Shown: positions 1 through 61,989 of the stretch, one piece after another
How the letters are laid out: the number at the start of each line of letters is the position of its first letter
Numbering within the stretch: the first letter of the stretch is position 1
From: an uncultured Gammaproteobacteria bacterium
GTDB taxonomy: Bacteria; Patescibacteriota; Microgenomatia; UBA10105; UBA927
NCBI GenBank assembly: GCA_964573695.1
Contig: CAZNKB010000007.1
Span: forward strand, 1 to 61,989
Length of the DNA stretch: 61,989 bases
Direction of reading: 5' to 3'
The notes under the pieces: model-generated
Databases searched by the model: none
The model's input: only the letters and a program-made list of their open reading frames with translations
What the model was told of the DNA's origin: nothing
Position numbers and translations under genes: made by a program

Positions 1-400
1 TCTAGATCGAACAATTGGAGTATCGATAATATTTTATAAATGAGCAACGGAGAGCTGAGGAGCAGGTGGTATTTGTAACGATTCGAGAACCGTTTGTAAG
101 GTTGAAAGAGGAACTTCTATCTCAATTTCTCTATTCCTGAATGCGTCTACTAGGGGGAGCAAATATAAGAAAGGAGCGGTTTGCCCCTTTTTTATACTTA
201 TTTCTGGAGATGATGAGAACCGTAGGTTCGCAATCCAGGAGTTGATGAGTCAATTCATATTGACGAATCTTACTCCTGGTGAGTGCAGCGTATCCGCTGC
301 CAGTCCAGCGCTTAACGAGAAAATACAAATTCCCGAATCATAGAGTTGGTGAGTGGTTTGTAACCAAACCAAATCCTGCCGGGGGAGCTAATAACTTATT

Positions 401-1264
401 TTACCGAAACCTGAAAAAGATAAGGTTTCCAAGAAGGAGAAACGGTAATAAACCATCCGGCAAAAGATTCATCGCAAGCAAGCTTCTACTGAACGGAAGA
501 TAGAAATATACAATTGCTGTGGTTGCCACAAACGCTCCGTAGAATATTTGTCTTCTTAAGATACTAGGAGACGTCATTGGTTCCGGAAGCATAGTGATGG
601 CGAAAAAAAGAACCGTTGGATTGGTTAGCGTTATAAGTGGAGAGACGTGATTTTGTAGGAACAGTAGTACTGAATACGTGAAAAGAAAAGCACCAGTACT
701 TCCAAATCGCTTTATCCGTATGCCAGAAACAAAAATTGGAGCTAAGAGCACAAAAAATACAACAATATTCAAAGGAACGAGTTTCAAAATCTGAAAAGAC
801 ACGCCCCACCAGCTTACCGTGTCATGGAGAAGTATATTTCCCACAACAAGCCCAATCGCTGCAGGATTAAAGATGTGGCGATTGGAAATTTGCACAAAGT
901 GTTTTGATGCTGACGCAATGACCGAAATCAAAAAAACGCCGTACCACGGCAGGAGTGGATTAATAGTGAGACCCAAAATAAGGCCGGTGACAATGGCTGC
1001 ATACGGAATAAATAATGCGTGTTTCCGGAGATAGATGAAGAAAAGGTCTGAGCCAATGGTGGACAAAAGGGAAAATACAAGAATTTTTGTTACAAAAGGC
1101 AATGGATACTGAAAGAAAGAAGAAAAAGCAATAAGGAGCAATATAAGAGCTAATTGAACTTTTGGAATACGAAGCAAGTGAAAAAAACTCATATCTCTTA
1201 TTATGATACTAAATAATAGGTTCTGAAATCGTCCCTGTAAGCGAGTAAGTCGTTTTAAACTCAA
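401..1264 (-). CDS. polytopic membrane protein, possibly RnfD/NqrB-like
   Basis: 287-aa ORF with about 8 hydrophobic helices. The HIFNPAAIG motif resembles the FNPA signature of NQR2/RnfD/RnfE-family subunits. No other Rnf/Nqr genes are nearby. Confidence 0.4.
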   Translation of the reverse strand: MSLKRLTRLQGRFQNLLFSIIIRDMSFFHLLRIPKVQLALILLLIAFSSFFQYPLPFVTKILVFSLLSTIGSDLFFIYLRKHALFIPYAAIVTGLILGLTINPLLPWYGVFLISVIASASKHFVQISNRHIFNPAAIGLVVGNILLHDTVSWWGVSFQILKLVPLNIVVFFVLLAPIFVSGIRIKRFGSTGAFLFTYSVLLFLQNHVSPLITLTNPTVLFFAITMLPEPMTSPSILRRQIFYGAFVATTAIVYFYLPFSRSLLAMNLLPDGLLPFLLLGNLIFFRFR

Positions 1265-1392
1265 GATATTTCCTTACAACTCCAATTAAACAAGATCTGT
1301 AATTACAGTCGTTGATTTCTTCACTGTCGAATCGAGATGCAGTTACTACGTTGTTATTGTAGTCAAGGTAGAAAAACTGGTACGATACAAAT

Positions 1393-2016
1393 ATGAAAAA
1401 TCAAGCAATGCTCTACGGAGTTATTGGTCTACTTGCCGGTAGCTTACTGACGCTTTTATTTGTAACTAACACCGTCAATAGTAACAACTATGGCTTGATG
1501 CAAATGATGGGTGTGCGTCAAGGCATTGGTGGGTCGGCTTCAGCCAACAATATTGATAGACATTTCATTGAACAAATGATTCCACACCACGAAAGTGCAA
1601 TTGAGATGTCTAAACTGGCTCAGGAGAGATCTAAACGCTCGGAGGTTCTCTCCTTAGCCAGCGCCATTATCAAAAGTCAGTCGGGAGAAATAACTCAGAT
1701 GCAATCCTGGTATAAAAATTGGTACGGAAGTGATGTGCCAGTTGATACCAGTCTCGGCATGGGGATGGGTCGTGGTATGATGCATGGCGGTATGATGGGT
1801 GGTCAAACAGCTGATATTGAAATACTTAAAAACACACCTGATTTTGACACCGCCTTTTTAGAAGAAATGATTCCTCATCATCAAATGGCAGTAATGATGG
1901 CTCAGATGCTTTTATCGGGGACGAATAGATCAGAAATGAAGCAACTGGCGCAAAATATTATCGACGCTCAGGAAGCAGAAATAGAGCAAATGCGGTTGTG
2001 GCTTCGGGAATGGTAA
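1393..2016 (+). CDS. DUF305 family protein (secreted or membrane-anchored, metal-related)
   Basis: N-terminal TM/signal segment. Two copies of the DUF305 motif (MIPHHESAIEM and MIPHHQMAVMM) are separated by a Met/Gly-rich stretch, GMGMGRGMMHGGMMGG. Confidence 0.8.
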   Translation: MKNQAMLYGVIGLLAGSLLTLLFVTNTVNSNNYGLMQMMGVRQGIGGSASANNIDRHFIEQMIPHHESAIEMSKLAQERSKRSEVLSLASAIIKSQSGEITQMQSWYKNWYGSDVPVDTSLGMGMGRGMMHGGMMGGQTADIEILKNTPDFDTAFLEEMIPHHQMAVMMAQMLLSGTNRSEMKQLAQNIIDAQEAEIEQMRLWLREW

Positions 2017-2176
2017 CAATGTTGACCTTCTAGAAAAAATTTCTATATTGCAGAAATCTATTCACTTTCTTTATCATCCATTCCGGATACTCAATTCGCT
2101 CACCCAATCAATTCGCCCGAATTCATATCATCGTTCGAGCCAATACAAATTGGCCTCAACTTTATCATGACTCTCA

Positions 2177-2551
2177 ATGGAGCTCAAACCTAATGGCCCC
2201 ATAAGCTATAATTCTGTCATGGACTCATTTTTTTTATTCAAACTGACACTCTCTTTTTTTATTGGAGGACTCTGGATAATCCTGGCTACTATCCTCGCTG
2301 ATAAGCTTGGTTCAAAGGTTGGGGGCCTAATCAGTGGTTTACCGTCAACAGCCTTGTTCAGTTTATTTTTTATCTCCTGGACCCAAAGTCCTGCTGTCGC
2401 AGTGGAAGCGACAACCATTAGCCCTATTGTCGGCGGATTAACATGTCTCTTTCTTGCAACATACGCATCGCTTATACACAGAGGCGAGCCAAACAAAAAC
2501 TCTTTATCAAGTTACTTTTGTTTGATATCATACAATGTATGGCAACAATAA
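2177..2551 (+). CDS. small membrane protein (3-4 TM)
   Basis: 124-aa hydrophobic ORF. The C-terminal about 20 aa are non-hydrophobic and overlap the next gene, so the end may be frame-disturbed. Confidence 0.45.
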   Translation: MELKPNGPISYNSVMDSFFLFKLTLSFFIGGLWIILATILADKLGSKVGGLISGLPSTALFSLFFISWTQSPAVAVEATTISPIVGGLTCLFLATYASLIHRGEPNKNSLSSYFCLISYNVWQQ

Positions 2552-2967
2552 ATCCCTGGATCAACTTCAACGGCAATGCGGAAGAAGCGTTTACGTTTTA
2601 TAAATCAGTATTCGGCGGAGAGTTTGCAAAAGTAGTACTTTTCAAAGACATTGCGAGCGCCCAATTCCCGGCGCCAGAAAAAGAAGAAAATAAAATAATG
2701 CATATCGCCTTACCAATAGGCACTGGTGCCATGCTGATAGCAAATGACGTTCCGGAAATCCTGGGACGGGTAAATGAGCGCGAAAATAGAAGCAAGATAT
2801 TAGTAAGTACGGAAAGCAAAGAAGAGGCGGACAGATTATTTACTGGTCTTTCGGCTGGCGGAGAAGTAGAAGGCCCTATGGGAGACAGTCCGTGGGGCTC
2901 CTATGCGGGTATGTTTCGAGATAAATACGGTATCGAATGGATAATAGAATTATCTCCTGACAGATAA
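2539..2967 (+). CDS. VOC/glyoxalase-fold protein, PhnB-like
   Basis: The start was moved to the internal ATG at 2539 (MATINPWINFNGNAEEAFTFYKSVFGGEF), which is a typical PhnB/3-demethylubiquinone-9 methyltransferase-domain N-terminus. The C-terminal DKYGIEWII motif is present. Confidence 0.75.
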   Translation: MATINPWINFNGNAEEAFTFYKSVFGGEFAKVVLFKDIASAQFPAPEKEENKIMHIALPIGTGAMLIANDVPEILGRVNERENRSKILVSTESKEEADRLFTGLSAGGEVEGPMGDSPWGSYAGMFRDKYGIEWIIELSPDR

Positions 2968-2968
2968 T

Positions 2969-3469
2969 ATGAGCAAACTCATTACATGCATCTGGTTTGC
3001 CGGTAACAACGGTGAAGAGGCGGCAAAATACTACATAGATACGTTCAATTCTGCTCCTGGTGATCACAGTGCAAAAATGGGAGATATCACAAAATCTCCT
3101 AAAGCTGTAGAAGAAGCTTCGGGAAGACCTGAAGGATCTGTGTTGACTGCGGAATACGAACTGGACGGAATAAGCTTCATGGCTCTCAATGGCGGTCCTG
3201 TTGATCAATTCAAACTTAATGGCGCAACCTCGTATATTGTCGAGTGTGAGACACAAGAAGAAATCGATTTCTTCTGGGAAAAACTCTCTGCAGTTCCTGA
3301 AGCGGAACAATGCGGATGGTGTACTGATAAATTTGGTATTACATGGCAAATAGTCCCAAGGATTTTGGATGAAATGATGAGAGACCCGCAAAAAGCTGAG
3401 GCGGTAACCGCTGCTTTTATGCCGATGAAAAAACTTGACCTTGAAACAATTAAAAAGGCTGGTGAATAA
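2969..3469 (+). CDS. VOC-fold protein, YjdN/PhnB-like (3-demethylubiquinone-9 3-methyltransferase domain)
   Basis: 166-aa ORF starting 1 nt after the previous stop. Motifs CIWFAGNNGEEAAKYY and GWCTDKFGITWQIVP are characteristic of this family. Confidence 0.75.
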   Translation: MSKLITCIWFAGNNGEEAAKYYIDTFNSAPGDHSAKMGDITKSPKAVEEASGRPEGSVLTAEYELDGISFMALNGGPVDQFKLNGATSYIVECETQEEIDFFWEKLSAVPEAEQCGWCTDKFGITWQIVPRILDEMMRDPQKAEAVTAAFMPMKKLDLETIKKAGE

Positions 3470-3623
3470 ATCATTACACTCTTTGCCGCTTTTCCTTATC
3501 GTAAAACCAGATTCAGAACCACCTAGTGGAGTAATAATTACTTCGTTCAAACGGGCTGGTGAAGTCAAGACGATATCGTCCTTATATCAGCAAATTCTGG
3601 CGTTCAGCGGTTAGGGCATACTC

Positions 3624-4067
3624 ATGAACATGTTTAAGCCGGTAAAGGCAAAAACGCTTAAAGAATACTTTGACTTGCTCCCTCCCGAGCGGAGAAAGCT
3701 TATGGATTTTTTCCATACGTTCATCCAAGAAGCAGCACCCTCACTCAAACCTCATTTTTCGTACAACATGCCGGGCTATGGGAGTTTTCCGTACAAAAAT
3801 TATAAAAAAGAAATCATACAGTGGCCTGTGATTTCGTTGGCAAGTCAAAAAAACTACATCAGTATCTACATCTGTGCGATCCAAAACGGGGAATATATTG
3901 CAGAAAAATACAAACAACACCTCGGCAAGGTCAACGTGGGGAAAAGCTGTATCCGTTTCCAAAAAATTGAAGACGTGAACCTCGAAGAACTGAAAAAAGT
4001 TATTAAACTCGCTGAAAAAACGCCCGGCCTCACCGGCATCGGGTCGGCGACAAACAAAGGTCGATAA
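3624..4067 (+). CDS. DUF1801 (YdhG-like) domain protein
   Basis: 147 aa. The pattern TLKEYFD..., PSLKPHFSYNMPGYG and KSCIRFQKIEDVNLEELKKVI matches DUF1801 proteins. Confidence 0.7.
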   Translation: MNMFKPVKAKTLKEYFDLLPPERRKLMDFFHTFIQEAAPSLKPHFSYNMPGYGSFPYKNYKKEIIQWPVISLASQKNYISIYICAIQNGEYIAEKYKQHLGKVNVGKSCIRFQKIEDVNLEELKKVIKLAEKTPGLTGIGSATNKGR

Positions 4068-4129
4068 CCTCGTGGTCATATTGTATTTGCGGGTAGTTCG
4101 TCACTCGAACCTGATATACTCCTCTATAG

Positions 4130-4669
4130 ATGAAAAACGTGGCAGTCTTTTGCTCAGGACAGAGCGTAAACGGCATCTACAAAGAGTCCGCCATAGAAAT
4201 GGGCAAACTTCTTGGGGTAAATCAATACAATCTTGTCTGGGGTGCCATGAACCAGGGACTTATGAAACTCTTGGCCGATTCCGCTCAGCATCAGGGTGCC
4301 AAACTCATTGGTATCACCATCCCTTCACTCAACGAAGTTGCCAGAAATGATCTTGACGTACGCCTGGAAGTACAATCCGTCCACGCCAGGAAGGAAAAAT
4401 TTCTTGAAATCAGCGACGCGTTTGTAACACTCGTTGGCGGCATCGGCACACTCGACGAGATACTGGAAATAACCGAACTCAAAAAGCATCGCGCGCACGA
4501 CAAACCGATAGTTATCATCAATACGAATCATTTTTACGACGCGTTGCTTGCACAAATGGAAAAAATGGATACCGAGCATTTCTTCCCGCGGCCGTTACAC
4601 GAACTGCTCTACGTTACGGACACCCCGCGTGGCGCTATCGATTATCTCAGGAGACACCTCACGACATAG
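4130..4669 (+). CDS. LOG family / TIGR00730 Rossmann-fold nucleotide-binding protein
   Basis: 179 aa. It has the VWGA...GLM, PGGIGTLDEILE-type (GGIGTLDEILEI) and PIVIINTNHFYD motifs of lysine-decarboxylase-like LOG phosphoribohydrolases. Confidence 0.8.
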   Translation: MKNVAVFCSGQSVNGIYKESAIEMGKLLGVNQYNLVWGAMNQGLMKLLADSAQHQGAKLIGITIPSLNEVARNDLDVRLEVQSVHARKEKFLEISDAFVTLVGGIGTLDEILEITELKKHRAHDKPIVIINTNHFYDALLAQMEKMDTEHFFPRPLHELLYVTDTPRGAIDYLRRHLTT

Positions 4670-4670
4670 T

Positions 4671-5075
4671 ATGTACCCAACGCTGATCGATAAAATCGCC
4701 TTCATAGATATCAAAGACAAAAAAGTACTGTCGACACTAAGCCTGGGAAAAGACGTTTGGTATATTCCGGGTGGCAAACGGGAAGGTGCCGAATCCGACC
4801 GACACGCCCTTATACGGGAAATCCGCGAAGAACTCGCAGTAGACATTATCCCTGATTCCATTTCCCTCTATGGTACGTTTGAGGCTCCCGCCCATGACAA
4901 ACCAGAGGGAACGGTTGTCCGCATGACATGCTATACCGCTATGTTTGTCGGAGAGTTACACGCCTCATCCGAAATTGCGAAATACCGATACGTCGGTTAT
5001 ACATGGAAAGCAAAAAGTTCCCCGGTCGATCAGCTTATTTTTGACGATCTCTACGCCCATAAGCTTATAAGATAG
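4671..5075 (+). CDS. NUDIX hydrolase
   Basis: The start was set at the internal ATG 4671, 2 nt after the LOG stop. The Nudix box is GGKREGAESDRHALIREIREELAV. Confidence 0.8.
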   Translation: MYPTLIDKIAFIDIKDKKVLSTLSLGKDVWYIPGGKREGAESDRHALIREIREELAVDIIPDSISLYGTFEAPAHDKPEGTVVRMTCYTAMFVGELHASSEIAKYRYVGYTWKAKSSPVDQLIFDDLYAHKLIR

Positions 5076-5108
5076 AACGCATAAGTAGTGCGATGCCCTC
5101 AAAAAAAG

Positions 5109-5897
5109 CTATTTACAATAATCACTCGTTTTTCCGCTTTGTGCGTCCGAGGAAGGAAGTGCTAACACCCTTGCCTTATCCGCAGGTGATATCCAATCGA
5201 ACCAACAAACTGCGTACTGATATGTATCGGAAGTATGATTAGCGGCCCAAACAGGATCTTTGGAAGCTTCATTTTTTTGCCGATAATCGTATACTCCCCA
5301 ATCCAGAAACGTATTGGCTCCGTTTTTGCTCGTTCCGTCTTTTGTCATACCCACCGCTATCGCAATCACCTCTCCCCGCTTAATTTCTATCGGAGGATAC
5401 ACCTGTGTCGTTCTTGAGTCCAAACCTTTTGGCATGGGAAACTTTTCGGCAATTTCCAGAAATTTCGGTGAAAGCGTAAGCAAATGTCCCACTCGATAAC
5501 GGATCCCACACGGATGTTCAAAGTCAAAAGTATATTGGATATCACCCGTGTTGACCGGATACCGTGCCCCTGCTATAACCTTCGCGTCGATAGGAGCAGT
5601 GACCAAGATATCGCTCGGAAGTGAATTTTCGAACCGAAATCCTCCGTGCGCTTTGAACTCCCCTCCCCGTATTTGCCCCGGGTACAGCACGGATGTTGCT
5701 TTGTTGATATCGATAGGCAATGGGAATACGAAAGGATCAGGACAAATATCTTGTTTACCTTCGTTTTCCGATCGGCCGGTTTCACCGGCAGGGGCATAAC
5801 CTCTAAATGTTTTCTCAACCATTACTCCGACAATGAGGAGGAAAGCCGCGAAAATCGGAATCATGACAAATGCGAATCCTTCTTGCCGGTTGGTCAC
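5109..5897 (-). CDS. hypothetical membrane-anchored/secreted protein
   Basis: 262-aa ORF with one N-terminal TM helix (FAFVMIPIFAAFLLIVGVMV) and a Cys-containing extracytoplasmic domain. I do not recognise a family. Confidence 0.55.
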   Translation of the reverse strand: MTNRQEGFAFVMIPIFAAFLLIVGVMVEKTFRGYAPAGETGRSENEGKQDICPDPFVFPLPIDINKATSVLYPGQIRGGEFKAHGGFRFENSLPSDILVTAPIDAKVIAGARYPVNTGDIQYTFDFEHPCGIRYRVGHLLTLSPKFLEIAEKFPMPKGLDSRTTQVYPPIEIKRGEVIAIAVGMTKDGTSKNGANTFLDWGVYDYRQKNEASKDPVWAANHTSDTYQYAVCWFDWISPADKARVLALPSSDAQSGKTSDYCK

Positions 5898-5961
5898 TCA
5901 TTTATTGTATCACTGGTATCTGCTTCATTGCGTAATCCTCCTGATTGGACATAATAGAACT

Positions 5962-6477
5962 ATGACTTCTTACCGATTCAGCCCAATCCAGAACAAAACC
6001 CAACTGATATCTGCCATAGAACATATCCATGTTATGTGTCACGCGTTATGCGTCCAATTGTTCGGAACGCACTTGCCCGTGGCCGGAAATATCGGTATAT
6101 TTTGTCATTTCGATGACGAATACGTCAGGCTCACTGGGATACAACGAGAGATAACCGATGAGTCCAAAAGCGTCTACGGAAAATATTTCCAGATGTATCA
6201 GCCCTTCGTCATTGCGGCCAAAGATGATATTCCGCAAACCACATATACGCATCTATATATCCGCAAACCCGACCCCCAAAAGCCGCAAGTAGGAGACCTG
6301 GATTTTTTCCTGGAACCCCAAAAATACGCCAGTCTCAAACAATCACTCATACAAGGCGGTACTCAAAAAGGCATACGGATGTTAAACCGGCCGGATCTGG
6401 ATTTGGTGGAATTATATAACCCAAATATCGACGCGTTTGGCTATATAGGTGATAAACAATGGTTTGTATCCGCTTGA
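5962..6477 (+). CDS. hypothetical protein
   Basis: The start was moved to ATG 5962 (MTSYRFSPIQ) to avoid overlapping the divergent gene. 171 aa with no recognisable motif. Confidence 0.5.
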   Translation: MTSYRFSPIQNKTQLISAIEHIHVMCHALCVQLFGTHLPVAGNIGIFCHFDDEYVRLTGIQREITDESKSVYGKYFQMYQPFVIAAKDDIPQTTYTHLYIRKPDPQKPQVGDLDFFLEPQKYASLKQSLIQGGTQKGIRMLNRPDLDLVELYNPNIDAFGYIGDKQWFVSA

Positions 6478-6489
6478 TATAATATATGT

Positions 6490-6846
6490 ATGAATAAACA
6501 ATTGCTGAAAGAAGCCGCAGGCTGGGGATTCTTACTTTGGTTTATCGGCTATATCCTGGGCATCGTTCTTTTTATGGTTGTCCCCCCTTCTATGATCGGC
6601 TGGATCCTTATGCCAATCGGAGCCGCCCTTACCGTTTGGGTTTTGCTTAAGAAAATCAACGCAAAAGCATTGCATCATTATCTGTCATTGGCAGTTGTCT
6701 GGACACTCATTGCCATTGCCTTTGATTACTTTTTCCTCGTGAAGGTGTTTCAACCGGCCGACGGATACTACAAACTCGACGTCTATATATATTACGCGTT
6801 GACCTTTGTATTACCGATCATTGTCGGGAAGAGCAAACAAAAATAA
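6490..6846 (+). CDS. small membrane protein (4 TM)
   Basis: 118-aa hydrophobic ORF. Its stop overlaps the next start (TAATG). Confidence 0.6.
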   Translation: MNKQLLKEAAGWGFLLWFIGYILGIVLFMVVPPSMIGWILMPIGAALTVWVLLKKINAKALHHYLSLAVVWTLIAIAFDYFFLVKVFQPADGYYKLDVYIYYALTFVLPIIVGKSKQK

Positions 6847-7781
6847 TGACCGAATGGCTTCGCAGACACCTGCGCATCGTCACCCCACTAGTGCTTGCCG
6901 GGCTGGCTATTATTGCCGGGAGTATCTATGTCGCCGACAAAAATGCTCCGCAAAACACGCCACAAGCTGCACCCTCCCCCACGGTTTGGATACCCGGCCC
7001 TACTGCTCAACAATTCATCCTTATGGGTGACATTGGAACCGCATCTTCAGAGGAATCGCAGGTTGCAGACAGCCTCCAAAAAAAATGTGATACAGACCGC
7101 AACTGCCAGGGCGTTTTTATATTGGGAGACATCATCTACGAGACGGGCATTTCATCGGCGACCGATCCGCAACTGCAGACCAAATTGGAAAAGCCGTACG
7201 CGAAGATCAATACCCCCTTCTATCTGGTCCTGGGTAATCACGACTATGGCGGATGCACGAATTGCTATACGGAATTTGCCCAATCGCATCCCAAATGGCA
7301 TTTCCCCCATAGGTATTACGCGCAGAGTTTTCCGTCGGTATCGTTTTTTGTGATAGACACGGAAAATTTCGACTCGCATCAGCAACTTTGGCTCACCCGT
7401 AGCCTTGAAGAAAGCCAAACACCCTGGAATATCGTTCTGGGACACCGTCCGATCGTTTCCCAGGAAACTTCCAAGGAAAACGAGTATTGGAAAGGGATTG
7501 AAGTTCTCCGTGAGATTGTCTGTAAAGACGCGGATCTGTATGTCAGCGGGCATGCCCACCTGCTGGAGGAGCGGAACCAGGAACCGGGATGCTCAGCAAA
7601 ATTTTTGATTTCCGGCTCGGGCGGCTCCACTGTCAGAAAAATTATCCAGCCTTTTACGGGGGAATTTTATGCCGAAGAGAATGGATTTTTGTCGCTTACG
7701 ATAGAGAAAGAGCGTATCTTTTATTCGTTTATCAACAAATCAGGTGAGAGTCTTCACACCGCCTCCGTTACCCCGAAATAG
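6846..7781 (+). CDS. metallophosphoesterase (calcineurin-like, purple-acid-phosphatase-like)
   Basis: N-terminal TM anchor. The metallophosphoesterase motifs GDIG, GDIIYE, GNHDY, GHRP and SGHAH occur in the canonical order. Confidence 0.8.
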   Translation: MTEWLRRHLRIVTPLVLAGLAIIAGSIYVADKNAPQNTPQAAPSPTVWIPGPTAQQFILMGDIGTASSEESQVADSLQKKCDTDRNCQGVFILGDIIYETGISSATDPQLQTKLEKPYAKINTPFYLVLGNHDYGGCTNCYTEFAQSHPKWHFPHRYYAQSFPSVSFFVIDTENFDSHQQLWLTRSLEESQTPWNIVLGHRPIVSQETSKENEYWKGIEVLREIVCKDADLYVSGHAHLLEERNQEPGCSAKFLISGSGGSTVRKIIQPFTGEFYAEENGFLSLTIEKERIFYSFINKSGESLHTASVTPK

Positions 7782-7811
7782 GCGCCTATTACCACGCGAC
7801 ACACTGTTTTT

Positions 7812-8315
7812 TTATCCGTAGTGTTTGGTTATAGTTTTGACCACAAGTATAACTGGTACCGTAAGGAACGCTCCCCACGCCCCAAACACGAACGTACCGA
7901 GGAGCACAAAAACCAGCAGTACAACGGGAGGAATACCGGATGATTTACCGATAAGATACGGGGAAAGAAAATAATCGATCGCAAAATTAAGCAGTGCGTA
8001 GACCGCCACCATGACCAATCCTTCAAGCAACACCGACACATGCGGCAAAAACCGGATCGAATCAAATATGGCTACCGAGGAAACGATAAAGCCCGCGACC
8101 GTCATCCCGAGTATCGGCACCACGGAAAGCGATCCGGTCATAAGCGCCAATAACAACGGGAACTGTACCCCGATAAGGCGAAGGACCACCCATGATACGA
8201 CCGCGACCGTCAGCATAAGTACCAGCTGTGTTTTGACGTATAGAGCAAGGACGCTGACTATTTTTTTCGGCAGCGATTGTTTGCGGGATTCTATTTTTTT
8301 CTTTCTTTTTGCCAT
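7812..8315 (-). CDS. AI-2E (PerM) family transporter, C-terminal half only
   Basis: 167 aa from the internal ATG (MAKRKKK). The C-terminal motifs LSVVPILG and FLSPYLIGKSSGIPPVVLLVFVLLG are typical of AI-2E transporters. It is about half the usual length. Confidence 0.6.
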   Translation of the reverse strand: MAKRKKKIESRKQSLPKKIVSVLALYVKTQLVLMLTVAVVSWVVLRLIGVQFPLLLALMTGSLSVVPILGMTVAGFIVSSVAIFDSIRFLPHVSVLLEGLVMVAVYALLNFAIDYFLSPYLIGKSSGIPPVVLLVFVLLGTFVFGAWGAFLTVPVILVVKTITKHYG

Positions 8316-8410
8316 GCATCTATTATAGCAATATATAATATTTACCCCTAATGAACACGCACCCAGACATACGGGGAAAACTCCTTGGAGATATATTACA
8401 ATGACCGGTA

Positions 8411-9001
8411 ATGGATATCGGTGATACTCTCTATGTAACGACGCGCGCGAAGTGGCGGGCGTGGCTCGCAAAAAACCATAAGACGGCCAAAGACATCTGG
8501 CTCATCTTCTACAAAAAATCATCTGGCAAGCCGCGTATTTCTTATGATGATGCCGTGTTGGAAGCGCTTGCCTATGGCTGGATCGATAGCATCGTAAAGG
8601 GCATGGATGAGTCACGCTTTGTCCAACGTTTCTCCCCCAGAAAACCGACAAGCATTCTCTCCCAAATGAATAAAGAACGCATCCGCGAACTTATCAAAGA
8701 AGGCAAAATGACCGGCGCGGGACTCAGGGCGCTTGCGCACGTCTATGACCCAGATACCGACAAAAAGGAAGCATTCTCGATTCCCGCAGGCATATATAGA
8801 GCGCTTAAGGCAAATGATGAAGCCTGGCGTCACTTCCAAAAATTTCCGGAATCCTATAAACGGATACGTATCGAATATATCGAGAGCAGAAAAAGACACG
8901 GGGTTGCCATGTACACGAAGGCGCTCAAACATTTTATAAAAATGACGGCGCGCAACAAACGAATTGGATTCGTCAAGGAACGTATTGGCACCAACATCTA
9001 G
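8411..9001 (+). CDS. YdeI/OmpD-associated family protein
   Basis: 196 aa. WRAWLAKNH...IWLIFYKK...SYDDAVLEALAYGWIDS is the characteristic YdeI/OmdA N-terminal pattern. Confidence 0.75.
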   Translation: MDIGDTLYVTTRAKWRAWLAKNHKTAKDIWLIFYKKSSGKPRISYDDAVLEALAYGWIDSIVKGMDESRFVQRFSPRKPTSILSQMNKERIRELIKEGKMTGAGLRALAHVYDPDTDKKEAFSIPAGIYRALKANDEAWRHFQKFPESYKRIRIEYIESRKRHGVAMYTKALKHFIKMTARNKRIGFVKERIGTNI

Positions 9002-9172
9002 CTATCATGCTTACGGTACTATTCAGTTTCCTATGGATCGACAGGCACCTCTATCGTTGATTCAGAACATCGTTGCATACCGAGTTAACCTATGGCGTAG
9101 AAAAAAATGACGAAGTGTCGCGAATCTTTTCAGATGTTATAATCTTTTCATTCTACAACAGCAGCACGAAGT

Positions 9173-9409
9173 ATGAATACACTCACCTTTTGGCATATTG
9201 CATTACTCGTATTGTTTGTATTCCCGACAAAAGTCCACGCGTATATCAATCCAGGCGAAAGCAGCACCCTTCTCCAGGGGGTTATCGCGGGATTTTTGGC
9301 AATATCGATTTTCTGGAAACAAATCGTCGGTTTTTTTCAAAGAAAAAAACCGTCATCCGATCAATTTCGGGACCCAAAACGCCCACATGACCAAACTGAC
9401 TCATCATAA
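9173..9409 (+). CDS. small secreted/membrane protein
   Basis: 78 aa with a signal-like N-terminus (ALLVLFVFPTKVHA), a second TM helix and a charged tail. It overlaps the next start by 23 nt. Confidence 0.4.
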   Translation: MNTLTFWHIALLVLFVFPTKVHAYINPGESSTLLQGVIAGFLAISIFWKQIVGFFQRKKPSSDQFRDPKRPHDQTDSS

Positions 9410-10772
9410 GAGTTCTTTCAGAGATAACGCAGGTGCCGTCTATACCCATGGGGGTAGAATTTTCCGTTCGGTAACTAAATACGGCAAGGATGATTATCAG
9501 TATTTCGTTTCCTCAGGACTCAAACAAGAATTGTTACGCAATAACTGCCTTATTCCTTTCAAAGAGACATCCCGCGTAGTAATCCCCGAAGCCTGGAAAA
9601 CACTTGATGTCGACACTATTCCTTTTGTTTCCTATCCCTATGAATGGTCGTTTGACATGTATAAAGAAGTCGCCAAACTTCTTCTCACTATTCAGCTTAT
9701 TGCCCTTTCCAAAAATATGATCCTCAAAGACGCGAGCGCCTACAACATGCAAATCTATCAAGGTAAACCCATTCTTATAGACTTACTCTCTTTTGAAAAA
9801 TATACGGAAGGACAGCCTTGGAACGCATACGGGCAATTTTGCCGACACTTCCTTGCACCGCTAGCACTCATGTCAAAGACCGACATACGACTGGGATCAC
9901 TCCAGCAAATATGGATAGACGGCATCCCTCTTGATCTTGCACACAAATTGCTCCCCTGGCGAACGAAACTCGACCCCGCACTTGCTGTCCACCTGCATAT
10001 ACATGGATATCTGTACAACAGGTACGACAGAAACGAGGCGGTGCTACAAAACCTCGGATCTAGAAAAGTAAGTAAACAAACGCTTATTCATTTAGCCATG
10101 AACCTACGGGACGTTATTGACCGCCTTGATGCTCCGACGACAAAATCTCGGTGGTCCGACTATATACACACACATCAGTATTCCCGTAACGCTTTTCTAT
10201 TGAAACAAAGAACTGTCAGGAATATTTGTAAGTCAGCAAAACCCAAACTCACCCTCGACGTGGGAGCCAACATAGGTACGATTAGCGATATCGCAGCGGA
10301 GCATTCCAATTTCGTCGTCGCAGTGGACAATGACCCCTTGGCAACTCAAATTCACTATCAGTCAATCCGCGACTCTGGAAAACGGAATATTCTTCCGCTT
10401 ACGATCGACGTCACGAATCCATCTCCTTCCATAGGCTGGAACAACGACGAACGGAGTAGTTTTTTTACCCGTGGCAGATATGATCTCGTTATCGCTCTCG
10501 CTCTTATGCATCACCTCGTCATCGGAAACAATATACCTCTTGTGCGTCTTGCCGAACTGTTCGCGCGAATATCAGCTCGACTCCTGATTGAATTTATCCC
10601 GAAGTCAGATCCCAATGTTACTGCGCTGCTTCACCACCGAAGAGATATTTTTACTTCTTATTCATCCGAAGAATTTGAAAAGAAATTTAAATCATATTTT
10701 GACCTACAATCAGTGATCCCTGTGCCGGGTAGCGACCGACTACTGTACTATTTCGTCAACAAGAAAGTATGA
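9387..10772 (+). CDS. class I SAM-dependent methyltransferase with a large N-terminal domain
   Basis: The start was set at ATG 9387 (MTKLTHHK). The C-terminal third carries motif I (LDVGANIGTISD), VVAVDNDP and DLVIALALMHHL. Confidence 0.7.
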   Translation: MTKLTHHKSSFRDNAGAVYTHGGRIFRSVTKYGKDDYQYFVSSGLKQELLRNNCLIPFKETSRVVIPEAWKTLDVDTIPFVSYPYEWSFDMYKEVAKLLLTIQLIALSKNMILKDASAYNMQIYQGKPILIDLLSFEKYTEGQPWNAYGQFCRHFLAPLALMSKTDIRLGSLQQIWIDGIPLDLAHKLLPWRTKLDPALAVHLHIHGYLYNRYDRNEAVLQNLGSRKVSKQTLIHLAMNLRDVIDRLDAPTTKSRWSDYIHTHQYSRNAFLLKQRTVRNICKSAKPKLTLDVGANIGTISDIAAEHSNFVVAVDNDPLATQIHYQSIRDSGKRNILPLTIDVTNPSPSIGWNNDERSSFFTRGRYDLVIALALMHHLVIGNNIPLVRLAELFARISARLLIEFIPKSDPNVTALLHHRRDIFTSYSSEEFEKKFKSYFDLQSVIPVPGSDRLLYYFVNKKV

Positions 10773-10776
10773 TCCC

Positions 10777-12864
10777 ATGAAAAAAACTATCCTCACGCTG
10801 TATTCGAAAATTTTCTTGCTCTCGAGCATTTGTACTGTAGTAAGCACCGCTTTGATTGATGCCGAATTTAGAGCTTCGGAGCTGCTATTCATGCTCATCA
10901 CTATAACGGTCTACTCCGCACTCGCGACAATCGGGTGCATATGTCTCTCTTGGGTCATTCACAACCTACAAAAAGGAAAGACTAATCCCCTCGCCGCTCT
11001 TTTTGTGATTCTCGATATTGTCATATTATGGAGCTTCATGCGTGTAATATTTTTCCCGTCTGATTTTGGACCACTCAATGGAGCCGAATGGATGCGAAAG
11101 TTTACACAAATACAGTACCAGCAGGATTACCTGAAACTTTTTTTGGCGCTGCTTGTGAGCATACTGGCCTATCTCGTGACGGTAAAAACGCGTGTCAACA
11201 GCTCGAAAATAATAGCAATTGCCGCATTTGGTATATGCGTTTCACTGATTGGAGGGAGATACTACTCCGACCGAGGAAAACAGCCGGTGAAACGGGAAAT
11301 ATCGGATTGGAACGTTTTAGGAAAATCAAAAAATATCATAGTAATTATCGCTGACGGCATGCAGGGATCTATCGCTGATTCGGTACTGTCTCAAGATGAG
11401 ACGTTACGCGCAAAATTTTCGGATTTCACCTTATATAATCGCGCTATTTCCCCACACGTATTTACAGAATTCGGTGTACCGGCCATTTTGTCCGGTTCGA
11501 CGCTCAAGTGGACCAAAGAAACAGACAAAACGTCGGTACTTAAAGATTCGAAGGCAAATAATTTTTCGTTGGAAGCAAAACGAAAAAACTTCCGTACGCA
11601 CGAGTTCATGTATTCGAGCGATCTCACGTTTAATTCCGATGTGCAGTATTCACTCGCTTCTTTTTCGTACAAGGATCGGATCCTCTATTACACAAAAGTC
11701 GGAATGATACGGATCCTTCCGCTACAATTGTTGAAAAATATTTTCTCAACCGGTTCTGACAATTCCGTCTTTTCCGACAAAAAAACGGACGCTCTGAATT
11801 TTATTCGTGCGTTTACCCAAAAAATATCTATAGGGACGTTCGACAATTCGATGATTATTCACCACTCTATGCTGCCGCATCCGCCGATTCATTTTACGAT
11901 ACATGGAGACAAAACCTTACCGAGAGACGACGTCTCGTACCAGGAAATTGCGGACGAGACTCATTTCTCTCTTCATACGTATGCGGATTTTTTCGACCGC
12001 CTAAAAACAAAAGGCGTATGGAATTCGTCACTTATCATACTAGTTGCTGACCACGGCTCACACTATCAACCCAAAGAAGATCCCTTTTCGACTCTTCACG
12101 GCACCAGTTACTATTCGGTAGGATCCTACAACCCAGTTATATTGATAAAAAGGCCATATCAATCAGGACCTCTTTCGGTCAACGATTCGCTTATCGCCAC
12201 AACCGACGTCAGAAGTATCATCTCTCGCTACCTAAACTCAGAGAATTGGCAAGCCCCTCTTACACTATCAGGATCTCCGAGGCGGACAGTATGGGCCACA
12301 ACAATATCCCAACAAGACAATTATGTACAGTATACATCTCTCGAGAATTATCAGAAAATCTCTGGCGTAACGAGCCTCGATTCTTTGTTCAAAAAATTTA
12401 CAGATGAACTCGAGCCACATCCAAAGCAGTTCGCGCGAACTCAACTATCGTCATACAATCGAATCGACACGCAACATACAATTGGACTATTTGGCGTTCC
12501 TTTATTCTATAACGATGGCATATGGATACATGAAACGCCAATATTTTTGTTTGCAAAATACAACCAAGCCACTCCGGGCGATCTCGTACTTTCACTTGAC
12601 ATGTATGGCCTCACGTACGACGATCCGCACCAGTCTCAAACGATGTCCGTACGGGTAAATAACTCGCACGTAGCAACCTTAAACGTATCCCAAAGGAACG
12701 AGTACACCGTTATCCTCCCAAAACAAATCCTGAACGACAACACTAAACAACTTAAAATTGAGCTTACCCCGCTCAATGCAATCACCCCAAGGGATAGCGA
12801 TAATTGGGATCCGGGTACGAAGCTAAGTGTCTACCTCTACGGGTATACACTCAGCAGCAGATGA
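10777..12864 (+). CDS. membrane-anchored sulfatase-like enzyme (alkaline-phosphatase superfamily, LtaS/phosphoethanolamine-transferase-like)
   Basis: 695 aa with about 5 N-terminal TM helices followed by IIVIIADGMQGS and LIILVADHGSH motifs. Confidence 0.65.
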   Translation: MKKTILTLYSKIFLLSSICTVVSTALIDAEFRASELLFMLITITVYSALATIGCICLSWVIHNLQKGKTNPLAALFVILDIVILWSFMRVIFFPSDFGPLNGAEWMRKFTQIQYQQDYLKLFLALLVSILAYLVTVKTRVNSSKIIAIAAFGICVSLIGGRYYSDRGKQPVKREISDWNVLGKSKNIIVIIADGMQGSIADSVLSQDETLRAKFSDFTLYNRAISPHVFTEFGVPAILSGSTLKWTKETDKTSVLKDSKANNFSLEAKRKNFRTHEFMYSSDLTFNSDVQYSLASFSYKDRILYYTKVGMIRILPLQLLKNIFSTGSDNSVFSDKKTDALNFIRAFTQKISIGTFDNSMIIHHSMLPHPPIHFTIHGDKTLPRDDVSYQEIADETHFSLHTYADFFDRLKTKGVWNSSLIILVADHGSHYQPKEDPFSTLHGTSYYSVGSYNPVILIKRPYQSGPLSVNDSLIATTDVRSIISRYLNSENWQAPLTLSGSPRRTVWATTISQQDNYVQYTSLENYQKISGVTSLDSLFKKFTDELEPHPKQFARTQLSSYNRIDTQHTIGLFGVPLFYNDGIWIHETPIFLFAKYNQATPGDLVLSLDMYGLTYDDPHQSQTMSVRVNNSHVATLNVSQRNEYTVILPKQILNDNTKQLKIELTPLNAITPRDSDNWDPGTKLSVYLYGYTLSSR

Positions 12865-12928
12865 CACCAAGTCACTTATAATGCCGACCCCTGGCAAAAA
12901 AAGCTAGCGACGGCTGTTATGAATCGCC

Positions 12929-13720
12929 TCACAAAATTTTGAATGCCTCTATTTTTCGCTTTCGTTCCGCCGTGGTAAGAGGACTTGCTATTCCCGGACC
13001 ACTGATGCAGCCTCCGTCGCAAAAAAGAATATCGAGCAGCCGAATCGTTGGATTTGCGGCAAACTCTGCCAGAGCCGACTCACAATTTTTCCATCCTGAT
13101 ACCACGCGGATTTCATCTTCACGTAGAATAGTCCTCAGTCCGCTTGATTCGGTCAGACCTCCGTCAGTCGGGTACATTCGGGTACGCGGCTCTTCTATGT
13201 CAAATTTTTCCTGGGCATCACGCGCTTCTGTGACAACACCAAATATTTGGAATAATGACTCCAACTCGACAAACGTTATCACCACAATCTTTAAGTCTCC
13301 CTGATCTTCTTTTGCTTCCATTTTCTTGGCAAAGCACGGACCGATAAAAACCGGCCGGTATCCCGGATATCTGTCCCGCAATATCCTTGCGGTTGCTGCC
13401 ATGGGAGAATCAATATTGGTTGTCACGTACTGCAACAATTTAGGATATTTTTTCCGGACTAACCGGACGAAACTCGGACACGGACTCGTAATATAACGCG
13501 CCTGGGGACTCTCTTTAAACGCCCTATATAACGTTTCGTTTGTCTTTGTGGCCCCCACTGCCACCTCGACAACAGCGGCAAATCCCAATCTTCGGAGTCT
13601 TCCGATGATCTGCGGATAAGCATACATAATCGGAAATGACGGGGCCACCATGGCCACGGCCGGTTGTTTCTGTCGCAATAGGTTGGTGAGGAATTCTATT
13701 TCAAGCATGCTCGTTACCAT
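12929..13720 (-). CDS. [FeFe]-hydrogenase large-subunit C-terminal (H-cluster) domain-like protein
   Basis: 263 aa. Motifs aligned to the hydrogenase L1/L2/L3 are TSPCPSF, GPCFAKKMEA and FCDGGCISGPG. There are no F-cluster or small-subunit regions. Confidence 0.65.
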   Translation of the reverse strand: MVTSMLEIEFLTNLLRQKQPAVAMVAPSFPIMYAYPQIIGRLRRLGFAAVVEVAVGATKTNETLYRAFKESPQARYITSPCPSFVRLVRKKYPKLLQYVTTNIDSPMAATARILRDRYPGYRPVFIGPCFAKKMEAKEDQGDLKIVVITFVELESLFQIFGVVTEARDAQEKFDIEEPRTRMYPTDGGLTESSGLRTILREDEIRVVSGWKNCESALAEFAANPTIRLLDILFCDGGCISGPGIASPLTTAERKRKIEAFKIL

Positions 13721-14225
13721 ACATTCGGAGCAACCACATCGCCATAAAGCCGCCAGTCACCGCGGTGACAAGCTGCACAATTCCCATACCGGAGATAAAT
13801 ATACGAGGCACAATATGTAATCCGACGAATAAGGCGGCCACAAGAAACAACACGGCAGACTTAAGCGCAGACGCTGCCAGTATACATATAGGAAAACCAT
13901 ACCGTTTCCACGTCGCAATCACGCGGACAAATAGCAAATTTGCAATCCAGATAAACGGAAGAAAGTAAAAAAGAAAAGGCGTGAACGTGCCAAAAAGCAA
14001 TCCGTTTCCGATCGCCCCAATACTCGGCATCGCACACATGATAACGCTATGCTTCCTGCGAGTTCTCACAGCATACAAAACAAGCAACATATTCACCAGT
14101 GAACCGGTTATAATTTGCGGCCCGGAAATAAAAAGGGGTACCGCAAACCCTACAAGTGGCAGGATCGTCTCAATGGATAGCTTCCGTAGAATTGGCAACG
14201 TCGCTGTTTCGCCTGTATAGCTCAT
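13701..14225 (-). CDS. membrane protein (5-6 TM), coupled to the hydrogenase-like gene
   Basis: 174-aa hydrophobic ORF that overlaps the downstream gene by 20 nt. Confidence 0.6.
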   Translation of the reverse strand: MSYTGETATLPILRKLSIETILPLVGFAVPLFISGPQIITGSLVNMLLVLYAVRTRRKHSVIMCAMPSIGAIGNGLLFGTFTPFLFYFLPFIWIANLLFVRVIATWKRYGFPICILAASALKSAVLFLVAALFVGLHIVPRIFISGMGIVQLVTAVTGGFMAMWLLRMYGNEHA

Positions 14226-14279
14226 ATTATTTGAGTGTAGGCGAATACGACCTATTCTTCTGTGAGGTACCTTACTTTG

Positions 14280-14738
14280 CTAGTGCCAACCTTTTGTTTG
14301 CTGCGTAGGAAATTTTTGTTCCTGTAATGCACGTATGACACGCTCCCCCACGATAATATCGTGTCGGGTCTGTTCGCTCATGTTGTGTTTAGTCAATTTT
14401 GACAAAGAAATCCATCGCGCTTGCTGTTTATCGGTGATATGCTCAGGCAACACCTCGGCTACTTCTATGTAGAAGATGAAGTGCGCACCGAATTTTTCGT
14501 GGACATAATCGTAAACCGGCCGGATAGAAGACGCGTCAACGGATTTTCCCAGCGCCTCCTCCACACACTGCTTAAATACTAATTGCGGATTACTTCCGTT
14601 GTGGCTTTTACCACGGAAAAGGACAAACTTTATTTCATCGCCGTGGGTTTGTTGCTGCAAGAGAATTTGTTGTGAGGCCGAATGATAAAAAAATCCGCTT
14701 GCATAAAATGGTTTATGCACGTTCTTACTATAGCACAC
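14280..14738 (-). CDS. NUDIX-fold protein with a degenerate Nudix box
   Basis: 152 aa. GKSHNGSNPQLVFKQCVEEALG aligns to GX5EX7REUXEEXGU but lacks the first Glu and the RE pair. Confidence 0.4.
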   Translation of the reverse strand: MCYSKNVHKPFYASGFFYHSASQQILLQQQTHGDEIKFVLFRGKSHNGSNPQLVFKQCVEEALGKSVDASSIRPVYDYVHEKFGAHFIFYIEVAEVLPEHITDKQQARWISLSKLTKHNMSEQTRHDIIVGERVIRALQEQKFPTQQTKGWH

Positions 14739-14755
14739 TTGGACCGTAATTACGA

Positions 14756-15184
14756 CTACCTTCCTAATCCGATCACTATAGCGCCACTCACCATGAGAAG
14801 GCCGCCCAGAATTGTTGTGACGCTCACCTTTTCTTTTAAGAATACGGCTGCCAATATGATCGTCATCACCAGGCTTAGTTTATCTATCGGTGCCACCTGA
14901 GATGCTTTTCCCATTTGAAGAGCACGGAAATAAAACAGCCAGGATAATCCCGTCGTGATACCGGAAAGTATCAAAAAATAAAAGGAAAATTTAGAAACTC
15001 CACCAAGCTGCTTCATCGTCCCCTGATACCATACGATACCCCATGCAAATATCAGAATAACGACCGTCCGGATAGCGGTCGCTAAATTAGAATCCACCTG
15101 CCGTATACCAACTTTTGCTAGTATTGCAGTAAGCGCTGCGAATAAAGCGGACAGCAGTGCGAAATGGATCCAGGTCATACTCAT
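14756..15184 (-). CDS. EamA-domain (DMT superfamily) small transporter
   Basis: 142 aa, 4-5 TM. The single-EamA-type pattern is present (LLSALFAALTAILAK...GIR, LSW..YF.AL). Confidence 0.7.
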   Translation of the reverse strand: MSMTWIHFALLSALFAALTAILAKVGIRQVDSNLATAIRTVVILIFAWGIVWYQGTMKQLGGVSKFSFYFLILSGITTGLSWLFYFRALQMGKASQVAPIDKLSLVMTIILAAVFLKEKVSVTTILGGLLMVSGAIVIGLGR

Positions 15185-15257
15185 TCAAGTATACCCGAAA
15201 TAACGGGCGCATATCACACGTATTCATACCGGCCGGACACATCAGCGCTGTCGGAAA

Positions 15258-16673
15258 TTATTTTTGCTTCCTCATCGTGAGGGTAACTGTGGTTCCCTCT
15301 CCTTGTTTGCTCTTGAGAAAAATTCCGACACCCCACATGTCTGCTATACGGCGGACAAGAGACAATCCTACTCCATGACCTGACGATGCATTTGTGCCTC
15401 GAAACCGCCGGTCAAATATATGAGCGCTGACCTCCTGCGACATACCGATTCCATTATCGGATATGGTTATACGCAACTCCTGTTTCGTCGATTTTGCGTT
15501 AACCATAATCGCCCCGTCCGAACGCGAGTACTTTATTGCGTTATTTATAATATTGCCCAATAACGACTTTGCAATCGGCGGCGGCATAGAAAGCAACTCC
15601 TGACTTCCTACTTCTATCGTCACCCGTATATTTTTTTTGAGAATTCCTTCATCATTATCCCTAAAAATCTGACGAATGACCTCCAGCGCATTCGTCTCCG
15701 TCATTCCCTTCTTATCCGCCTCATATAATCGTGACACGGACATCAGTCCGTCGATCGTACTGCTCACCCCAAGCAAATCATCCTGAATGGAAAGCAACGC
15801 GTGCTTACCGGAAGGAGACATCGTCTTATCTTTTACCACCATGACATCCACCGCGGTTATGGCTCTCGTGAGAGGCGTACGCAACTCGTGAGCGACGTTA
15901 CCGATAAACTCCTTATGACGGGCAAATATGGCGGCTAGCGACGAAAGCAACCTATTGATAACGGACGACAATAGTACATACTCCGGTGATGCGTCAGGTA
16001 CTGCAGGAACATGATCCGGAAATACACCCTCAGGAATCCTTCGAACCGCATGACTGAGACGCTCGAGTGGAGAGAGTGCCCGCCGGACAATCCATAGTGA
16101 CAAAAAAACACTCAGGAGTATGGACAAAGGGATAAGTGCAAGCATGATAAGAGACGAGCTGCTCAGTATGTCCGACAGGGACCGTTCATCCCGTGCCACC
16201 TGTAAAAAGGCAATTATTTTTCCTGATGATTCCAGGGGAAATGTATAGGTTTCAAACTGCTCGTTGGTAGAAAGCGTGAGATGAGAAAATCCGCGAAATG
16301 ACGTGCCTATGGCCTCACGAATACCCCCGACGCTACGCGCGTCTTCTCCCTCGGAGATAAACGTCCGATATATACCAAAAACATTTATAGCCGTTCCCTC
16401 AGGGCTTACAACAAGCGCGGAAATTCCGCGCTTACGAAGCCTGTCTGTAACGGTGTTACCTTCAGCGTCCTGTGTGTACGTCAGCTGGTTTTCTCGTATC
16501 ACAAATTGTGTGCGTACCAAATCAAGCCCCTCGCGAGTCAGATACCCACGAACATCGCGCTCAGTAAGCGCATATGATAACCAGGCGAAAACGACGGAGG
16601 TAAGGATCTGGACAATTGCAAACCCCACGCTAAGCCCAATAACGGTTTGCTGCCGAAGCGTCAGTCGTCGCAT
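15258..16673 (-). CDS. sensor histidine kinase (2 TM, HAMP-like, HisKA, HATPase_c)
   Basis: H-box is NVAHELRTPLT. N, G1 and G2 boxes are NNAIKY, DNGIGM and GHGVGLS. Confidence 0.9.
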   Translation of the reverse strand: MRRLTLRQQTVIGLSVGFAIVQILTSVVFAWLSYALTERDVRGYLTREGLDLVRTQFVIRENQLTYTQDAEGNTVTDRLRKRGISALVVSPEGTAINVFGIYRTFISEGEDARSVGGIREAIGTSFRGFSHLTLSTNEQFETYTFPLESSGKIIAFLQVARDERSLSDILSSSSLIMLALIPLSILLSVFLSLWIVRRALSPLERLSHAVRRIPEGVFPDHVPAVPDASPEYVLLSSVINRLLSSLAAIFARHKEFIGNVAHELRTPLTRAITAVDVMVVKDKTMSPSGKHALLSIQDDLLGVSSTIDGLMSVSRLYEADKKGMTETNALEVIRQIFRDNDEGILKKNIRVTIEVGSQELLSMPPPIAKSLLGNIINNAIKYSRSDGAIMVNAKSTKQELRITISDNGIGMSQEVSAHIFDRRFRGTNASSGHGVGLSLVRRIADMWGVGIFLKSKQGEGTTVTLTMRKQK

Positions 16674-17335
16674 ACCATATACCCTTTGCCTTTCACGGTA
16701 CGGATAACTTTTTTTCTGAATGGATCATCTATTTTCTTCCGAAGATAACGGACGTGCACGTCCACAGTCTGGGATAATTCATCCGTGCGCTCGTTCCAGA
16801 CATGCTCAAGCAAATCTATGCGCTCCATGGCTACACCTTTGTTCCGTGCGAGATACTCAAACAACGCATATTCCTTGGGGGCAAGCGGGATATGTTTTCC
16901 CTGTCGTGTAACGGTTCGGCTATTTGTGTCTATCGCGATATCACCGACCGATAGAACGGGAGGCACGGTAAATGGTGAGGTCCGTCGCAGTAACGCGCGA
17001 ATACGCGCGTCCAGTTCTGAAAACCGGAAAGGTTTTACCAAATAATCGTCTGCTCCGGAATTTAGTCCTTCCACGATGTCATCCGCCTGACCACGGGCAG
17101 TAAGTAACAGAATGAGGGCGGGATTATTTTCGCTACGAATTGTTTTGACGAGCGTCATTCCATCGCCGTCCGGCAAGCCACGATCAATGATGACGAGATC
17201 ATAATTCGTGTCGGCAAGCTTCGTATAACCGGTGGCCATATCGGTCACGCAGTCAACTCCATATCCCAACGTTGTCAGGAGGGTCTCAAGATTAGCGGCA
17301 ATTTTTTGCTCATCTTCTACCAATAAAATCCGCAT
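16661..17335 (-). CDS. OmpR-family response regulator
   Basis: The start is at MRILLVEDE (17335). It has a receiver domain (DLVIIDRGLPDGDG) and a winged-helix output domain (LT.KEYALFEYL, RTVKGKGY). It overlaps the kinase start by 13 nt. Confidence 0.9.
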   Translation of the reverse strand: MRILLVEDEQKIAANLETLLTTLGYGVDCVTDMATGYTKLADTNYDLVIIDRGLPDGDGMTLVKTIRSENNPALILLLTARGQADDIVEGLNSGADDYLVKPFRFSELDARIRALLRRTSPFTVPPVLSVGDIAIDTNSRTVTRQGKHIPLAPKEYALFEYLARNKGVAMERIDLLEHVWNERTDELSQTVDVHVRYLRKKIDDPFRKKVIRTVKGKGYMVCDD

Positions 17336-17343
17336 ACCTGTCC

Positions 17344-17808
17344 TTAATTCACGATGTACGGAGACATTTTTCGCAGCGTCCCCATAGAATGCTGCGAATC
17401 GAACACCCCTGTCATTTCCGCTCCGCACGTAAATATGTCTCCGCCACTATGAAACGATCGGAACTCGGTCACATTATACCGTGTTCCGTGTACGGTGATT
17501 ATACACTGCTGGCTTTCGGCGGGAGCAGGAGGATCCGGAACCGACGTTGGCTCTACGGCAACGACCTGTTGTTGTGTGGGCTCGATACCAACCGGGTCAC
17601 TGACTATAGCGGGCGTATCATTGGCACTGACCCTCATAGGAGCCGCGCGCGTGACCTTTTTCGGTGTCGGTGACACCGAAGGACTCACGAGAGGAGCTAC
17701 GGAGCTCTCTGCTTTCTGAGTCCAGAGCTCAATACCTGCGACTGCCCCCGACAAAAGCATAAATTGCACCACAAACAACATAACGCCATACTTAATAAAA
17801 TATTTCAT
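17344..17808 (-). CDS. membrane-anchored cytochrome b5-like heme-binding domain protein
   Basis: N-terminal TM helix, a Pro/Ser-rich linker, then ITVHGTRYNVTEFRSFHSGGD...GVFDSQHS. That matches the b5 pattern with both axial His positions (HPGG-like HSGG, and F..xH). Confidence 0.65.
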   Translation of the reverse strand: MKYFIKYGVMLFVVQFMLLSGAVAGIELWTQKAESSVAPLVSPSVSPTPKKVTRAAPMRVSANDTPAIVSDPVGIEPTQQQVVAVEPTSVPDPPAPAESQQCIITVHGTRYNVTEFRSFHSGGDIFTCGAEMTGVFDSQHSMGTLRKMSPYIVN

Positions 17809-19100
17809 GCAAAAGAAAAATTCTCATAATGTATACGCGCCTGACGCACCCCCCGTAGCATAAATTGATTTCGCAAACCCAGCATCATTTGTTCCGGTCC
17901 GCAGAGCAAAATATTCGACCCGGCTATTTCCGGTGCGGTTTTTGTGACGCTATCTGCCGTGACTCTCCCTTCGGCCTGGGTTACGTGAAGTCGGTAACAA
18001 ACCGTGGCATTACAAAGTGCAAGAGAAAGTATTTCCTCATGATAAATCGCCTCAGATGTCGTCCTGACGGAATAGATAATCGTAAAAGGATGCGCTGCTT
18101 GGCTCTTCACGTGCTGCTTAAGAAGCGCGAGAAATGGTGTTATGCCGATACCTCCCGCTATACAGATGACCGGCCTCGCCTTCTGGACAAAATACGGCTC
18201 AGCCAATGTTCCGTAGGGCCCCTGTACATATGCGACACTCCCCTTTTTTACGTCCCGGAGTTTGAGCGTATGATCTCCGGATATTTTTATTCCGAACCGC
18301 AGTTCTTCGTCAGACGGATGAGAAACAATGCTAAACGGGTGACCATCTCCTTTTTCGAAAATTCCCGGTACGGACAAAAACGCGAACTGGCCGGGTGTGT
18401 GGTGTAAACGCCTCCCTATCGCTTTGAGTCGCATATCGAACATATCCCCGATCCGTCGTATAGAGGTCACTTCGTAAGGATACCGAAACTTGAAATAAGG
18501 ATACATAAAACGCATATATAACGCCGCCAATATGGCGATCCCGGCGCTGCCCAAGATCCATATGCGAAGCGGCATAAACCGCGATACGTCACTCTCGATA
18601 AGCATTGCATGGACGCCGGAAAGGATCATGACGGTTCCCATGTACTGATGCATTCCACGCCAAAGATGATACGGCAATTTCACATAGAGCGTAAAAATCA
18701 CAAGCACCACAAGCACACTTAGTCCCAATATGCCCGCAGCGTAGGCAACGTTATCCGGATCCAAAACAATATACCGCAGTGCCAATTGCGCGTTTGGAAG
18801 AGCCTGTAAAATAAAAAAGATCGGATGCGAAATCGCCATCATGGTACCGACTCCCCCAACGATATGATGCGCTTCATAAGATTTGTCCAACCCGCCGAAC
18901 AGGCGCTCTACAAATTTTGTTCGGACGGCAAGTACGTGTGCTATCGACAAAAGCACGAGACCCAATAATCCGGTAAGCTGTCCCAAAGAAAACCACGGAC
19001 GACCGTATAAAGCGGACAAATCGCTTTTTGAAGCGATGAATAGGTTCGTTGTGACAAAAAGCGCCGCGATTATTCCCCACCACCCTGTCATTCGTTTCAT
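17805..19100 (-). CDS. ferric-reductase-like transmembrane oxidoreductase (FRE/NOX-type: 6-TM heme domain plus FAD plus NAD(P)H domains)
   Basis: The start was set at ATG 19100, 4 nt after the upstream stop. Paired His residues sit in TM helices (EAHHIVGG/AISHP, GMHQYMG/SGVHAM). HPFSIVS is the FAD motif, and GGIGITPF and LLCGPEQM are NAD(P)H motifs. The stop overlaps the next start (ATGA). Confidence 0.8.
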   Translation of the reverse strand: MKRMTGWWGIIAALFVTTNLFIASKSDLSALYGRPWFSLGQLTGLLGLVLLSIAHVLAVRTKFVERLFGGLDKSYEAHHIVGGVGTMMAISHPIFFILQALPNAQLALRYIVLDPDNVAYAAGILGLSVLVVLVIFTLYVKLPYHLWRGMHQYMGTVMILSGVHAMLIESDVSRFMPLRIWILGSAGIAILAALYMRFMYPYFKFRYPYEVTSIRRIGDMFDMRLKAIGRRLHHTPGQFAFLSVPGIFEKGDGHPFSIVSHPSDEELRFGIKISGDHTLKLRDVKKGSVAYVQGPYGTLAEPYFVQKARPVICIAGGIGITPFLALLKQHVKSQAAHPFTIIYSVRTTSEAIYHEEILSLALCNATVCYRLHVTQAEGRVTADSVTKTAPEIAGSNILLCGPEQMMLGLRNQFMLRGVRQARIHYENFSFA

Positions 19101-19104
19101 ATGA

Positions 19105-19452
19105 TTAATGTATATAGGCTGCAACAATTGGATATTTGCGACGAATAATACCTGCACCCGCTATATGAAGTTCAGAAGACGCATCCCTTCCCGCAAGAAA
19201 ATGATATGGTCCTCCCGTTTGATAAAATTCTTTTCCTGCCGTGACGTCGTAAACAAATCCGTCGAGCGCCAAATATATAGGCTTATCGGCGTCTGTGCCG
19301 GAGAATTCTGAAAGCGCAGTGGCATCCAGTGTTTTGTGACCGGAAAAAGACACGGGGGCATGCTGCGATGTGGCGACAACACCACCGACAGACACCGCGA
19401 CAATCAGAGACAATGAACTATATATGAATATTCTGCTGAATCCGTAAGACAT
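19105..19452 (-). CDS. membrane-anchored cytochrome b5-like / MAPR-type heme(steroid)-binding domain protein
   Basis: The start is at MSYGFSRIF (19452). It has a TM anchor, then PIYLALDGFVYDVTAGKEFYQTGGPYHFLAGRDASSEL, which closely follows the PGRMC/MAPR signature. Confidence 0.7.
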   Translation of the reverse strand: MSYGFSRIFIYSSLSLIVAVSVGGVVATSQHAPVSFSGHKTLDATALSEFSGTDADKPIYLALDGFVYDVTAGKEFYQTGGPYHFLAGRDASSELHIAGAGIIRRKYPIVAAYIH

Positions 19453-19504
19453 ATGGGCAATCGGAAAATAGTAGAGACCTGTCGATGTCCAACACACTCC
19501 CGTG

Positions 19505-19981
19505 TTATGGCAAAGGCGTCGGTGTTACACCGGATTCCGGTTTCTCCATATAGTCTTCTGTTTCCTTTTCTTCCTGATGTGATTTCTCTTCAGAAGATTT
19601 GGATTCCATTTCATATTCTTTTCTATCATCATCTTCATCACCATCTTCGTCATCATCGTCAGATATCCTGCCGGGCAAAGCCGGTGCGATTTTGTTTGCG
19701 GCTACGCTTGTCGTTACGGGCGGCGTGACATGCTTTATCGTTGGTGTAGGCGTCAAACTCGGCGTCTTGGGAGCCACGGTTACACTTGCTTGCTCTACCG
19801 TTTCCGGTTCACTTTTGGGAACTTCCACCGACGTTGTCACCTCGGGTGACTCAGCGGAAACTGTTTTGACAATTTTATACCCGGCAACACCGCTTGTTAC
19901 GGCGGTCGCGACGGTCAGCACCCCAATCGCAATTTTTGTTCCAAACGCTTCAGAAAAACCGACAAATGGTAATTCCATCAT
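19505..19981 (-). CDS. membrane-anchored protein with an acidic low-complexity tail
   Basis: A strong SD (AAGGAGGAAAAA) lies 6 nt upstream. N-terminal TM helix, Pro/Thr-rich spacer, then a DDDDEDGDEDDD plus E/K/S-rich tail. Confidence 0.65.
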   Translation of the reverse strand: MMELPFVGFSEAFGTKIAIGVLTVATAVTSGVAGYKIVKTVSAESPEVTTSVEVPKSEPETVEQASVTVAPKTPSLTPTPTIKHVTPPVTTSVAANKIAPALPGRISDDDDEDGDEDDDRKEYEMESKSSEEKSHQEEKETEDYMEKPESGVTPTPLP

Positions 19982-20112
19982 AGTATTTTTCCTCCTTGGT
20001 TATCACTTTACGCTGTGGCGCATTAAGAGCGGATTAAGGCAAACAACAGTGCGAAAAGCGCGTATCACATACAATCTCGATTTCCGTTGCCGTATACTAC
20101 GAGTGGCATACC

Positions 20113-22059
20113 ATGTTTCAGAAACACGTCTTGTTCCTCACCATACTCATCCTGTGCGTGTACGGGACAATTGCGCTGCTCGGGCAACGCAGTATTTATG
20201 TCGCTACGGACGGAAATGACAGGAACAACGGTGCGAAATCACACCCGGTAAGGACCATACAACGTGCGGTCATACTTGCAAAACCCGGAACATCTATCGA
20301 GATTCTTCCCGGTATCTACAGGGAAACGCTCACGATATCCCAAAAAAAACGTATTCGGCTACACGGAAACACCCAAAATGGGCAGTCTGTAACGCTTACG
20401 GGAGCCGAACCTTCCGCTTCATTCACCTGGTCGTTGTGTTCCGATACGCGTTGTCCACGGTTGCAACCGGATGCGATACCACACGTGTATGTCGTAACAC
20501 TCCCATGGAATGCACCCCCTACTATTCTCACGGAACGCACCGCAGACGGCCAAGTGCACGAGCTTACCCGGGCAAGAAGCCCGAATATCAAAACAGTCAC
20601 TCCTGACAAATTTCATGAATTCTGGTGGCAAGCCGAAGGCCCTGGGCAATCCGTATCGACTCTCGTGGACAGCGCCGATCTGAAAAACTCCGCCGACGCT
20701 TCCGGCGGGCGGGCGTTTCTTATCGACGGAGCCGATCGTTGTGGAACCTACTTATATGCCCGATCGATAAAAAAACACGACCGTGCAAACGGCACACTTA
20801 CCATGGATGCACCGATAGGAGCGCTCACGTATGGAAATCAGGAAAACGGCGTGAGCCAATATACCAAATATTTTATTGATAACACGATCGGACTGCTGGA
20901 TTCTCCGGGCGAATGGTATTACGACGCTGCCCTTCAGCAACTGTACCTATGGCCGCTGGAAGAGAAAAATCCCCAGACGTTATCTATAGAAATTGGCAAG
21001 CGGGACACGGGAATACTTCTCAGCGGATCAACTATAGCGATAGACAACATGAGTATAACCACAATCAACGACCACGACTACTTCACCCATCCTACAGGCG
21101 CGATTGTTATGAATACGGATTCTAAGATTCAGAACATACGGCTCACGCGTTTGACCGTCGAGTTTTCTGGATCCGGAGTGTACGCCCAAACGGTTGGCAA
21201 CGGCCATATACAAAATATCCATATGGATTCCCTGAAAATAAGCGGCATCGCAAAATCCTCCGTTTCGTTTTTGGGGTCACCCACATCTTCAGCATCGATC
21301 GACAACGTTCGGATGATACGCTCGGATATCTCCACGTCAGGCTTTCCGTTTAACGAGCCGGCAATTTCTTTTACCCGCGTTTCTCGTGTCAACGTCGCCG
21401 AGAATACCGTGCGGGACGTCGCGAGTTACGGGATTCACGTAACGGGATATGAAAAGTCGCCTACCGTTTTACCGGGTATAACCATAACCGGAAATTCCGT
21501 TTCCCACGCATGCCAAAATGCTTCCGGGTGTGCGGCAATCAAAATATTCGGCGGAACATTCTCACAAGCGACAATAAGCCGCAATACAGTGCGGGACCAG
21601 CTCGGATGGAGCTACTGTAAGGAAGCCAAAGAAAATACCCCCGGCTATGCTATCGGGATATTTGTAAGTAACGCCAGCGGTATTCGTGTCACAAGAAATC
21701 ATGCAAGGACTAACAGCGGACCAGCGTATCTGGCATTTACCAGGCAAATTCCCGCCGTAGACAATTCTTTCGAATACAACAACGCCGAGAGAAACCAATC
21801 GGGAATAGTGCTACAAGGAGCACAAAACGACATGGATACGGACGCTTTGGCAAACGCCACGCGTCATGACCGAACCTCAATTACTCACAATATGCTCAAA
21901 GGAAATCAAACAGGACTCATCCTGGATCCGGCGCACCCGGATTCCGTAAATGTTATCGGTAATATATATACGAATAATACGGTGGCGCTCGAATCCCGTG
22001 GAATCATCATAAGCACCCCCTCCGCGATTATTACGACATTCCCCTACTGGCGACAGTAA
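20113..22059 (+). CDS. secreted right-handed parallel beta-helix repeat protein (DUF1565/pectate-lyase-fold)
   Basis: Signal/TM N-terminus. The opening YVATDGNDRNNGAKSHPVRTIQRAV is typical of DUF1565 and is followed by repetitive G/N/I-rich beta-helix turns. Confidence 0.7.
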   Translation: MFQKHVLFLTILILCVYGTIALLGQRSIYVATDGNDRNNGAKSHPVRTIQRAVILAKPGTSIEILPGIYRETLTISQKKRIRLHGNTQNGQSVTLTGAEPSASFTWSLCSDTRCPRLQPDAIPHVYVVTLPWNAPPTILTERTADGQVHELTRARSPNIKTVTPDKFHEFWWQAEGPGQSVSTLVDSADLKNSADASGGRAFLIDGADRCGTYLYARSIKKHDRANGTLTMDAPIGALTYGNQENGVSQYTKYFIDNTIGLLDSPGEWYYDAALQQLYLWPLEEKNPQTLSIEIGKRDTGILLSGSTIAIDNMSITTINDHDYFTHPTGAIVMNTDSKIQNIRLTRLTVEFSGSGVYAQTVGNGHIQNIHMDSLKISGIAKSSVSFLGSPTSSASIDNVRMIRSDISTSGFPFNEPAISFTRVSRVNVAENTVRDVASYGIHVTGYEKSPTVLPGITITGNSVSHACQNASGCAAIKIFGGTFSQATISRNTVRDQLGWSYCKEAKENTPGYAIGIFVSNASGIRVTRNHARTNSGPAYLAFTRQIPAVDNSFEYNNAERNQSGIVLQGAQNDMDTDALANATRHDRTSITHNMLKGNQTGLILDPAHPDSVNVIGNIYTNNTVALESRGIIISTPSAIITTFPYWRQ

Positions 22060-22071
22060 ATGCGCCGTATG

Positions 22072-23574
22072 CTAAAAATATCCGCTTCGTATCAAATTTT
22101 TCTTATCTTCTTCATTTAACCAGGTGGGGAGCGGATCGGAAGGACCTATGTGTTTGGGAAACGTCTCCTGCAGCTCTTTATATTTTCTCAGAAGAGAATC
22201 GACAATAACCTTGTTGTTTTTGAATATATTGGTTAGCTCACCGGGGTCCTTTACCCGGTCATATAACTCCAGTTGAAAAGCTCCATTGCGTATTCGCCTG
22301 ATGAGCGTATAGTTTCCGGTCCGCAAAGAAATGGCTCCGTCGCTTACGTGCTCCGAGATAACCATGTCGTGAACTTTTTTTGAAAATACGTTATATCCGG
22401 CTACCGGAATCCTGAGTTTTTTCCCAATCACGCCATAGACCGTCGGAACGATATCGACAAGCGATACGAGTGTATCCGATCTGTCGGCTTTACTATTGGG
22501 AACATACACAATAAACGGAACGTGAAGCACTTCGTCATACAGAGACCACCCATGAGAGTATGACGTGTGTTCGAAAAACTCATCTCCCTGATCACCGACA
22601 ATGACGACAACCGTATTTTCTAACCATTTGTGTGTATCAAGGTAAGCAAAAAATTTTCCGAGCTCTCTATCCAACATATGTATCTGAGCGACATAAAGAG
22701 CGTGTGTGTATCGCGCCCGCTCCTCAACGGGTAAATCGGCGAACTGTTCCCAGTATTTGTTGTTGAATATCGTATATGTATCGTCATAATCTCTATAATT
22801 GCCTACATCATGATACTGGTATTGATCCAGCCTGTCGCAATACGACCCGGATATCTTTCCTAATGTACGAATCAGATCCGGGTGAATTTGTGTAAGTTTT
22901 TCATATGTCACTGCGCATAAATCCTCGTAGTTCATATCTTTGCGTTGCGCACCGGTATAAAACATCTTCAAATCCTCCGGATCGGGCATATATGGTTCGT
23001 GCGCTGCGTAGGTATGCATCATGATAAACGACGGCTGCTTGAGTACGCCCGCCTGCGTCGAAATGGATTCCATGGTTTTTATCCATGCTTGCGGCTCGTC
23101 TGCATCGAACGTTTTGTCAAATCCACGTTCCAATCCTCGCGTCAGCGGGAGATGCGGGTCAGCGGGCGGACCGAAAAAATAAGTGCGGTATCCGTCTTTC
23201 TTGAGTAACTCGGCAAGTGTTGTCACATCCGAAGGCAGTTTGCTGGCGTACGGCAATGTCATCGTATGTGAACTCGGATATAAACCGGTCACCATGGAAA
23301 AATGACTATCCTGCGTTCTCGATGCGGTTGCATACGCATTGGAAAATACATATGCCTTGGACGCAAACGCACAGAGATTCGGTGCGGTATCTTGAGAATA
23401 TCCAAAACAAGGCAGGCTTTTCGCTCGTACCTGATCCAGGGATATGACGATGACATTGCATCCTTTACACACGGGGTGCTTCGTCAATAATCCAGCTTTC
23501 GTTATCCCTATGACACCGATAACGACCAGACCCAATAAAGCCGAGAGAAATATTTTTTTCCTTCCCGAAAACAT
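22072..23574 (-). CDS. sulfatase-like hydrolase/transferase (alkaline-phosphatase superfamily), membrane-anchored
   Basis: VIVISLDQVRA (metal-binding Asp), SRTQDSHFSMVTGLYPS (nucleophile region, no CxPxR) and VVVIVGDQGDEF. The start is uncertain: ATG at 23574, 23586 or 23622. Confidence 0.7.
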   Translation of the reverse strand: MFSGRKKIFLSALLGLVVIGVIGITKAGLLTKHPVCKGCNVIVISLDQVRAKSLPCFGYSQDTAPNLCAFASKAYVFSNAYATASRTQDSHFSMVTGLYPSSHTMTLPYASKLPSDVTTLAELLKKDGYRTYFFGPPADPHLPLTRGLERGFDKTFDADEPQAWIKTMESISTQAGVLKQPSFIMMHTYAAHEPYMPDPEDLKMFYTGAQRKDMNYEDLCAVTYEKLTQIHPDLIRTLGKISGSYCDRLDQYQYHDVGNYRDYDDTYTIFNNKYWEQFADLPVEERARYTHALYVAQIHMLDRELGKFFAYLDTHKWLENTVVVIVGDQGDEFFEHTSYSHGWSLYDEVLHVPFIVYVPNSKADRSDTLVSLVDIVPTVYGVIGKKLRIPVAGYNVFSKKVHDMVISEHVSDGAISLRTGNYTLIRRIRNGAFQLELYDRVKDPGELTNIFKNNKVIVDSLLRKYKELQETFPKHIGPSDPLPTWLNEEDKKNLIRSGYF

Positions 23575-23642
23575 GTATCCTCTCATTCTATTAATCACCG
23601 TATGCAACTTCAAGGGCGGCACATATCCGAACGCCTCCGCGT

Positions 23643-24035
23643 GTGGGAAAAACAGTGCAGGTGTCTGATATACTTATTGCACGTATGGCCGGACCCAAAC
23701 ATATTACCGATATCCTCACGGAGATTACGCACGGGGGAACGACACACCAAAAACGCCTTGTAACAGTCGATGAGCATCATACCGGTGATGTTGCGACTAT
23801 AAATTATGCCTGGCTCGAGGTGGGAAAGCAGCTCACCATCCATGCGCATCCCGACGGGGAGGAATTTTACTTCTTTTTGGAGGGAAACGGAAAAATTCTG
23901 GCGGGAAACTCATGGTTTACCGTCAGCAAGGGAAGTTTTGTCATTATCCCTCAAGCCAAAAATCATAGTGTCAAAAATACCGGCAACATTATTCTCGCAT
24001 TCCTTACCGTTCGAACGGTGAATTCCTATCATTGA
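23643..24035 (+). CDS. cupin domain protein
   Basis: The cupin motifs are HAHPDGEEFYFFLEGNG and FVIIPQAKNHSVKN. It has a GTG start, which is uncertain. Confidence 0.7.
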   Translation: MGKTVQVSDILIARMAGPKHITDILTEITHGGTTHQKRLVTVDEHHTGDVATINYAWLEVGKQLTIHAHPDGEEFYFFLEGNGKILAGNSWFTVSKGSFVIIPQAKNHSVKNTGNIILAFLTVRTVNSYH

Positions 24036-25405
24036 ATCAGACCTTTCACCACATGTTCCTGCCTGAGTTTTTCAAGCGAGGTCTGGTACGCACTGACTCC
24101 CTCGATCACTTTTTTTCCGTCTCCCAACCGGGTATTGTTTTGCCAAAAAGAAATAGTGAGGCTCCCCTCTTCTCCTTGTAAGGATTGCAAATCAGAAACA
24201 AATTTCGCATCGGAAAGGGCTGACTTGGATACGCTAGTCGCCAGCTGATTCTGAAACACGTTTATATCGGCGGCAGTGAGCGTATTATTCTCTCCCTTCT
24301 CTACCACGGTGTTTGCTCCCGTAACCAATGTCTGCAATATATCAGACTGTGCCACAAAATACGTCGTGGCCGCTTCCAATACTTTGATATTATGCGCGTG
24401 GTACTGTGAGGAAGCCATGGGTAGGGATTCATTCGGAACGCTGGCAAGTTTTTCGGAAAGTTTTTTCATGTCCTGCATATCTTTATGCGCCTGATCCAAA
24501 AAAACCTGCACCTGAGTAAGCAGGGTTTTGGCGGCTGTTGAATTACCAGACTCCATTACTGCACCGAATCCATTTCCTGCCGACGCTATCGCACTCTTAA
24601 ACGACGTGATCTTGGTGTTCATGTCAATGATGACATCGCTTAACAGCTGGTAATAGTCTGCGATTTTTTTTGCTTCTGCAAAATATCCCATGGCCGAAAT
24701 TTTAATCGGGCCGCTTCCGGAAATTTTCCCTTTGGCACCCGAAGGAAGCATGGGGAGAGATTGTGTGAGTGTGACAACCTGAGCCATAGCCGCCTGCCCC
24801 TTACTCACCGATTCGCCTGCCTTTACTGTTTCGGTTTTTAGCGATCTGAAATTTTGAACATATGCATCTTCTGTCGAAACCGCACCGAGGACATCCTGGG
24901 GTAATTTCATCGCCGTGCGCATTGATCCATAGAGCCCTTTGGCAATCTGACGCATTCCATTTTCAATAATCGCTTTTTGTCCCAATCGCACTGAGGCTCC
25001 CAAAATCGCCGCACTGTTGGCAAGCCCCGCTATGTCCGGATGGATAAGTATTCCCGTCGTCTGCAAATTTGGCTTTGGCACGGTTTTTTCCTGTTCTGTC
25101 GCTAATGCATAAATTGTGTCCAGATTAGTGATAACGTCGTTAGTGGCCGATTTTAACGTGGTAATATGTGGCTTGAGCTGGTCGACAAGGCGTACTGTGT
25201 TTTGACGCGGCAGCACGTATAACCCATACACCCCAACCACAGCGATGATGAGTATAAGACTGACAACGACGAAAATAACGGGCATCGCGCTTCCCGACGG
25301 CTTCATTTCTTTTTCTGTCGCAACTGCCACTGGCGGAATAATAAGCGACTCATCAATATAGCGAGGCGTAGGCGTGGACGGCAAAGGGGGTTGGGATTGT
25401 GGCAT
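24029..25405 (-). CDS. hypothetical membrane-anchored extracytoplasmic protein (helical/coiled)
   Basis: 458 aa with a Pro-rich N-terminus, one TM helix (VIFVVVSLILIIAVVGVYGLYV) and a long Ala/Gln/Lys-rich helical region. No family recognised. Confidence 0.55.
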   Translation of the reverse strand: MPQSQPPLPSTPTPRYIDESLIIPPVAVATEKEMKPSGSAMPVIFVVVSLILIIAVVGVYGLYVLPRQNTVRLVDQLKPHITTLKSATNDVITNLDTIYALATEQEKTVPKPNLQTTGILIHPDIAGLANSAAILGASVRLGQKAIIENGMRQIAKGLYGSMRTAMKLPQDVLGAVSTEDAYVQNFRSLKTETVKAGESVSKGQAAMAQVVTLTQSLPMLPSGAKGKISGSGPIKISAMGYFAEAKKIADYYQLLSDVIIDMNTKITSFKSAIASAGNGFGAVMESGNSTAAKTLLTQVQVFLDQAHKDMQDMKKLSEKLASVPNESLPMASSQYHAHNIKVLEAATTYFVAQSDILQTLVTGANTVVEKGENNTLTAADINVFQNQLATSVSKSALSDAKFVSDLQSLQGEEGSLTISFWQNNTRLGDGKKVIEGVSAYQTSLEKLRQEHVVKGLIQ

Positions 25406-25413
25406 GACGTTTT

Positions 25414-25441
25414 GATTATCATCAAATCACTACCGATAATC
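25414..25441. promoter_or_regulatory. inverted repeat with Fur-box-like hexamers in the divergent intergenic region upstream of the iron permease
   Basis: GATTATC (25414-25420) and GATAATC (25435-25441) are inverted and 14 nt apart. Each arm contains the GATAAT/ATTATC hexamer of the Fur box consensus. Confidence 0.3.
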
Positions 25442-25623
25442 AATGCTATTTCAGAGATACTTGCCTCCCGACACAATAATTGGTATGGTATCTTACATGA
25501 GTTCATTGTTTTTCTCGTAAAGGGAGCTCGTATCGCTGGGGATCGCTCCCGTCCTCACCAAAAAATAGGCAAACGGCCTTGCAGCCCAGGGGTCGTTTTT
25601 TTATGCAATAAGGGAGAACTTCT

Positions 25624-26454
25624 ATGATTGCCGCCTTTCTTATCACGTTCCGTGAGGTCATCGAGGCATCACTTATTGTCGCCACCATACTCGGAATTCT
25701 CACGAAGTTATCACGGACAAAAAGTGTCCGTACCGTTTGGGTGGCGACGTTCCTCGCAGCCGCACACAGTGTCGCGCTCCTTGCTCTTGCAAGCGCACTC
25801 GGCATCAAAGTTCAGGAAGTATACTCCGGCAAAATCGAAGAATTTGTCGAGGGAATACTTATGGCAGTCTCCGCGTTATTCATCACTTGGGCAGTTTTTT
25901 CTCTCCATACGTATTTTGCCCAGTATAAAACCCACTTATTGGTGAAAATACGCAACATCGTTGAACAAAACGAGCAAAAAGCGCTGTTTTGGCTCGTGTT
26001 CACGGCCGTGTTTCGCGAAGGATTCGAGATCGTATTGTTTTTGTCCACAATCTTGGTTTCGTCCAACCCGACAGAAATATTTACCGGATTTGCGGGAGGA
26101 TTAATCGGCGGCCTGATGCTATCATTTGGACTGTTTGCTGCGACGCTTAGGCTACCGGTCATTGCGGCATTTCGCGTTACGAGTGCCCTGCTTATCCTGT
26201 TTGCGGCGGGCTTATTTTCCCGAGGCGTTCATGAGTTTACTGAGGCTGGTTTATTGCCGGAGCTATCCAAAATTACGATTGCGTTCATCCCTGCAAAAGC
26301 AACACTTGCCGGCGATATGATAAAAACTGTCTTTGGTCTCACCCGGACTATGGACGTCACGCAGCTTATTACATACGGAGGATATGTCGCCTACATGACC
26401 TGGTGGGTTTTTCTCAAACGGACAAAACCCGCGAACACTGAAGTTGCAGACTAG
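25624..26454 (+). CDS. FTR1/EfeU-family high-affinity iron permease
   Basis: 276 aa, 7 TM, with two REXXE-type motifs (REVIE in TM1, REGFE in TM4). An SD (AGGGAG) lies 7 nt upstream. Confidence 0.85.
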   Translation: MIAAFLITFREVIEASLIVATILGILTKLSRTKSVRTVWVATFLAAAHSVALLALASALGIKVQEVYSGKIEEFVEGILMAVSALFITWAVFSLHTYFAQYKTHLLVKIRNIVEQNEQKALFWLVFTAVFREGFEIVLFLSTILVSSNPTEIFTGFAGGLIGGLMLSFGLFAATLRLPVIAAFRVTSALLILFAAGLFSRGVHEFTEAGLLPELSKITIAFIPAKATLAGDMIKTVFGLTRTMDVTQLITYGGYVAYMTWWVFLKRTKPANTEVAD

Positions 26455-26551
26455 CCCTCATTACTGGTATACTAGCGCGTATCGTCAATGGCCGTGTAGG
26501 TAGGTCACTATCCGTATCCTTGCCCAATCACCCCGTTAGCGAACTCCGAAT

Positions 26552-28387
26552 ATGCATCAGGATATCCGAAATATTGCTATTATCGCTCACGTGGATCACG
26601 GTAAAACGACCCTTGTGGATGGCATGCTCAAACAAACACATACCTTCCGTGAAAATCAGGCGGAAATGACCGCCACCACTATTCTCGACAGTAACGACCT
26701 GGAGCGGGAAAAGGGAATCACCATTCTTGCCAAAAACACATCCGTTCTCTATCGCACGACAAAAATCAACATTATCGACACTCCCGGACACTCGGACTTC
26801 TCGGGAGAAGTGGAGCGAGTCATCAACATGGCGGACGGAGCGCTCCTGATTGTCGACGCAGCTGAAGGGCCGTTACCGCAAACGCACTTTGTGTTGCAGC
26901 AGGCTCTGGCGCATAACCTCACCGTCGTAGTCGTCATCAACAAAATCGACCGTAAAGACGCGCGTCCAAAAGAAGTTCTCCATGAAATAGAAGGGCTCTT
27001 CCTCCATTTGGCGCATCATGAAGGACATTTGAATTTTCCCGTACTTTATGCGGTCGGTCGGGAAGAAAAAGCGTGGGATCATTATCCCGATTCACTCGAA
27101 GAACCAGCCAATCTACAGCCATTGTTTGATGCCATTATTACGCATATACCGGCTCCCAAGGGAGATCCGGAAAAACCGTTTAAAATGCTGGTGACCACGC
27201 TTGATTTTGACAGCCACAAAGGGAAATTTGCCATAGGAAAAGTCAGTCAGGGACGCGTCCACAAGGGTGATCCCCTGCTTGTTCTGGATGAAAACGAGGC
27301 GCGCACAACATTCCGAGTGGAAAATGTATTTACCAGCGAAGGCTTGAAGCGCATACCTGCGGAAACGGGAGAAACCGGCGATATCATCGCAATCACCGGA
27401 AGCAACGCAATCGCGATAGGCCAAACGCTCGCGGATCCTGCGGATCCGACAGGGTATCCCACTATAGAGATAGAAGAGCCCACCCTTAAAGTGCTCGTCG
27501 GCCCGAACACCTCCCCATTTGCCGGCAAAGAATCGAAATTCGGCACTCCGACACAGCTGGCCGACCGCCTGAACCGGGAAATTCAGACAAATGTGGGTCT
27601 TAAAATCGAACCGAGCCCGACAAGTAACGGATTTCTCGTATCCGGCCGCGGAGAACTGCATATTGCCGTACTTTTGGAAACCATGCGACGCGAGGGGTTT
27701 GAGTGTCAGGTAGGCAAACCGGAAGTCATCGTCAAGGAAATAGACGGGGTAGCTCATGAACCGTACGAGGAGTTGACGATCGAACTTGACTCAAGCTTGA
27801 TAGGTATCATCACGGAAGAAATGGGCAAGCGTCACGGAGAGCTCCTCGATACGCATACCAATGACCGCGGAACGACAAAAATGGTCTATAAAATTTCCAC
27901 CAGAAACCTGCTGGGGTTCCGGGGAGACATCATGACCAAAACCCGGGGAAGCGGCATTATCGCAACCAGGATAATCGGTTATTTCCCACTTACTCCTAAA
28001 AAAGCCAAGGCACGAAACGGTGTTCTTGTCTCGATCGAAACCGGCAAATCCACAGGGTACGCGCTCACGACCGTGCAGGAGCGCGGTAAAGCGCTCATTG
28101 GTCCCGGAGTCCCCGTATACGAAGGTATGATTATCGGCATCAACAATAGAAACGAAGACATAGATATAAACGTGTGCAAATCCAAACGGCTTACCAATAT
28201 TCACTCGGCAAACGCCGATGTCGCCATACAATTAGACCCGCCGTTCGAGATGAGTTTGGAACAGGCCCTGGACTTTATCGAGGACGACGAGCTTCTGGAG
28301 GTAACACCGCTATCTCTCCGGCTTCGTAAAATTCATCTTTCCAAAGTAAACCGCGTCAAAGCATCGCGTGGCTCCGATGCCTCGTAA
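26552..28387 (+). CDS. typA: translational GTPase TypA/BipA
   Basis: 611 aa. G1-G4 motifs are [14 protein letters not shown] and NKID. The domain order is EF-G-like with the BipA-specific C-terminus. Confidence 0.95.
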
Positions 28388-28508
28388 TTTTGCCACATAT
28401 CCCCCTCACCTGGTTGATCTTCTTGCGAGTCTAACTCTCACCAGCCCTTCTTGAGAAACGACGCGCGCCTAACGCCCGCCGTTAGTCATCCGATCCGGAT
28501 AAAAATCC

Positions 28509-28536
28509 AAAAACCCCGCTTCCGCGGGGCTTTTGG
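28509..28536. terminator. bidirectional rho-independent terminator between typA and the pilin gene
   Basis: Stem CCCCGC(28514-19)/GCGGGG(28524-29) with loop TTCC. It is flanked by an A-run upstream and a T-run downstream, so a U-tract follows the hairpin on either strand. Confidence 0.7.
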
Positions 28537-28557
28537 TTAATACGCTCGTTTCCTCTT

Positions 28558-29016
28558 TTACCTGGTTACCGAGATAACAGCGCTGTTATCTGTCGTGGGA
28601 GCGCTCACCGTAATCCGGTTTGCCGCATCCCTGGCTATGTTATAGCCGGTATTCCAGCCTCCTACTGCCGCGCAGTCAGTGATATTGGCGGTGTTAAGTG
28701 CCGGGTCTGTTGGAAGCGCCGGCAAATAATTCGTCATCAACTGTCCGCACAAATTCGGGAAGTTCGTCGAATTAAACAGGGTAGCTGTACCTGCTACTAA
28801 TCCGCTTACTTCTCCGGGAAGTTGTCCCTGATTTTCCGCGACGTACTGATGTACGGCGTTTAATACCTGCAACACATCACTTCGGCGTTTCGTGTTATTT
28901 GCCTGACCGAATTGACGGGCCGGATTAATGGCAATTAACGTAATTGCCAGCAATATGGCCAAAATACCGATAACAACAAGTAGCTCGATGAGCGTAAACC
29001 CTTTTTTATGTTTCAT
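28558..29016 (-). CDS. type IV (major) pilin
   Basis: MKHKKG/FTLIELLVVIGILAIL is a class III signal with Gly-1, Phe+1 and Glu+5. 152 aa with its own promoter and an AAGGAGGGG SD. Confidence 0.9.
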   Translation of the reverse strand: MKHKKGFTLIELLVVIGILAILLAITLIAINPARQFGQANNTKRRSDVLQVLNAVHQYVAENQGQLPGEVSGLVAGTATLFNSTNFPNLCGQLMTNYLPALPTDPALNTANITDCAAVGGWNTGYNIARDAANRITVSAPTTDNSAVISVTR

Positions 29017-29059
29017 AGGCAGAGTCCCCTCCTTAGGACCATAAATTCACTACTTATTT

Positions 29060-29088
29060 AGCATAAGAGAGCTACACGATGTTGTCAA
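29060..29088 (-). promoter_or_regulatory. sigma70-type promoter for the major pilin gene
   Basis: On the minus strand: TTGACA (29088-29083), 17 nt, TATGCT (29065-29060). A strong SD follows at 29034-29026. Confidence 0.55.
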
Positions 29089-29104
29089 GGCCAACAGAAA
29101 ATAT

Positions 29105-32095
29105 TTATGGGGAGAAATTCACATTCAAATCATAAAGCGTTGGCGTTTGATTTGTGTCTGTCGTATCCATATATATTTTGTACCTAAAGCATTGGTTCGG
29201 ATTAAGGTATCCTCCGTAAGTACCGACCGGAATCACGCCCGACATAACACTTCCTGACGGGACAAAATACGCGCTCGGGCTGGATCCCATAATCCCGTTT
29301 GGTCCGACATAGGTGTATGACGCTCCCACGCAGCTTCCGTTAACGGGCGCTGCAGCCCCGATCTGCACTTTGATCGACGTTTGCGCGGGCTGATTGACGA
29401 CTGCCTGAAAACGGTTAAACGCTGCGGAACCGGTTGCGTCAAAAAAATTTGACTCGAATGTTCCGGGGGTTAAATATATACCCGTATCCGGTCCGCCTTC
29501 GATTATTTTTAGCTGCTTTTCATTCGTATTTGCGACCATATATACGAAATTATCCCCATCCGCCTCCGACACGCTCGTCAAATCGTTAAAACCCTGATCA
29601 TAATTTACCCCGCCGCAATACAAAGGAGCAGCTTCCGAATCGATATTGAGTACCTGGTATTCCTGTGCGTTATTTGCGTCCGACAAACCGTCCTTTCCGA
29701 CCAATATCGCGCGCTGACCGTTTAACACGGTAAGCGACCGTCTCGGATACAGCTGTAAGTTTGCGGCGGTAGTCGCTTCATAGTACCCGCTTTGCGCACC
29801 CGTTAACGGAGTGCCGCTCAAAAATTGAGGACTGCTTTTGTTGGAGGTGTTGATAACATACCATTGTTTACTATCAGGCGCCCCGTCGTTATTTCCGTCA
29901 ATGCCTCCATTTGATGAAATATACGCCCGCGTTCCGTCGGACTTTGCAAATACGGAGTTTGCCGCCTCTTCCGTACCCGAAGCCGAATTGAAATCGAGCG
30001 ATCCGACCATTTTCCATCCGGCGTTTCCGCCGGATATCCTGCCGCAACTTGCGTTACTTATAGGGGGGTTTGAGGCCGCGTCCGGCACGCTTGTCGCATT
30101 TATAATCTCAAATTCCGGATTGGTGCCGGCGCCAACCGCTACATATATATAGTTATTACCGCTATCAATCACTCCATAAAGATCGTTAGATGCGTACAGT
30201 TCGATATTGCCCCCGTCGGAGCAGTCATTGTGCGCCGGACCAGTCGTATCACTCCATGTTGCCCCGGTTTCCCCTGCAGAATATTTCCGGTCAATGCCGG
30301 TTCCCGGACTGCAATCATATCCGTCGACCTGGATGCGACATCCTATCTGATCCAGACCCACGCTCGGCGACTTGGCATCGATAGTAGACAAATCAAATAC
30401 GTAAACATATCCGCCGGAGGACACGTATCCGCGATTTCCAAGAATGGTCAACGCCTTTGCTCCGTAACCAAATGGCTCCTGATCATTGGGCACGGATGAC
30501 ATTCCGTTATAATGCACCTTCGCTCCGACATAATCCAAAGAAAAATCCCGGGAAGTGCTGCTTGCGACGTTTATAACACGGACACGAAAATTCGCGTTGG
30601 AAAATTCAGTATCACCCCATACCCTTCCCCATGTGTCAGCGCTTCCGCCCAGCGTATATACGGCACCCGATGTCGTCAATGTCGCGGTTGATTGGGCGGC
30701 TGTCCATGTGGTACCACCATCCCAAGAAAGCTGCACGCACATCTTTGGTGCGTTGGCGGTGCTGTCTACGCGGGCCATAAGCTTGATTTCGATTCCGTTT
30801 ATTGTGGCTCCTGACGGAATAGAAAAACCATAGTTATAAAATTTATGCTTATCCTTATCCGCTCCCGTACAGTTTGTCCCGGTGTTGCTTCCGCTATTTG
30901 TATCTATGGCATAAGAACCGTTTAGTGTGTAGGCGTTGGCGGGGTTAGTTCCGAATCCGTTGTTGTCACCGGCATTTGTCGTGTCCGCCGAGTTAGCAGA
31001 CGGATTATGAAAGGCATCACCATAAATTTTTGTGTTAAACGACGTCCAATACTTGTAAATTTTATTTGTCGGATCCTGGAACGCGTCGGTCACCCCGTCA
31101 TGCACCTGCACGGCTATTACCTCTTTTTCAGGAAGATTTGTGGCCATGAGCGCATACACCTTTCCCGATGCTGATTTGTAATATTTGATGTCATTTGTCT
31201 TAAAGACATTATCGACATCAATACCAGTAGGCACCAATCCCGCATTGCTATACTGTGTTGGATCGAGGGTAAAAATCCCGCGCTGTGAGGCAACGGGCGG
31301 ATCTGTGTTGGCAGTAACGTTTATATACGTCATTTTTATGGAACTGTCAGTCGTAGGCGCAGTCGCGACAAAAACGTCGTTAGGGGAGGTTGCCAGCGCG
31401 CTTGCAGTTGCAACAACGGCCACGGGGGGTCCGTCAGGCAAATCTATTGCAGTGGTAGAAAATGTAGGACTGCACCATTTTCCCTTATTGTTGTTTGCAA
31501 GTGTAATTTCCCCCCCGGCGGTATTGGCCACCTGCGTACTACTTAACGTACCAGACGAAAAATCCGAAACGGTCGTCTGCATCAGGGAGGTATTTCCTAA
31601 AAACCGGGTCAGATACCACGACGCGTGAATCGATGACGCGTGCGGACTGGTCCAGGATATCGTAACGTCAATTTTTTTAATTGACGGATCCACTGACCCC
31701 GAAGGGAAAGACACGATAACACCATTCTCGTCACGATAGACGTCGCTTATGACTACTGACCGGGAAAGCCCCCCCAACGTGTCTGAACCGGCCAAAAGCG
31801 CCCACGTATTACCGCTCGTTATCGGGTGATACGTTCCGTTCGTTGATACGTTCTCCCATCCCCGTTCACGAACACTACGAATGGCCTCATACGTTTCCTG
31901 CATGAGAAGCGACGCCTGTACCCGTATATCCTGCATTGGCTTACTCTCGCGGGAAGCGATCATGACATAAGTTAAGCTCGGGAGGATAACGAGCATGAGG
32001 CCAATCGCAACCAGCAACTCAACGATAAATTGCCCCCGACGGAAAACGCGTGCAGGTTGCCTCCAAAACCTAAATATATGTAGGCGTACTCTCAT
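29105..32095 (-). CDS. giant pseudopilin-headed surface protein (996 aa)
   Basis: The start was set at ATG 32095, which overlaps the upstream stop (ATGA). The N-terminus RRG/QFIVELLVAIGLMLVIL is a prepilin-type cleavage/methylation segment. The rest is Gly/Asn/Thr/Ser-rich and predicted beta-rich. Confidence 0.7.
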   Translation of the reverse strand: MRVRLHIFRFWRQPARVFRRGQFIVELLVAIGLMLVILPSLTYVMIASRESKPMQDIRVQASLLMQETYEAIRSVRERGWENVSTNGTYHPITSGNTWALLAGSDTLGGLSRSVVISDVYRDENGVIVSFPSGSVDPSIKKIDVTISWTSPHASSIHASWYLTRFLGNTSLMQTTVSDFSSGTLSSTQVANTAGGEITLANNNKGKWCSPTFSTTAIDLPDGPPVAVVATASALATSPNDVFVATAPTTDSSIKMTYINVTANTDPPVASQRGIFTLDPTQYSNAGLVPTGIDVDNVFKTNDIKYYKSASGKVYALMATNLPEKEVIAVQVHDGVTDAFQDPTNKIYKYWTSFNTKIYGDAFHNPSANSADTTNAGDNNGFGTNPANAYTLNGSYAIDTNSGSNTGTNCTGADKDKHKFYNYGFSIPSGATINGIEIKLMARVDSTANAPKMCVQLSWDGGTTWTAAQSTATLTTSGAVYTLGGSADTWGRVWGDTEFSNANFRVRVINVASSTSRDFSLDYVGAKVHYNGMSSVPNDQEPFGYGAKALTILGNRGYVSSGGYVYVFDLSTIDAKSPSVGLDQIGCRIQVDGYDCSPGTGIDRKYSAGETGATWSDTTGPAHNDCSDGGNIELYASNDLYGVIDSGNNYIYVAVGAGTNPEFEIINATSVPDAASNPPISNASCGRISGGNAGWKMVGSLDFNSASGTEEAANSVFAKSDGTRAYISSNGGIDGNNDGAPDSKQWYVINTSNKSSPQFLSGTPLTGAQSGYYEATTAANLQLYPRRSLTVLNGQRAILVGKDGLSDANNAQEYQVLNIDSEAAPLYCGGVNYDQGFNDLTSVSEADGDNFVYMVANTNEKQLKIIEGGPDTGIYLTPGTFESNFFDATGSAAFNRFQAVVNQPAQTSIKVQIGAAAPVNGSCVGASYTYVGPNGIMGSSPSAYFVPSGSVMSGVIPVGTYGGYLNPNQCFRYKIYMDTTDTNQTPTLYDLNVNFSP

Positions 32096-32751
32096 TGTCG
32101 TACCATGTACCATATCATGCCGATTGCATACACCAACGCAAAAAATCCAAACACAATCCATCCGACCGGCGACGATCGCCGTTTTTCCTTGGTATCCTTT
32201 TCTTTGGTCGAAAGAATCGGATGATCATGAGTCATGAGCGGGAACGTCGAATCCTTTATTGTCTGTGTCGCATCAAATAATCGCTTGACTGTAATCCTGT
32301 CTATTTCTCCGGAGAGAATAATTTTTTGCGCCACCAGCTCGCCCCACGGAACGACCATGGCAATCGTTATGCCATGGGTGGCAAACGCCCGTACGGCAGC
32401 TTCATATACATCAGCGTTTGTGGCGACGACAAACACCTGATTGGCGTTGCGGATTACCGCGGTCTGAACATAGGAAAAGGGTGTGTTATCCGACAGTTGT
32501 TTTGTCACAGCCTCAATCTTGTCGGGAGTCGTCTGCGCAAAATAACACATCTCGTCAGCCAGGACGAGTACGGCGGGTATCGGCCCGCGGATTTTTTCTA
32601 CCATTTTGGTAACCGCCTGGGTGTACAATTCCTCATTGAGGATTTCCATATCTGCCATTGCTTCCGGAGGAATCGCGACAGACAACCCGCCGTCCCGGTC
32701 GGAAAAATAACAAAGCAGTGATGATCGGCGATGAATTATTAAGGCAGACAT
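32092..32751 (-). CDS. pilus-locus protein with a C-terminal TM anchor (possible PilM/PilN-like assembly component)
   Basis: 219 aa. It has a soluble N-domain and one TM helix near the C-terminus (VGWIVFGFFALVYAIGMIWYM). Position in the operon is the main evidence. Confidence 0.35.
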   Translation of the reverse strand: MSALIIHRRSSLLCYFSDRDGGLSVAIPPEAMADMEILNEELYTQAVTKMVEKIRGPIPAVLVLADEMCYFAQTTPDKIEAVTKQLSDNTPFSYVQTAVIRNANQVFVVATNADVYEAAVRAFATHGITIAMVVPWGELVAQKIILSGEIDRITVKRLFDATQTIKDSTFPLMTHDHPILSTKEKDTKEKRRSSPVGWIVFGFFALVYAIGMIWYMVRQ

Positions 32752-32760
32752 AATAATTTT

Positions 32761-33150
32761 CTACGGTGTTTCCTTCCACGAATCGAGAACCAAGGTAAGA
32801 TTATTATAATGAACCGTTGCGACTATTTTCCGGGATACTACCCCCATAGACCCTACCGACTGAATCGTAATATTCGGATTTGATGTCACGGTGACAACAG
32901 CTGTCCGGTTTGTATCGACTGTCAATGTCTCTCCGGCATACAACGGGTCTCTCATTAATCGTAACATACTGTGTTCGATACCACTTTCCGCCGCTTGATA
33001 CGCCAACGCGCCCAATTCCTGCTGGCTTGATGCTTCAAATGCGTTCACAAGTGAAAATATTGCACCGGTCGTCACCAACATACCCACGACGACGACAAAC
33101 AACACTGTTATCACGGCCTGTCCGCTCTTTTGTGAATTGGTGTATTTCAT
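32761..33150 (-). CDS. PilX-like minor pilin
   Basis: 129 aa. The N-terminus SG/QAVITVLFVVVVGMLV has a hydrophobic pilin-like helix without Glu+5, as in PilX N-terminal domains. Confidence 0.55.
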   Translation of the reverse strand: MKYTNSQKSGQAVITVLFVVVVGMLVTTGAIFSLVNAFEASSQQELGALAYQAAESGIEHSMLRLMRDPLYAGETLTVDTNRTAVVTVTSNPNITIQSVGSMGVVSRKIVATVHYNNLTLVLDSWKETP

Positions 33151-33151
33151 A

Positions 33152-33697
33152 CTATCGTAGACTGATCGCCGTTCTATACTGCCGTTCTTTCTGACCGGCA
33201 GACGTCACCCCTTTTGATCTGACGGTAAACCCTATGACAATGGTGTCTCGGGCAGTTGCAAGTTGTCCGGAATTGCCCACCTTGGTGACCAAAAAATCTG
33301 TCACCTCGGTATCACTGCTATTTAATTGTGTCGTTTGGGATCCGACAGTCAATATGAGATTTTGATTTTCAAGTTCATATCGGTATGGCACCTCAACTCC
33401 TCCGTCGGCAATGGAGGCGGAAAGTGTTGCCGTCGTACCACCCAAAACCGGCAACGTCACTAGCGTTGCCCGACGCAGATCGTATGTCGTTCGGGATAAT
33501 ATATATGCGCCGTTTTGTTCTACCGCCCCTTGCGCACCGGACGATAATTGTAATTGCACAATCGAAATAAATAATTCGCTCAGAATTACCAGAAGAATTC
33601 CGAGTAACCCGCTATAAATAGCCAGATCAATAAGCGTAAACCCTTTTTCCGACGATTTTCGCGTAATCATAGCCTTACTGGACAAACGGAACACCAT
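33152..33697 (-). CDS. minor pilin (prepilin-type N-terminal cleavage/methylation domain)
   Basis: EKG/FTLIDLAIYSGLLGILLVIL, with Asp rather than Glu at +5. 181 aa. Confidence 0.7.
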   Translation of the reverse strand: MVFRLSSKAMITRKSSEKGFTLIDLAIYSGLLGILLVILSELFISIVQLQLSSGAQGAVEQNGAYILSRTTYDLRRATLVTLPVLGGTTATLSASIADGGVEVPYRYELENQNLILTVGSQTTQLNSSDTEVTDFLVTKVGNSGQLATARDTIVIGFTVRSKGVTSAGQKERQYRTAISLR

Positions 33698-34169
33698 ATT
33701 TATTAAACCGAATAATGTATGTATCGTTGGTTTGGGTATTAGTTAAGGTAATACGATCCAGATTCGGATCATAATCCCGAACCTCCCCGCTCAAACGGGC
33801 GAACGTAATCATTCCGCCGGGAATCCCGGCGGGATCAAATGCGAGTACCGGATCAAGCCCGGTTACCTCGTTTGCGGTGTTATTCTCGTCAAAGACAACG
33901 CCGGGAAACAATATGTATCTGTTCTGTTCGAAACGGATCGAGTAGTCCAGGTACAAACCAGGCGCGGACGTCGATCCTTCCATGGCACGGTGTTGTTGTT
34001 TACGGATATCTGAAACAAGCGTATCGCGACTAACCGTTAACGATGCGCGTTGCTGTCCACGGAACACGTTGAGCGTCACGAGTCTCGTAAAAATCCCGAC
34101 AATTGCCATGACAACCAAAAGCTCTACGAGCGTCGCTCCTTGAGATAAGTGTTGTTTTTCTTGCCGCAT
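33675..34169 (-). CDS. minor pilin (GspH/FimT-like)
   Basis: SQG/ATLVELLVVMAIVGIF has Glu+5. 164 aa. It overlaps the next pilin gene by 23 nt. Confidence 0.7.
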   Translation of the reverse strand: MRQEKQHLSQGATLVELLVVMAIVGIFTRLVTLNVFRGQQRASLTVSRDTLVSDIRKQQHRAMEGSTSAPGLYLDYSIRFEQNRYILFPGVVFDENNTANEVTGLDPVLAFDPAGIPGGMITFARLSGEVRDYDPNLDRITLTNTQTNDTYIIRFNKYGVPFVQ

Positions 34170-34180
34170 ATTACAGGTAC

Positions 34181-36403
34181 TTAATCAATCGAACTATGGA
34201 TGATCCCTAATCCGTCAGAAACATATTTTCGTTGCAGTTGTTCACGCATTGCCGGTGAGTATATCGGAAGGGTAAAACTAAACGTCGATCCTTTGTCTAG
34301 GCCTGGCGAAACCGCCTCAACTGTCCCCCCATGCATCGAAATAATCGATTTACTTATGTACAACCCCAATCCCGTACTCTGATAGGGAGCGGAATCAGTA
34401 TTAGACCCGGAATGCACCGTACTGAATTTATGAAATAGCTTTGCCGCATCAGCCATGAGAAATCCAAGTCCGGTATCTTTGACCGACACGCAAACCATAT
34501 CGTTGTGACGGGAGGCGGTTATGGTAATGCTTCCGCCTTTCGGGGTAAACTTAATCGCGTTTCCGATAAAATTAATAAGCACTTCTTTAATTTTATCCAC
34601 ATCGGCAATGACATCGGGCAACTCTTGTGCAGAAATTTGCACATGAAGAGTCTGCCCCTGTTCGTCGATTTTCGGCTGAACTTCGGACAACACTTCGTTA
34701 AGCATGCTGGGCAACTCCGCCCTGGAAAACTGTACCGCGAGCCGACCGGATTCTATTCTTGAGATATTTAACATATCGTTGACAAGGCGGATCAGGCGAT
34801 CAGCAGACAAAAAAGCGCGATCCAGATAAAAACGCTGTTTTTCGCTGACCTCTCCTCCTTTACCGGAAAGAGCCATCCATAAATATGATCGTATCGAAGT
34901 GAGGGGTGTACGCAATTCATGTGACGCGAGTGACACAAACTCATCCTTGAGTTTGTCCAGTTGTTCTAATTTTTCGTTTGCCCTTCGCAAATCAACCGTC
35001 GCGCTTTTTACCTCATCTTCGAGTGTCACGTTAAATCTTCTGATTTCTTCGTATGAAAGAGAATTTTCTGTAGCAACCGCCGCCTCCGAAGCAATAATTT
35101 CGAGTGTGGAGATATCCTCATCGCTAAAAAGCTCTCCCGAACGCTTGTTCCCGATACACAGCAATCCGATAGCGCGCTGGCCTGTTTCGAGCGGAAGGAT
35201 GATTGCCGCATCAAGCGAGGCAAAAAAAGCGGCGATCTGTGGATCTTTTTCGTCGTCTCGAAGACGTACCTTCCCTAACGCCGAAATATAGGATCCCGTG
35301 TGTTCATGCACCTCGGGAGGCTTATCGTACCCGTCCGTATACATCGACACTATTTTCCCATGATTTACAATCATGATACAGGCGTGCTCCGTCTGAAATT
35401 CCCGGTCTATGCTTACGACCAGTTGGTGCGCAAGTTCTTCGAGTCGCAGCGTTCTGGCCATAATCTGAGCAACATGATAAAGGACTGCTGACGTATCATA
35501 TTTGTTCTTATAAAAAACCGCGTCCGTTGCTTTTTCTATAGTGCGCTTGACCAAGGGAAAGGTAATAAGCATCACGATCGCCGCTGCAGTAGACACTCCG
35601 ATAAATTTAAGATCAATAAACGGCGATACTAAAAGCGAAGAAGTCAGGGCAAACAGCAACGCATAAACGACTGCAAACAACGAAATCACAACAGCGTAGG
35701 ATACCGCCCGGGCTATGATAAACCTGATATCCAAAAATTTGTGTTTGATGATTGCGTAGGCAGTAGCTATGACAAAGGGCAGTGTATATAGCGGACTGGC
35801 GGACACGTATGATGAAATATTAAATACGACCACAAAGATAAAGTTAAACAGAAAAATAAGTACAAACATGCACACGATGCCGATGCCGATAATCTGAAGT
35901 TGCAACCTCAGTACCCCGCTTGAGCGACGCAGACGGTTCCATAACGTCATCACACCAGCAACAAGTGAGCCCACCGCCACAACGACAAACAACGGCATGG
36001 CTGGTCCAGGCGTCGGCGAAGGAGATCCGTTTACGAAAATGATCGAAGTAAACAAATACGGGCTGACGCTCGCGGCTGCCGCAACTATCCCGATAACAGC
36101 AAGAAATACTGGAACCCACCGGGGTAGCGTCAGTTGTTTATTGGGAATTGTCGAAAGCAGAAGAAAAAATAGTATTGCCTGTGGGACCGCCAGCGCCATA
36201 ACTATCCGCGTCCAATACAGCGCGGTCAATAAGTCGGCGCTGCTGATTGCGATGTAATTGGCAACCGACCATAGGGCAATATCTATGCTAAATAGAAAAA
36301 ACAGCGTATTGGTAACAGATTTCGGATTCCGAAGCGCGACAAGAAGCCCCAACGTGTTGTTAAGTAGGACGCCGAATATCAATATGGGCAGGTTCCAGTT
36401 CAT
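34181..36403 (-). CDS. multi-TM sensor histidine kinase with GAF domain
   Basis: 740 aa with about 8-9 N-terminal TM helices and a GAF-like region. H-box is SHELRTPLT. HATPase motifs are GNAIKFT, DTGLGF and GLGLYISK. Confidence 0.85.
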   Translation of the reverse strand: MNWNLPILIFGVLLNNTLGLLVALRNPKSVTNTLFFLFSIDIALWSVANYIAISSADLLTALYWTRIVMALAVPQAILFFLLLSTIPNKQLTLPRWVPVFLAVIGIVAAAASVSPYLFTSIIFVNGSPSPTPGPAMPLFVVVAVGSLVAGVMTLWNRLRRSSGVLRLQLQIIGIGIVCMFVLIFLFNFIFVVVFNISSYVSASPLYTLPFVIATAYAIIKHKFLDIRFIIARAVSYAVVISLFAVVYALLFALTSSLLVSPFIDLKFIGVSTAAAIVMLITFPLVKRTIEKATDAVFYKNKYDTSAVLYHVAQIMARTLRLEELAHQLVVSIDREFQTEHACIMIVNHGKIVSMYTDGYDKPPEVHEHTGSYISALGKVRLRDDEKDPQIAAFFASLDAAIILPLETGQRAIGLLCIGNKRSGELFSDEDISTLEIIASEAAVATENSLSYEEIRRFNVTLEDEVKSATVDLRRANEKLEQLDKLKDEFVSLASHELRTPLTSIRSYLWMALSGKGGEVSEKQRFYLDRAFLSADRLIRLVNDMLNISRIESGRLAVQFSRAELPSMLNEVLSEVQPKIDEQGQTLHVQISAQELPDVIADVDKIKEVLINFIGNAIKFTPKGGSITITASRHNDMVCVSVKDTGLGFLMADAAKLFHKFSTVHSGSNTDSAPYQSTGLGLYISKSIISMHGGTVEAVSPGLDKGSTFSFTLPIYSPAMREQLQRKYVSDGLGIIHSSID

Positions 36404-36411
36404 AATAGTCG

Positions 36412-37575
36412 CTATAATCCTATGGCCCGTTCAAATAGTCCTGTTTTGCTTCGCCGTTTTTTGACTGCGGCGGCGGTTGTATATCCAGGCACAAAAAAAG
36501 CATCAGGTGAAATCACAACTTTCCCCTGCACCAGCGGGTCTTTAAGAATAACCTTCCGTGCGACATAGGAAAGCACCGCCCCCGCCATGAACGCGGCGTT
36601 GCCTAATTGTGGCCAGGTATACAGCGACCTCCCTAATTCCAAAAGTGACTCCTGCATACGTCCGGCTATATTTTCCGGTTTCACCCATCGGCTGATAATT
36701 TTTGCCGCGACGTCTCGCCTCGTATTCGGCTCGATAGCCAACAGTTCCTTTTCGGGAACCTGCCCATGCATAAGGGGCAGCGTGGGATCGAGGTCAAACC
36801 GCTCGATATCAACCACCACCCCGTCACCGTTATCGGCCGCCATAATCACGGGGATCCTGTGTTTTCTCGAAAGCAAGCGCAATTGTATCTTAAGATACAG
36901 CGTGTCCATTTCATCAATCACGACGTTAAGTGGTTTGGGGGACACCAAAAACTTCTCAAGATTGCCTTTTGTTATCCCAGATTTATATATGACAATGTCG
37001 CTATAGGGATTCACGAGATATGTCTCGCGGGCAACTATGGCGTATTTCGGAATACCCACGGCATCAAATCCTGCTCTCACACGGTTGATATTGGATCCCG
37101 ATACGCTATCACCGTCGGCAACCCGTAGGAACTTCGCGCCTCCCGTGTGCACCAAAGAGGCAACAACCGAGTTTCCGACGCTCAGTCCCGCCACCCCCAC
37201 GCGGGAAAAATAATACCGATGCTGTTCCTCCTGGGTTATAAGATTTCTGTTTCTTCCTGTGCGAAGCTCTGTATGCAGGTCCTCGGGAAGAAAATGAGTA
37301 AGCGTCGAAATCCAGGGGAACCATGCCCATGTCCCGTATTCCGTTATATTTGGAAAATCCGCCGTCAAGCCTGCCACAAACTCAGCCAATTCCCGAGGCT
37401 TAACCCCCGTATGAATTGTCCGGGGATGACGCATGGCGTATAACTCCCGGAGCTGCTCTGTTAGCGTATCGTGTATGACAGGATTTTTGTTTTTTTGGAT
37501 CCACCCCAGCATATACCGGTCCTTTTTTCGGTTGGGATACATCATCACTGGAGCATACGGTAGTATTACGGTCAT
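36412..37575 (-). CDS. ThiF/MoeB/E1-like adenylyltransferase-family protein
   Basis: Rossmann/nucleotide loop VGVAGLSVGNSVV, then RVADGDSVSGSNINR. The N-terminal extension (WAWFPWISTLTHFL) is like Rv1355c/MoeY-type proteins. The true start may be the internal ATG at 37512. Confidence 0.65.
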   Translation of the reverse strand: MTVILPYAPVMMYPNRKKDRYMLGWIQKNKNPVIHDTLTEQLRELYAMRHPRTIHTGVKPRELAEFVAGLTADFPNITEYGTWAWFPWISTLTHFLPEDLHTELRTGRNRNLITQEEQHRYYFSRVGVAGLSVGNSVVASLVHTGGAKFLRVADGDSVSGSNINRVRAGFDAVGIPKYAIVARETYLVNPYSDIVIYKSGITKGNLEKFLVSPKPLNVVIDEMDTLYLKIQLRLLSRKHRIPVIMAADNGDGVVVDIERFDLDPTLPLMHGQVPEKELLAIEPNTRRDVAAKIISRWVKPENIAGRMQESLLELGRSLYTWPQLGNAAFMAGAVLSYVARKVILKDPLVQGKVVISPDAFFVPGYTTAAAVKKRRSKTGLFERAIGL

Positions 37576-37615
37576 AGCAGGAAAATACGTACATTTATTG
37601 TAGCAACTCCCGGCG

Positions 37616-39178
37616 TTATTTTCTTACCCAACGATGTTTGCCCGGAGCGGAAAAAAATGCCGAATCCCTAAACGGGCGGAGGGCAATGTGTGGTGTCACC
37701 CGCTCCGGGGGCAGTTGCTTGGCGAGATATGCATACTCCGAATTATTCGTCATGAGCTCTTCTATCACTCGCTCCCTGATGCGTTCTTCCAATAATCGGC
37801 TTGCCCGAATATTTTTTTTGAGTTCCACATGAACTGTGAGGTACTGGTCCAAATTATCGTTTACATCCACTTGGAGCGTGCATTTACCCGTAACAAACGA
37901 CGCGACAGCGCCGTGTTCCAGCGCGCGGCGTATTTCCTGGGGAAATATATTTGCCCCGGATAGCTTCACCGTAAAATCGCTACGCTCGAACACGTACACA
38001 AATGGAATATTCCATACGGTCCGGGACAATCCCGCCAGCCTCACTTCTCTTTGGAGATCAACGCCGTACCGCGCGCATGTTTCCTGTATTTGGGCGTATG
38101 TCAGTGTGCCACCCGTATCCAATAAATTATACCGCACAAGAGGCAACCCGCTTCGTGCCGAGCAGACTAACAAACCTTTTATGGCCTCAAAATAAAATAG
38201 CTCCGGAATATATTGAGCGAGGGTCGGCTGACGCACCGGGTGTCCGAACAGTGCCTCGTTTAGCGATTGGTTATCCCGGGCTATCCGGCGTATTAAAACG
38301 GAAACGGGCGTTTCATGCGCCATGGTGCCCAAATCGACCGTGCCATAATGATTAAGTGTATCCCGATATATATCGGATAACCCTGCAGCCCTGATAATAT
38401 AATCCCGAAAAGCCTCACTAAATCCCTCCGCAGAAAAAATAAATTTAACACGGTAAGTTTTCCACGGAATTTTTTTTCTGACTCCCTCATCCACCAAATC
38501 CTTGATCATCGGCGGATATCCGCCGATAATCACCTGATCAAATAACGGGCCCAATGTTACAAGCGCCTTGAGTATTTCTTCCTGGTTAGCGCCGGGAGTA
38601 ATAATGCTTACGGGGTACTTACCTCGCTCAGCGACCTGACGGACAGCGGAATAACTGAACACCCCGCCTATCCAAATACCCATTCCCCAACCGACAATAT
38701 AGAGTGTACGTTTATGCTGTATGTCAAAGTTTGTCCGAAGATACATCTCTGCCACCGCGGCGTAGTGCAAATCCTGTTCCTTGGTCCTCGGAAAGTAAAA
38801 CGGCTCCCCGCTTGATCCGCTCGTCGCGGAAATCACCCCCTGCCGACCCGATACATCTCCCTTCCATGAAAGATCGGGTAGTGAGTCGGCACGCAGATAC
38901 GAATTTTTATCAACAATCGGCACACGTAAAAAATCACGCTGTCCCCTGATTGATGCGGGCTGAATCCGGTGTTTTGATAACATCCTCTTGTATGCCGGTA
39001 CGTTTACCGCCATTTCCCGAAACAACCGCAACGCCATTTGCTTACCGCGACTGATCCAGTACGTCTCGGGAAACTGTCTGAGTAATCGCGACCAGGTCAC
39101 CGGATCATGCAACAGTCGATCTGTACGAAACGTGTGGCGAACTTTTTTCATCAAATATATTGTATCGGAAACCCGCAT
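37616..39178 (-). CDS. adenylate-forming ligase, phenylacetate-CoA ligase / coenzyme F390 synthetase (CapK)-like
   Basis: The AMP-binding P-loop equivalent is SATSGSSGEPFYFPRT. The overall COG1541-like layout is about 510 aa. An alternative start is at 39151. Confidence 0.7.
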   Translation of the reverse strand: MRVSDTIYLMKKVRHTFRTDRLLHDPVTWSRLLRQFPETYWISRGKQMALRLFREMAVNVPAYKRMLSKHRIQPASIRGQRDFLRVPIVDKNSYLRADSLPDLSWKGDVSGRQGVISATSGSSGEPFYFPRTKEQDLHYAAVAEMYLRTNFDIQHKRTLYIVGWGMGIWIGGVFSYSAVRQVAERGKYPVSIITPGANQEEILKALVTLGPLFDQVIIGGYPPMIKDLVDEGVRKKIPWKTYRVKFIFSAEGFSEAFRDYIIRAAGLSDIYRDTLNHYGTVDLGTMAHETPVSVLIRRIARDNQSLNEALFGHPVRQPTLAQYIPELFYFEAIKGLLVCSARSGLPLVRYNLLDTGGTLTYAQIQETCARYGVDLQREVRLAGLSRTVWNIPFVYVFERSDFTVKLSGANIFPQEIRRALEHGAVASFVTGKCTLQVDVNDNLDQYLTVHVELKKNIRASRLLEERIRERVIEELMTNNSEYAYLAKQLPPERVTPHIALRPFRDSAFFSAPGKHRWVRK

Positions 39179-39213
39179 TGAGTTTCTTGACTTTGAGTTA
39201 TATGATTGGTTCT

Positions 39214-39612
39214 ATGGCGAAACGCGTCCTTATTATAGATGACGATACCTATATTCGGGATTTATACGAAGAGGTGCTCAAGAGCGAAGGATTTGAAGTA
39301 TTGGTCGCAAAAGACGGCCAGGAAGGATTAGCCCAATTGCTTATAGGCGGATATGATGTAGTATTACTCGATGTTATGATGCCCAAACTTGACGGCATCG
39401 GCGTGCTGACGAAACTCAAGGAGTCTGTGCCCCAGCGACCAAACGGGCCGATATTGTTACTTACCAATTTGGATCATGATCCGATCCTGACGCAGGCCAC
39501 CACACTTGGCGTCTATAAACATTTGCTCAAAGCGGATATGCTGCCGCCGGCGCTTGTATCTGCCGTCAAAGAAGCAATGCAAATTCCTACTGTACCCCAA
39601 CCTGCCCGATAA
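39214..39612 (+). CDS. stand-alone CheY-like receiver domain protein
   Basis: The start is at MAKRVLIIDDD. It has the phospho-acceptor context VVLLDVMMPKLDG and a conserved Lys context, and no output domain. Its 3' end overlaps the convergent pilC by 26 nt. Confidence 0.85.
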   Translation: MAKRVLIIDDDTYIRDLYEEVLKSEGFEVLVAKDGQEGLAQLLIGGYDVVLLDVMMPKLDGIGVLTKLKESVPQRPNGPILLLTNLDHDPILTQATTLGVYKHLLKADMLPPALVSAVKEAMQIPTVPQPAR

Positions 39613-40636
39613 GATTATAAATCGGGGCGATGATTGCCATCATCATACTTCCGACAATAAGCCCGACCACAACCAATATGACTGGTTCCAACAGTGTCAC
39701 CATATATTGTAGTGTCGTGGTTACCTGATAATCAAAGTATTCCGTGAGATCCTCCATGGATTTATCCAGCGTACCGCTTCGCTCTCCTACCTCAATAATT
39801 TTTGTCATAAGCGACGGGATCGCCTTCTGTCCATGGAAGCCGTCCGTGATTCGCTTTCCCGACCCGACAAAATCTCTCGCCCTCCGGATAGCTGCCCTGA
39901 CGTCGTTTTTTATCGCCACGTTTTGCGTGAATTCGAGTGCCGTATAAAGTGGAATCGCTGACGTCAGCAACAAATACATGCTTCGGCTAAAACGCGTAAG
40001 GTCTATTTGCCGCGCGATAGAAGAAATATACGGCAGACTCAGCATTGTGTTGACGAAAAAACGCTTTTGTTTGATATAGAGTAACGTCATCAGAAAAATA
40101 CATGTTCCCGTGACAACGATAGTCGGTATGGTGTAATGAAGTATAAGGTTGGACAAAAATATAAGCACCCGAGTAGGCACGGGTAATTCCACCCGTAACT
40201 TAAGGAACACACTTGCTATCTTTGGAATGACAAAGGTAAGCAGAAGCAACAGCACGCCAAGAAATACAACAACGATAATAACCGGGTAAGTTAAGGCGGA
40301 CTTAATTTTATCGGTGAATTCTATATCTTTTTTTACGGTGACTTTTATGTCCTTCAGTACGACATCTATCGTTCCTGACTCCTCCGCTGCTTTTATAATC
40401 GCGACCGTCACCGTGTCAAAAATTTTCGGATATTTTTCCAACGCGTTGTGAAGCTGTTTTCCCTGATTAATATCCGCGGCTATTCCCGTCAGGATAAGTT
40501 TCATCGCTCCGGTCGCATCCTGCAGCAATGAACTGACTGCTTCGGCTGTCGTCAGCCCGGCATTTACCATCGTGGACATATTGCTGAAAAAACTCAGCTT
40601 TTCACTGCTGGGAATCGTAAGTTTTTCGGTTTTCAT
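39587..40636 (-). CDS. pilC: type II secretion system F-family platform protein (PilC)
   Basis: 349 aa with two T2SSF repeats and 3 TM helices. It is 4-nt overlap-coupled to pilB. Confidence 0.85.
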   Translation of the reverse strand: MKTEKLTIPSSEKLSFFSNMSTMVNAGLTTAEAVSSLLQDATGAMKLILTGIAADINQGKQLHNALEKYPKIFDTVTVAIIKAAEESGTIDVVLKDIKVTVKKDIEFTDKIKSALTYPVIIVVVFLGVLLLLLTFVIPKIASVFLKLRVELPVPTRVLIFLSNLILHYTIPTIVVTGTCIFLMTLLYIKQKRFFVNTMLSLPYISSIARQIDLTRFSRSMYLLLTSAIPLYTALEFTQNVAIKNDVRAAIRRARDFVGSGKRITDGFHGQKAIPSLMTKIIEVGERSGTLDKSMEDLTEYFDYQVTTTLQYMVTLLEPVILVVVGLIVGSMMMAIIAPIYNLIGQVGVQ

Positions 40637-42309
40637 AAAGATTCTACCCGGGTAACCCGCAGTATTTCCTCAATCGTCGTTACCCCCTGGGAAACCTTCA
40701 TCAGTCCGTCATCGAGCATTGTTACCATGCCCTCTTTTATTGCCTGCTGCATGATAAGATCCGAATCCTGACGCTGGGTTATAAGCCTGCGGATTTCTTT
40801 TGAAACCATGAGAACTTCAAAAATTCCGACCCGTCCTGCATATCCGGTAAATCGGCAGTTTTTGCACCCCTGACCTTTGTATACCCGGATTTCCTTATTT
40901 TCACCGACGGGAATATAGTGCTTGCTGATAACCGTCGACGGTAAGCTTTTTTGCAATTCCGTTTCTGTTATCGTGGTCGAAACGCGACAGTAATCGCAAA
41001 TTTTCCTCACCAGGCGTTGTGCCACGATAAGACTCACGCTGGAGGCTACAAGAAACGGTTCAACGTGCATGTCGATAAGCCGTGGCAACGACGTCGCTGC
41101 GTCATTGGTATGCAGGGTGGAAACGACCAAATGCCCGGTAAGTGCGGCATTTATGGCAATGCCCGCGGTTTCCGCATCTCGTATTTCTCCGACAAATATG
41201 ATGTTCGGGTCCTGACGCAGGATACTGCGCAGCCCATTGGCGAACGTAAGGTTCGTTTTGGAATTTACCTGAATTTGATTTACGCCTTTTATGCGATATT
41301 CGACCGGATCTTCAATCGTGGTGATATTTTTATCCCGGACGTTTAAAATCTTGAGCATCGCGTATATGCTCGTGGTCTTGCCGGAACCGGTTGGTCCGGT
41401 AGACAAAATCATACCGTACGTTCGCTTGAGCGCTGCGTTCACTTTGTCCACTGCGTCAGCACTCATTCCTAAATCGGTAAAGCTAAAAAGCTTGAAATTC
41501 GCGACCAGCAACCGCATCACGATTTTCTCTCCCTCTACCATGGGGATAATGGATATCCGAATATCGACCGACTGGTCATCGTGTTGAATCCGAATTTTTC
41601 CGTCCTGGGGAGCCGAGTGTTCATCCGTGCGAAGATTCGCCAAGACTTTTATCCGACTCACCACTTGACTATGTATCGTTTTGGATAGATGAAGGACATC
41701 ATGAAGCACGCCGTCGATACGATACCGTACAAGCGAGTCGGCCTCCTGCGGTTCAATGTGAATATCGGACGCGTTTTCGTCAACTGCCGTGTGCATGAGC
41801 AAATCAACGATCAGCACAAGCGGCGCCTCATCTTCGCGATGATATTTTTTCATGAGGTCGGCAAACAACGTTTGCACGTCGCGTCTGTGGAGCTTTAATG
41901 CGGTACGGATATCCTGCTCTGTGGCGAAATGTACTACGATCCGCTGGGCTACTTTTTTTTCAAGGGTAGCAATAGCTGCCGCATCCGAAGGATCGGCAAC
42001 GGCGACTTTTACCCCTTCTTGATCCCGCCCAAACGGAATCATGAGGTGCGTTTTGGCAAATTTATCGGGAATAATCCGATACACCGCCTCAGGAATCGTA
42101 ATACTCGAGAGATTTACAAACGGTAAACCATAATACTGCGCTATGAGCTTCCCCAGATGATCTTCGGTAATAATTTTTTTCTGCCGGACAGCTTCAGCTA
42201 GAGCAATGTTAGCCGTCTTGGCAAACTCTTCGATAATACCGAGTTCGGCCTCAGAAACAACGGAGGCGTTGATAAGAATTTTGTGCAGTACGTCGTCGGG
42301 CAGCGTCAT
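40633..42309 (-). CDS. pilB: GspE/PilB-family type IV pilus assembly ATPase
   Basis: Walker A is GPTGSGKTT. The Asp box, Walker B and His box are present (VGEIRD, TGHLV.STLHTN). A tetracysteine motif is present (CDYC...CKNC). Confidence 0.9.
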   Translation of the reverse strand: MTLPDDVLHKILINASVVSEAELGIIEEFAKTANIALAEAVRQKKIITEDHLGKLIAQYYGLPFVNLSSITIPEAVYRIIPDKFAKTHLMIPFGRDQEGVKVAVADPSDAAAIATLEKKVAQRIVVHFATEQDIRTALKLHRRDVQTLFADLMKKYHREDEAPLVLIVDLLMHTAVDENASDIHIEPQEADSLVRYRIDGVLHDVLHLSKTIHSQVVSRIKVLANLRTDEHSAPQDGKIRIQHDDQSVDIRISIIPMVEGEKIVMRLLVANFKLFSFTDLGMSADAVDKVNAALKRTYGMILSTGPTGSGKTTSIYAMLKILNVRDKNITTIEDPVEYRIKGVNQIQVNSKTNLTFANGLRSILRQDPNIIFVGEIRDAETAGIAINAALTGHLVVSTLHTNDAATSLPRLIDMHVEPFLVASSVSLIVAQRLVRKICDYCRVSTTITETELQKSLPSTVISKHYIPVGENKEIRVYKGQGCKNCRFTGYAGRVGIFEVLMVSKEIRRLITQRQDSDLIMQQAIKEGMVTMLDDGLMKVSQGVTTIEEILRVTRVESL

Positions 42310-42395
42310 GAGATAGAAAGACCACAGTACCTATCGGGTCCTACTTAGTATCATAGAGGAAAAGCCCCCACCGAAACAATGCCGGCAACCCGGGA

Positions 42396-42425
42396 TTGAC
42401 AAACCCCTCGTAAACTTTCTATGCT
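42396..42425 (+). promoter_or_regulatory. sigma70-type promoter upstream of the 44-aa ORF and the cyclase gene
   Basis: TTGACA (42396-42401), 18 nt, TATGCT (42420-42425). The AAGGAGGAA SD is at 42441. Confidence 0.4.
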
Positions 42426-42451
42426 AGATATATATAAAGTAAGGAGGAATT

Positions 42452-42586
42452 ATGAAATCAAAAGCTGCCCGGGGAAAGAAAACGGTTCACCCCAATGATA
42501 GTGTCATCATACAAATTGGTGTTGCATTTATAGTAGTTGCAGGATTTGCACTGCTTGCATACTCCATAAAGTATTTCCTGCCATAA
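42452..42586 (+). CDS. 44-aa single-TM membrane protein (below the ORF-track cutoff)
   Basis: I translated this by hand: MKSKAARGKKTVHPNDSVIIQIGVAFIVVAGFALLAYSIKYFLP. A perfect SD (AAGGAGG) lies 5 nt upstream of the ATG. It has a basic N-terminus and one TM helix. Confidence 0.55.
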   Translation: MKSKAARGKKTVHPNDSVIIQIGVAFIVVAGFALLAYSIKYFLP

Positions 42587-42599
42587 TTGGCAAATCCGA

Positions 42600-43127
42600 T
42601 TGAAGTACATCGACCTGACCGTACCGCTTTTTGACCACATGCCGGTCTACCCCGGTGATCCGGATTTGATCCTCACGCTCATTCAGACAATAGAGAAAGA
42701 CGGATGGAACATGCGAAGGATCGAAATGAACCTCCATGACGGGACGCATATAAACGCGCCCATTCACATGGCGATAAACGGCAAATCACTAGACGACCTT
42801 CCGTTAGAACGATTGAACGGTCCGTGCGAATTATACAAAGATAACATGACGTTCGATCCGGCCGTCGGCGTGATATTTGTATCGCAAAATATTGACATGG
42901 ATATTGCGCGCCAGATTGTCCAGTCTCCGCCCAAATTCATCGGTCTTTCCAACAAATTGGAATTTGACATCGCAATTGAAAAATTCCTGCTTGAACACGA
43001 CGTGATTTCTTATGAAAATCTTGCCAATACGGAAACACTCCCGGCGCGTTTTATGTTCTATGGGTTTCCGTTGGCTATTAGAAATGGAGACGGATCTCCC
43101 GTGCGAGCGGTTGCAGTTATCGAATAA
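42600..43127 (+). CDS. cyclase-family protein (kynurenine formamidase-like)
   Basis: The motif HDGTHINAPIH (HxGTHxDxPxH-like) and the N-terminal IDLT.P....MPVYPGDP pattern are present. It has a TTG start and is short for the family (175 aa). Confidence 0.65.
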   Translation: MKYIDLTVPLFDHMPVYPGDPDLILTLIQTIEKDGWNMRRIEMNLHDGTHINAPIHMAINGKSLDDLPLERLNGPCELYKDNMTFDPAVGVIFVSQNIDMDIARQIVQSPPKFIGLSNKLEFDIAIEKFLLEHDVISYENLANTETLPARFMFYGFPLAIRNGDGSPVRAVAVIE

Positions 43128-44216
43128 TTATTCGAGATAATCTTTGAGCTTCTTGCTTCGTGAAGGATGCCGCAATTTCCGCAGCGCTTTCGCTTCTATC
43201 TGACGGATACGCTCGCGGGTGACGCCGAACTGAGCGCCAACTTCTTCGAGAGTGCGCGGTCTGCCGTCCTCTAAGCCGAAACGGAGTATCAATACTTTTT
43301 TCTCCCGATCGGACAATGTCGCGAGCACTTCTTCCATGTGCTCTTTAAGAAGCTGTCTGCTCGTCTGGTCATATGGCGTGGGGCCCGGATCGGAAATGAA
43401 ATCTCCGAGGTGTGAATCCTCCTCGTCTCCGACCGGAGTCTCAAGACTCGTGGGCTCCTGGGACACTTTCATAATTTCACGCACTTTTATGACATCGACT
43501 TCCATGGCTTTTGCTATTTCCTCTGGAGTAGGCTCCCGTCCCAAATCCTGCATAAGCCGGCGGCTGATACGGGCAAAACGATTAATCGTTTCTACCATAT
43601 GCACCGGGATACGGATCGTACGGGCTTGATCTGCTATGGCGCGAGTGATTGCCTGCCGGATCCACCACGTCGCGTAGGTAGAAAATTTAAATCCCTTACG
43701 CCAATCATATTTCTCTACCGCCCGGATAAGCCCCTGGTTTCCCTCCTGAATGAGGTCAAGTAAACTCATGCCGCGGCCAATATATTTTTTGGCGATAGAA
43801 ACGACCAAGCGGAGATTACTCTCTATGAGCTTCTTTTTCGCTCTCCGGTCGCCTTTTTCGTACCGTTTGGCCAAACTCATCTCATCGGCAAACGTCAGAA
43901 GAGGAATCCTGCCGATTTCTTTAAGATACATCCTGACCGGATCGGAAATACCCTCATCGGAAGCTCTGACCAAGGCTTCTATCTCTTTTTCCAAATCAGC
44001 GATACTTTTACGCGCTTCCTGTTCTATGTCCTGTGAGGTGGTTTCGAATACATCAACCCCGGCACGGATAAGCTGGTCGTACAAATGATCCAAATCCGCT
44101 ATTTTGTCTTCGGGTTTGGGAAATAGACCCAAAATATCGTCCTGGGTAACAAATCCGTTTGCCTTGCCTTGTTTGATGAGGTTACTACTGGATGCCGCTG
44201 CTTTGGGTTTTTGCAT
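43128..44216 (-). CDS. rpoD: RNA polymerase primary sigma factor
   Basis: Region 2 is [37 protein letters not shown]. Regions 3 and 4.2 are present ([20 protein letters not shown]). Confidence 0.95.
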
Positions 44217-44279
44217 AGGAGCTCCGAGAGCAAATGTTTATGAAACATTTAGCTTCGCTTATTCACTATTATAACGTAT

Positions 44280-46061
44280 TTACGCGCCTTTTTCTAGGTG
44301 GGCTAATTCATCGGTAAATACTTTGAGTTTCTGCTCCAAAACATCATGCTCGGGACTAGTCTGATCGACAGAACGAAGCAGTCGACCGATTTCTTCTGTT
44401 TCATGACGGATATGGGCACGTTTTACCTCGCGTATCGCCTTGTCCCACTCGCGGCCAAAACGGACCTCGTCTTCAAGAAAATCAGAAATATCCCACAGAA
44501 AGGCCTCGTCAAACGCGGGGATAAGCTCATCAGGTAAACTCTCGGCGAAATCCTTGATATGAGCCGCTGGCTTCTCTCTCATCCACACGTCTAGCTTTTC
44601 TATAATCCTGCGCATCGGAAGATACTTCAAACTATCTATCGGGAGCGCATGTTTATACTGCTCGAGTAGCTCTTTTGTTTTGCCCTGAAGCAACAGCGCG
44701 CTCAAATAAACCTCTGCCTTCTCGCTTCTCGTCAGCGTCTGAGGCTGAGCTCCCCTAGACACGGTGTCCCGCATCGGGATACCCTTTGAGGAACGCAACT
44801 TCGACAGTCCGTCTTGAACCATTTCTTCCGATAACCCCAAGCCCGATGCCAGCTTACGGATGTAATGACCCTGGACAATCGGGTTGTCAATTTTTGAAAG
44901 TACCGGCAAAAACTCGTCGGAAATTTTTCGCTTTCCGTACGAATCGGCTATCCCGAACCGGGAAATAGCCGAAGACAAAAAATAATCATATATGGGCACA
45001 GCATCCCTAAGGGCCTTTTTGAACTTCGTGGCATCCTCACGCGCTGCCTCGTCCGGATCCTTGCCCGACGGCATGTGCGCCACCCGCATATCAAATCCGA
45101 TTTTTTCTGCGATCTCTATCCCCCTTCGCGCTGCGGCATCTCCGGCTATATCGCTATCGAGCGCAAACACCAGCCGTTCGGTAAACCGACGCAGCAATCT
45201 CGCATGATCTTCGGTGACTGCGGATCCCTTAATCGCCACGACGTTGGAAATTCCTTCCTGAAACGAAGATATGACATCCAGTTCGCCTTCCATGAGAATT
45301 GCTTCGTTGGCTTTTTGTATCGCGTCCTTCGTCACATCCAGCGCATACAGTACCCGGCCTTTGACATACACGGGGGTTTCCGACGTGTTGATGTATTTGG
45401 CTTCTTTGGCCGTTGGATCCAACACCCGACCGGAAAATCCGACAACGTTTCCACGGTGGTCTTTGAGGGTAAACATGACCCGCCCCCGGAACCGGTCATA
45501 GTACCCGCGGTTACCCCGTATGATGAGGCCGGCGGATTCCTGCGTTTTGTCATCGTACCCCTTTTTCCGAAGAAACGTGTGCAATCCTTCCCAATCATTG
45601 GCGCTGTACCCCAAAGAAAACGTCTTTATGGACTTGTCTGTTACCCCGCGGTGTTTGAGATAATCCCTCGCTTTTTCCCCGACGTTGTGACTCGTCAACA
45701 GATAATGGTAATACTCGCTCGCCAAATGATTTACTTCCAGTATTCGCTGCCTCTGCTTGGTTTCCGGCGTATCAGAAACACGCCGCTCAAGTTTGACGCC
45801 CGCCTGTTCAGCGAGTGTTTCCAGCGCTTCCGGAAAATCGATATGGTCAAGCAGCATGACGAAGTCAAAGATGCTTCCGCCCTTGCCGCACCCGAAACAA
45901 TGAAACGTCTGCCTGTCCGGACTCACGATAAACGACGGGGTTTTCTCGTTATGAAACGGACACAGACCTTTGAAGTTACGGCCCGCCTTTTTTAGCGTCA
46001 CGCGTTTACCCACTATATCTACGACACTGAGCCGGGATTTGATTTCATCGATATCGGACAT
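44280..46061 (-). CDS. dnaG: DNA primase
   Basis: The zinc ribbon is CPFHNEKTPSF...FHCFGCGKGG. The TOPRIM domain is EGELDVIS/ALDSDIAGD. It sits directly upstream of rpoD, the classic arrangement. Confidence 0.95.
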   Translation of the reverse strand: MSDIDEIKSRLSVVDIVGKRVTLKKAGRNFKGLCPFHNEKTPSFIVSPDRQTFHCFGCGKGGSIFDFVMLLDHIDFPEALETLAEQAGVKLERRVSDTPETKQRQRILEVNHLASEYYHYLLTSHNVGEKARDYLKHRGVTDKSIKTFSLGYSANDWEGLHTFLRKKGYDDKTQESAGLIIRGNRGYYDRFRGRVMFTLKDHRGNVVGFSGRVLDPTAKEAKYINTSETPVYVKGRVLYALDVTKDAIQKANEAILMEGELDVISSFQEGISNVVAIKGSAVTEDHARLLRRFTERLVFALDSDIAGDAAARRGIEIAEKIGFDMRVAHMPSGKDPDEAAREDATKFKKALRDAVPIYDYFLSSAISRFGIADSYGKRKISDEFLPVLSKIDNPIVQGHYIRKLASGLGLSEEMVQDGLSKLRSSKGIPMRDTVSRGAQPQTLTRSEKAEVYLSALLLQGKTKELLEQYKHALPIDSLKYLPMRRIIEKLDVWMREKPAAHIKDFAESLPDELIPAFDEAFLWDISDFLEDEVRFGREWDKAIREVKRAHIRHETEEIGRLLRSVDQTSPEHDVLEQKLKVFTDELAHLEKGA

Positions 46062-46125
46062 AGGATTTAAGCACTCCCGACTATAGCATGAACCTGTCGT
46101 GAAGGTCTATTCGACAACGCCTCGT

Positions 46126-46596
46126 TTATACAAATAACGGGAGGGGAAACGGTTGTGTTCTGAAACGGAGATAGTGAGTTATCGCTTCTTTGTGATCGAA
46201 GGCAACCATGTCCTCGGGAGGCAGCTTCGACATCGGCATCCAGGTGATCTCCGTCGACTCCCAATCACTTTCCCCTGTCTGACGGATTGGTTTCACCACG
46301 AAATGAAACGACACGTTTTGTCGGTCTTCGCGAGGACGATTGGGGTCTGTCTTGATAAAGAAAAGCGACTCTACTTCGCCTTCCCAGCCAGTTTCTTCCC
46401 GAAGCTCGCGTAACACTGCCTGCGATGCCGTCTCATCGCGATCCATAAATCCAGAGGGCAACGACCACTTACCGCCCTCGGATATCTTGGGGGAACGCTT
46501 CACCAATAGTAAGTTACCGTCTTTTTCAACAAGTGCGTGAACCACGACATGCCGAAGATATACTTGCTTCCCGTTTTCAAACGTACAGGTAATCAT
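46126..46596 (-). CDS. NUDIX hydrolase
   Basis: The Nudix box is PSGFMDRDETASQAVLRELREETG. Confidence 0.85.
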   Translation of the reverse strand: MITCTFENGKQVYLRHVVVHALVEKDGNLLLVKRSPKISEGGKWSLPSGFMDRDETASQAVLRELREETGWEGEVESLFFIKTDPNRPREDRQNVSFHFVVKPIRQTGESDWESTEITWMPMSKLPPEDMVAFDHKEAITHYLRFRTQPFPLPLFV

Positions 46597-47285
46597 AATC
46601 CGTTAAAATGATCCCATGATCGGGAGTCTTTCCCGGTTAATCGTAACACACACAAATCCAACGGCCGGATACGAAGCCGCAATACCAGTTCTCCGACAAT
46701 CGGCACATGCCGCACCAGCCACGTTTCCCAAAATCCGAATCCTTCTAACGCATACGGCAAATTTTTGATATAAAACATAATTGCCTTCCGTACTGGCTTA
46801 CTCCAGATGTTTCGTATAATCACAATTCCTTGTGGCCGAAGAATTCGAGAAACGAAATACATGTCCGTCATAACGCTGTCAAACCACTGGCTCGCATCGA
46901 TAAATACCATATCCGCTTTTTCGCCCGATCGTAGCATGGCCGCCAAATATTCCTGACTGGTCATCTGCTCCTCAAAGAAAACACCCTTCTGTCGTTTTAT
47001 GAAATCGTCAATCGTAGGCTTCCTCGGCGGATAGGGAATATGATGATACGGATCGACAATGTTGTGGCGACGGGGTTTTTTCGTCGCGCTTTGTATCCAC
47101 AACGACGAAATCCCATACCGGAATCCGAGTTCTATGAGCAGATCGGATCTGTATTTGGTAACCGCACGGGACAAAAATTTCCCCTGTTCGTAAGAAATCG
47201 CCATGGGAAAAATATCCGGAGCTATACGGCGAGCAAACGCCTCATCATGGTAAATTCTTTCAACGAGTGTTTCTGCCGCATTCAT
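46593..47285 (-). CDS. class I SAM-dependent methyltransferase (O-methyltransferase/Methyltransf_24-like)
   Basis: LIELGFRYGISSLWI (motif I-like) and MVFIDASQW...LRPQGIVII. There is a 4-nt overlap with the downstream NUDIX gene. Confidence 0.55.
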   Translation of the reverse strand: MNAAETLVERIYHDEAFARRIAPDIFPMAISYEQGKFLSRAVTKYRSDLLIELGFRYGISSLWIQSATKKPRRHNIVDPYHHIPYPPRKPTIDDFIKRQKGVFFEEQMTSQEYLAAMLRSGEKADMVFIDASQWFDSVMTDMYFVSRILRPQGIVIIRNIWSKPVRKAIMFYIKNLPYALEGFGFWETWLVRHVPIVGELVLRLRIRPLDLCVLRLTGKDSRSWDHFNGL

Positions 47286-47290
47286 ACAAA

Positions 47291-48853
47291 TTATTGGTCA
47301 CGCCTGTCTCTAAGATATATCGCCGACAGATCCGCCCCCTCTACGGTGACGGCATAAATCTTTCGAAATGACGGAGGGGGTGGTTCCTTTAAATCCCGAT
47401 CGATCGTAACATACACATCCGCTTCGTCAACAGAGGGTGTAACTGTCATTCCTTTTTCCTTAAGCTTCGTGGCCATGTCACGCTCTGTATAAGGAAAAGC
47501 CTGCTGGAAATATACGGCAGTTGGCCGCGGGACAGGCATCGATAATAGATATATCAGAATTTGTTTGTACGAGATCCCCCAATAATCAAAATCAAAATTC
47601 GCCTTCGCGTGAGGAAACCCTCCTGCGAGCCGGTTAAAGTACACATACTGATTCGGGTGATTTCGGATTATAAAACGGAGTGCAAATAAACTATCTATGG
47701 CAATCATAAGTATTACCGCAACAGCAAACCACCGGAATTTCATACTCTGCCGGACCAGATAGACTGAAAACCCCACCATACAAGGATATATGTAATACAT
47801 ATGGCGCCAGCCGTCATATGACCGCGGATGAAAAAACACGGAGGTGAGAAGTGATCCGATAATGGTAAACAGCATGGCAACATATACCCGACCCGCTTCT
47901 TTATTGCCTGTCGTAATTACGCGCCGGACAAACCACACGGCTCCGATAATCGACGTAAACAGCACCGATACCAAACTCGTGATTCCCACCCAGACAAAAT
48001 GGTAATGCCACGGAATAACCGGGCTTACATACGACACCCCGAAATAGTACGCGGGTACGCCGATAGGATTTGCGGCAGAGCGCCAAAAGCCGATGATGTT
48101 TTTTATCGGATCGTTCCAAAACACCGGAAACATGGCGTAGGCTGCAACGAGTGTGAGCGCGGCATACCAACATATCGTCTGTATCCGATTATGCTTATTT
48201 TCGTTTCCCGTAAAAAGAAGTACTCCGGTTACCACCAAAAAAAGCAGTAACCCTTGGGCGCGCAACGCAATCGAAAACCCGGTCGCGACCGCAAGCAGAA
48301 TGATCGACGCCAATTTTTTTCGGGATGCGTGATGTAATGCCCAAAGCACCATGACAGTCGCGGCCATAAATGCCATATCTTTGGTGTTATAGAAACTTTC
48401 CGCGAAAAACCGCGGAGAAACCACAAGGAGCACCACGCCCAGTAATCCGTATGCCGGATTACCGTTAACCGCAAAAAGGAGCCGGTAAAAAAATATGAGG
48501 GAACACGCAAAAAACAAAAATATTCCTAGGTGCCTCGCGCTCATGTAGTCCATGCCGAACCGTGAGTTGAGCACGGTACTCAATACATACAGCGGCGCTT
48601 CAAATGCGGGGCCGTAATATCGATCGTAGTGCGTTTGTATTTCGGGGCTCCCCGAAACAATACGTTCGTAATTTACCCTACCCAAATCAATTTGAGAATA
48701 CTCATCGATTGACACACCATAATCCGAATACACGTGAAGTCCCACAAAAAGGTATACAAGAAAAAATGCCACAAAAATGAGATGAAAACAATTGACTCGA
48801 TATAACATGAAGCGCTTCACAAAATTATAATCAGGTCTATCGACTGAGTGCAT
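47291..48853 (-). CDS. GT-C fold membrane glycosyltransferase (GT39/ArnT/PMT-like)
   Basis: 520 aa with more than 10 TM helices. The first-loop acidic motif context (VSIDEYSQIDLG) and the YNTKDMAF region are typical of ArnT/PMT_2-type enzymes. Confidence 0.65.
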   Translation of the reverse strand: MHSVDRPDYNFVKRFMLYRVNCFHLIFVAFFLVYLFVGLHVYSDYGVSIDEYSQIDLGRVNYERIVSGSPEIQTHYDRYYGPAFEAPLYVLSTVLNSRFGMDYMSARHLGIFLFFACSLIFFYRLLFAVNGNPAYGLLGVVLLVVSPRFFAESFYNTKDMAFMAATVMVLWALHHASRKKLASIILLAVATGFSIALRAQGLLLFLVVTGVLLFTGNENKHNRIQTICWYAALTLVAAYAMFPVFWNDPIKNIIGFWRSAANPIGVPAYYFGVSYVSPVIPWHYHFVWVGITSLVSVLFTSIIGAVWFVRRVITTGNKEAGRVYVAMLFTIIGSLLTSVFFHPRSYDGWRHMYYIYPCMVGFSVYLVRQSMKFRWFAVAVILMIAIDSLFALRFIIRNHPNQYVYFNRLAGGFPHAKANFDFDYWGISYKQILIYLLSMPVPRPTAVYFQQAFPYTERDMATKLKEKGMTVTPSVDEADVYVTIDRDLKEPPPPSFRKIYAVTVEGADLSAIYLRDRRDQ

Positions 48854-48869
48854 TGAATAACGATAATCA

Positions 48870-50360
48870 TTAGTGAAATCTTCGACCTCCCAGTGAGCTG
48901 CGAGTTGTCATGATTGCAGTGTATGCATCCAGCGGTGACCGATCGTCGGTTAATATTTGCGTGCCCGACGGCAAACCAGTACGATTTCGCAACAGTGACT
49001 TCGTTAGGGGTGTTAGCGAATTACGCTCGAAATTTAATTGTTGTTTTGCGGCCACCACAATCAAGTTTTGGATCTGATACGTATCTGAAACTCCTGCAGT
49101 GGCAAATATTTCCACCTCATCAAACACTGCTAGACTCGTTGTTGTTATCGCTCGCGTCAATAAAGATTGCGGCCCTTCCAAAGCGCCAACAATATTTATA
49201 ATGACCATCCCGTCGTCTACCAACGACTCTCTTACTTTGATAAGTGCCTCCCGCGTCACCAGATACCACGGAAGAGTGTAACCCGAAAATACGTCAAATA
49301 ATACCGCATCGTACTTTACCTTATTGGTATGGAGAAATGTTCGGCCGTCTTCAAATATCATTTTGAGCCTATTTGAAGGAACAAATCCCATCGTTTTTTG
49401 TGCTATATCGTAAACCTGCTCATCGATCTCGACTACCGTCAAATAAATATTTGGATGGCTAGCGAGAACATGTCGTGGATACCCCATGCCTGCCCCGCCG
49501 ATCATCAAAACGTTACTCGGTAACGTATTCCAAAACATAAGGTTATAATAGGGATAGTAATTCAATAGCATAGCTTTCGGATCATCAATAGCTATCGCTG
49601 AGCTGTACGCTCCATCAATGTACATACCTCTCACCTTTCCGATGTGCGTTTGCACCTCATATATTTGAACGCGCCCGTATGCGGTATCCACGTCAATAAT
49701 AGTCTGTTTGCTGTTTGTTCCTGAAAGCACCCACCCCTGCAGCAATGCAGTAGAGCAAATGACAATACAAAACACTTTTGCCAATAACAAATACCTACTC
49801 AGGGCTACGCTTACCAGCAACAACACTAATACCACTACATAAAGTGTCTTAAGATGCCCTAAATAAGGCACCAATAAAAATCCAGTTAAAAACGTTCCCG
49901 CAATACTCCCCATCGTCGATAACGAATATATCTTTCCCACTATCTTGCCCGAATGAGTCACGCTGGAAATTGCGAGCCGAACTGCGTACGGCGATACTGC
50001 GCCTAACAAAAACGACGGCACACCGAAAAAAATTGATGCTGCCAATATTGATTGGATGTATCGATCAACAACCAGCTTTAAAACAAAATCCATTACTATT
50101 TCTTTAGTGAGGGCTACAAAAAAAACCCACATCGCTGATCCCATAATCAGTACCGATAATTTTTTGTAGCTGGCGTTTTTTTCCGATATCAAGCCTCCCC
50201 AGTAATACCCTAAAGATAAGAAGCCGAGTACAACCCCAATGAGGGACGTCCACACATACAGTGATGAACCAATATACGGGGCAACAATCCTCGTGCCAAT
50301 CAACTCCAACACCATGACGCAAAGACCGGTAAAAAAAGTACTTATGGATAAAATCACCAT
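48870..50360 (-). CDS. fused membrane domain / spermidine-synthase-like aminopropyltransferase-fold protein
   Basis: About 7 N-terminal TM helices, then VLMIGGAGMGYPRH...VVEIDEQV...YDAVLFDVFSG, which is the spermidine synthase/MTase fold. Confidence 0.7.
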   Translation of the reverse strand: MVILSISTFFTGLCVMVLELIGTRIVAPYIGSSLYVWTSLIGVVLGFLSLGYYWGGLISEKNASYKKLSVLIMGSAMWVFFVALTKEIVMDFVLKLVVDRYIQSILAASIFFGVPSFLLGAVSPYAVRLAISSVTHSGKIVGKIYSLSTMGSIAGTFLTGFLLVPYLGHLKTLYVVVLVLLLVSVALSRYLLLAKVFCIVICSTALLQGWVLSGTNSKQTIIDVDTAYGRVQIYEVQTHIGKVRGMYIDGAYSSAIAIDDPKAMLLNYYPYYNLMFWNTLPSNVLMIGGAGMGYPRHVLASHPNIYLTVVEIDEQVYDIAQKTMGFVPSNRLKMIFEDGRTFLHTNKVKYDAVLFDVFSGYTLPWYLVTREALIKVRESLVDDGMVIINIVGALEGPQSLLTRAITTTSLAVFDEVEIFATAGVSDTYQIQNLIVVAAKQQLNFERNSLTPLTKSLLRNRTGLPSGTQILTDDRSPLDAYTAIMTTRSSLGGRRFH

Positions 50361-50453
50361 ACGTTTCGAAACGACGAAGCCGTACCGCGCTGTCTATGGT
50401 ACCCTTGCCATAGATATCACGACTCCTACATATTGTTTACGTATAATTTTCTG

Positions 50454-50588
50454 AGCGGAGGAGACAGGACTTCCCGCAGAGACGGGATTGTCGCTCGCCA
50501 CCGCTCGCGCCTTACTTCTCGTCCTATCTTTCGTTGAAAAAGTGCTCGCCAAACGGCGATCACCTTTTTCAGCGGAGGAGACAGGACT
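50454..50588. repeat. 18-nt direct repeat of the tRNA-Ser(GGA) 3' end
   Basis: AGCGGAGGAGACAGGACT occurs at 50454-50471 and again at 50571-50588. The second copy is the 3' acceptor/T-arm of the intact tRNA. Confidence 0.9.
50456..50524 (-). pseudogene. degenerate tRNA-Ser-like element (no anticodon arm, shortened T-loop)
   Basis: The minus-strand sequence GGACGAG...GCGAGCGGT...CAATCCCGTCTCTGCGGGAAGTCCTGTCTCCTCCG shows the following. The acceptor pairs at 6/7 positions. There is a D-loop-like AGCGGT. The variable-arm and 3' end are homologous to the neighbouring tRNA-Ser(GGA). The T-loop is 3 nt short. Confidence 0.55.
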
Positions 50589-50655
50589 CGAACCTGCGAG
50601 GGATTGCTCCCGTACGCTTTCCAAGCGTATGCCGTAGCCGCTGGGCCACTCCTCC
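50573..50655 (-). tRNA. tRNA-Ser (anticodon GGA)
   Basis: Hand-folded. Acceptor GGAGGAG/CTCCTCC, anticodon stem TACGC/GCGTA with loop TTGGAAA, long variable arm, T-arm CAGG-TTCGAGT-CCTG, discriminator G. Confidence 0.85.
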
Positions 50656-50708
50656 AAAGGCTTTGATTATATCATCTTTTGCGTCTTCCCCGGTGCTATA
50701 ATACCTAT

Positions 50709-51629
50709 ATGACGGTGCGTCACAAAGCGCTTTTTGCAATACTTATTTCTGCGATCCTCTGGGCAAGTGCCGGCTCAGTTTCCAAACTGCTGTTTATGGA
50801 AACTACTCCTTTTGTCGCGGCAAGCCATAGGTTTTTACTTGCCTCACTTATAATTCTCCCCTTTTTTCTTCGGGCCAAAAAGCCAAAGGGATATATTCTT
50901 TCACTCCTACCTCTTGGCGTATTTAACGCCGGTAATATTCTGTTTTACTACACCGGTCTCTCGCTAACGACAGCAAACACGGGGAGTATCTTGGGGACTG
51001 CTATTCCCATTACCGTCGCGCTTTTTTCCCCGTTTTTCATAAAAGAACCTATCGCGAAAAACAAACTACTGGGTATTCTTATCGGGCTTGCGGGTGCTCT
51101 ATGCATTGTTTTACTTCCGATGATCGAAAACGGCCACCTGAACTCAGGGAGTCTGTTGGGAAACCTCCTCATGGTCGGCAGCCTTCTCTGTTGGACTATG
51201 TATATTATTTTTTCTCGACGTATCCTCTCTCAAGTCGATTATCCCCCCGAACTTTCAACGTCTATCAATATTTTTACCGTCACCATTGCTGCTACATTTG
51301 CGGCATTTGTCTCCGGGCAAACCCTTATATCACCCGCGCTTCTTGTCCCTGCCTATTTGGGGGTACTGCTTTACGTTGCAATAGGAATTACGATCGTCAC
51401 GTTTTTTCTTTTCCAATGGGGAGTCCGACACGTATCCGCTTCTACCGCATCACTTAAAGAATATATCCAACTTGTCGTAGGGGTCGGCATAAATGCGTTA
51501 GTCCTCGGTGAGCGCCTCACGTTCACCTACCTTTTGGGATCTATACTCATTATAGTGGGAGTACTGTTTGCGACGGGAAACCGCTTGACCAAAAAAATGG
51601 CTTCGGCGTTATTTACCCAAGGGGAATAG
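50709..51629 (+). CDS. DMT-superfamily (EamA/RhaT-like) transporter
   Basis: The start is at ATG 50709. 306 aa, 10 TM, two EamA repeats. Confidence 0.8.
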   Translation: MTVRHKALFAILISAILWASAGSVSKLLFMETTPFVAASHRFLLASLIILPFFLRAKKPKGYILSLLPLGVFNAGNILFYYTGLSLTTANTGSILGTAIPITVALFSPFFIKEPIAKNKLLGILIGLAGALCIVLLPMIENGHLNSGSLLGNLLMVGSLLCWTMYIIFSRRILSQVDYPPELSTSINIFTVTIAATFAAFVSGQTLISPALLVPAYLGVLLYVAIGITIVTFFLFQWGVRHVSASTASLKEYIQLVVGVGINALVLGERLTFTYLLGSILIIVGVLFATGNRLTKKMASALFTQGE

Positions 51630-51631
51630 CG

Positions 51632-52228
51632 TCATTTCGCAAACTCTTCGTGGATCGCTTCCCGGATGTCTTTCCACCAATCCTGAGAGTCGGTTGCGGC
51701 CAGTGCGGTCATAAGCTCGACGGATTCGGGAAGCCTGACGCGAAGTGAATTTGCATCCATCCATTCTTTGGCATGCGTGTTTCCCCGCTCCATAAGAATT
51801 TTGCATTCCACGCCGAATGCAATCACGTTCGCTTCGTACACTACCTGCGCCTCGAGCGTTTTTTTCGCTTCGTATTCGTTAAGCTGGGCCAATAATTCAT
51901 CATCGATGCCTGCAAATATATCTATATTTGCCTTGTCTTCGTGTCTGGTCATGTAGAGTTTCGCCACTTTATCCATTTCCCCGGTTCTTCCTTCGTGAAA
52001 ATCATGGAATATGCTCATGATGAGAATTTTTTCCATGGAGACTCCCCGATCCTTGTTATGTTGCGCGTTTATTTGTTTGGCCAGAAGATAGGCGATAACG
52101 GCGGTCATGAATGAATGTTCACCGACTCCTTCTTCATTATCTCCTAACCGTTGCCAGCCGGTACGGAGCATCCGCTTTACATTTGCGGCTTCATAGATAA
52201 GATTTGTCAGACGTTTCGGATCTTTCAT
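51632..52228 (-). CDS. HD-domain phosphohydrolase (YfbR-like 5'-deoxynucleotidase family)
   Basis: GEHSFMTAVIAYLLA (the first His) and IFHDFHEGRTGEMD (the HD motif). 198 aa. The start is 13 nt downstream of the tRNA-Arg(CCG) 3' end. Confidence 0.75.
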   Translation of the reverse strand: MKDPKRLTNLIYEAANVKRMLRTGWQRLGDNEEGVGEHSFMTAVIAYLLAKQINAQHNKDRGVSMEKILIMSIFHDFHEGRTGEMDKVAKLYMTRHEDKANIDIFAGIDDELLAQLNEYEAKKTLEAQVVYEANVIAFGVECKILMERGNTHAKEWMDANSLRVRLPESVELMTALAATDSQDWWKDIREAIHEEFAK

Positions 52229-52241
52229 AGATATGTATAAG

Positions 52242-52313
52242 TACTCCCGGGCAGAGTCGAACTGCCATCACAGCCTTCGGAGGGCCGCATTCTATCCATT
52301 GAACTACGAGAGC
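52242..52313 (-). tRNA. tRNA-Arg (anticodon CCG)
   Basis: Hand-folded, 72 nt. Acceptor GCTCTCG/CGGGAGT (two G-U pairs), D-arm GTTC-AATGGATA-GAAT, anticodon loop CTCCGAA, T-arm GGCAG-TTCGACT-CTGCC. Confidence 0.8.
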
Positions 52314-52370
52314 CTGGCACGCCGTATTATACCGCCGTTTCAGACTCTCTGCTAGAATGGGGTCAATACT

Positions 52371-54455
52371 ATGCGCCGATTAGTGCTATTTTTTGGCATC
52401 TTACTTGCTCTCTATCTCGGGGTGGTTGTTTATTGCAACCGGGCGCTTCTTTTTTCACGATTCGATGAGTCTTACTGGAAAGATAAATATGAGCAGTCGC
52501 AGTGGAAATTGCCACTTTCGCCTCGTACTATCGGTGATGATGGCCTATACCTCTATGAGGGATATCGGCTAATCCGTGGAGGAGACCCTACCAGTTCCAA
52601 TGCCGAAATGCCCCCGCTTGGGAAATACCTCATAGGAGCCAGTATCTTCGTGTTCGGAAACGGATATATTTACGGATTCATAACAACCTTTAGCCTCATT
52701 GTGGGGACATTTATCCTAACTCGGCTGCTCATCAAGCAGACCGTACCCGCACTTATTGTTGCCCTGCTGCTTGCGACGGATCCCTTAGTTACCAACCAAT
52801 TTGCACTGACCATGATGGACTCGCTGCAAGCCTCGCTCCTTATTCTGTTTCTTGTAGTACTCTTTCACGTTACCGCTTCCAAACAAAAACACAGCGTATT
52901 ATTGGCTACATTCTCCGGAATCATCTTGGGTTTATTTTCAGAAACCAAACTTCCGGTTCTGACCCCGTTCATCGGACTTATCGGGATATATTACCTGTGG
53001 GCAAAAACAAGATCCCTGCAGCTTCTCGGGGCGTTTATCTCCGGAGGGATCATCGGATATGTCACCCCGTATATCGTCTTTTTTGTCCAGGGGCACACAC
53101 TGCTTGACTGGCTCAAAATCCAAAAGTGGATCGTCACATTTTATCGCCACAGCAATTTGACCCCCACCTGGGGGAGTGTCGTCACCACGCTATTATTCGG
53201 CTCCTACCAAAACATTTTTTCACGCCTATGGGAACGAGCCAACGAGTGGAGCCCTGCCTGGGCAGTGCTATTCTTTTCCTCCTTTGGCGCGTTAGGCCTC
53301 TCAATCCGCCGAAAAAGTCTGAGTGCCCAATGGATCGTTATGTTTATTCTGATATTTATCACCCTCGGGTTATATGCCGTCTTACCATTCTGGACACGAT
53401 ACCTTGTCACGGTACTTCCGCTTCTTTACGTAACGAGCGGCCTCGTGTTATCGCGCTTACCCAAAAACCTCTTACTTCTCATAAGCGGGACTGTCCTTAT
53501 CGTAAACGTCGCCTCGTCAGTTCCGATCCTGTTTTCCTCTCCGCAGGCTACCGCAAACCAAGTCATCTATGCTATCGAGCATCAGCAATTTACCGACCTT
53601 TACGAAGATACGACCGCGTCATTTCGGCGTAGTACAAATCGGGATGCGTTTCGGCGTTTTGGGCTCATTACATTCGCAGCAGGCGAAATAGAACACATCA
53701 ACATCCTTCCGACCGGGCCGAAACTCACCGGGCACGCCTCACCGCAGTATCTTAACGTCCAAATCACGTACTATACACGCCGTTTAGGATCATTTACCCA
53801 AAAAAGTTCCATTCCGTTTGTCCGTGAGGACGGGCGCTGGCGTATCCCCTGGCAATGGTCGCTGCTTATTTCAGGACTCACCGAATCCGGGCGTCTGGAG
53901 ACCAACGTCATAGAGGCGCGACGGGGAACACTGCTTGCGAGCGACAAAAAACCACTCGCTGAGGACGTGCCGGGACACCTCGTATGGGTCACTCCACAGC
54001 GCATAGACAAAACACAGGAAGAATCGTTGCTTACGCTTCTTGAAACCGTCTTTGACGGGAAACAGCCCAAAGTCGCCCTTCACCAACGGATCGTTGGCAA
54101 TAGCCTTGCGGATCAGGCGATACCGTTGGGAGTCATCCCGCATCCGAAAACCGATCCGAACGTTATAGCGCTCGCATCGTTTTCCGGAGTTACTCTCACT
54201 CACGCGTTTACGAGACTGACCTATCCCAATCACGTTGTTGACATAGGTGAGACCGCCAATACCGCGTATTCGGAATGCTGTACCGTACTTTACTCAACGA
54301 CGAACTATGACGGTGTTACCGGCGTCGAAAAAGCAAAAAACGCGCTACTCAAAGGCGTACACGGAGGCACACTTACGCTGACAAACTCGGAGGGCAAAAT
54401 ACTACAGACTCTCATCGAAAAAACGAAACGCGACGGACAAAATGTGGAACCCTAG
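52371..54455 (+). CDS. fusion of a GT-C-like polytopic membrane domain with PBP N-terminal (NTF2-like plus dimerisation) modules; no transpeptidase domain
   Basis: 694 aa. Residues about 1-390 have more than 10 TM helices and are ArnT/PMT_2-like. The C-terminal about 300 aa carry ARRGTLLASDKKPLA and GVTGVEKAKNALLKGVHGGTLTLTNSEGKIL, resembling the class B PBP dimerisation domain. The ORF ends before any SxxK/SxN/KTG motifs. Confidence 0.5.
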   Translation: MRRLVLFFGILLALYLGVVVYCNRALLFSRFDESYWKDKYEQSQWKLPLSPRTIGDDGLYLYEGYRLIRGGDPTSSNAEMPPLGKYLIGASIFVFGNGYIYGFITTFSLIVGTFILTRLLIKQTVPALIVALLLATDPLVTNQFALTMMDSLQASLLILFLVVLFHVTASKQKHSVLLATFSGIILGLFSETKLPVLTPFIGLIGIYYLWAKTRSLQLLGAFISGGIIGYVTPYIVFFVQGHTLLDWLKIQKWIVTFYRHSNLTPTWGSVVTTLLFGSYQNIFSRLWERANEWSPAWAVLFFSSFGALGLSIRRKSLSAQWIVMFILIFITLGLYAVLPFWTRYLVTVLPLLYVTSGLVLSRLPKNLLLLISGTVLIVNVASSVPILFSSPQATANQVIYAIEHQQFTDLYEDTTASFRRSTNRDAFRRFGLITFAAGEIEHINILPTGPKLTGHASPQYLNVQITYYTRRLGSFTQKSSIPFVREDGRWRIPWQWSLLISGLTESGRLETNVIEARRGTLLASDKKPLAEDVPGHLVWVTPQRIDKTQEESLLTLLETVFDGKQPKVALHQRIVGNSLADQAIPLGVIPHPKTDPNVIALASFSGVTLTHAFTRLTYPNHVVDIGETANTAYSECCTVLYSTTNYDGVTGVEKAKNALLKGVHGGTLTLTNSEGKILQTLIEKTKRDGQNVEP

Positions 54456-54871
54456 AGAATGGGAATTTTGGATAAATCTCCGTCAATAACCGTCGGCTGT
54501 ATAGCGTGCATCTCCGTTTTGTAGTCCATTTCGGGAACAGGGTATAGTAAATACACTTTTTTTCCTAACCCGAAGGCATACCCCATTTCCAAAAAGGTAT
54601 TGCCTCCGATATACCCGGGGACCCCTTTCTTCTCGTAATTGAGGATGAGGATCGCATCTGCCTGCTCAATCTTGCGAAAATGCTCACGGATAAAGTCGTA
54701 TTCTATTTTGACGGTGATACGCTCTTCATCGGTGTCCATATACGACTCGTTTTTGTGTATATCATCCAGCTCTCCCGGAACAAATACCTTACACCCGCGG
54801 GCCAGCAACTGGTCACGCACCGAGGCCATTTCCTTATGAAACTGCATGGACCCACAAATGGTGATTGTCAT
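54452..54871 (-). CDS. nucleoside 2-deoxyribosyltransferase-like (NDT/DNPH1-fold) protein, paralog 1
   Basis: The start was set at MTITICGSMQF (54871). It has an Rossmann-like ICGS N-terminus and ADAILILN...GYIGGNTFLEMGYAFGLGKKVYLL. The longer track ORF runs through a tRNA gene. Confidence 0.6.
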   Translation of the reverse strand: MTITICGSMQFHKEMASVRDQLLARGCKVFVPGELDDIHKNESYMDTDEERITVKIEYDFIREHFRKIEQADAILILNYEKKGVPGYIGGNTFLEMGYAFGLGKKVYLLYPVPEMDYKTEMHAIQPTVIDGDLSKIPIL

Positions 54872-54891
54872 AGTATATTCTGCTGTCAGAG

Positions 54892-54977
54892 CGGAGGGTA
54901 CAGGATTCGAACCTGTGCCACCTTTACAGGTGAACGGTTTTCGAGACCGTCGCTTTGAACCGCTCAGCCAACCCTCC
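54892..54977 (-). tRNA. tRNA-Ser (anticodon CGA)
   Basis: Hand-folded, 86 nt. Acceptor GGAGGGT/ACCCTCC, D-stem GCT/AGC, anticodon stem ACGGT/ACCGT with loop CTCGAAA, long variable arm, T-arm ACAGG-TTCGAAT-CCTGT, discriminator G. Confidence 0.85.
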
Positions 54978-54981
54978 GCAC

Positions 54982-55060
54982 TGACAAGGTTTTTCCCGCA
55001 GAGCGGGATCCCGCTTCGCGGTGACGAGACCTGGCCGTTTAGCCGCTCCGGCACCTTTCC
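54982..55060 (-). pseudogene. degenerate tRNA-Ser-like element 4 nt upstream of tRNA-Ser(CGA)
   Basis: The 5' 36 nt (GGAAAGGTGCCGGAGCGGCTAAACGGCCAGGTCTCG) is about 70% identical to the 5' half of tRNA-Ser(CGA). The acceptor GGAAAGG/CCTTGTC pairs at 6/7 positions. The anticodon and T arms are replaced by GC-rich palindromes (GCGGGATCCCGC, CCCGC-TCT-GCGGG). Confidence 0.45.
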
Positions 55061-55105
55061 TTCGATCTCACAATTATACTGCAAATGACTCGTAAGAACG
55101 AAAAA

Positions 55106-55519
55106 TCACAATCGGGAGAGATCTCCGGAAAGCACTACAGGGCGCATTGCAGCAAGTTCTAATTCATAATCCATGACGGGAATCGGGTTAAGGAGATAAA
55201 TTTTTTTCCTGAGGTAAAACGCAACCCCCATTTCCAAAAAAGTATTGCCACCTATATAACCTGCGATACCGTGATGAGTGGGGTTGACCACGAGAATTGC
55301 GTCAGACTGCTCTATTTTTTGGAAATGTTCGCGGATAAAATCGTATTTGGCCTCAGCCGCTAGCCGCTCGGGGACGGTCTTGGGTTTTTTGAACCCGTCT
55401 CGCTCAATAAGCGTCAGGCTTTTCGGAACAAATACCGCGTGTCCCAACGTTACCAGTAAGTGTTCAGCATCGCGCATTTCCCGATGAAACGTGAGACTTC
55501 CGCAGATAGCTATCGTCAT
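55106..55519 (-). CDS. nucleoside 2-deoxyribosyltransferase-like (NDT/DNPH1-fold) protein, paralog 2
   Basis: The start is at MTIAICGSLTF (55519), 5 nt after the tRNA-Arg(GCG) 3' end. It is about 50% identical by eye to paralog 1 (YDFIREHF.KIEQ.DAIL..N....G..GYIGGNTFLEMG.AF.L.KK.YLL.P.P.MDY). Confidence 0.6.
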   Translation of the reverse strand: MTIAICGSLTFHREMRDAEHLLVTLGHAVFVPKSLTLIERDGFKKPKTVPERLAAEAKYDFIREHFQKIEQSDAILVVNPTHHGIAGYIGGNTFLEMGVAFYLRKKIYLLNPIPVMDYELELAAMRPVVLSGDLSRL

Positions 55520-55524
55520 ACGAG

Positions 55525-55596
55525 TACGCCCAACAGGAGTCGAACCTGTATCAGAAGCTCCGCAAGCTCCTATTCTATCCATTGAACTATGGGCGC
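55525..55596 (-). tRNA. tRNA-Arg (anticodon GCG)
   Basis: Hand-folded, 72 nt. Acceptor GCGCCCA/TGGGCGT, D-arm GTTC-AATGGATA-GAAT, anticodon stem GGAGC/GCTTC with loop TTGCGGA, T-arm ACAGG-TTCGACT-CCTGT. Confidence 0.8.
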
Positions 55597-55635
55597 AAAA
55601 CTAACCGTATTGTACACCAAATCGCCCTGTTTGAG

Positions 55636-56151
55636 CTAGGCTTGAGGCTTTTCTAACGGGATTTTTTCGGAAATCCAACGCGCGGCGTTGTCTACCCAGC
55701 TTCTGTCGGGTTCTTCGCGAAAGGGGATATGCCGGGCCACCAGCTCCCGCACTTTATCTTTTTTTTGATCCCCCAAAAGGACAATTATTCTCGGAGATAT
55801 AAACGGGCGGAGCACCACCATGTTTTGTCCCCATTGCTCGTCAAACCAAAAATCCGCAAACTCTTCCCAACGGTAAAAATGTCCCGCGCTCTCAATCCCC
55901 AAACTGGTAACACGGTGCTTCACATCCTCCGGAGGAACGGTCGAAAGCACATAAATCAAAAATACGATCGAGAGTACGGTCGCAATCAGCACAAATTCCC
56001 GCACAAACACCAAGATCACAGATAGCAAAAATACGATAGCGAGAATGTTGACGAAAAATTCACGGTCACGCTTTTTAAACAGTCGTGACGGAGATACCCA
56101 CGCCAGATACACTTCTTCTTCCTTCGGCTCCTGACGGGGATGTGAGGGCAT
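55636..56151 (-). CDS. hypothetical 2-TM membrane protein
   Basis: 171 aa. It has two adjacent TM helices (FFVNILAIVFLLSVILVFV / FVLIATVLSIVFLIYVL) followed by a soluble C-domain. It starts 9 nt after the NUDIX stop. Confidence 0.55.
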   Translation of the reverse strand: MPSHPRQEPKEEEVYLAWVSPSRLFKKRDREFFVNILAIVFLLSVILVFVREFVLIATVLSIVFLIYVLSTVPPEDVKHRVTSLGIESAGHFYRWEEFADFWFDEQWGQNMVVLRPFISPRIIVLLGDQKKDKVRELVARHIPFREEPDRSWVDNAARWISEKIPLEKPQA

Positions 56152-56160
56152 ATATTCTTT

Positions 56161-56610
56161 TTATACCATATTCACGTCCGTCTTTGTAAGAAATGTACGA
56201 TAGACACCGATATCGCTTGTCGTTATGACCGAAAGCGGCGTCGGCAACGCGTCAAGACCGAACCAGCCGGTTGCTTCGCACTTATCGGGCTCCATAATCT
56301 TCGGCTCCTGACCCTCTACTATAGAAGCGATAAAGCAGGTGGGAACCCAATGCTGTTTTTCCGCTTCTAGCAAATGGTCCTGGGCCGGAAACTGGTAAGA
56401 AAGGACGATGTCGACTCCATATTCTTCCTTCATCTCCCGTAAGATAGCCTCTTTGAGCGTTTCGCCGAACTCTACTTTGCCGCCCGGTATTTCCCACGTC
56501 CCTCGCTCGTTTGTGGCACGCTGCCCTCGCTTCGTCAAAAAAATCTCTCCCTTGGCATTCAAAATAAGGGCTCCGACCGAAACACCGATGTAATCAATGC
56601 CTGACTTCAT
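56161..56610 (-). CDS. NUDIX hydrolase
   Basis: The start was set at MKSGIDYIG (56610), 8 nt after the tRNA 3' end. The Nudix box is GGKVEFGETLKEAILREMKEEYGV. Confidence 0.8.
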   Translation of the reverse strand: MKSGIDYIGVSVGALILNAKGEIFLTKRGQRATNERGTWEIPGGKVEFGETLKEAILREMKEEYGVDIVLSYQFPAQDHLLEAEKQHWVPTCFIASIVEGQEPKIMEPDKCEATGWFGLDALPTPLSVITTSDIGVYRTFLTKTDVNMV

Positions 56611-56618
56611 GATACGGG

Positions 56619-56704
56619 CGGAGAGGGTGGGATTTGAACCCACGGTATCTTTTGGATACGGAAGTTTAGTAAACTTCTGCACTAGGCCACTATGCGACCT
56701 CTCC
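56619..56704 (-). tRNA. type-II (long variable arm) tRNA, Ser-like, with predicted anticodon ACU
   Basis: Hand-folded, 86 nt. Acceptor GGAGAGG/CCTCTCC, D-stem GCA/TGC, anticodon stem GAAGT/ACTTC with 7-nt loop TTACTAA (anticodon ACT), 17-nt variable arm, T-arm GTGGG-TTCAAAT-CCCAC, discriminator G. Confidence 0.65.
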
Positions 56705-56712
56705 TGTGCCTG

Positions 56713-56795
56713 CGGAGGGGACAGGACTCGAACCTGCAAGCCCTAACGGGCGCCAGTTTTCAAGACTGGTTCCTTACCATTCGGAGCACCCCTCC
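56713..56795 (-). tRNA. tRNA-Ser (anticodon UGA)
   Basis: Hand-folded, 83 nt. Acceptor GGAGGGG/CCCCTCC, anticodon stem CCAGT/ACTGG with loop CTTGAAA, long variable arm, T-arm CAGG-TTCGAGT-CCTG, discriminator G. Confidence 0.85.
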
Positions 56796-56811
56796 AGATG
56801 TGTGCATTATA

Positions 56812-57453
56812 TCATCTGCTAAGGGACATCCCGATCTTTCGTGCAAATGCTTCATAGAGGCCAATAAGCTTGAGCTGCAGACGGTAATCTTGATATCTCA
56901 CCGTGCATGTCCCGTAATATTGTGCACGATGTTTCTTTCCGTTCAGACTTGTTATTGTGGGTTTTATAAATAGTCCACCTTGAATTGACAACCTATCTAC
57001 CCAGTATTGTTTGAGTTTTTCATAATTCTGATTTGCATGTATTTGCAGGTGTACACGAAGCTTCGTGTTGTCGAGACTAAACCCTTTTCTCAGAAGCTCC
57101 AAAAAAGTTCTGATCAAGTCGGGATCGCTATTTGTAAGCGCCAACCTATTTGAAGCCGGATATTTCGCCCCTTCACACCAATAAATAATTGCAGCAAATA
57201 GTTTTGCCTGCTCAATAGACATCCTGACCATGTCGTCGGTTCCTAATGTCTCGGACTCCTTCAGCTCTTCCCGTTTTCTCGCATGAAAAGAGCGTAGAAT
57301 ATCGCCTTTTGTAAATACCGTATCACCATAACACCAATTTCTAATCGTAGATGAAGGAATGCCGTATAGGCGTGAAAGATGACTGAATGAATACCTATGC
57401 TTTTTTCGTTGCGTCTTGATCTGTGCTATCTCAGAATCTAAATACCTTTTCAT
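56812..57453 (-). CDS. HTH plus LAGLIDADG-like (LAGLIDADG_3-type) homing-endonuclease-family protein
   Basis: 213 aa from MKRYLDSE. The N-terminal HTH is YSFSHLSRLYGIPSSTIRNWCYG. FAAIIYWCEGAKY sits in the position of a LAGLIDADG helix with an acidic residue. NSDPDLIRTFLELL, YW and YGTCTVRY follow the LAGLIDADG_3 layout. Confidence 0.5.
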   Translation of the reverse strand: MKRYLDSEIAQIKTQRKKHRYSFSHLSRLYGIPSSTIRNWCYGDTVFTKGDILRSFHARKREELKESETLGTDDMVRMSIEQAKLFAAIIYWCEGAKYPASNRLALTNSDPDLIRTFLELLRKGFSLDNTKLRVHLQIHANQNYEKLKQYWVDRLSIQGGLFIKPTITSLNGKKHRAQYYGTCTVRYQDYRLQLKLIGLYEAFARKIGMSLSR

Positions 57454-57455
57454 GG

Positions 57456-57540
57456 CGGAGAGTGTGGGAGTCGAACCCACTCACCGCTATTCACGGTGCA
57501 GGTTTAGCAAACCTGTGCCTTACCGTCCGGCCCACCCTCC
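57456..57540 (-). tRNA. tRNA-Ser (anticodon GCU)
   Basis: Hand-folded, 85 nt. Acceptor GGAGGGT/ACTCTCC (one G-U), D-stem GCC/GGC, anticodon stem CAGGT/ACCTG with loop TTGCTAA, long variable arm, T-arm GTGGG-TTCGACT-CCCAC, discriminator G. A genomically encoded CCA follows at 57455-57453. Confidence 0.85.
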
Positions 57541-57573
57541 ATATATCAATTATAGTCTCAAAAACCCTTCATA

Positions 57574-58248
57574 TCAACCAATCTGACGCGGCGAATCGCA
57601 ACTCTGTATAACCAGCACGGATCCCTGATGAACCGTAATATGTGCTGATTTTCCGGAAATCTCGTTGCTGATTCCCAGAGAAGAACCGCTATATAGCGTC
57701 TTATGCATCAACTCATATACAAATCCTTTAAGCGTAACCGTTGCCTTTTTGGCAATGGGAATGACCGATACATACCTATATCTGCTGTCATATGACAGCA
57801 ATTGTTGATGACGCACAATGTTTATTTTGCTAAAGTTATCCACAATTACTCCATAAATATTGTGCGACTCTAGCCTCAATAGCATGTGCACAGCTCCCAG
57901 TGTATGGTCAAACCTTCTTCCCAGCACTCCGAAAAGCACAACCTCCTGAGGTTTTTGCGATATCGCATGATCTATCGCAAGTTCCAGGTCAGTCGCGTCT
58001 TTTTCCGGCGCGTATTCTATATACAAAGCTGAACCGTCATGAATGCGTTTCTTCTCCACCCTAGTGACGGAATCAAAATCTCCGATTGCTACATCCGGCG
58101 TTACCCCGTGTCGCAGGAGCCACAAAGCCCCACGGTCAACGCCGATAACGGTGTGAGCTTTTTTGATTTGCGGTAATATGGAGCTATCCAACGCTCCGCC
58201 TGCTACTATTGCTATAACTTTATACTGTCCTAATGCTCTATTTTTCAT
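57574..58248 (-). CDS. thiN: thiamine pyrophosphokinase
   Basis: IAIVAGG, IGVDRGA, IGDFDS, EKDATDLELA and LGRRFDH are the TPK catalytic-domain motifs. A C-terminal thiamine-binding beta domain is present. Confidence 0.8.
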   Translation of the reverse strand: MKNRALGQYKVIAIVAGGALDSSILPQIKKAHTVIGVDRGALWLLRHGVTPDVAIGDFDSVTRVEKKRIHDGSALYIEYAPEKDATDLELAIDHAISQKPQEVVLFGVLGRRFDHTLGAVHMLLRLESHNIYGVIVDNFSKINIVRHQQLLSYDSRYRYVSVIPIAKKATVTLKGFVYELMHKTLYSGSSLGISNEISGKSAHITVHQGSVLVIQSCDSPRQIG

Positions 58249-58291
58249 GACATACAGCTATTCTATACTATTTTCCTCTTATGTTGCTTCC

Positions 58292-58996
58292 TTATCGGGC
58301 CATGGTAACGGCCCAAACGCAGGTCGCCCCATGCCGCTTCAGTGTGTTTGCCGCCGATCGCATGGTTGCACCGGTCGTAAACACATCGTCAAACAATAAC
58401 ACAGTTACTCCCCGCACCGGAACCTTCGGGTCCACAGAAAAAACCGCTTCCATATTTTTTAACCGGTCTTCCCTCCTTTCCATGTCTACCTGAGCCGTGG
58501 TTTTCTTCGTGCGGCGCAGCATATCCGTTCTCATGCGCATATGCAATCCTGCCTGCGCAGACAGGCGTCCGGAAATGAAACCTCCCAACACTTCCGCCTG
58601 ATTGAAACCGCGCTCCCGAAAACGCGACAGGTGGAGCGGGATGGGCACGAGTACCCCGTCATTTCCGATATGTCCGACTGCCGTATTGAGCGACGAAACG
58701 GGAATGAGCGAGACAAACGCAGCTCCCAGATCGGAAACGAAGCGGTATTTGAGTGCTTTCACTCCTTTTCGGATCACTCCTTCGTAGCGGAAAAAAGAAG
58801 TAAGACCGTCTGGGCTATAGCGCGTCCGACACCGGGGATGTGTGGCACCGTCTATCGCGGGATGTTCGCAAACCGGACATATCGACTCATTAAGCGCAAT
58901 ACGGTGAATGTTCTGCCGGCAGGATGCACAGAAATACTCACCTATAGTGCCGCACCCCAGGCACCGTTTGGGAAACAATATATCCAAAACGGACAC
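58292..58996 (-). CDS. comF: ComF-family protein (ComFC; zinc finger plus phosphoribosyltransferase domain)
   Basis: The N-terminus is FPKRCLGCG...FCASC. The C-terminal PRT motif is VLLFDDVFTTGATM. Confidence 0.85.
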   Translation of the reverse strand: MSVLDILFPKRCLGCGTIGEYFCASCRQNIHRIALNESICPVCEHPAIDGATHPRCRTRYSPDGLTSFFRYEGVIRKGVKALKYRFVSDLGAAFVSLIPVSSLNTAVGHIGNDGVLVPIPLHLSRFRERGFNQAEVLGGFISGRLSAQAGLHMRMRTDMLRRTKKTTAQVDMERREDRLKNMEAVFSVDPKVPVRGVTVLLFDDVFTTGATMRSAANTLKRHGATCVWAVTMAR

Positions 58997-59077
58997 AATA
59001 AAGCCTCCTCATACCATTGTACAAGGAGGCAACATTGCTTGCCCGAACCCCGCCTTTTTAGGGGCGGGACGCGAATG

Positions 59078-59494
59078 GGTGGAGATGCCGGGCGTTGAGC
59101 CCGGGTCCGAAGGAACACGTCGAAAACTTCTACAAGCGTAGTCCATTTCATTCTCTGCAAAAGACAAAACGGACAAATACTTTTACAGAGGGTTGATCGA
59201 AAAAATACTCCGGCGGCTACCGATCATTAGCCGCCTGACGGCCTGGCTTTGTTTACACCCTATAAGTCCTCACCAGACAAAAGAACAAATAAGATGGATC
59301 TTAGTTGGCGTACGCGTAAGCGTAAGCTGACTGTGATCGCTTGATCATAAGTCGTTCTACAAGGTAGGCGTACTTTTCCTCAAGCTCGCTAAGTGTATTA
59401 GCAATTATGAATTGACAAGAATTTTTACGGCTCTTTTGTCATCGCCGGCTTGCAGTTTATCAATGTGCCCGCATCGTCGATCTGATGCATCCCC
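59078..59494 (-). ncRNA. ssrA: tmRNA (ssrA)
   Basis: The 5' GGGGATG pairs with the 3' CATCTCC, including the G3:U70 Ala identity pair. The 3' end GGACCCGGGCTCAACGCCCGGCATCTCCACC parallels the E. coli tmRNA T-arm/acceptor. An internal ORF opens with GCU-AAU about 93 nt from the 5' end. It lies immediately downstream of smpB. Confidence 0.8.
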
Positions 59495-59937
59495 TATGTT
59501 ACTTTCCCCCGAAAATCTCGTTCTAGCTCTCGTTTTTCTTGTTCCCGACGCTTTTTCTCACGTTTTTCGTACTGTTTCTTGCCTCGCGCAAGCCCGACTT
59601 CGAGCTTAATAAAGGGGCCTTTAGTATACCAGCTCAGGGGGACGAGGGTCAAATTAGCGCCGTCTATCTTGCTTTTTAGGCTCACCAGTTCTTTTTTGTG
59701 AAGCAGGAGCTTACGCGTACGCTTGGGATCAACGCCTTCCGGACGCGCATAAACGTACGGAAATATCTGGGCGTTTATCAAATAGGCATCCGAGCCCAAA
59801 ATACGCACGAAAGCTCCGTCCAGCTTGGCATGTCCGTCACGTAGTGATTTGACCTCCGCACCGGTAAGGGTAATCCCCGCCTCAAATCGGTCAAGAATTT
59901 CATAATCAAAAGTCGCTTTTTTGTTTGTTATTTTCAT
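59494..59937 (-). CDS. smpB: SsrA-binding protein
   Basis: 147 aa with the motifs NKKA.FDYEI...EAGI.L.G.EVKS, F.P.....NAQI.PY and RKLLLHK.E. Confidence 0.95.
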   Translation of the reverse strand: MKITNKKATFDYEILDRFEAGITLTGAEVKSLRDGHAKLDGAFVRILGSDAYLINAQIFPYVYARPEGVDPKRTRKLLLHKKELVSLKSKIDGANLTLVPLSWYTKGPFIKLEVGLARGKKQYEKREKKRREQEKRELERDFRGKVT

Positions 59938-59940
59938 GGA

Positions 59941-61767
59941 TTATTTGAGGTCAATGGCATAAATTTTGCCGTCCGCCAACAAAAACAGTTTTCCAACGCT
60001 TTCTGACGCTACTATCCCCGTCACGACAAACGTTTTGTCCCATACATACTGGGAGATATACATACCGTCCTTGTCGTACACCACCACCCGCTTGTGCTCG
60101 GTGTCCAGTATATATACCATTTTTACCTCATCATGCGTATATACCTTTATGTGACTTCCCAGCGGGATATCCGCTCCCTGCGGGGAATAGCTATTCTCTT
60201 TGCCGGCCGTAAACCGCATAACGCTCCCGGTCGTCGTCCCGAGCCACACCGATCCGTCAATCGCCATATTGATGGTTCGTGTAAGATCCGGCAATGTATC
60301 CGGGTTAAGATATTCAAACAACGTGCTGAAACCCTTTTCTGTTGCCACGTACTTCCAAATCCTGCTCTTTGCCGTATCCAAAAGATACAAATTACCCCCA
60401 AACGCAACCATGTCGGTAATTGTTCCCCATTCCGGAGACGCCGGGACGATCGTCGGTACGGTTTTTTGGTCGGATAACCGGATCTGATGAATACCCTGCG
60501 GGGTAAACACATAGAGTTTGTCCCCATAAGAAGCGATGTGCGTCGCTCCCGCAAAGGATTCTCCTCCGCCGACAATTGCTCCGTTTTTTGTGGGAATACC
60601 CAGCGTATAAATCGTTTTACCGGAAGAATCGATTGCCCCAATGGTATTTTCAAATAGTGACACGTCAGAAACCGTCGCTCCGTTTTTAAGCAACGACATG
60701 TCAAAATATAACTCGGGATTCACGTGGGTAACGCGCATGGCGCGGGCAAGACTCTCTACCACCTCATCATAAAGCGCTTTCGCTTTCTTCGCGTCTTCAG
60801 AGCGTGTTTTTTTGGAAATGACCGGGGCCAACAGATCACGCGCAGTCGTTAACCGTTCCCGGCCCTTTACCGGATTGAGATCGAGAAGTGCCATACCCTC
60901 ATCAAACGAATGCTGAGCCTGAATAATTACCTCGGCATATTTACTTTGCGCACTCATGGTCATCTGCCGACGAACCCCCAATATGACACTCACCAAAAAT
61001 AATCCAAGGACACCGTAAATAAGCAGATGTCGGGAGGAAAACGCCTTGCTCATCCGCATACGATTTATCACGCGACGCATGAGTATTCGCTGGTTTACCG
61101 TCATTATTTTCCGCCCAAATCCTTTCGCCCGACTCACAAGTATCGTTCTCGTTGTCGGCTCCGGATCGTTTTTTTCTGATATGAAATCCGTCTCCGTTTC
61201 GGGTACCACTCGTTCTCCAATCTGAAAAATCAGTGCTGCCCCGCCTTCTCCACCCGACTTCTCGTGGAGTCGTATCGTAAGTTTTTCCGCTACTTCCGTA
61301 GGAGACAAATGATCGAATACGCCGACAATTTCATCCCGGGTAAGGGCGCTCATAAATCCGCGCGTAGAAGCAATCACCGTATCTCCATGCCTCACGTCGC
61401 CAGAAAGCGCTTGTTCTCCTTCCAATAATTTAGCGAGCCTGTTTTCCCGTTTGAGATACACGCATCCAGCTCCCCGTGATACCAAATACATCGTCGACCC
61501 TACAGGCACCAGCAGAATAAGACTCACGACGTCCTCGCTCACCATGGTATCGGCAACAAGGGAAAGTGCCGCAAGAGAAAGTGGCGGCGTATCAAATGCC
61601 TGAGTTAGTTTTGTCAGAAGCTGGACTCCCTTGGTTCTGGCGATCCCGTCAGGAGCATAAATCTCGACCACGCCATACGCGTGCGGGGTCTGGAGAACCT
61701 GTCCCCAGTTTGTGTCCGTCGCCACTCCTACGACAGACGCGGTAATTGGCCGAATAGCATCCACCAT
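59941..61767 (-). CDS. hypothetical single-TM protein (N-terminal cytoplasmic PP2C/SpoIIE-like fold?, C-terminal repeat/beta-propeller-like domain)
   Basis: 608 aa with a central TM helix (LLIYGVLGLFLVSVILGV). The C-terminal half has recurring hydrophobic-Gly/Asp beta-strand repeats. The domain calls are weak. Confidence 0.45.
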   Translation of the reverse strand: MVDAIRPITASVVGVATDTNWGQVLQTPHAYGVVEIYAPDGIARTKGVQLLTKLTQAFDTPPLSLAALSLVADTMVSEDVVSLILLVPVGSTMYLVSRGAGCVYLKRENRLAKLLEGEQALSGDVRHGDTVIASTRGFMSALTRDEIVGVFDHLSPTEVAEKLTIRLHEKSGGEGGAALIFQIGERVVPETETDFISEKNDPEPTTRTILVSRAKGFGRKIMTVNQRILMRRVINRMRMSKAFSSRHLLIYGVLGLFLVSVILGVRRQMTMSAQSKYAEVIIQAQHSFDEGMALLDLNPVKGRERLTTARDLLAPVISKKTRSEDAKKAKALYDEVVESLARAMRVTHVNPELYFDMSLLKNGATVSDVSLFENTIGAIDSSGKTIYTLGIPTKNGAIVGGGESFAGATHIASYGDKLYVFTPQGIHQIRLSDQKTVPTIVPASPEWGTITDMVAFGGNLYLLDTAKSRIWKYVATEKGFSTLFEYLNPDTLPDLTRTINMAIDGSVWLGTTTGSVMRFTAGKENSYSPQGADIPLGSHIKVYTHDEVKMVYILDTEHKRVVVYDKDGMYISQYVWDKTFVVTGIVASESVGKLFLLADGKIYAIDLK

Positions 61768-61797
61768 ATCCTACCAGATATGGTATCACGAAAATGA

Positions 61798-61983
61798 CTA
61801 AAGAATGAGGAGCGCCAGAAGAAATACTCCGATTGCAGCGACAAGGTGAAAAATAGAAGCGAAACGCAATACGGGTTCAAAGGATTCTTCCAGCACGTTA
61901 GCCATAAGTTGTTCTTGACGCAAGATTACCGTCGCAAAAACGATATATAATCCAAATCCAAAAAGAACTAAATACTTAAACAA
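61798..61983 (-). CDS. small 2-TM membrane protein
   Basis: 61-aa ORF with two hydrophobic helices. It is near the window edge. Confidence 0.4.
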   Translation of the reverse strand: MFKYLVLFGFGLYIVFATVILRQEQLMANVLEESFEPVLRFASIFHLVAAIGVFLLALLIL

Positions 61984-61989
61984 AACAAA

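Follow-up and report, generated by a model that had tools for sequence, protein, structure and literature searches.

The adenylate-forming ligase, the ThiF-like protein, the 7TM histidine kinase and the receiver whose genes lie inside a type IV pilus locus of the window (the whole 61,989-nucleotide stretch of DNA that was analysed) constitute one conserved Patescibacteria cassette that is found across CPR classes. Given the kinship of its enzymes to those of oxazolone synthesis and the linked membrane sensor kinase, the most likely role of the cassette is to produce a small signal and to detect it, and we hold the full explanation, a small-molecule synthase of oxazolone type with its receptor and possibly a link to the pilus, with somewhat more belief than doubt. 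The pair of ligase and ThiF-like protein is not an E1-type protein-modification system.

The genes and strands of the locus, the Rv1355c-type extension of the ThiF-like protein, the 8-9-TM GAF kinase and the divergent receiver, as described in an initial annotation made from the sequence alone, were all confirmed, as were the gaps of exactly 40, 8 and 11 nt along the run of ligase, ThiF-like gene, kinase and first pilin gene, the last of them separating kinase and pilin. The ATG at 39151 may be the true start of the ligase, and the open reading frame of the receiver begins with a TTG at 39160, its likely start being the ATG listed in the table. The receiver gene is divergent from the ligase and convergent with pilC, whose 3' end it overlaps by 26 nt, a convergence on which the initial annotation was silent. 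A gene on the plus strand, that of the receiver, thus parts pilB-pilC from the run that extends from the ligase to the pilins. The strongest terminator-like site of the region in a consensus scan, which is no proof of function, is the hairpin just 3' of the last pilin gene; the same scan showed no comparable site from the ligase to the pilins. The sequencing runs that contain the sequence of the window are DNA runs only.

Table. Features of the cassette and the surrounding pilus locus in the window
Feature	Position	Strand	Remarks
pilB	40633-42309	-	type IV pilus ATPase; T2SSE 3.6e-124, with MshEN
pilC	39587-40636	-	platform protein; T2SSF 9.6e-47
CheY-like receiver, stand-alone, 132 aa from ATG 39214	39214-39612	+	Response_reg 5.4e-21
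PaaK-type adenylate-forming ligase, 520 aa	37616-39178	-	first cassette gene in the window
ThiF-like gene, 387 aa	36412-37575	-	Pfam ThiF 6.8e-12; NCBIfam Rv1355c family (NF005901) 1.8e-80
Histidine kinase, 740 aa	34181-36403	-	Pfam HisKA_7TM, GAF, HisKA and HATPase_c
Row of pilin-like genes directly 3' of the kinase	28558-34169	-	pilin-type N-termini in translations
Pilin-like gene	33675-34169	-	N_methyl motif
Pilin-like gene	33152-33697	-	member of the pilin row
Pilin-like gene	32761-33150	-	PilX_N match, weak
Pilin-like gene	32092-32751	-	member of the pilin row
1018-aa ORF in the pilin row	29105-32161	-	
Pilin, last in the row	28558-29016	-	N_methyl motif
Terminator-like hairpin, 13-bp stem, 8 G-C pairs, then T run	28507-28536	-	just 3' of the last pilin gene; consensus scan

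Of 80 loci overall, 78 have the ligase gene next to the ThiF-like gene, as does every full-flank locus (5 kb or more of DNA on each side); of the full-flank loci, 46 come from species-representative genomes and 19 from metagenomes, the latter an independent set. A kinase with a homologous 7TM sensor accompanies the pair in 42 of the genome and 16 of the metagenome full-flank loci, a TrzS-type flavin oxidase in 34 and 12, and a receiver lies near the cassette in 18 and 9, respectively. In addition, a tryptophan-dehydrogenase-like gene (best match the tryptophan dehydrogenase ScyB, 1.7e-89) was found in 18 of the 46 genome loci and a tyrosine-ammonia-lyase-like gene (best match the flexirubin tyrosine ammonia-lyase, 627 bits) in five, never together; the metagenome full-flank loci, too, often carry one of the two and never both. 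About half of the loci have one of these deaminating enzymes 5' of the ligase, and methyltransferases are present in some. The order in most lineages is thus an optional dehydrogenase-like or lyase-like gene, the PaaK-type ligase, the ThiF cyclase, an optional flavin oxidase of the Acg/TyzC type, the HisKA_7TM kinase and an optional CheY-like receiver. No pilB occurs within 10 kb in 39 of the 46 genome loci. The initial annotation had named regular membership of the pair in an unrelated pathway, with a pilus linkage peculiar to this contig, as grounds for refutation; this is largely what the survey returned, with the pair placed in another pathway and the pilus linkage local.

By sequence, the ThiF-like protein is an ATP-dependent cyclase of the TrzS (Rv1355c)/OxzB type, a stand-alone N-terminal half with no oxidase domain. 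Its residues 7-360 match positions 11-338 of the 722 positions of the NF005901 profile (1.8e-80), and over residues 7-356 it is 35% identical in pairwise alignment to the ThiF half of a fusion protein (P0294) that itself scores above the Rv1355c family cut-off (775 against 476 bits). The adenylation residues R105-x-x-R108-N109, G130/S132/G134, D154/D156, N162/N164/R165/R167, K177 and D224 are invariant in the family. TrzS uses ATP to cyclise N-acyl-tryptophan and then desaturates it; with the oxidase disabled, the saturated cyclised intermediate builds up, and no reaction takes place once the ThiF motif carries the D217A exchange (PMC12856293). By motif position, this essential aspartate would correspond to the invariant D224. 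The same cyclisation and desaturation chemistry was also shown for TyzACB (PMC10404671) and OxzAB (PMC12596934). Oxazolones do not survive acid or methanol, so that extracts have to be quenched with acetonitrile (PMC12856293). The AlphaFold model (pLDDT 91.9) matched AclA (9egb), ThiF, MoeB, PaaA, MccB and TcdA in Foldseek, and TcdA was the best sequence-profile match among solved structures (9e-15). TcdA, the tRNA t6A dehydratase, resembles the oxazolone cyclases in its chemistry, an adenylation of the carboxylate on an N-acylated amino acid moiety followed by closure of a five-membered ring (PMC12596934). It differs in acting on a tRNA nucleoside, in standing without a ligase, oxidase or kinase as partner, and in having neither the N-terminal extension nor the C-terminal WPQLG region that the ThiF-like family shows. 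The ThiF-like protein contains no cysteine at all, and so can neither form a thioester nor transfer sulfur as an E1 would; a CxxC zinc site is likewise absent.

The ligase is, as far as its sequence tells, a complete PaaK-type adenylate-forming enzyme. The PaaK-like identity given in the initial annotation holds, whereas the motif quoted there differs by one letter from the actual TSGSSGEPFYFPRT. The ANL motifs TSGSSGEP (119-126), Y278-G279, D354 and R399/D401 and the A10 lysine K514 are invariant in alignments of 25 sequences; of the active sites that had been proposed for checking, the A10 lysine is thus in place and the E1 cysteine is absent. The AlphaFold model (pLDDT 86.6) gave PaaK1 (2y27, 5e-23), BT_0428, 2-hydroxyisobutyryl-CoA ligase and ClxA as best Foldseek matches. 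The fold and all catalytic motifs are common to PaaK and its relatives (2y27, 2y4o, 4r1l; ClxA 9s45; GH3/JAR1 4epl), but the ligase of the window is only 17-19% identical to these solved structures and about 80-90 residues longer than PaaK, no Pfam family covers its N-terminal domain, and its score against the NCBIfam PaaK model (2.2e-10, 39.6 bits against a cut-off of 646) is far short of equivalog level. The ligase may only make a CoA thioester that serves an unrecognised acyltransferase.

The closest known system is TrzA-TrzS (Rv1356c-Rv1355c), the N-acyl tryptazolone pathway of Mycobacterium tuberculosis and its relatives (PMC12856293). The ThiF-like protein of the window matches the ThiF half of TrzS including the N-terminal extension, and the next gene in most CPR loci matches the oxidase half (the C-terminal half of NF005901, 1e-57 to 1e-65). 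While the two halves are usually separate genes in CPR, some CPR proteins are full fusions, one of them (L055/P0243) with 534 bits above the curated cut-off of 476. The position of the TrzA acyltransferase is occupied in CPR by the PaaK-type ligase, and the CPR unit includes a 7TM kinase and a receiver, whereas the mycobacterial locus neighbours cyclic-di-GMP genes (PMC12856293). The tyrazolone pathway TyzACB (Rv2336-Rv2338c; PMC10404671) and OxzAB from Pseudoalteromonas rubra (PMC12596934) follow the same logic, from an N-acyl aromatic amino acid through ATP-dependent ThiF-like cyclisation to flavin-dependent desaturation, and in TyzB and TyzC, too, cyclase and oxidase are separate proteins. 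These pathways use an acyl-CoA-dependent acyltransferase and a fatty acyl group; in CPR the enzyme is an adenylate-forming ligase, and the linked lyase or dehydrogenase hints that an aryl acid may provide the acyl group. In the available DNA, oxidase, lyase and dehydrogenase are absent near the cassette in the window and its clade, apart from a dehydrogenase in one locus (L085). Here, then, the enzyme pair that defines oxazolone synthesis is incomplete; the clade could carry its oxidase gene at another site of the genome or use a different chemistry.

Fusions, too, connect the activities. Fusion proteins of 690-790 aa make up about half of the best 150 library representatives, and we found fusions of ligase and ThiF (L033), of GNAT and ThiF (P0351) and of ThiF and an aromatic lyase (P0256/L164), the last in a locus that also has ligase, oxidase and HisKA_7TM kinase. 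One non-CPR locus reads lyase, ThiF-oxidase, a 256-aa protein and an AMP-binding ligase. Furthermore, a protein of 227-254 aa and then a 7TMR-DISM histidine kinase come after the TrzS-type fusion in four non-CPR loci (L165, L168, L169, L171), with a hybrid receiver-kinase and a receiver further 3' in the three loci that reach far enough (L165, L168, L169). Outside CPR, then, a 7TM sensor of an unrelated family accompanies this enzyme, in a sample of the hits closest to the CPR profile, which may be one related group.

The kinase of the window has about 8-9 hydrophobic segments within residues 1-285 (HisKA_7TM), a GAF domain at about 321-447, the H-box HELRTP at residue 495 (H495, HisKA) and then HATPase_c. 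Its 7TM region alone as a query recovered the kinases of 60 of the 80 related loci (E 1e-30 to 1e-144), and in the full-flank sets of genomes and metagenomes a GAF domain is present only in kinases of loci without oxidase. The receiver keeps the DD, D and K positions in a single domain with no DNA-binding output, and its position and orientation recur in L001-L003, L081, L085 and L087. In CqsA/CqsS, LuxM/LuxN and AgrBD/AgrC, synthase genes likewise stand beside a polytopic membrane histidine kinase and a response regulator. The likeness is one of layout, to our knowledge with no homology of the synthases or sensors to the cassette, and sensing of a product by the cassette kinase is suggested by linkage.

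Of three roles put forward in the initial annotation, the small acyl-adenylate-derived signal is the best supported, with chemistry that homology to TrzS, TyzB and OxzB would make oxazolone-type. An aromatic amino acid would be deaminated to an aryl acid by enzymes that are encoded in about half of the loci and absent in the window. The ligase, which takes the position of the N-acyltransferase of the known systems, would adenylate the aryl acid and couple it with an amino acid, so that an N-acyl amino acid results. The ThiF-like enzyme, by its homology to TrzS, TyzB and OxzB, would then adenylate the carboxylate, and the amide oxygen would close a 5(4H)-oxazolone ring. The oxidase, where present, would desaturate the ring substituent; with none nearby in the clade of the window, the product there would be a saturated oxazolone or a derivative. 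Gene linkage suggests that product or precursor would be sensed by the 7TM kinase, with its GAF domain in this clade, which would then signal through the single-domain receiver. The weakest step is the last, in which the signal may couple to pilus production or activity.

Pilus genes adjoin the cassette only in the clade of the window (ThiF identity of at least 56%), in L046, in L072 and perhaps in L047. The order pilB, pilC, receiver on the opposite strand, in L085 a dehydrogenase, then ligase, ThiF-like gene, kinase and pilins is kept in L001-L003, L081, L084, L085 and L087, and the pilin row of the window also stands 3' of the kinase in L001-L003, L081, L085 and L087. Nevertheless, cassette and pilus genes might be functionally unrelated and their adjacency a frozen accident, a reading that we consider rather unlikely. 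It would agree with a linkage limited to one clade and two or three scattered loci, and with a synteny that is well preserved in general, the flanking dnaG-rpoD and bipA also keeping their order. The spacing argues against it: at ThiF identities of 56-96% the kinase and pilin genes lie 2-11 nt apart or overlap, with no terminator-like site between them, and cassette and pilins are probably co-transcribed in this clade. Moreover, L046, from an unrelated lineage, has oxidase, kinase, receiver and pilB in a tight same-strand run, and the receiver gene is the immediate neighbour of pilB or pilC in the window, L001-L003, L046, L072 and L081. The proposed sensory module for the pilus is possible for the lineage of the window only, and, as the initial annotation had remarked, the pair is not known from any described pilus system within reach of our literature search. 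Two-component control of type IV pili is known from PilS-PilR and the CheY-like PilG/PilH, which the locus resembles in having a sensor kinase and a single-domain receiver; it lacks a PilR-type DNA-binding regulator, and its kinase sensor belongs in most lineages to the cassette and not to the pilus genes.

The linkage of the kinase is also compatible with a substrate-sensing kinase that controls a metabolic operon. An aromatic amino acid or host-derived aryl acid would then be turned into a needed or excreted metabolite, e.g. an antimicrobial or a membrane lipid-like oxazolone, kinase and receiver would sense substrate or stress, and neither cell-to-cell nor host signalling would take place. 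A signalling role of the known oxazolones is not established, they are linked to stress responses, and N-acyl tyrosines are linked to antimicrobial activity (PMC12856293). Deaminating enzymes before the ligase and methyltransferases, as in tailoring pathways, would suit such an operon as well. Direct operon control is, however, not obvious for a receiver with no DNA-binding output, a polytopic 7TM sensor is conserved together with the enzymes, and the pairing of this enzyme with an unrelated 7TM kinase family outside CPR is more readily explained by a ligand and its receptor than by a generic regulator. We regard the metabolic operon as improbable.

Very improbable is a ribosomal-peptide pathway of the MccB/PaaA type, in which a very short, unannotated precursor peptide would receive a C-terminal adenylate from the ThiF-like enzyme and be tailored by ligase and oxidase. 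The alignments of MccB and PaaA to the ThiF-like model are longer than those of ThiF or MoeB, but their rmsd exceeds 9 A, and the N-terminal extension is shared with the fusions of the TrzS family, whose substrate in TrzS is N-acyl-tryptophan (PMC12856293). Precursors of 7-30 residues would fall below the minimum of the ORF screen (20-50 aa); still, no conserved small ORF family besides antisense shadows of large genes appeared in the 80 loci, the intergenic gaps of the window measure just 8-40 nt, and no intergenic small ORF ending in GG lies in its 27-45 kb region, in line with the earlier remark that no such partner is visible. Least probable, and scarcely credible, is post-translational modification of a pilin or the large tip protein with carboxylates activated by the two enzymes, which the same-strand position of the pilins at gaps of 8-40 nt with no terminator-like site before them and an arrangement kept at ThiF identities of at least 56% would allow, but against which stand the conservation of pair and kinase across CPR classes mostly with no pilus genes within 10 kb, a ThiF-like protein devoid of cysteine, zinc site and ubiquitin-like partner, and its specific relationship to cyclases that act on small N-acyl amino acids (PMC12856293). 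The L085 pilus locus also includes the amino-acid dehydrogenase of the cassette, so a whole small-molecule cassette has moved into the pilus locus there, and not a pilin-tailoring pair.

The synthase with its receptor thus appears in the clade of the window as a variant that has no oxidase, has gained a GAF domain in its kinase and is probably co-transcribed with the pilins. With pilB-pilC on one side of the cassette and the pilin genes on the other, the signal may couple to the pilus in this lineage.

The gene order that the initial annotation had read at the type IV pilus locus, with gaps of 40, 8 and 11 nt along the row from ligase to ThiF-like gene, kinase and pilins, was verified, and the folds it named are correct. 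The receiver is divergent from the ligase and overlaps the 3' end of pilC by 26 nt, and since it lies between them on the opposite strand it sets the pilB-pilC unit apart from the ligase-to-pilin row. A promoter scan is uninformative, with 21 promoter-like sites where chance alone would give 22.9. The window sequence occurs in DNA runs only, from activated sludge and groundwater. Three further features of the window are listed with the locus. An ORF of 1018 aa has no Pfam match and a hydrophobic, pilin-like N-terminal segment; a 70-nt overlap with the upstream gene makes an internal true start probable, and related loci have versions of 665-994 aa elsewhere in the pilin row. Between rpoD and pilB, on the opposite strand, lies an ORF of the PF04199 family, which takes in kynurenine formamidases; a link to tryptophan is possible, and a counterpart is absent from all 80 related loci. 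Seven tRNA genes with interspersed ORFs lie within 7 kb, five for tRNA-Ser (GGA, CGA, ACT, TGA, GCT) and two for tRNA-Arg (CCG, GCG), of which the unusual tRNA-Ser with anticodon ACT may be a false call.

Positions of features in the window and in surveyed loci (L, loci with relatives of the window ThiF-like gene)
Feature	Position	Strand	Remarks
pilB	40633-42309	-	T2SSE 3.6e-124, MshEN
pilC	39587-40636	-	T2SSF 9.6e-47
Receiver	ORF opens 39160, likely ATG 39214, end 39612	+	Response_reg 5.4e-21
Ligase, 520 aa	37616-39178	-	ANL motifs, PaaK-type fold
ThiF-like protein, 387 aa	36412-37575	-	Pfam ThiF 6.8e-12; NF005901 1.8e-80
Histidine kinase, 740 aa	34181-36403	-	HisKA_7TM, GAF, HisKA, HATPase_c
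Six pilin-like genes	3' of kinase, down to 28558	-	
Terminator-like hairpin	28536-28507	-	after last pilin; only strong one on minus strand
ORF, 1018 aa	29105-32161	-	
ORF, 175 aa	42600-43127	+	'Putative cyclase' PF04199, 6.3e-12
tRNA cluster	50572-57540	-	
Ligase-ThiF fusion, 889 aa	L033:3024-5693		
ThiF-oxidase fusion, 743 aa	L055:9980-12211		
ThiF-aromatic lyase/aminomutase fusion, 924 aa	L164:153-2927		representative protein P0256
Locus with two tandem ligase-ThiF pairs	L083:7020-17644		
Non-CPR ThiF-oxidase/7TMR-DISM locus	L165:6001-12678		
Non-CPR ThiF-oxidase/7TMR-DISM locus	L168:605-7377		
Non-CPR ThiF-oxidase/7TMR-DISM locus	L169:1772-8465		
Non-CPR ThiF-oxidase/7TMR-DISM locus	L171:230-5097		

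To survey the neighbourhoods of the ThiF-like gene, ORFs were called in 80 loci with 10-kb flanks and searched with the window proteins, and recurrent neighbours were obtained by all-against-all clustering of ORFs of at least 50 aa. The ThiF-like family gave 707 matches at E ≤1e-5 among the scored candidates, every named one from CPR bacteria, and at least 319 species-representative genomes carry a relative. Among the 46 loci from such genomes with at least 5 kb on either side (full-flank loci), the ligase lies directly beside the ThiF-like gene in all 46, a kinase with a homologous 7TM sensor is present in 42 (E 1e-30 to 1e-144 with residues 1-300 of the window kinase alone) and a flavin oxidase of about 350 aa from the nitroreductase superfamily directly follows the ThiF-like gene at its 3' side in 34. 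This CPR oxidase corresponds to the C-terminal half of the Rv1355c model (1e-57 to 1e-65) and has a further match in the Acg family. A single-domain receiver was found in 18 loci. Directly before the ligase stands either a Glu/Leu/Phe/Val-type dehydrogenase (18 of 46; best match the ScyB tryptophan dehydrogenase, 1.7e-89) or, in the same place, an aromatic amino-acid lyase (5 of 46; best match a flexirubin tyrosine ammonia-lyase, 627 bits), the two being together in no locus. A pilB-type ATPase lies within 10 kb in seven full-flank loci and pilC in five. An independent set of 19 full-flank loci from metagenomes gave similar figures, with the ligase in all 19, the kinase in 16, the oxidase in 12, a receiver in 9 and pilB/pilC in 3. 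Beside these families and the additional ones described below, the only further conserved ones in the 80 loci were antisense shadows of large genes. The pair, first noticed inside a pilus operon, is thus part of a widespread CPR cassette.

The best family match of the ThiF-like protein is the Rv1355c family NF005901 (271 bits), not ThiF or MoeB. Residues 7-360 align with profile positions 11-338 of 722, so that the Rv1355c-type N-terminal extension seen earlier lies inside the match, which is the N-terminal half of the profile; the NF005901 cut-off of 476 bits is a whole-protein value, out of reach for a protein of half the length. In an alignment of 21 homologues (37-68% identity) the adenylation residues are all invariant, namely the N-terminal Arg motif R105/R108/N109, the glycine-rich loop G130/S132/G134, D154/D156, N162/N164/R165/R167, K177 and D224 in DEMD. 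The core of the AlphaFold model (pLDDT 91.9) matched AclA (9egb, the best hit, which counts as a fold match only), ThiF, MoeB, PaaA, MccB and TcdA in Foldseek, and TcdA is the nearest solved structure by sequence profile. The adenylation motifs are those of classical E1 and ThiF/MoeB enzymes, but the catalytic cysteine is missing: the window protein contains no cysteine, none of the alignment columns is Cys-conserved (Cys in at most 4 of 21 sequences per column) and CxxC is absent from 81 of 81 family members. This excludes a thioester of the E1 type, a persulfide relay and a zinc site as in ThiF/MoeB. A Gly-Gly partner is missing as well, in line with the initial annotation, which saw no ubiquitin-like or ThiS-like protein; the sole GG-ending ORF of 20-130 aa between 27 and 45 kb lies out of frame within the ThiF-like gene itself, and ORF clustering of the 80 loci revealed no conserved small-protein family near it.

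In Mycobacterium tuberculosis the acyltransferase TrzA (Rv1356c) makes N-acyl-tryptophan, which TrzS (Rv1355c) turns into N-acyl tryptazolone, first by ATP-dependent cyclisation and then by O2-dependent desaturation; with the oxidase disabled or O2 limited the cyclised saturated oxazolone builds up, and the D217A exchange in the ThiF motif abolishes the whole reaction (PMC12856293). The separate proteins TyzB and TyzC and the fusion OxzB perform the same chemistry on N-acyl-tyrosine (PMC10404671, PMC12596934). We searched 1.84 billion representatives with a profile of the CPR family and obtained 1,212 proteins at ≤1e-30, of whose best 150 about half are fusions of 690-790 aa. The fusions checked reach 725-775 bits against the curated Rv1355c cut-off of 476, with the CPR profile aligned from about position 5 to 375, and P0294, a representative with 775 bits, shares 35% identity with residues 7-356 of the window protein. 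CPR bacteria also have ThiF-oxidase fusions of their own (L055/P0243, 534 bits, and L170). Since the fusions pass the Rv1355c cut-off and show this identity, the stand-alone CPR proteins are counterparts of the cyclase half in oxazolone synthetases, and by sequence membership the window protein is such a cyclase half. In common with TrzS, TyzB and OxzB it has the ThiF half, but their oxidase and N-acyltransferase neighbours are missing. No flavin oxidase, dehydrogenase or lyase was found anywhere in the 62-kb window (search at E up to 10), and no oxidase lies within 10 kb in L001-L003, L006, L081-L083, L084, L085 and L087. The window's clade, that is its pilus-linked relatives with a ThiF identity of at least 56%, has no oxidase and mostly no deaminating enzyme either; an oxidase could be encoded elsewhere in the window's genome. 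By analogy with TrzS, a saturated oxazolone would be what the ThiF-like enzyme makes on its own. That the pair belongs to the CPR cassette and to an oxazolone-type family is concluded with high confidence.

The ligase keeps the ANL core motifs A3, A5, A7 and A8 together with the A10 lysine, all invariant (TSGSSGEP 119-126, Y278-G279, D354, R399/D401 and K514). Its AlphaFold model (pLDDT 86.6) matched PaaK1 in Foldseek (5e-23, TM 0.54-0.68), a profile search against the PDB gave PaaK (8.3e-17), and other fold matches were 2-hydroxyisobutyryl-CoA ligase, ClxA and, more distantly, the amino-acid-conjugating GH3 enzyme JAR1. The core motifs and the two-domain fold are common to PaaK-type ANL ligases, but the PaaK equivalog score is not reached (39.6 bits in NCBIfam vs a cut-off of 646.3), and the protein was rejected as a phenylacetate-CoA ligase orthologue. 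Beyond a weak C-terminal match no Pfam family was found for it; judged by these comparisons it is a separate family outside Pfam coverage. When the 80 loci were clustered, no N-acyltransferase family of the TrzA/TyzA/OxzA type was recurrent in CPR loci, and its place is held by the PaaK-type ligase, or by a protein of 227-256 aa beside non-CPR fusions. We therefore infer that the ligase would supply the N-acyl amino acid, either by direct amide formation, as in some of its fold relatives, or through a thioester. Our confidence in this chemistry is moderate.

Some cassettes carry additional genes. Proteins of about 305 aa, with a glycine-rich NIGSGG motif and without a Pfam match, form a family that occurs in 13 cassette loci and is possibly a methyltransferase; in L010, L016, L024, L040, L042, L053, L059, L062, L063, L069 and L071 it lies between oxidase and kinase. 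L083 has two tandem ligase-ThiF pairs together with a receiver and a 7TM-GAF kinase, and its ligase adjoins a methyltransferase and a reductase annotated Beta_methylindole_red_C. Ind3 of indolmycin biosynthesis may be PaaK-like. Using ATP, it links indolmycenic acid to dehydroarginine, which yields an oxazolinone, and the L083 neighbourhood recalls the indolepyruvate branch of the same pathway (PMC8246080), an analogy that makes indole-derived acids candidate substrates of the ligase.

Several fusions join cassette members. The ligase-ThiF fusion of L033 is a single instance and may be an assembly error. ThiF-oxidase fusion occurs in L055, GNAT-ThiF fusion in P0351 (775 aa) and ThiF-lyase/aminomutase fusion in L164, where a ligase (35% identity to that of the window, 1e-88), an oxidase and a HisKA_7TM kinase follow. 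Furthermore, six fusions were sampled from the representative list, none pre-identified as CPR, and L170 turned out to be a CPR cassette. In four of the remaining five (L165, L168, L169, L171) the ThiF-oxidase fusion is followed by a 7TMR-DISM histidine kinase, with a protein of 227-254 aa between the two, and in L165, L168 and L169, where the contigs are long enough, a hybrid receiver-kinase and a receiver come next. The order in the non-CPR locus L166 is lyase, ThiF-oxidase, 256-aa protein and classical AMP-binding ligase; this fits the expected route, in which tyrosine would be converted by way of coumarate, an activated acid and an N-acyl amino acid into an oxazolone. The proteins of 227-256 aa gave only a GNAT hint (E 0.06) and are at most candidate acyltransferases. 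A Por_Secre_tail protein at L165 suggests Bacteroidota, and as the sample is small and consists of hits closest to the CPR profile, the non-CPR fusions may represent one related group.

As originally described, the kinase has about 8-9 membrane segments (residues 1-285, hydropathy scan) and a GAF domain (Pfam). All parts expected of a two-component system are found in the window's kinase and receiver: the phospho-accepting histidine (H495 in the H-box HELRTP; HisKA 2.7e-17), HATPase_c (2.6e-23) and, on the receiver side, the conserved Asp together with the acidic pocket and Lys. Across the cassettes the kinase accompanies the enzymes no less faithfully than the oxidase does, and the 7TM sensor is cassette-specific. 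Among the 46 loci of the first set, 34 had the oxidase only, 7 the kinase GAF only, none both and 5 neither; the corresponding numbers for the 19 loci of the second set were 12, 3, 0 and 4. The oxidase gene and the kinase GAF are thus mutually exclusive across the surveyed loci L001-L163, and the window falls in the GAF class. In this oxidase-less form the GAF domain may sense the saturated oxazolone in the cell, or the oxidase may have been lost in an oxygen-poor niche. Moreover, the TrzS-type enzyme is linked to 7TM sensors of two families that are unrelated to each other, HisKA_7TM in CPR and 7TMR-DISM in non-CPR loci, a pattern more to be expected for a ligand with its receptor than for a regulator of a general kind. 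In the TrzS study signalling was raised as a possibility only, the hint being neighbouring cyclic-di-GMP genes (PMC12856293), and our literature search yielded no paper on a connection of oxazolone synthetases with either histidine kinases or CPR.

The initial annotation had left three options for the pair: a small signal, a sensory module for the pilus and modification of pilins. The first two merge in what is now the best explanation, a synthase-plus-receptor cassette of oxazolone type that is ancient, occurs widely among Patescibacteria and in one clade came to lie in the pilus locus. The dedicated 7TM kinase speaks for it, and the link to the pilus is the part that is confined to that clade. 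Except for L046, L047 and L072, all pilus-adjacent full-flank loci belong to the window's clade, where L001-L003, L081, L084, L085 and L087 (ThiF identity 56-68%) share the order dnaG-rpoD-pilB-pilC-receiver(-)-ligase-ThiF-kinase-pilins; in L082 and L083 (50% identity) the cassette is present with no pilus genes nearby. Of the unrelated loci, L046 shows a tight run of oxidase, kinase, receiver and pilB, and in L072 receiver, pilB and pilC stand 4 kb past the kinase. With only about three independent occurrences we claim no enrichment of pilus genes near the cassette. In the window, the 11-nt gap from kinase to first pilin without a terminator-like site makes co-transcription and some coupling of signal and pilus plausible in this lineage. 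The linkage to pilus genes that a type IV pilus operon component should show is not conserved among homologues: only 7 of the 46 full-flank loci, and 3 of the 19 from metagenomes, have pilB or pilC at a distance of up to 10 kb. Modification of pilins is not supported, as the ThiF-like protein lacks Cys, the cassette is mostly away from pilus genes, and in L085 the cassette dehydrogenase stands between receiver and ligase within the pilus locus, which indicates a whole small-molecule cassette there and not a pilin-tailoring pair.

In comparison with known systems, the ligase in place of the acyltransferase, the dedicated 7TM two-component pair and the oxidase-less GAF form are new. Confidence in signalling and pilus control is low to moderate. 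The full proposal, which we consider rather improbable as it stands, is that Patescibacteria, and independently other bacteria with TrzS fusions and 7TMR-DISM kinases, would use oxazolone-type signals derived from aromatic amino acids with dedicated 7TM kinases, and that in the window lineage the CheY-like receiver and co-transcription would connect them to the type IV pilus, which these epibionts need in order to move and to make contact with hosts. For a family annotated as ThiF, MoeB or tRNA dehydratase, the results remove the misleading step from E1-like to protein modification. The physiological role of bacterial oxazolones is a major open question (PMC12856293), and a family hard-wired to 7TM kinases in two unrelated architectures makes the signalling idea directly testable; if true, it would be the first physiological role for oxazolones and the first small-molecule signalling system of CPR bacteria. 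Its retention in at least 319 species-representative genomes makes it likely that the cassette matters for Patescibacteria. These bacteria have very small genomes and rely in their lifestyle on type IV pili and other cells (PMC11665869), and a chemical signal coupled to pili would thus bear on how they find or hold their hosts.

Follow-up and report, generated by a model that had tools for sequence, protein, structure and literature searches.

How are small protein genes expressed when they begin within a few nucleotides of the 3' end of a tRNA gene? The question is raised by an array of tRNA and protein genes on the minus strand of a 61,989-nucleotide stretch of DNA, referred to here as the window. 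The host is a groundwater bacterium with a tiny genome (roughly 1 Mb), a Gottesmanbacteria-like member of the Patescibacteria. A preliminary description of the array, made from the window alone, proposed one polycistronic precursor from which tRNA excision would release mRNAs with little or no leader.

Five minus-strand tRNA genes lie within 54892-57540, and ORFs start 2, 8, 5 and 20 nt past a discriminator base. ARAGORN, run as a check on the tRNA ends, and Rfam both recover the five tRNAs, in agreement with the tRNA/ORF layout described, and all of the spacers given for it (2, 16, 8, 8, 9, 39, 5, 45, 4 and 20 nt) were reproduced from the sequence. In the direction of reading, the genes are:

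57540-57456, minus: tRNA-Ser(GCU), encoded CCA to 57453 (ARAGORN; Rfam, 46.6 bits)
57453-56812, minus: 213-aa ORF, formerly called LAGLIDADG-like (sequence; homologue comparison)
56795-56713, minus: tRNA-Ser(UGA) (ARAGORN; Rfam, 51 bits)
56704-56619, minus: tRNA-Ser(ACU) (ARAGORN; Rfam, 52.7 bits)
56610-56161, minus: NUDIX hydrolase ORF (Pfam NUDIX, 70 bits)
56151-55636, minus: 171-aa ORF, previously described as 2-TM (sequence; 52 orthologue hits in related loci)
55596-55525, minus: tRNA-Arg(GCG) (ARAGORN; Rfam, 62.5 bits)
55519-55106, minus: NDT-like ORF 1 (NDT1), 137 aa (weak Pfam PF05014 match)
55060-54978, minus: tRNA remnant plus filler (alignment with the intact tRNA of related loci L002 and L003; same remnant in L001)
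54977-54892, minus: tRNA-Ser(CGA), GGAGGGT type as in L010 and L013 (ARAGORN; Rfam, 61.8 bits; alignment)
54871-54452, minus: NDT-like ORF 2 (NDT2), 139 aa (Pfam PF05014, 28.9 bits)

At the first junction, which reads ...CTCCG CC ATG and is identical in L008 and L012, the discriminator of tRNA-Ser(GCU) is the G at 57456 and its CCA occupies 57455-57453, the final A being also the A of the ATG of the 213-aa ORF. The NUDIX ATG lies 8 nt past the discriminator of tRNA-Ser(ACU), behind the leader CCCGUAUC, and this junction is the same in L002. The ATG of NDT1 follows the discriminator of tRNA-Arg(GCG) by 5 nt (leader CUCGU), and that of NDT2 follows the discriminator of tRNA-Ser(CGA) by 20 nt that contain neither a Shine-Dalgarno (SD) site nor a conserved -10 box. 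Elsewhere, 8 nt separate tRNA-Ser(UGA) from tRNA-Ser(ACU), and the 2-TM ORF starts 9 nt past the NUDIX stop codon. The tRNA-Ser(ACU) has an unusual A34 anticodon; it is also present in 13 related genome loci and 8 metagenome loci. What had been noted as a tRNA-like remnant proved, on alignment with the intact tRNA of L002 and L003, to be the 5' half of an ancestral tRNA-Ser(CGA): 55060-55025 are of the GGAAAGG type and break off within the anticodon, and 47 nt of filler (55024-54978) come after. Neither ARAGORN nor Rfam called the remnant.

Outside this array the window holds one further unit, a fifth junction that was overlooked earlier, and one contrast case:

52331-51632, minus: TATAAT (52331-52326), 12 nt, tRNA-Arg(CCG) (52313-52242), 13-nt leader, HD/YfbR-like ORF (52228-51632) (ARAGORN, Rfam, sequence)
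50674-50546, minus: TGaTATAAT (50674-50666), 10 nt, tRNA-Ser(GGA) (50655-50573), terminator-like hairpin and T-run (50559-50546) (ARAGORN, Rfam, sequence)

The tRNA-Ser(GGA) is the window's one tRNA without an abutting ORF, and the terminator-like hairpin stands in that place.

The junctions could be an annotation artefact, with true starts downstream behind SDs, pseudogenes or assembly chimeras, or the array could be a phage-derived tRNA island. Many database NDT-like entries do begin at an internal Met9 (129-131 aa), and in phages, tRNA arrays accompanied by small ORFs are frequent and NUDIX-type genes common. Against this, the NDT-like start is conserved in homologues as M-T-I-T-I-C-G-S, with the ICGS strand directly after M1, and the same ATG opens the frame in most of them; NDT2 has 717 homologues, mostly of 136-139 aa, that share its start. 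Database NDT proteins with an upstream extension (P0003, P0044 and P0109) consist, in that extension, of translated tRNA. The NUDIX and HD start codons are upheld by identical N-termini in orthologues with no tRNA directly before them. Moreover, the tRNAs score 46-62 bits in Rfam, dozens of independent assemblies show the same arrangement, GC content is uniform, and the array is flanked by housekeeping genes (SmpB, tmRNA, ComF-like, thiamin pyrophosphokinase and PBP-like). A PHROG search gave no match for NDT1, NDT2 or the 2-TM ORF. Homologue alignments thus largely refute an artefact or phage origin, to which we give hardly any credence.

Conservation in relatives, which the preliminary description had named as its own test, was found for both the tRNA-ORF adjacency and the ATG positions. 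Among 314 tRNAs at 78 related genome loci, with ORFs of at least 90 aa counted, 95 have an ORF start on the same strand within 30 nt downstream, versus 24 of 314 in a divergent-orientation control, confirming that the adjacency is commoner than chance. tRNA-Ser(CGA) lies within 30 nt upstream of NDT2 in about 20 relatives, tRNA-Arg(GCG) precedes NDT1 in 12 (gap 4-9 nt), and tRNA-Arg(CCG) precedes the HD gene in 9. HD orthologues either start 3-29 nt past tRNA-Arg(CCG) or, when detached from the tRNA, have a TATAAT of their own, 6 nt ahead of the ATG.

The slot after the tRNA is used by at least 10 unrelated protein families. By-eye reading of N-termini suggests that in relatives it also holds MazG-like and SurE-like genes, as well as EamA-, CutA- and GNAT-like ORFs. 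The proposal that the cargo serves nucleotide housecleaning stands in part: it extends to the HD/YfbR-like ORF linked to tRNA-Arg(CCG), which is 5'-deoxynucleotidase-like, but unrelated genes occupy the slot too, here the 2-TM ORF, for which searches gave no family assignment. NDT1 and NDT2 are 54% identical. The 213-aa ORF belongs to a Patescibacteria family that without exception adjoins tRNA-Ser(GCU); the protein begins with an HTH and ends in a conserved alpha/beta domain with no fold assignment. Its LAGLIDADG-like label is unproven, as Pfam gave no LAGLIDADG match in 28 homologues and Foldseek no significant match; hints of such a relationship are weak and sub-threshold, if recurrent.

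Each tRNA or tRNA group in the window has its own -10 box (TATAAT type) 8-12 nt upstream. The promoter-like sites of the array, including one that precedes a protein gene, are:

57577-57549, minus: unit 1 site, TTGATA (57577-57572), 17 nt, TATAAT (57554-57549) (sequence)
56814-56806, minus: extended -10 box TGaTATAAT, 10 nt before tRNA-Ser(UGA) (sequence)
56168-56160, minus: candidate extended -10 TGgTATAAA inside the NUDIX gene end, 8 nt before the 2-TM ATG (sequence)
55614-55609, minus: -10-like box TACAAT with TG directly upstream, 12 nt before tRNA-Arg(GCG) (sequence)
55078-55073, minus: -10 box TATAAT, 12 nt before the tRNA remnant (sequence; comparison with relatives)

The unit 1 site leaves 8 nt to tRNA-Ser(GCU) and overlaps the thiamin pyrophosphokinase stop codon with its -35; it is the best promoter match in 50000-59500, at 11 of 12 positions. 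The box of tRNA-Ser(UGA) and the stop codon of the 213-aa ORF overlap, and this promoter and tRNA 5' end recur together at tRNA-Ser(GGA) (repeat family D4). In relatives, a -10 box with at least 5 of its 6 positions matched ends 4-16 nt before 40 of 52 tRNA-Arg(GCG) genes, and the TATAAT of the remnant is also conserved in L002, L003 and L007, where the ancestral tRNA behind it is intact. Over all relatives, a -10 box lies upstream of 150 of 314 tRNAs, with a peak at 9-10 nt, versus 18 of 314 random positions.

With a predicted -10 box before every tRNA or tRNA group, a single precursor, begun upstream of 57540 and then divided by RNase P and a 3' nuclease as in animal mitochondria, is not required. 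Such a transcript is compatible with the minus strand holding all genes from 61767 down to 54452 and with the lack of detected intrinsic terminators within the array, so that read-through is possible; in L079 and L081, the 213-aa ORF even lies between two tRNAs, and its stop codon falls within the second of them. We nevertheless regard it as unlikely, given that the boxes are position-specific and conserved and that the spacers from ORF stop to next tRNA in the window (16-45 nt) are not tRNA-tight. Because those spacers hold promoter-like sites, the punctuation is one-sided.

The lack of an SD at these junctions had been presented as distinctive, in contrast to very strong SDs elsewhere in the window. 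Neither point survives, as SDs are largely absent from this lineage and leaderless genes abound in it. An SD core is found before 10.2% of ORF starts versus 10.9% of internal ATGs, which is no enrichment, and in the window just 8 of 49 long ORFs have one. Leaderless genes are marked by a -10 box that ends 5-8 nt short of the ATG; such a box is found at 22.3% of long ORFs versus 1.2% of internal ATGs, and a spacing of exactly 6 nt between the box and the ATG of a long ORF was counted 159 times versus a background of about 40. The SD-less long ORFs presumably include operon-internal genes. By our count from the listed leader sequences, 7 of 9 NDT2 orthologues with a gap of 33-133 nt have an AGGAG-type SD, versus 3 of 20 with a gap of at most 30 nt. 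One and the same gene thus seems to switch its initiation signal with spacing, NDT2 to an SD and HD to TATAAT when detached. Some junctions may use an SD, because AAGGAG occurs within the 16-20 nt leader in a few relatives (L004 and L006).

Since the leaderless architecture is common in this lineage, each tRNA-adjacent ORF might have its own promoter, in or just past the tRNA, that yields an independent primary leaderless mRNA. Some orthologous junctions with gaps of 18-22 nt offer examples, such as tRNA-Arg(CCG)-...GCTATACTATCTCT-ATG in L004, L005, L007 and L008, and the HD gene of the window may have a weak promoter of its own, since the TATACT of relatives is present there as a degenerate TATAC(A). 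The mode is plausible for the 2-TM ORF, which the candidate TGgTATAAA would supply with a leaderless-type promoter; its orthologues have TATACT 6-9 nt before the ATG. At gaps of 1-10 nt, however, positions -12 to -7 are acceptor or T-arm sequence (such as TCCGCC, GGGCGT and ACACTC) unlike TATAAT, and the 20-nt NDT2 leader offers just a 4/6 match (CAGAAT), at the wrong spacing and not conserved in orthologues. For the tRNA-adjacent ORFs we therefore consider separate promoters improbable.

The tRNA 3' ends provide the remaining constraint. Among unique tRNAs, 298 of 300 in one set and 135 of 141 in an independent set have C74. Leader lengths past the discriminator peak in relatives at 3 nt (12 cases), with 2 nt in 7 cases (CCATG), and the 213-aa family has G73-C74-ATG in 19 of the 24 loci that have the ORF downstream. 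Overlap of the start codon with C74 or the discriminator was never seen in the junctions examined, in the window and relatives; the ATG reaches tRNA positions 75-77 and comes no closer.

The reading we favour, with a probability of about 0.55, is that a conserved cluster of Ser and Arg tRNA genes, of Gottesmanbacteria type, is arranged here in several very compact promoter-tRNA-ORF units, in which tRNA 3' processing would generate near-leaderless mRNAs. Each unit would open with a -10-type promoter, followed after 8-12 nt by one tRNA or a pair of them, and then by a small protein gene with its ATG 1-20 nt past the discriminator and no terminator, promoter or SD site between. The junction has no room for a promoter or SD of the ORF's own, and we therefore infer that a single transcript carries tRNA and ORF. 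RNase P would remove the 5' leader of a few nucleotides, and a putative endonuclease would cleave the tRNA 3' end after N73 or the near-invariant C74, a cut needed for CCA addition because CCA is not encoded in 240 of the 314 tRNAs of related loci. The same endonucleolytic maturation would leave the ORF with a leader of 1-20 nt and a 5'-monophosphate end at, or a few nucleotides from, the AUG. Translation would then proceed by the leaderless or SD-independent route that already serves many genes of the lineage. Since the ORFs begin so soon after Ser and Arg tRNAs, tRNA excision probably creates the mRNA start with almost no leader; the leaders of the NUDIX, NDT2 and HD genes, at 8-20 nt, are not strictly leaderless.

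The adjacency may also be a by-product of compaction, tRNA and ORF being co-transcribed because intergenic DNA has been squeezed out, with internal SD-independent initiation on unprocessed or differently processed transcripts and the tRNA cut irrelevant or even harmful. This is a serious alternative, if a clearly less probable one. Neighbouring genes on one strand of the window routinely overlap or are separated by 1-40 nt, and leaders of 8-20 nt have no need of a 5'-terminal AUG. Most long ORFs lack an SD, so SD-independent initiation of some kind must exist, and internal initiation on unprocessed RNA may therefore occur. On the other hand, a folded tRNA 1-5 nt before the AUG would, judging from what is known of ribosome footprints, fill the space of the 30S subunit; the sharp spacing limit looks set by the tRNA 3' processing site; and CCA-less tRNAs need cutting there regardless, so the processed mRNA will exist. 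In the promoter-tRNA-ORF units favoured here, tRNA excision would thus echo that which makes mRNAs in animal mitochondria, with the difference that in the window an ORF abuts the tRNA on its 3' side only.

ARAGORN and Rfam both place five minus-strand tRNAs inside the array at 54452-57540, as in the preliminary description, and all of the spacers listed there were recovered on re-reading the sequence. Seven tRNAs were found in the window by ARAGORN, every one on the minus strand and each with an Rfam score of 46-62 bits. One of the two that lie outside the array, tRNA-Arg(CCG), forms a fifth tRNA-ORF junction with an HD/YfbR-like 5'-deoxynucleotidase ORF; this junction is just beyond the coordinates of the array and had been overlooked. 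Leaders are counted from the tRNA discriminator (N73) to the ATG, and the distance given for each -10 element is that to the tRNA it precedes.

Features of the array and of the region beyond it
57577-57549, minus: TTGATA-17-TATAAT, 8 nt to tRNA-Ser(GCU); 11/12 positions, not surpassed by any other promoter match nearby
57540-57456, minus: tRNA-Ser(GCU), with encoded CCA to 57453 (ARAGORN, Rfam)
57453-56812, minus: 213-aa ORF; leader 2 nt, CC-ATG, the A of CCA being the A of ATG
56814-56806, minus: TGaTATAAT, 10 nt to tRNA-Ser(UGA)
56795-56713, minus: tRNA-Ser(UGA) (ARAGORN, Rfam)
56704-56619, minus: tRNA-Ser(ACU) (ARAGORN, Rfam)
56610-56161, minus: NUDIX ORF; leader 8 nt
56151-55636, minus: 2-TM ORF
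55614-55609, minus: TACAAT, 12 nt to tRNA-Arg(GCG)
55596-55525, minus: tRNA-Arg(GCG) (ARAGORN, Rfam)
55519-55106, minus: NDT-like ORF 1 (NDT1); leader 5 nt
55078-55073, minus: TATAAT, 12 nt to the tRNA remnant
55060-55025, minus: tRNA remnant
54977-54892, minus: tRNA-Ser(CGA) (ARAGORN, Rfam)
54871-54452, minus: NDT-like ORF 2 (NDT2); leader 20 nt
52331-52326, minus: TATAAT, 12 nt to tRNA-Arg(CCG)
52313-52242, minus: tRNA-Arg(CCG), outside the array (ARAGORN, Rfam)
52228-51632, minus: HD/YfbR-like 5'-deoxynucleotidase ORF, 198 aa; leader 13 nt after tRNA-Arg(CCG)
50674-50666, minus: TGaTATAAT, 10 nt to tRNA-Ser(GGA)
3' end at 50573, minus: tRNA-Ser(GGA), outside the array (ARAGORN, Rfam)

Within the tRNA-ORF junctions of the window no promoter-like or terminator-like site was found; tRNA and ORF are on the same strand with neither element intervening, as would be expected of a co-transcription unit, and the junctions are too short to accommodate a promoter. 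The leaders of the 213-aa ORF, the NUDIX ORF, NDT1 and NDT2 contain no GGAG, GAGG or AGGA, nor does a TATAAT-like hexamer end 5-8 nt before any of these four ATGs. That the tRNA-abutting ORFs are served by promoters of their own is very improbable, because the junction sequences do not fit. A promoter placed within the tRNA 3' end was also considered and rejected; its would-be -10 bases are acceptor/T-arm sequence, unlike TATAAT. The 2-TM ORF, which follows the NUDIX ORF and matched no protein family, probably has its own leaderless-type promoter: a candidate -10 element, TGgTATAAA at 56168-56160 (minus strand), ends 8 nt before its ATG, and in its orthologues TATACT stands 6-9 nt ahead of the start codon.

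Conservation was assessed in 78 loci of about 20 kb each from a genome-collection scan, most of them titled Gottesmanbacteria. Related contigs also occur in the Hainich groundwater samples Hain-H41/H51 and in several groundwater samples of the JGI. Together with the window these loci gave 314 tRNAs, only 10 of which are neither Ser nor Arg; almost all belong to seven Ser/Arg species, which makes the block a cluster of conserved synteny. A same-strand ORF of at least 90 aa starts at most 30 nt downstream of 95/314 tRNAs, as compared to 24/314 in a mirror-image (divergent) control. Among the individual pairs, tRNA-Ser(CGA) lies -1 to 28 nt ahead of NDT2 in about 20 relatives, tRNA-Arg(GCG) 4-9 nt ahead of NDT1 in 12, and tRNA-Arg(CCG) 3-29 nt ahead of the HD gene in 9, while tRNA-Ser(GCU) abuts the 213-aa ORF in two (loci L008 and L012). 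Both the tRNA-ORF adjacency and the ATG positions are thus retained in relatives. Leader lengths there peak at 3 nt (n=12, e.g. G-CTT-ATG) and 2 nt (n=7, G-CC-ATG), with modes of 1-3 nt, and the minimum leader from the discriminator is 1 nt. In view of this conservation, the housekeeping flanks and the uniform GC, it is scarcely credible that the array is an artefact or a phage island. A phage island was rejected on a further count, NDT1, NDT2 and the 2-TM ORF being without PHROG matches.

The proposed start codons were checked against homologue alignments and kept, rather than shifted downstream. NDT2 has 717 homologues, which carry the source name 'nucleoside 2-deoxyribosyltransferase' and of which the named ones are Patescibacteria, chiefly Gottesmanbacteria, Woesebacteria and Microgenomates groups. 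Most of them begin at an identical M-T-I-T-I-C-G-S in the alignment. Public calls in the NDT family are often wrong at the 5' end (database entries P0003, P0044, P0109, P0022 and P0026 among them): entries of 129-131 aa are truncated to Met9, and the N-terminal 'extensions' of P0003, P0044 and P0109 are the in-frame translation of a tRNA gene, such tRNA-extended entries being 172-189 aa long. Because most homologues share the start and the long entries are translated tRNA, the proposed ATG is the real start. NUDIX and HD orthologues that lie away from tRNAs also begin at identical residues.

The ORFs had been described as being all nucleotide sanitation or salvage enzymes. In the window this theme is carried by the two NDT/DNPH1-like proteins, the NUDIX protein and the HD/YfbR-like protein; in relatives, unrelated families fill the slot too. 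Clustering separated at least 10 unrelated families among the tRNA-abutting ORFs, and MazG-like, SurE-like, EamA, IMPase-like, CutA-like and GNAT-like ORFs occupy the slot in relatives (assigned from N-termini by eye only). The NUDIX ORF matches Pfam NUDIX with 70 bits. Against PF05014, NDT2 scores a marginal 28.9 bits at a cut-off of 28.8 and NDT1 falls under that cut-off with 18.0 bits, and the NDT-like profile gave no matches among PDB sequences. As a separate observation, the slot after a tRNA is often taken by small nucleotide-housecleaning or salvage enzymes, as seen at window positions 51632-52228, 54452-55519 and 56161-56610 and in loci L021, L024, L026, L028, L041 and L044.

The absence of Shine-Dalgarno (SD) sequences after the tRNAs had been set against very strong SDs elsewhere in the window. 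This contrast does not hold, as SD motifs are not enriched at ORF starts of the lineage. The comparison covered 699 ORFs of at least 150 aa and 3666 internal in-frame ATGs in loci L001-L060. An SD core (GGAG, GAGG or AGGA) at -18 to -5 precedes 10.2% of ORF starts and 10.9% of internal ATGs, and a strong SD 3.7% and 2.6%, respectively; a -10 box (at least 5/6 of TATAAT) ending 5-8 nt before the ATG precedes 22.3% and 1.2%. In a distance histogram GGAGG has no peak upstream of long-ORF ATGs. For TATAAT the picture is different: a spacing of exactly 6 nt to the ATG was counted 159 times, the background being about 40, and one of 7 nt 74 times. Within the window an SD core stands before only 8/49 long ORFs, and TATAAT, TACAAT or TATACT is found 6-9 nt before the start of many. 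On these motif counts, the lineage seems to make little use of SDs and to have many primary leaderless genes. In a lineage largely free of SDs, a missing SD after a tRNA is therefore not special in itself; the leaderless signature across the lineage means, in turn, that its ribosomes presumably accept 5'-terminal AUGs. No description of leaderless usage in CPR was found in the searchable literature.

Orthologues differ in their signals according to their distance from the tRNA. By our own count from the leaders, an AGGAG-type SD is present in 7/9 NDT2 orthologues with a gap of 33-133 nt and in 3/20 with a gap of at most 30 nt. In HD orthologues detached from the tRNA, the ATG comes 6 nt after a TATAAT or TACAAT, whereas some HD orthologues with an 18-22 nt gap fit TATACT between tRNA and ATG. 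The data fit a mode of initiation that would switch with tRNA spacing. These spacing-dependent signals mean that the same gene occurs with an SD, a promoter-defined or a tRNA-defined start, and three initiation modes on the same genes offer a natural comparative system for signal exchange during genome reduction. There is also an annotation problem, in that gene callers mis-set tRNA-adjacent starts and SD-based start models are unsuitable for the lineage.

The array was first proposed to be one polycistronic precursor. This part of the proposal is not supported, since each tRNA or tRNA group carries its own -10 element 8-12 nt upstream, at a position conserved in relatives. A -10 box (at least 5/6) ends 4-16 nt upstream of 150/314 tRNAs versus 18/314 random positions, with a sharp peak at 9-10 nt. 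A single precursor of the mitochondrial kind, disfavoured by a promoter before each tRNA or tRNA group, is accordingly improbable. The separate -10 elements make the array a succession of mini-units that each combine a promoter with at least one tRNA and at least one ORF, and the spacers of 16, 39 and 45 nt between a stop codon and the next tRNA in the window have promoters inside. No terminators were detected inside the array, so that read-through between units is possible. The sole tRNA of the window without an abutting ORF, tRNA-Ser(GGA), has a terminator-like hairpin downstream, at 50559-50546.

The 3' ends of the tRNAs show a constraint at the first of the positions where CCA would stand (74-76). 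Position 74 is C in 298/300 unique tRNAs of the genome loci and in 135/141 of an independent metagenome set, a count that covers window positions 50573-57540 and loci L001-L078 and L079-L162. Positions 75 and 76 are variable (C75 about 36%, A76 about 43%); CCA is not encoded in 240/314 tRNAs and is complete in about a quarter. Start codons fall at position 75, 76 or 77, and C74 is never overlapped. These frequencies suggest that C74 may be needed by the 3'-processing or CCA-completing machinery, and the 'C74-only' pattern suggests an unusual rule of 3' processing or CCA completion in these Patescibacteria. The pattern is a lead to an uncharacterised tRNA 3'-processing rule in Patescibacteria. 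In Propionibacterium acnes, which is without tRNase Z, cleavage between both Cs of CCA has been reported (PMC3848588), a likeness that we offer as analogy only. Nothing directly relevant on CCA biology in CPR was found in the literature searched.

Because 240/314 tRNAs have no encoded CCA, an endonucleolytic 3' cut is needed for a functional tRNA, and the message of the ORF would then start with a 5' monophosphate, 0-20 nt ahead of the AUG. If the cut falls after C74, G-C-ATG junctions would become perfect 5'-AUG mRNAs. The most likely reading, to which we give a probability of roughly 55%, is that promoter-tRNA-ORF co-transcripts would be cut by RNase P and a 3' endonuclease, and that the cleaved trailer would then be translated as a leaderless or near-leaderless mRNA. 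The main rival holds that the adjacency is mere genome compaction and that ribosomes start on the ORFs internally and without an SD, on processed and unprocessed transcripts alike. Compaction has in its favour that leaders of 8-20 nt need no terminal AUG; against it stand the tight lower bound on tRNA-ATG spacing and the steric obstacle that a folded tRNA would present so close to the AUG (1-5 nt). On balance we consider compaction unlikely. A fuller form of the cleavage reading is put forward tentatively, at somewhat less than even odds. It would make tRNA 3' maturation a step in gene expression in Gottesmanbacteria and related Patescibacteria, in which a nuclease reading the acceptor end and the invariant C74 sets mRNA starts 0-3 nt before the AUG (tRNA positions 75-77). 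Processing-made leaderless mRNAs would then be normal for a set of small genes, among them those for nucleotide housecleaning and a selfish protein family tied to tRNA-Ser(GCU), as a bacterial counterpart of mitochondrial tRNA punctuation.

The last-named family is that of the 213-aa ORF, labelled LAGLIDADG-like in the preliminary description. The label is unproven, with sub-threshold hints and no significant profile or structure match. No LAGLIDADG profile of Pfam matched the ORF or any of 27 homologues, the only matches being to N-terminal HTH families; PHROGs, NCBIfam and a PDB sequence search gave nothing significant, the PHROG comparison yielding a weak N-terminal HTH-type match only. An AlphaFold model (pLDDT 89.5) retrieved nothing at E <= 0.001 from PDB and BFVD with Foldseek, and several of its sub-threshold BFVD matches are annotated as LAGLIDADG or homing endonuclease. 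There is also a faint NCBIfam match to an 852-position model of the RFC small subunit; from the length of that model we assume the matched stretch to be an intein. The protein has an HTH and an alpha/beta domain that is conserved in the family, its invariant motifs being YWCEG, SD, QxH and GTC.

The 213-aa family was seen in Patescibacteria only. It lies immediately downstream of tRNA-Ser(GCU) in 24 loci, 19 of which read G73-C74-ATG, and immediately upstream of the same tRNA in 43 loci; upstream-placed copies often come with a TATAAT of their own 6-7 nt ahead of the start codon, and their frame often enters the tRNA. The 3' neighbour is often tRNA-Ser(UGA) or tRNA-Ser(ACU), with the stop codon of the ORF 15-23 nt inside that tRNA. 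With the stop codon inside a tRNA, RNase P cleavage would give a non-stop mRNA. In the close relatives L003 and L004 the ORF is absent, and the gap between tRNA-Ser(GCU) and tRNA-Ser(UGA) is 16-20 nt (an 'empty' site). Presence and absence at one fixed, highly conserved site suggest that this may be a selfish, homing-type gene tied to one tRNA gene, and the same pattern suggests that an incoming gene could be expressed with the tRNA alone in front. The extent to which the frame of the family runs into the next tRNA was seen to range over 14-55 nt (L079 3622-3636, L081 3632-3654 and several of L108-L161).

Translatable leaderless mRNAs made by tRNA excision are otherwise textbook material only for mitochondria, and, through tRNA-like elements, for archaea and plant organelles. 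Mitochondrial tRNA punctuation was reportedly set out by Ojala, Montoya and Attardi in 1981. The array resembles it in that tRNA genes abut protein genes, that tRNA excision is expected to set the mRNA 5' end, that leaders are absent or minimal and lack SDs and, in L079 and L081, that an ORF stop lies inside the next tRNA. Mitochondria, however, use one or two promoters per genome, whereas here there is one for each tRNA or tRNA pair; in the window the ORFs are tRNA-tight on the 5' side only; and a gene subset around seven Ser/Arg tRNAs is involved instead of a whole genome. The suggested analogy with mitochondrial punctuation therefore stands for the 5' side of the ORFs, and not for a single precursor or for a tRNA at both ends of each ORF in the window.

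In the E. coli thrU-tyrU-glyT-thrT-tufB operon the ORF begins about 100 nt after the tRNA, with a normal leader and SD. As there, tRNAs and a protein gene probably share a promoter here and are parted by RNA processing; unlike tufB, the ORFs start 1-20 nt past the tRNA without an SD, so that processing site and translation start would coincide. MazF, as Vesper et al. are said to have described in 2011, generates leaderless mRNAs in E. coli. The proposed scheme would likewise have an endonuclease cut just before the AUG, but the MazF cut is stress-induced and toxin-dependent, whereas the one here would be the constitutive, essential 3' maturation of a tRNA. If the processing model holds, tRNA excision would be a new bacterial route to leaderless mRNAs, in a lineage of free-living type. 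In t-elements, first reported from Haloferax and plant mitochondria, tRNA-processing enzymes set the ends of a neighbouring non-tRNA transcript, as is proposed here for real, conserved, anticodon-bearing tRNAs; the one degenerate copy, the remnant at 55060-55025, looks like debris and not like a signal. Use of these tRNA-like structures, which RNase P and tRNase Z cleave, has been described in Haloferax (PMC4946936). Actinobacteria are known to have leaderless genes whose -10 box stands 6-7 nt ahead of the start codon, as in Mycobacteria (PMC4633059), Streptomyces (PMC4681348) and Propionibacterium (PMC3848588). The same genome-wide -10/ATG signature is present in this lineage, but the tRNA-adjacent ORFs are without the -10 element, and their 5' end would be a cleavage-made monophosphate and not a triphosphate. 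The literature searched held no precedent for start codons abutting tRNA 3' ends or for tRNA-defined leaderless mRNAs in bacteria, and mentioned tRNA punctuation for mitochondria only.

The tRNA-like remnant of the preliminary description proved genuine, as it aligns with the intact ancestral tRNA-Ser(CGA) of L002 and L003. What is left here is the 5' half of that tRNA, which is of the GGAAAGG type; the break falls within the anticodon, and in both of these loci the intact tRNA stands at the same place. The ancestral promoter is retained upstream. A complete tRNA-Ser(CGA) begins after a further 47 nt and is of another sequence type, as in L010 and L013; the same remnant is present in L001, where it carries an additional insertion. 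On this alignment the remnant is debris of a tRNA replacement, which would be lost with the rest of the 5' leader. A second remnant, at about 50470-50451 (minus strand), copies the last 18 nt of tRNA-Ser(GGA) and lies 117 nt downstream of that tRNA. The filler sequence by the first fragment (...GGGATCCCGCTCTGCGGGAA...) resembles that by the second (...CAATCCCGTCTCTGCGGGAA...). Fragments and similar fillers together point to repeated tRNA replacement or recombination in the cluster. By eye only, a decayed tRNA 3' end also appears to lie just upstream of the NUDIX start in L001 and L012.

Two of the tRNAs have unusual anticodons. A tRNA-Ser with A34 (ACU) stands beside tRNA-Ser(GCU) and is kept in 13 related loci, and a tRNA-Arg with G34 (GCG) is kept in 52; bacterial tRNA-Arg normally carries ACG where this lineage has GCG. 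Elsewhere in the window, Rfam places a tmRNA at 59494-59077 (minus strand). The smpB gene at 59937-59494 (minus strand) runs straight into it without a spacer, and a strong hairpin at 59030-59003 follows the tmRNA, just ahead of a ComF-like gene. In the smpB-tmRNA pair, too, an RNA gene and a protein gene are closely packed.
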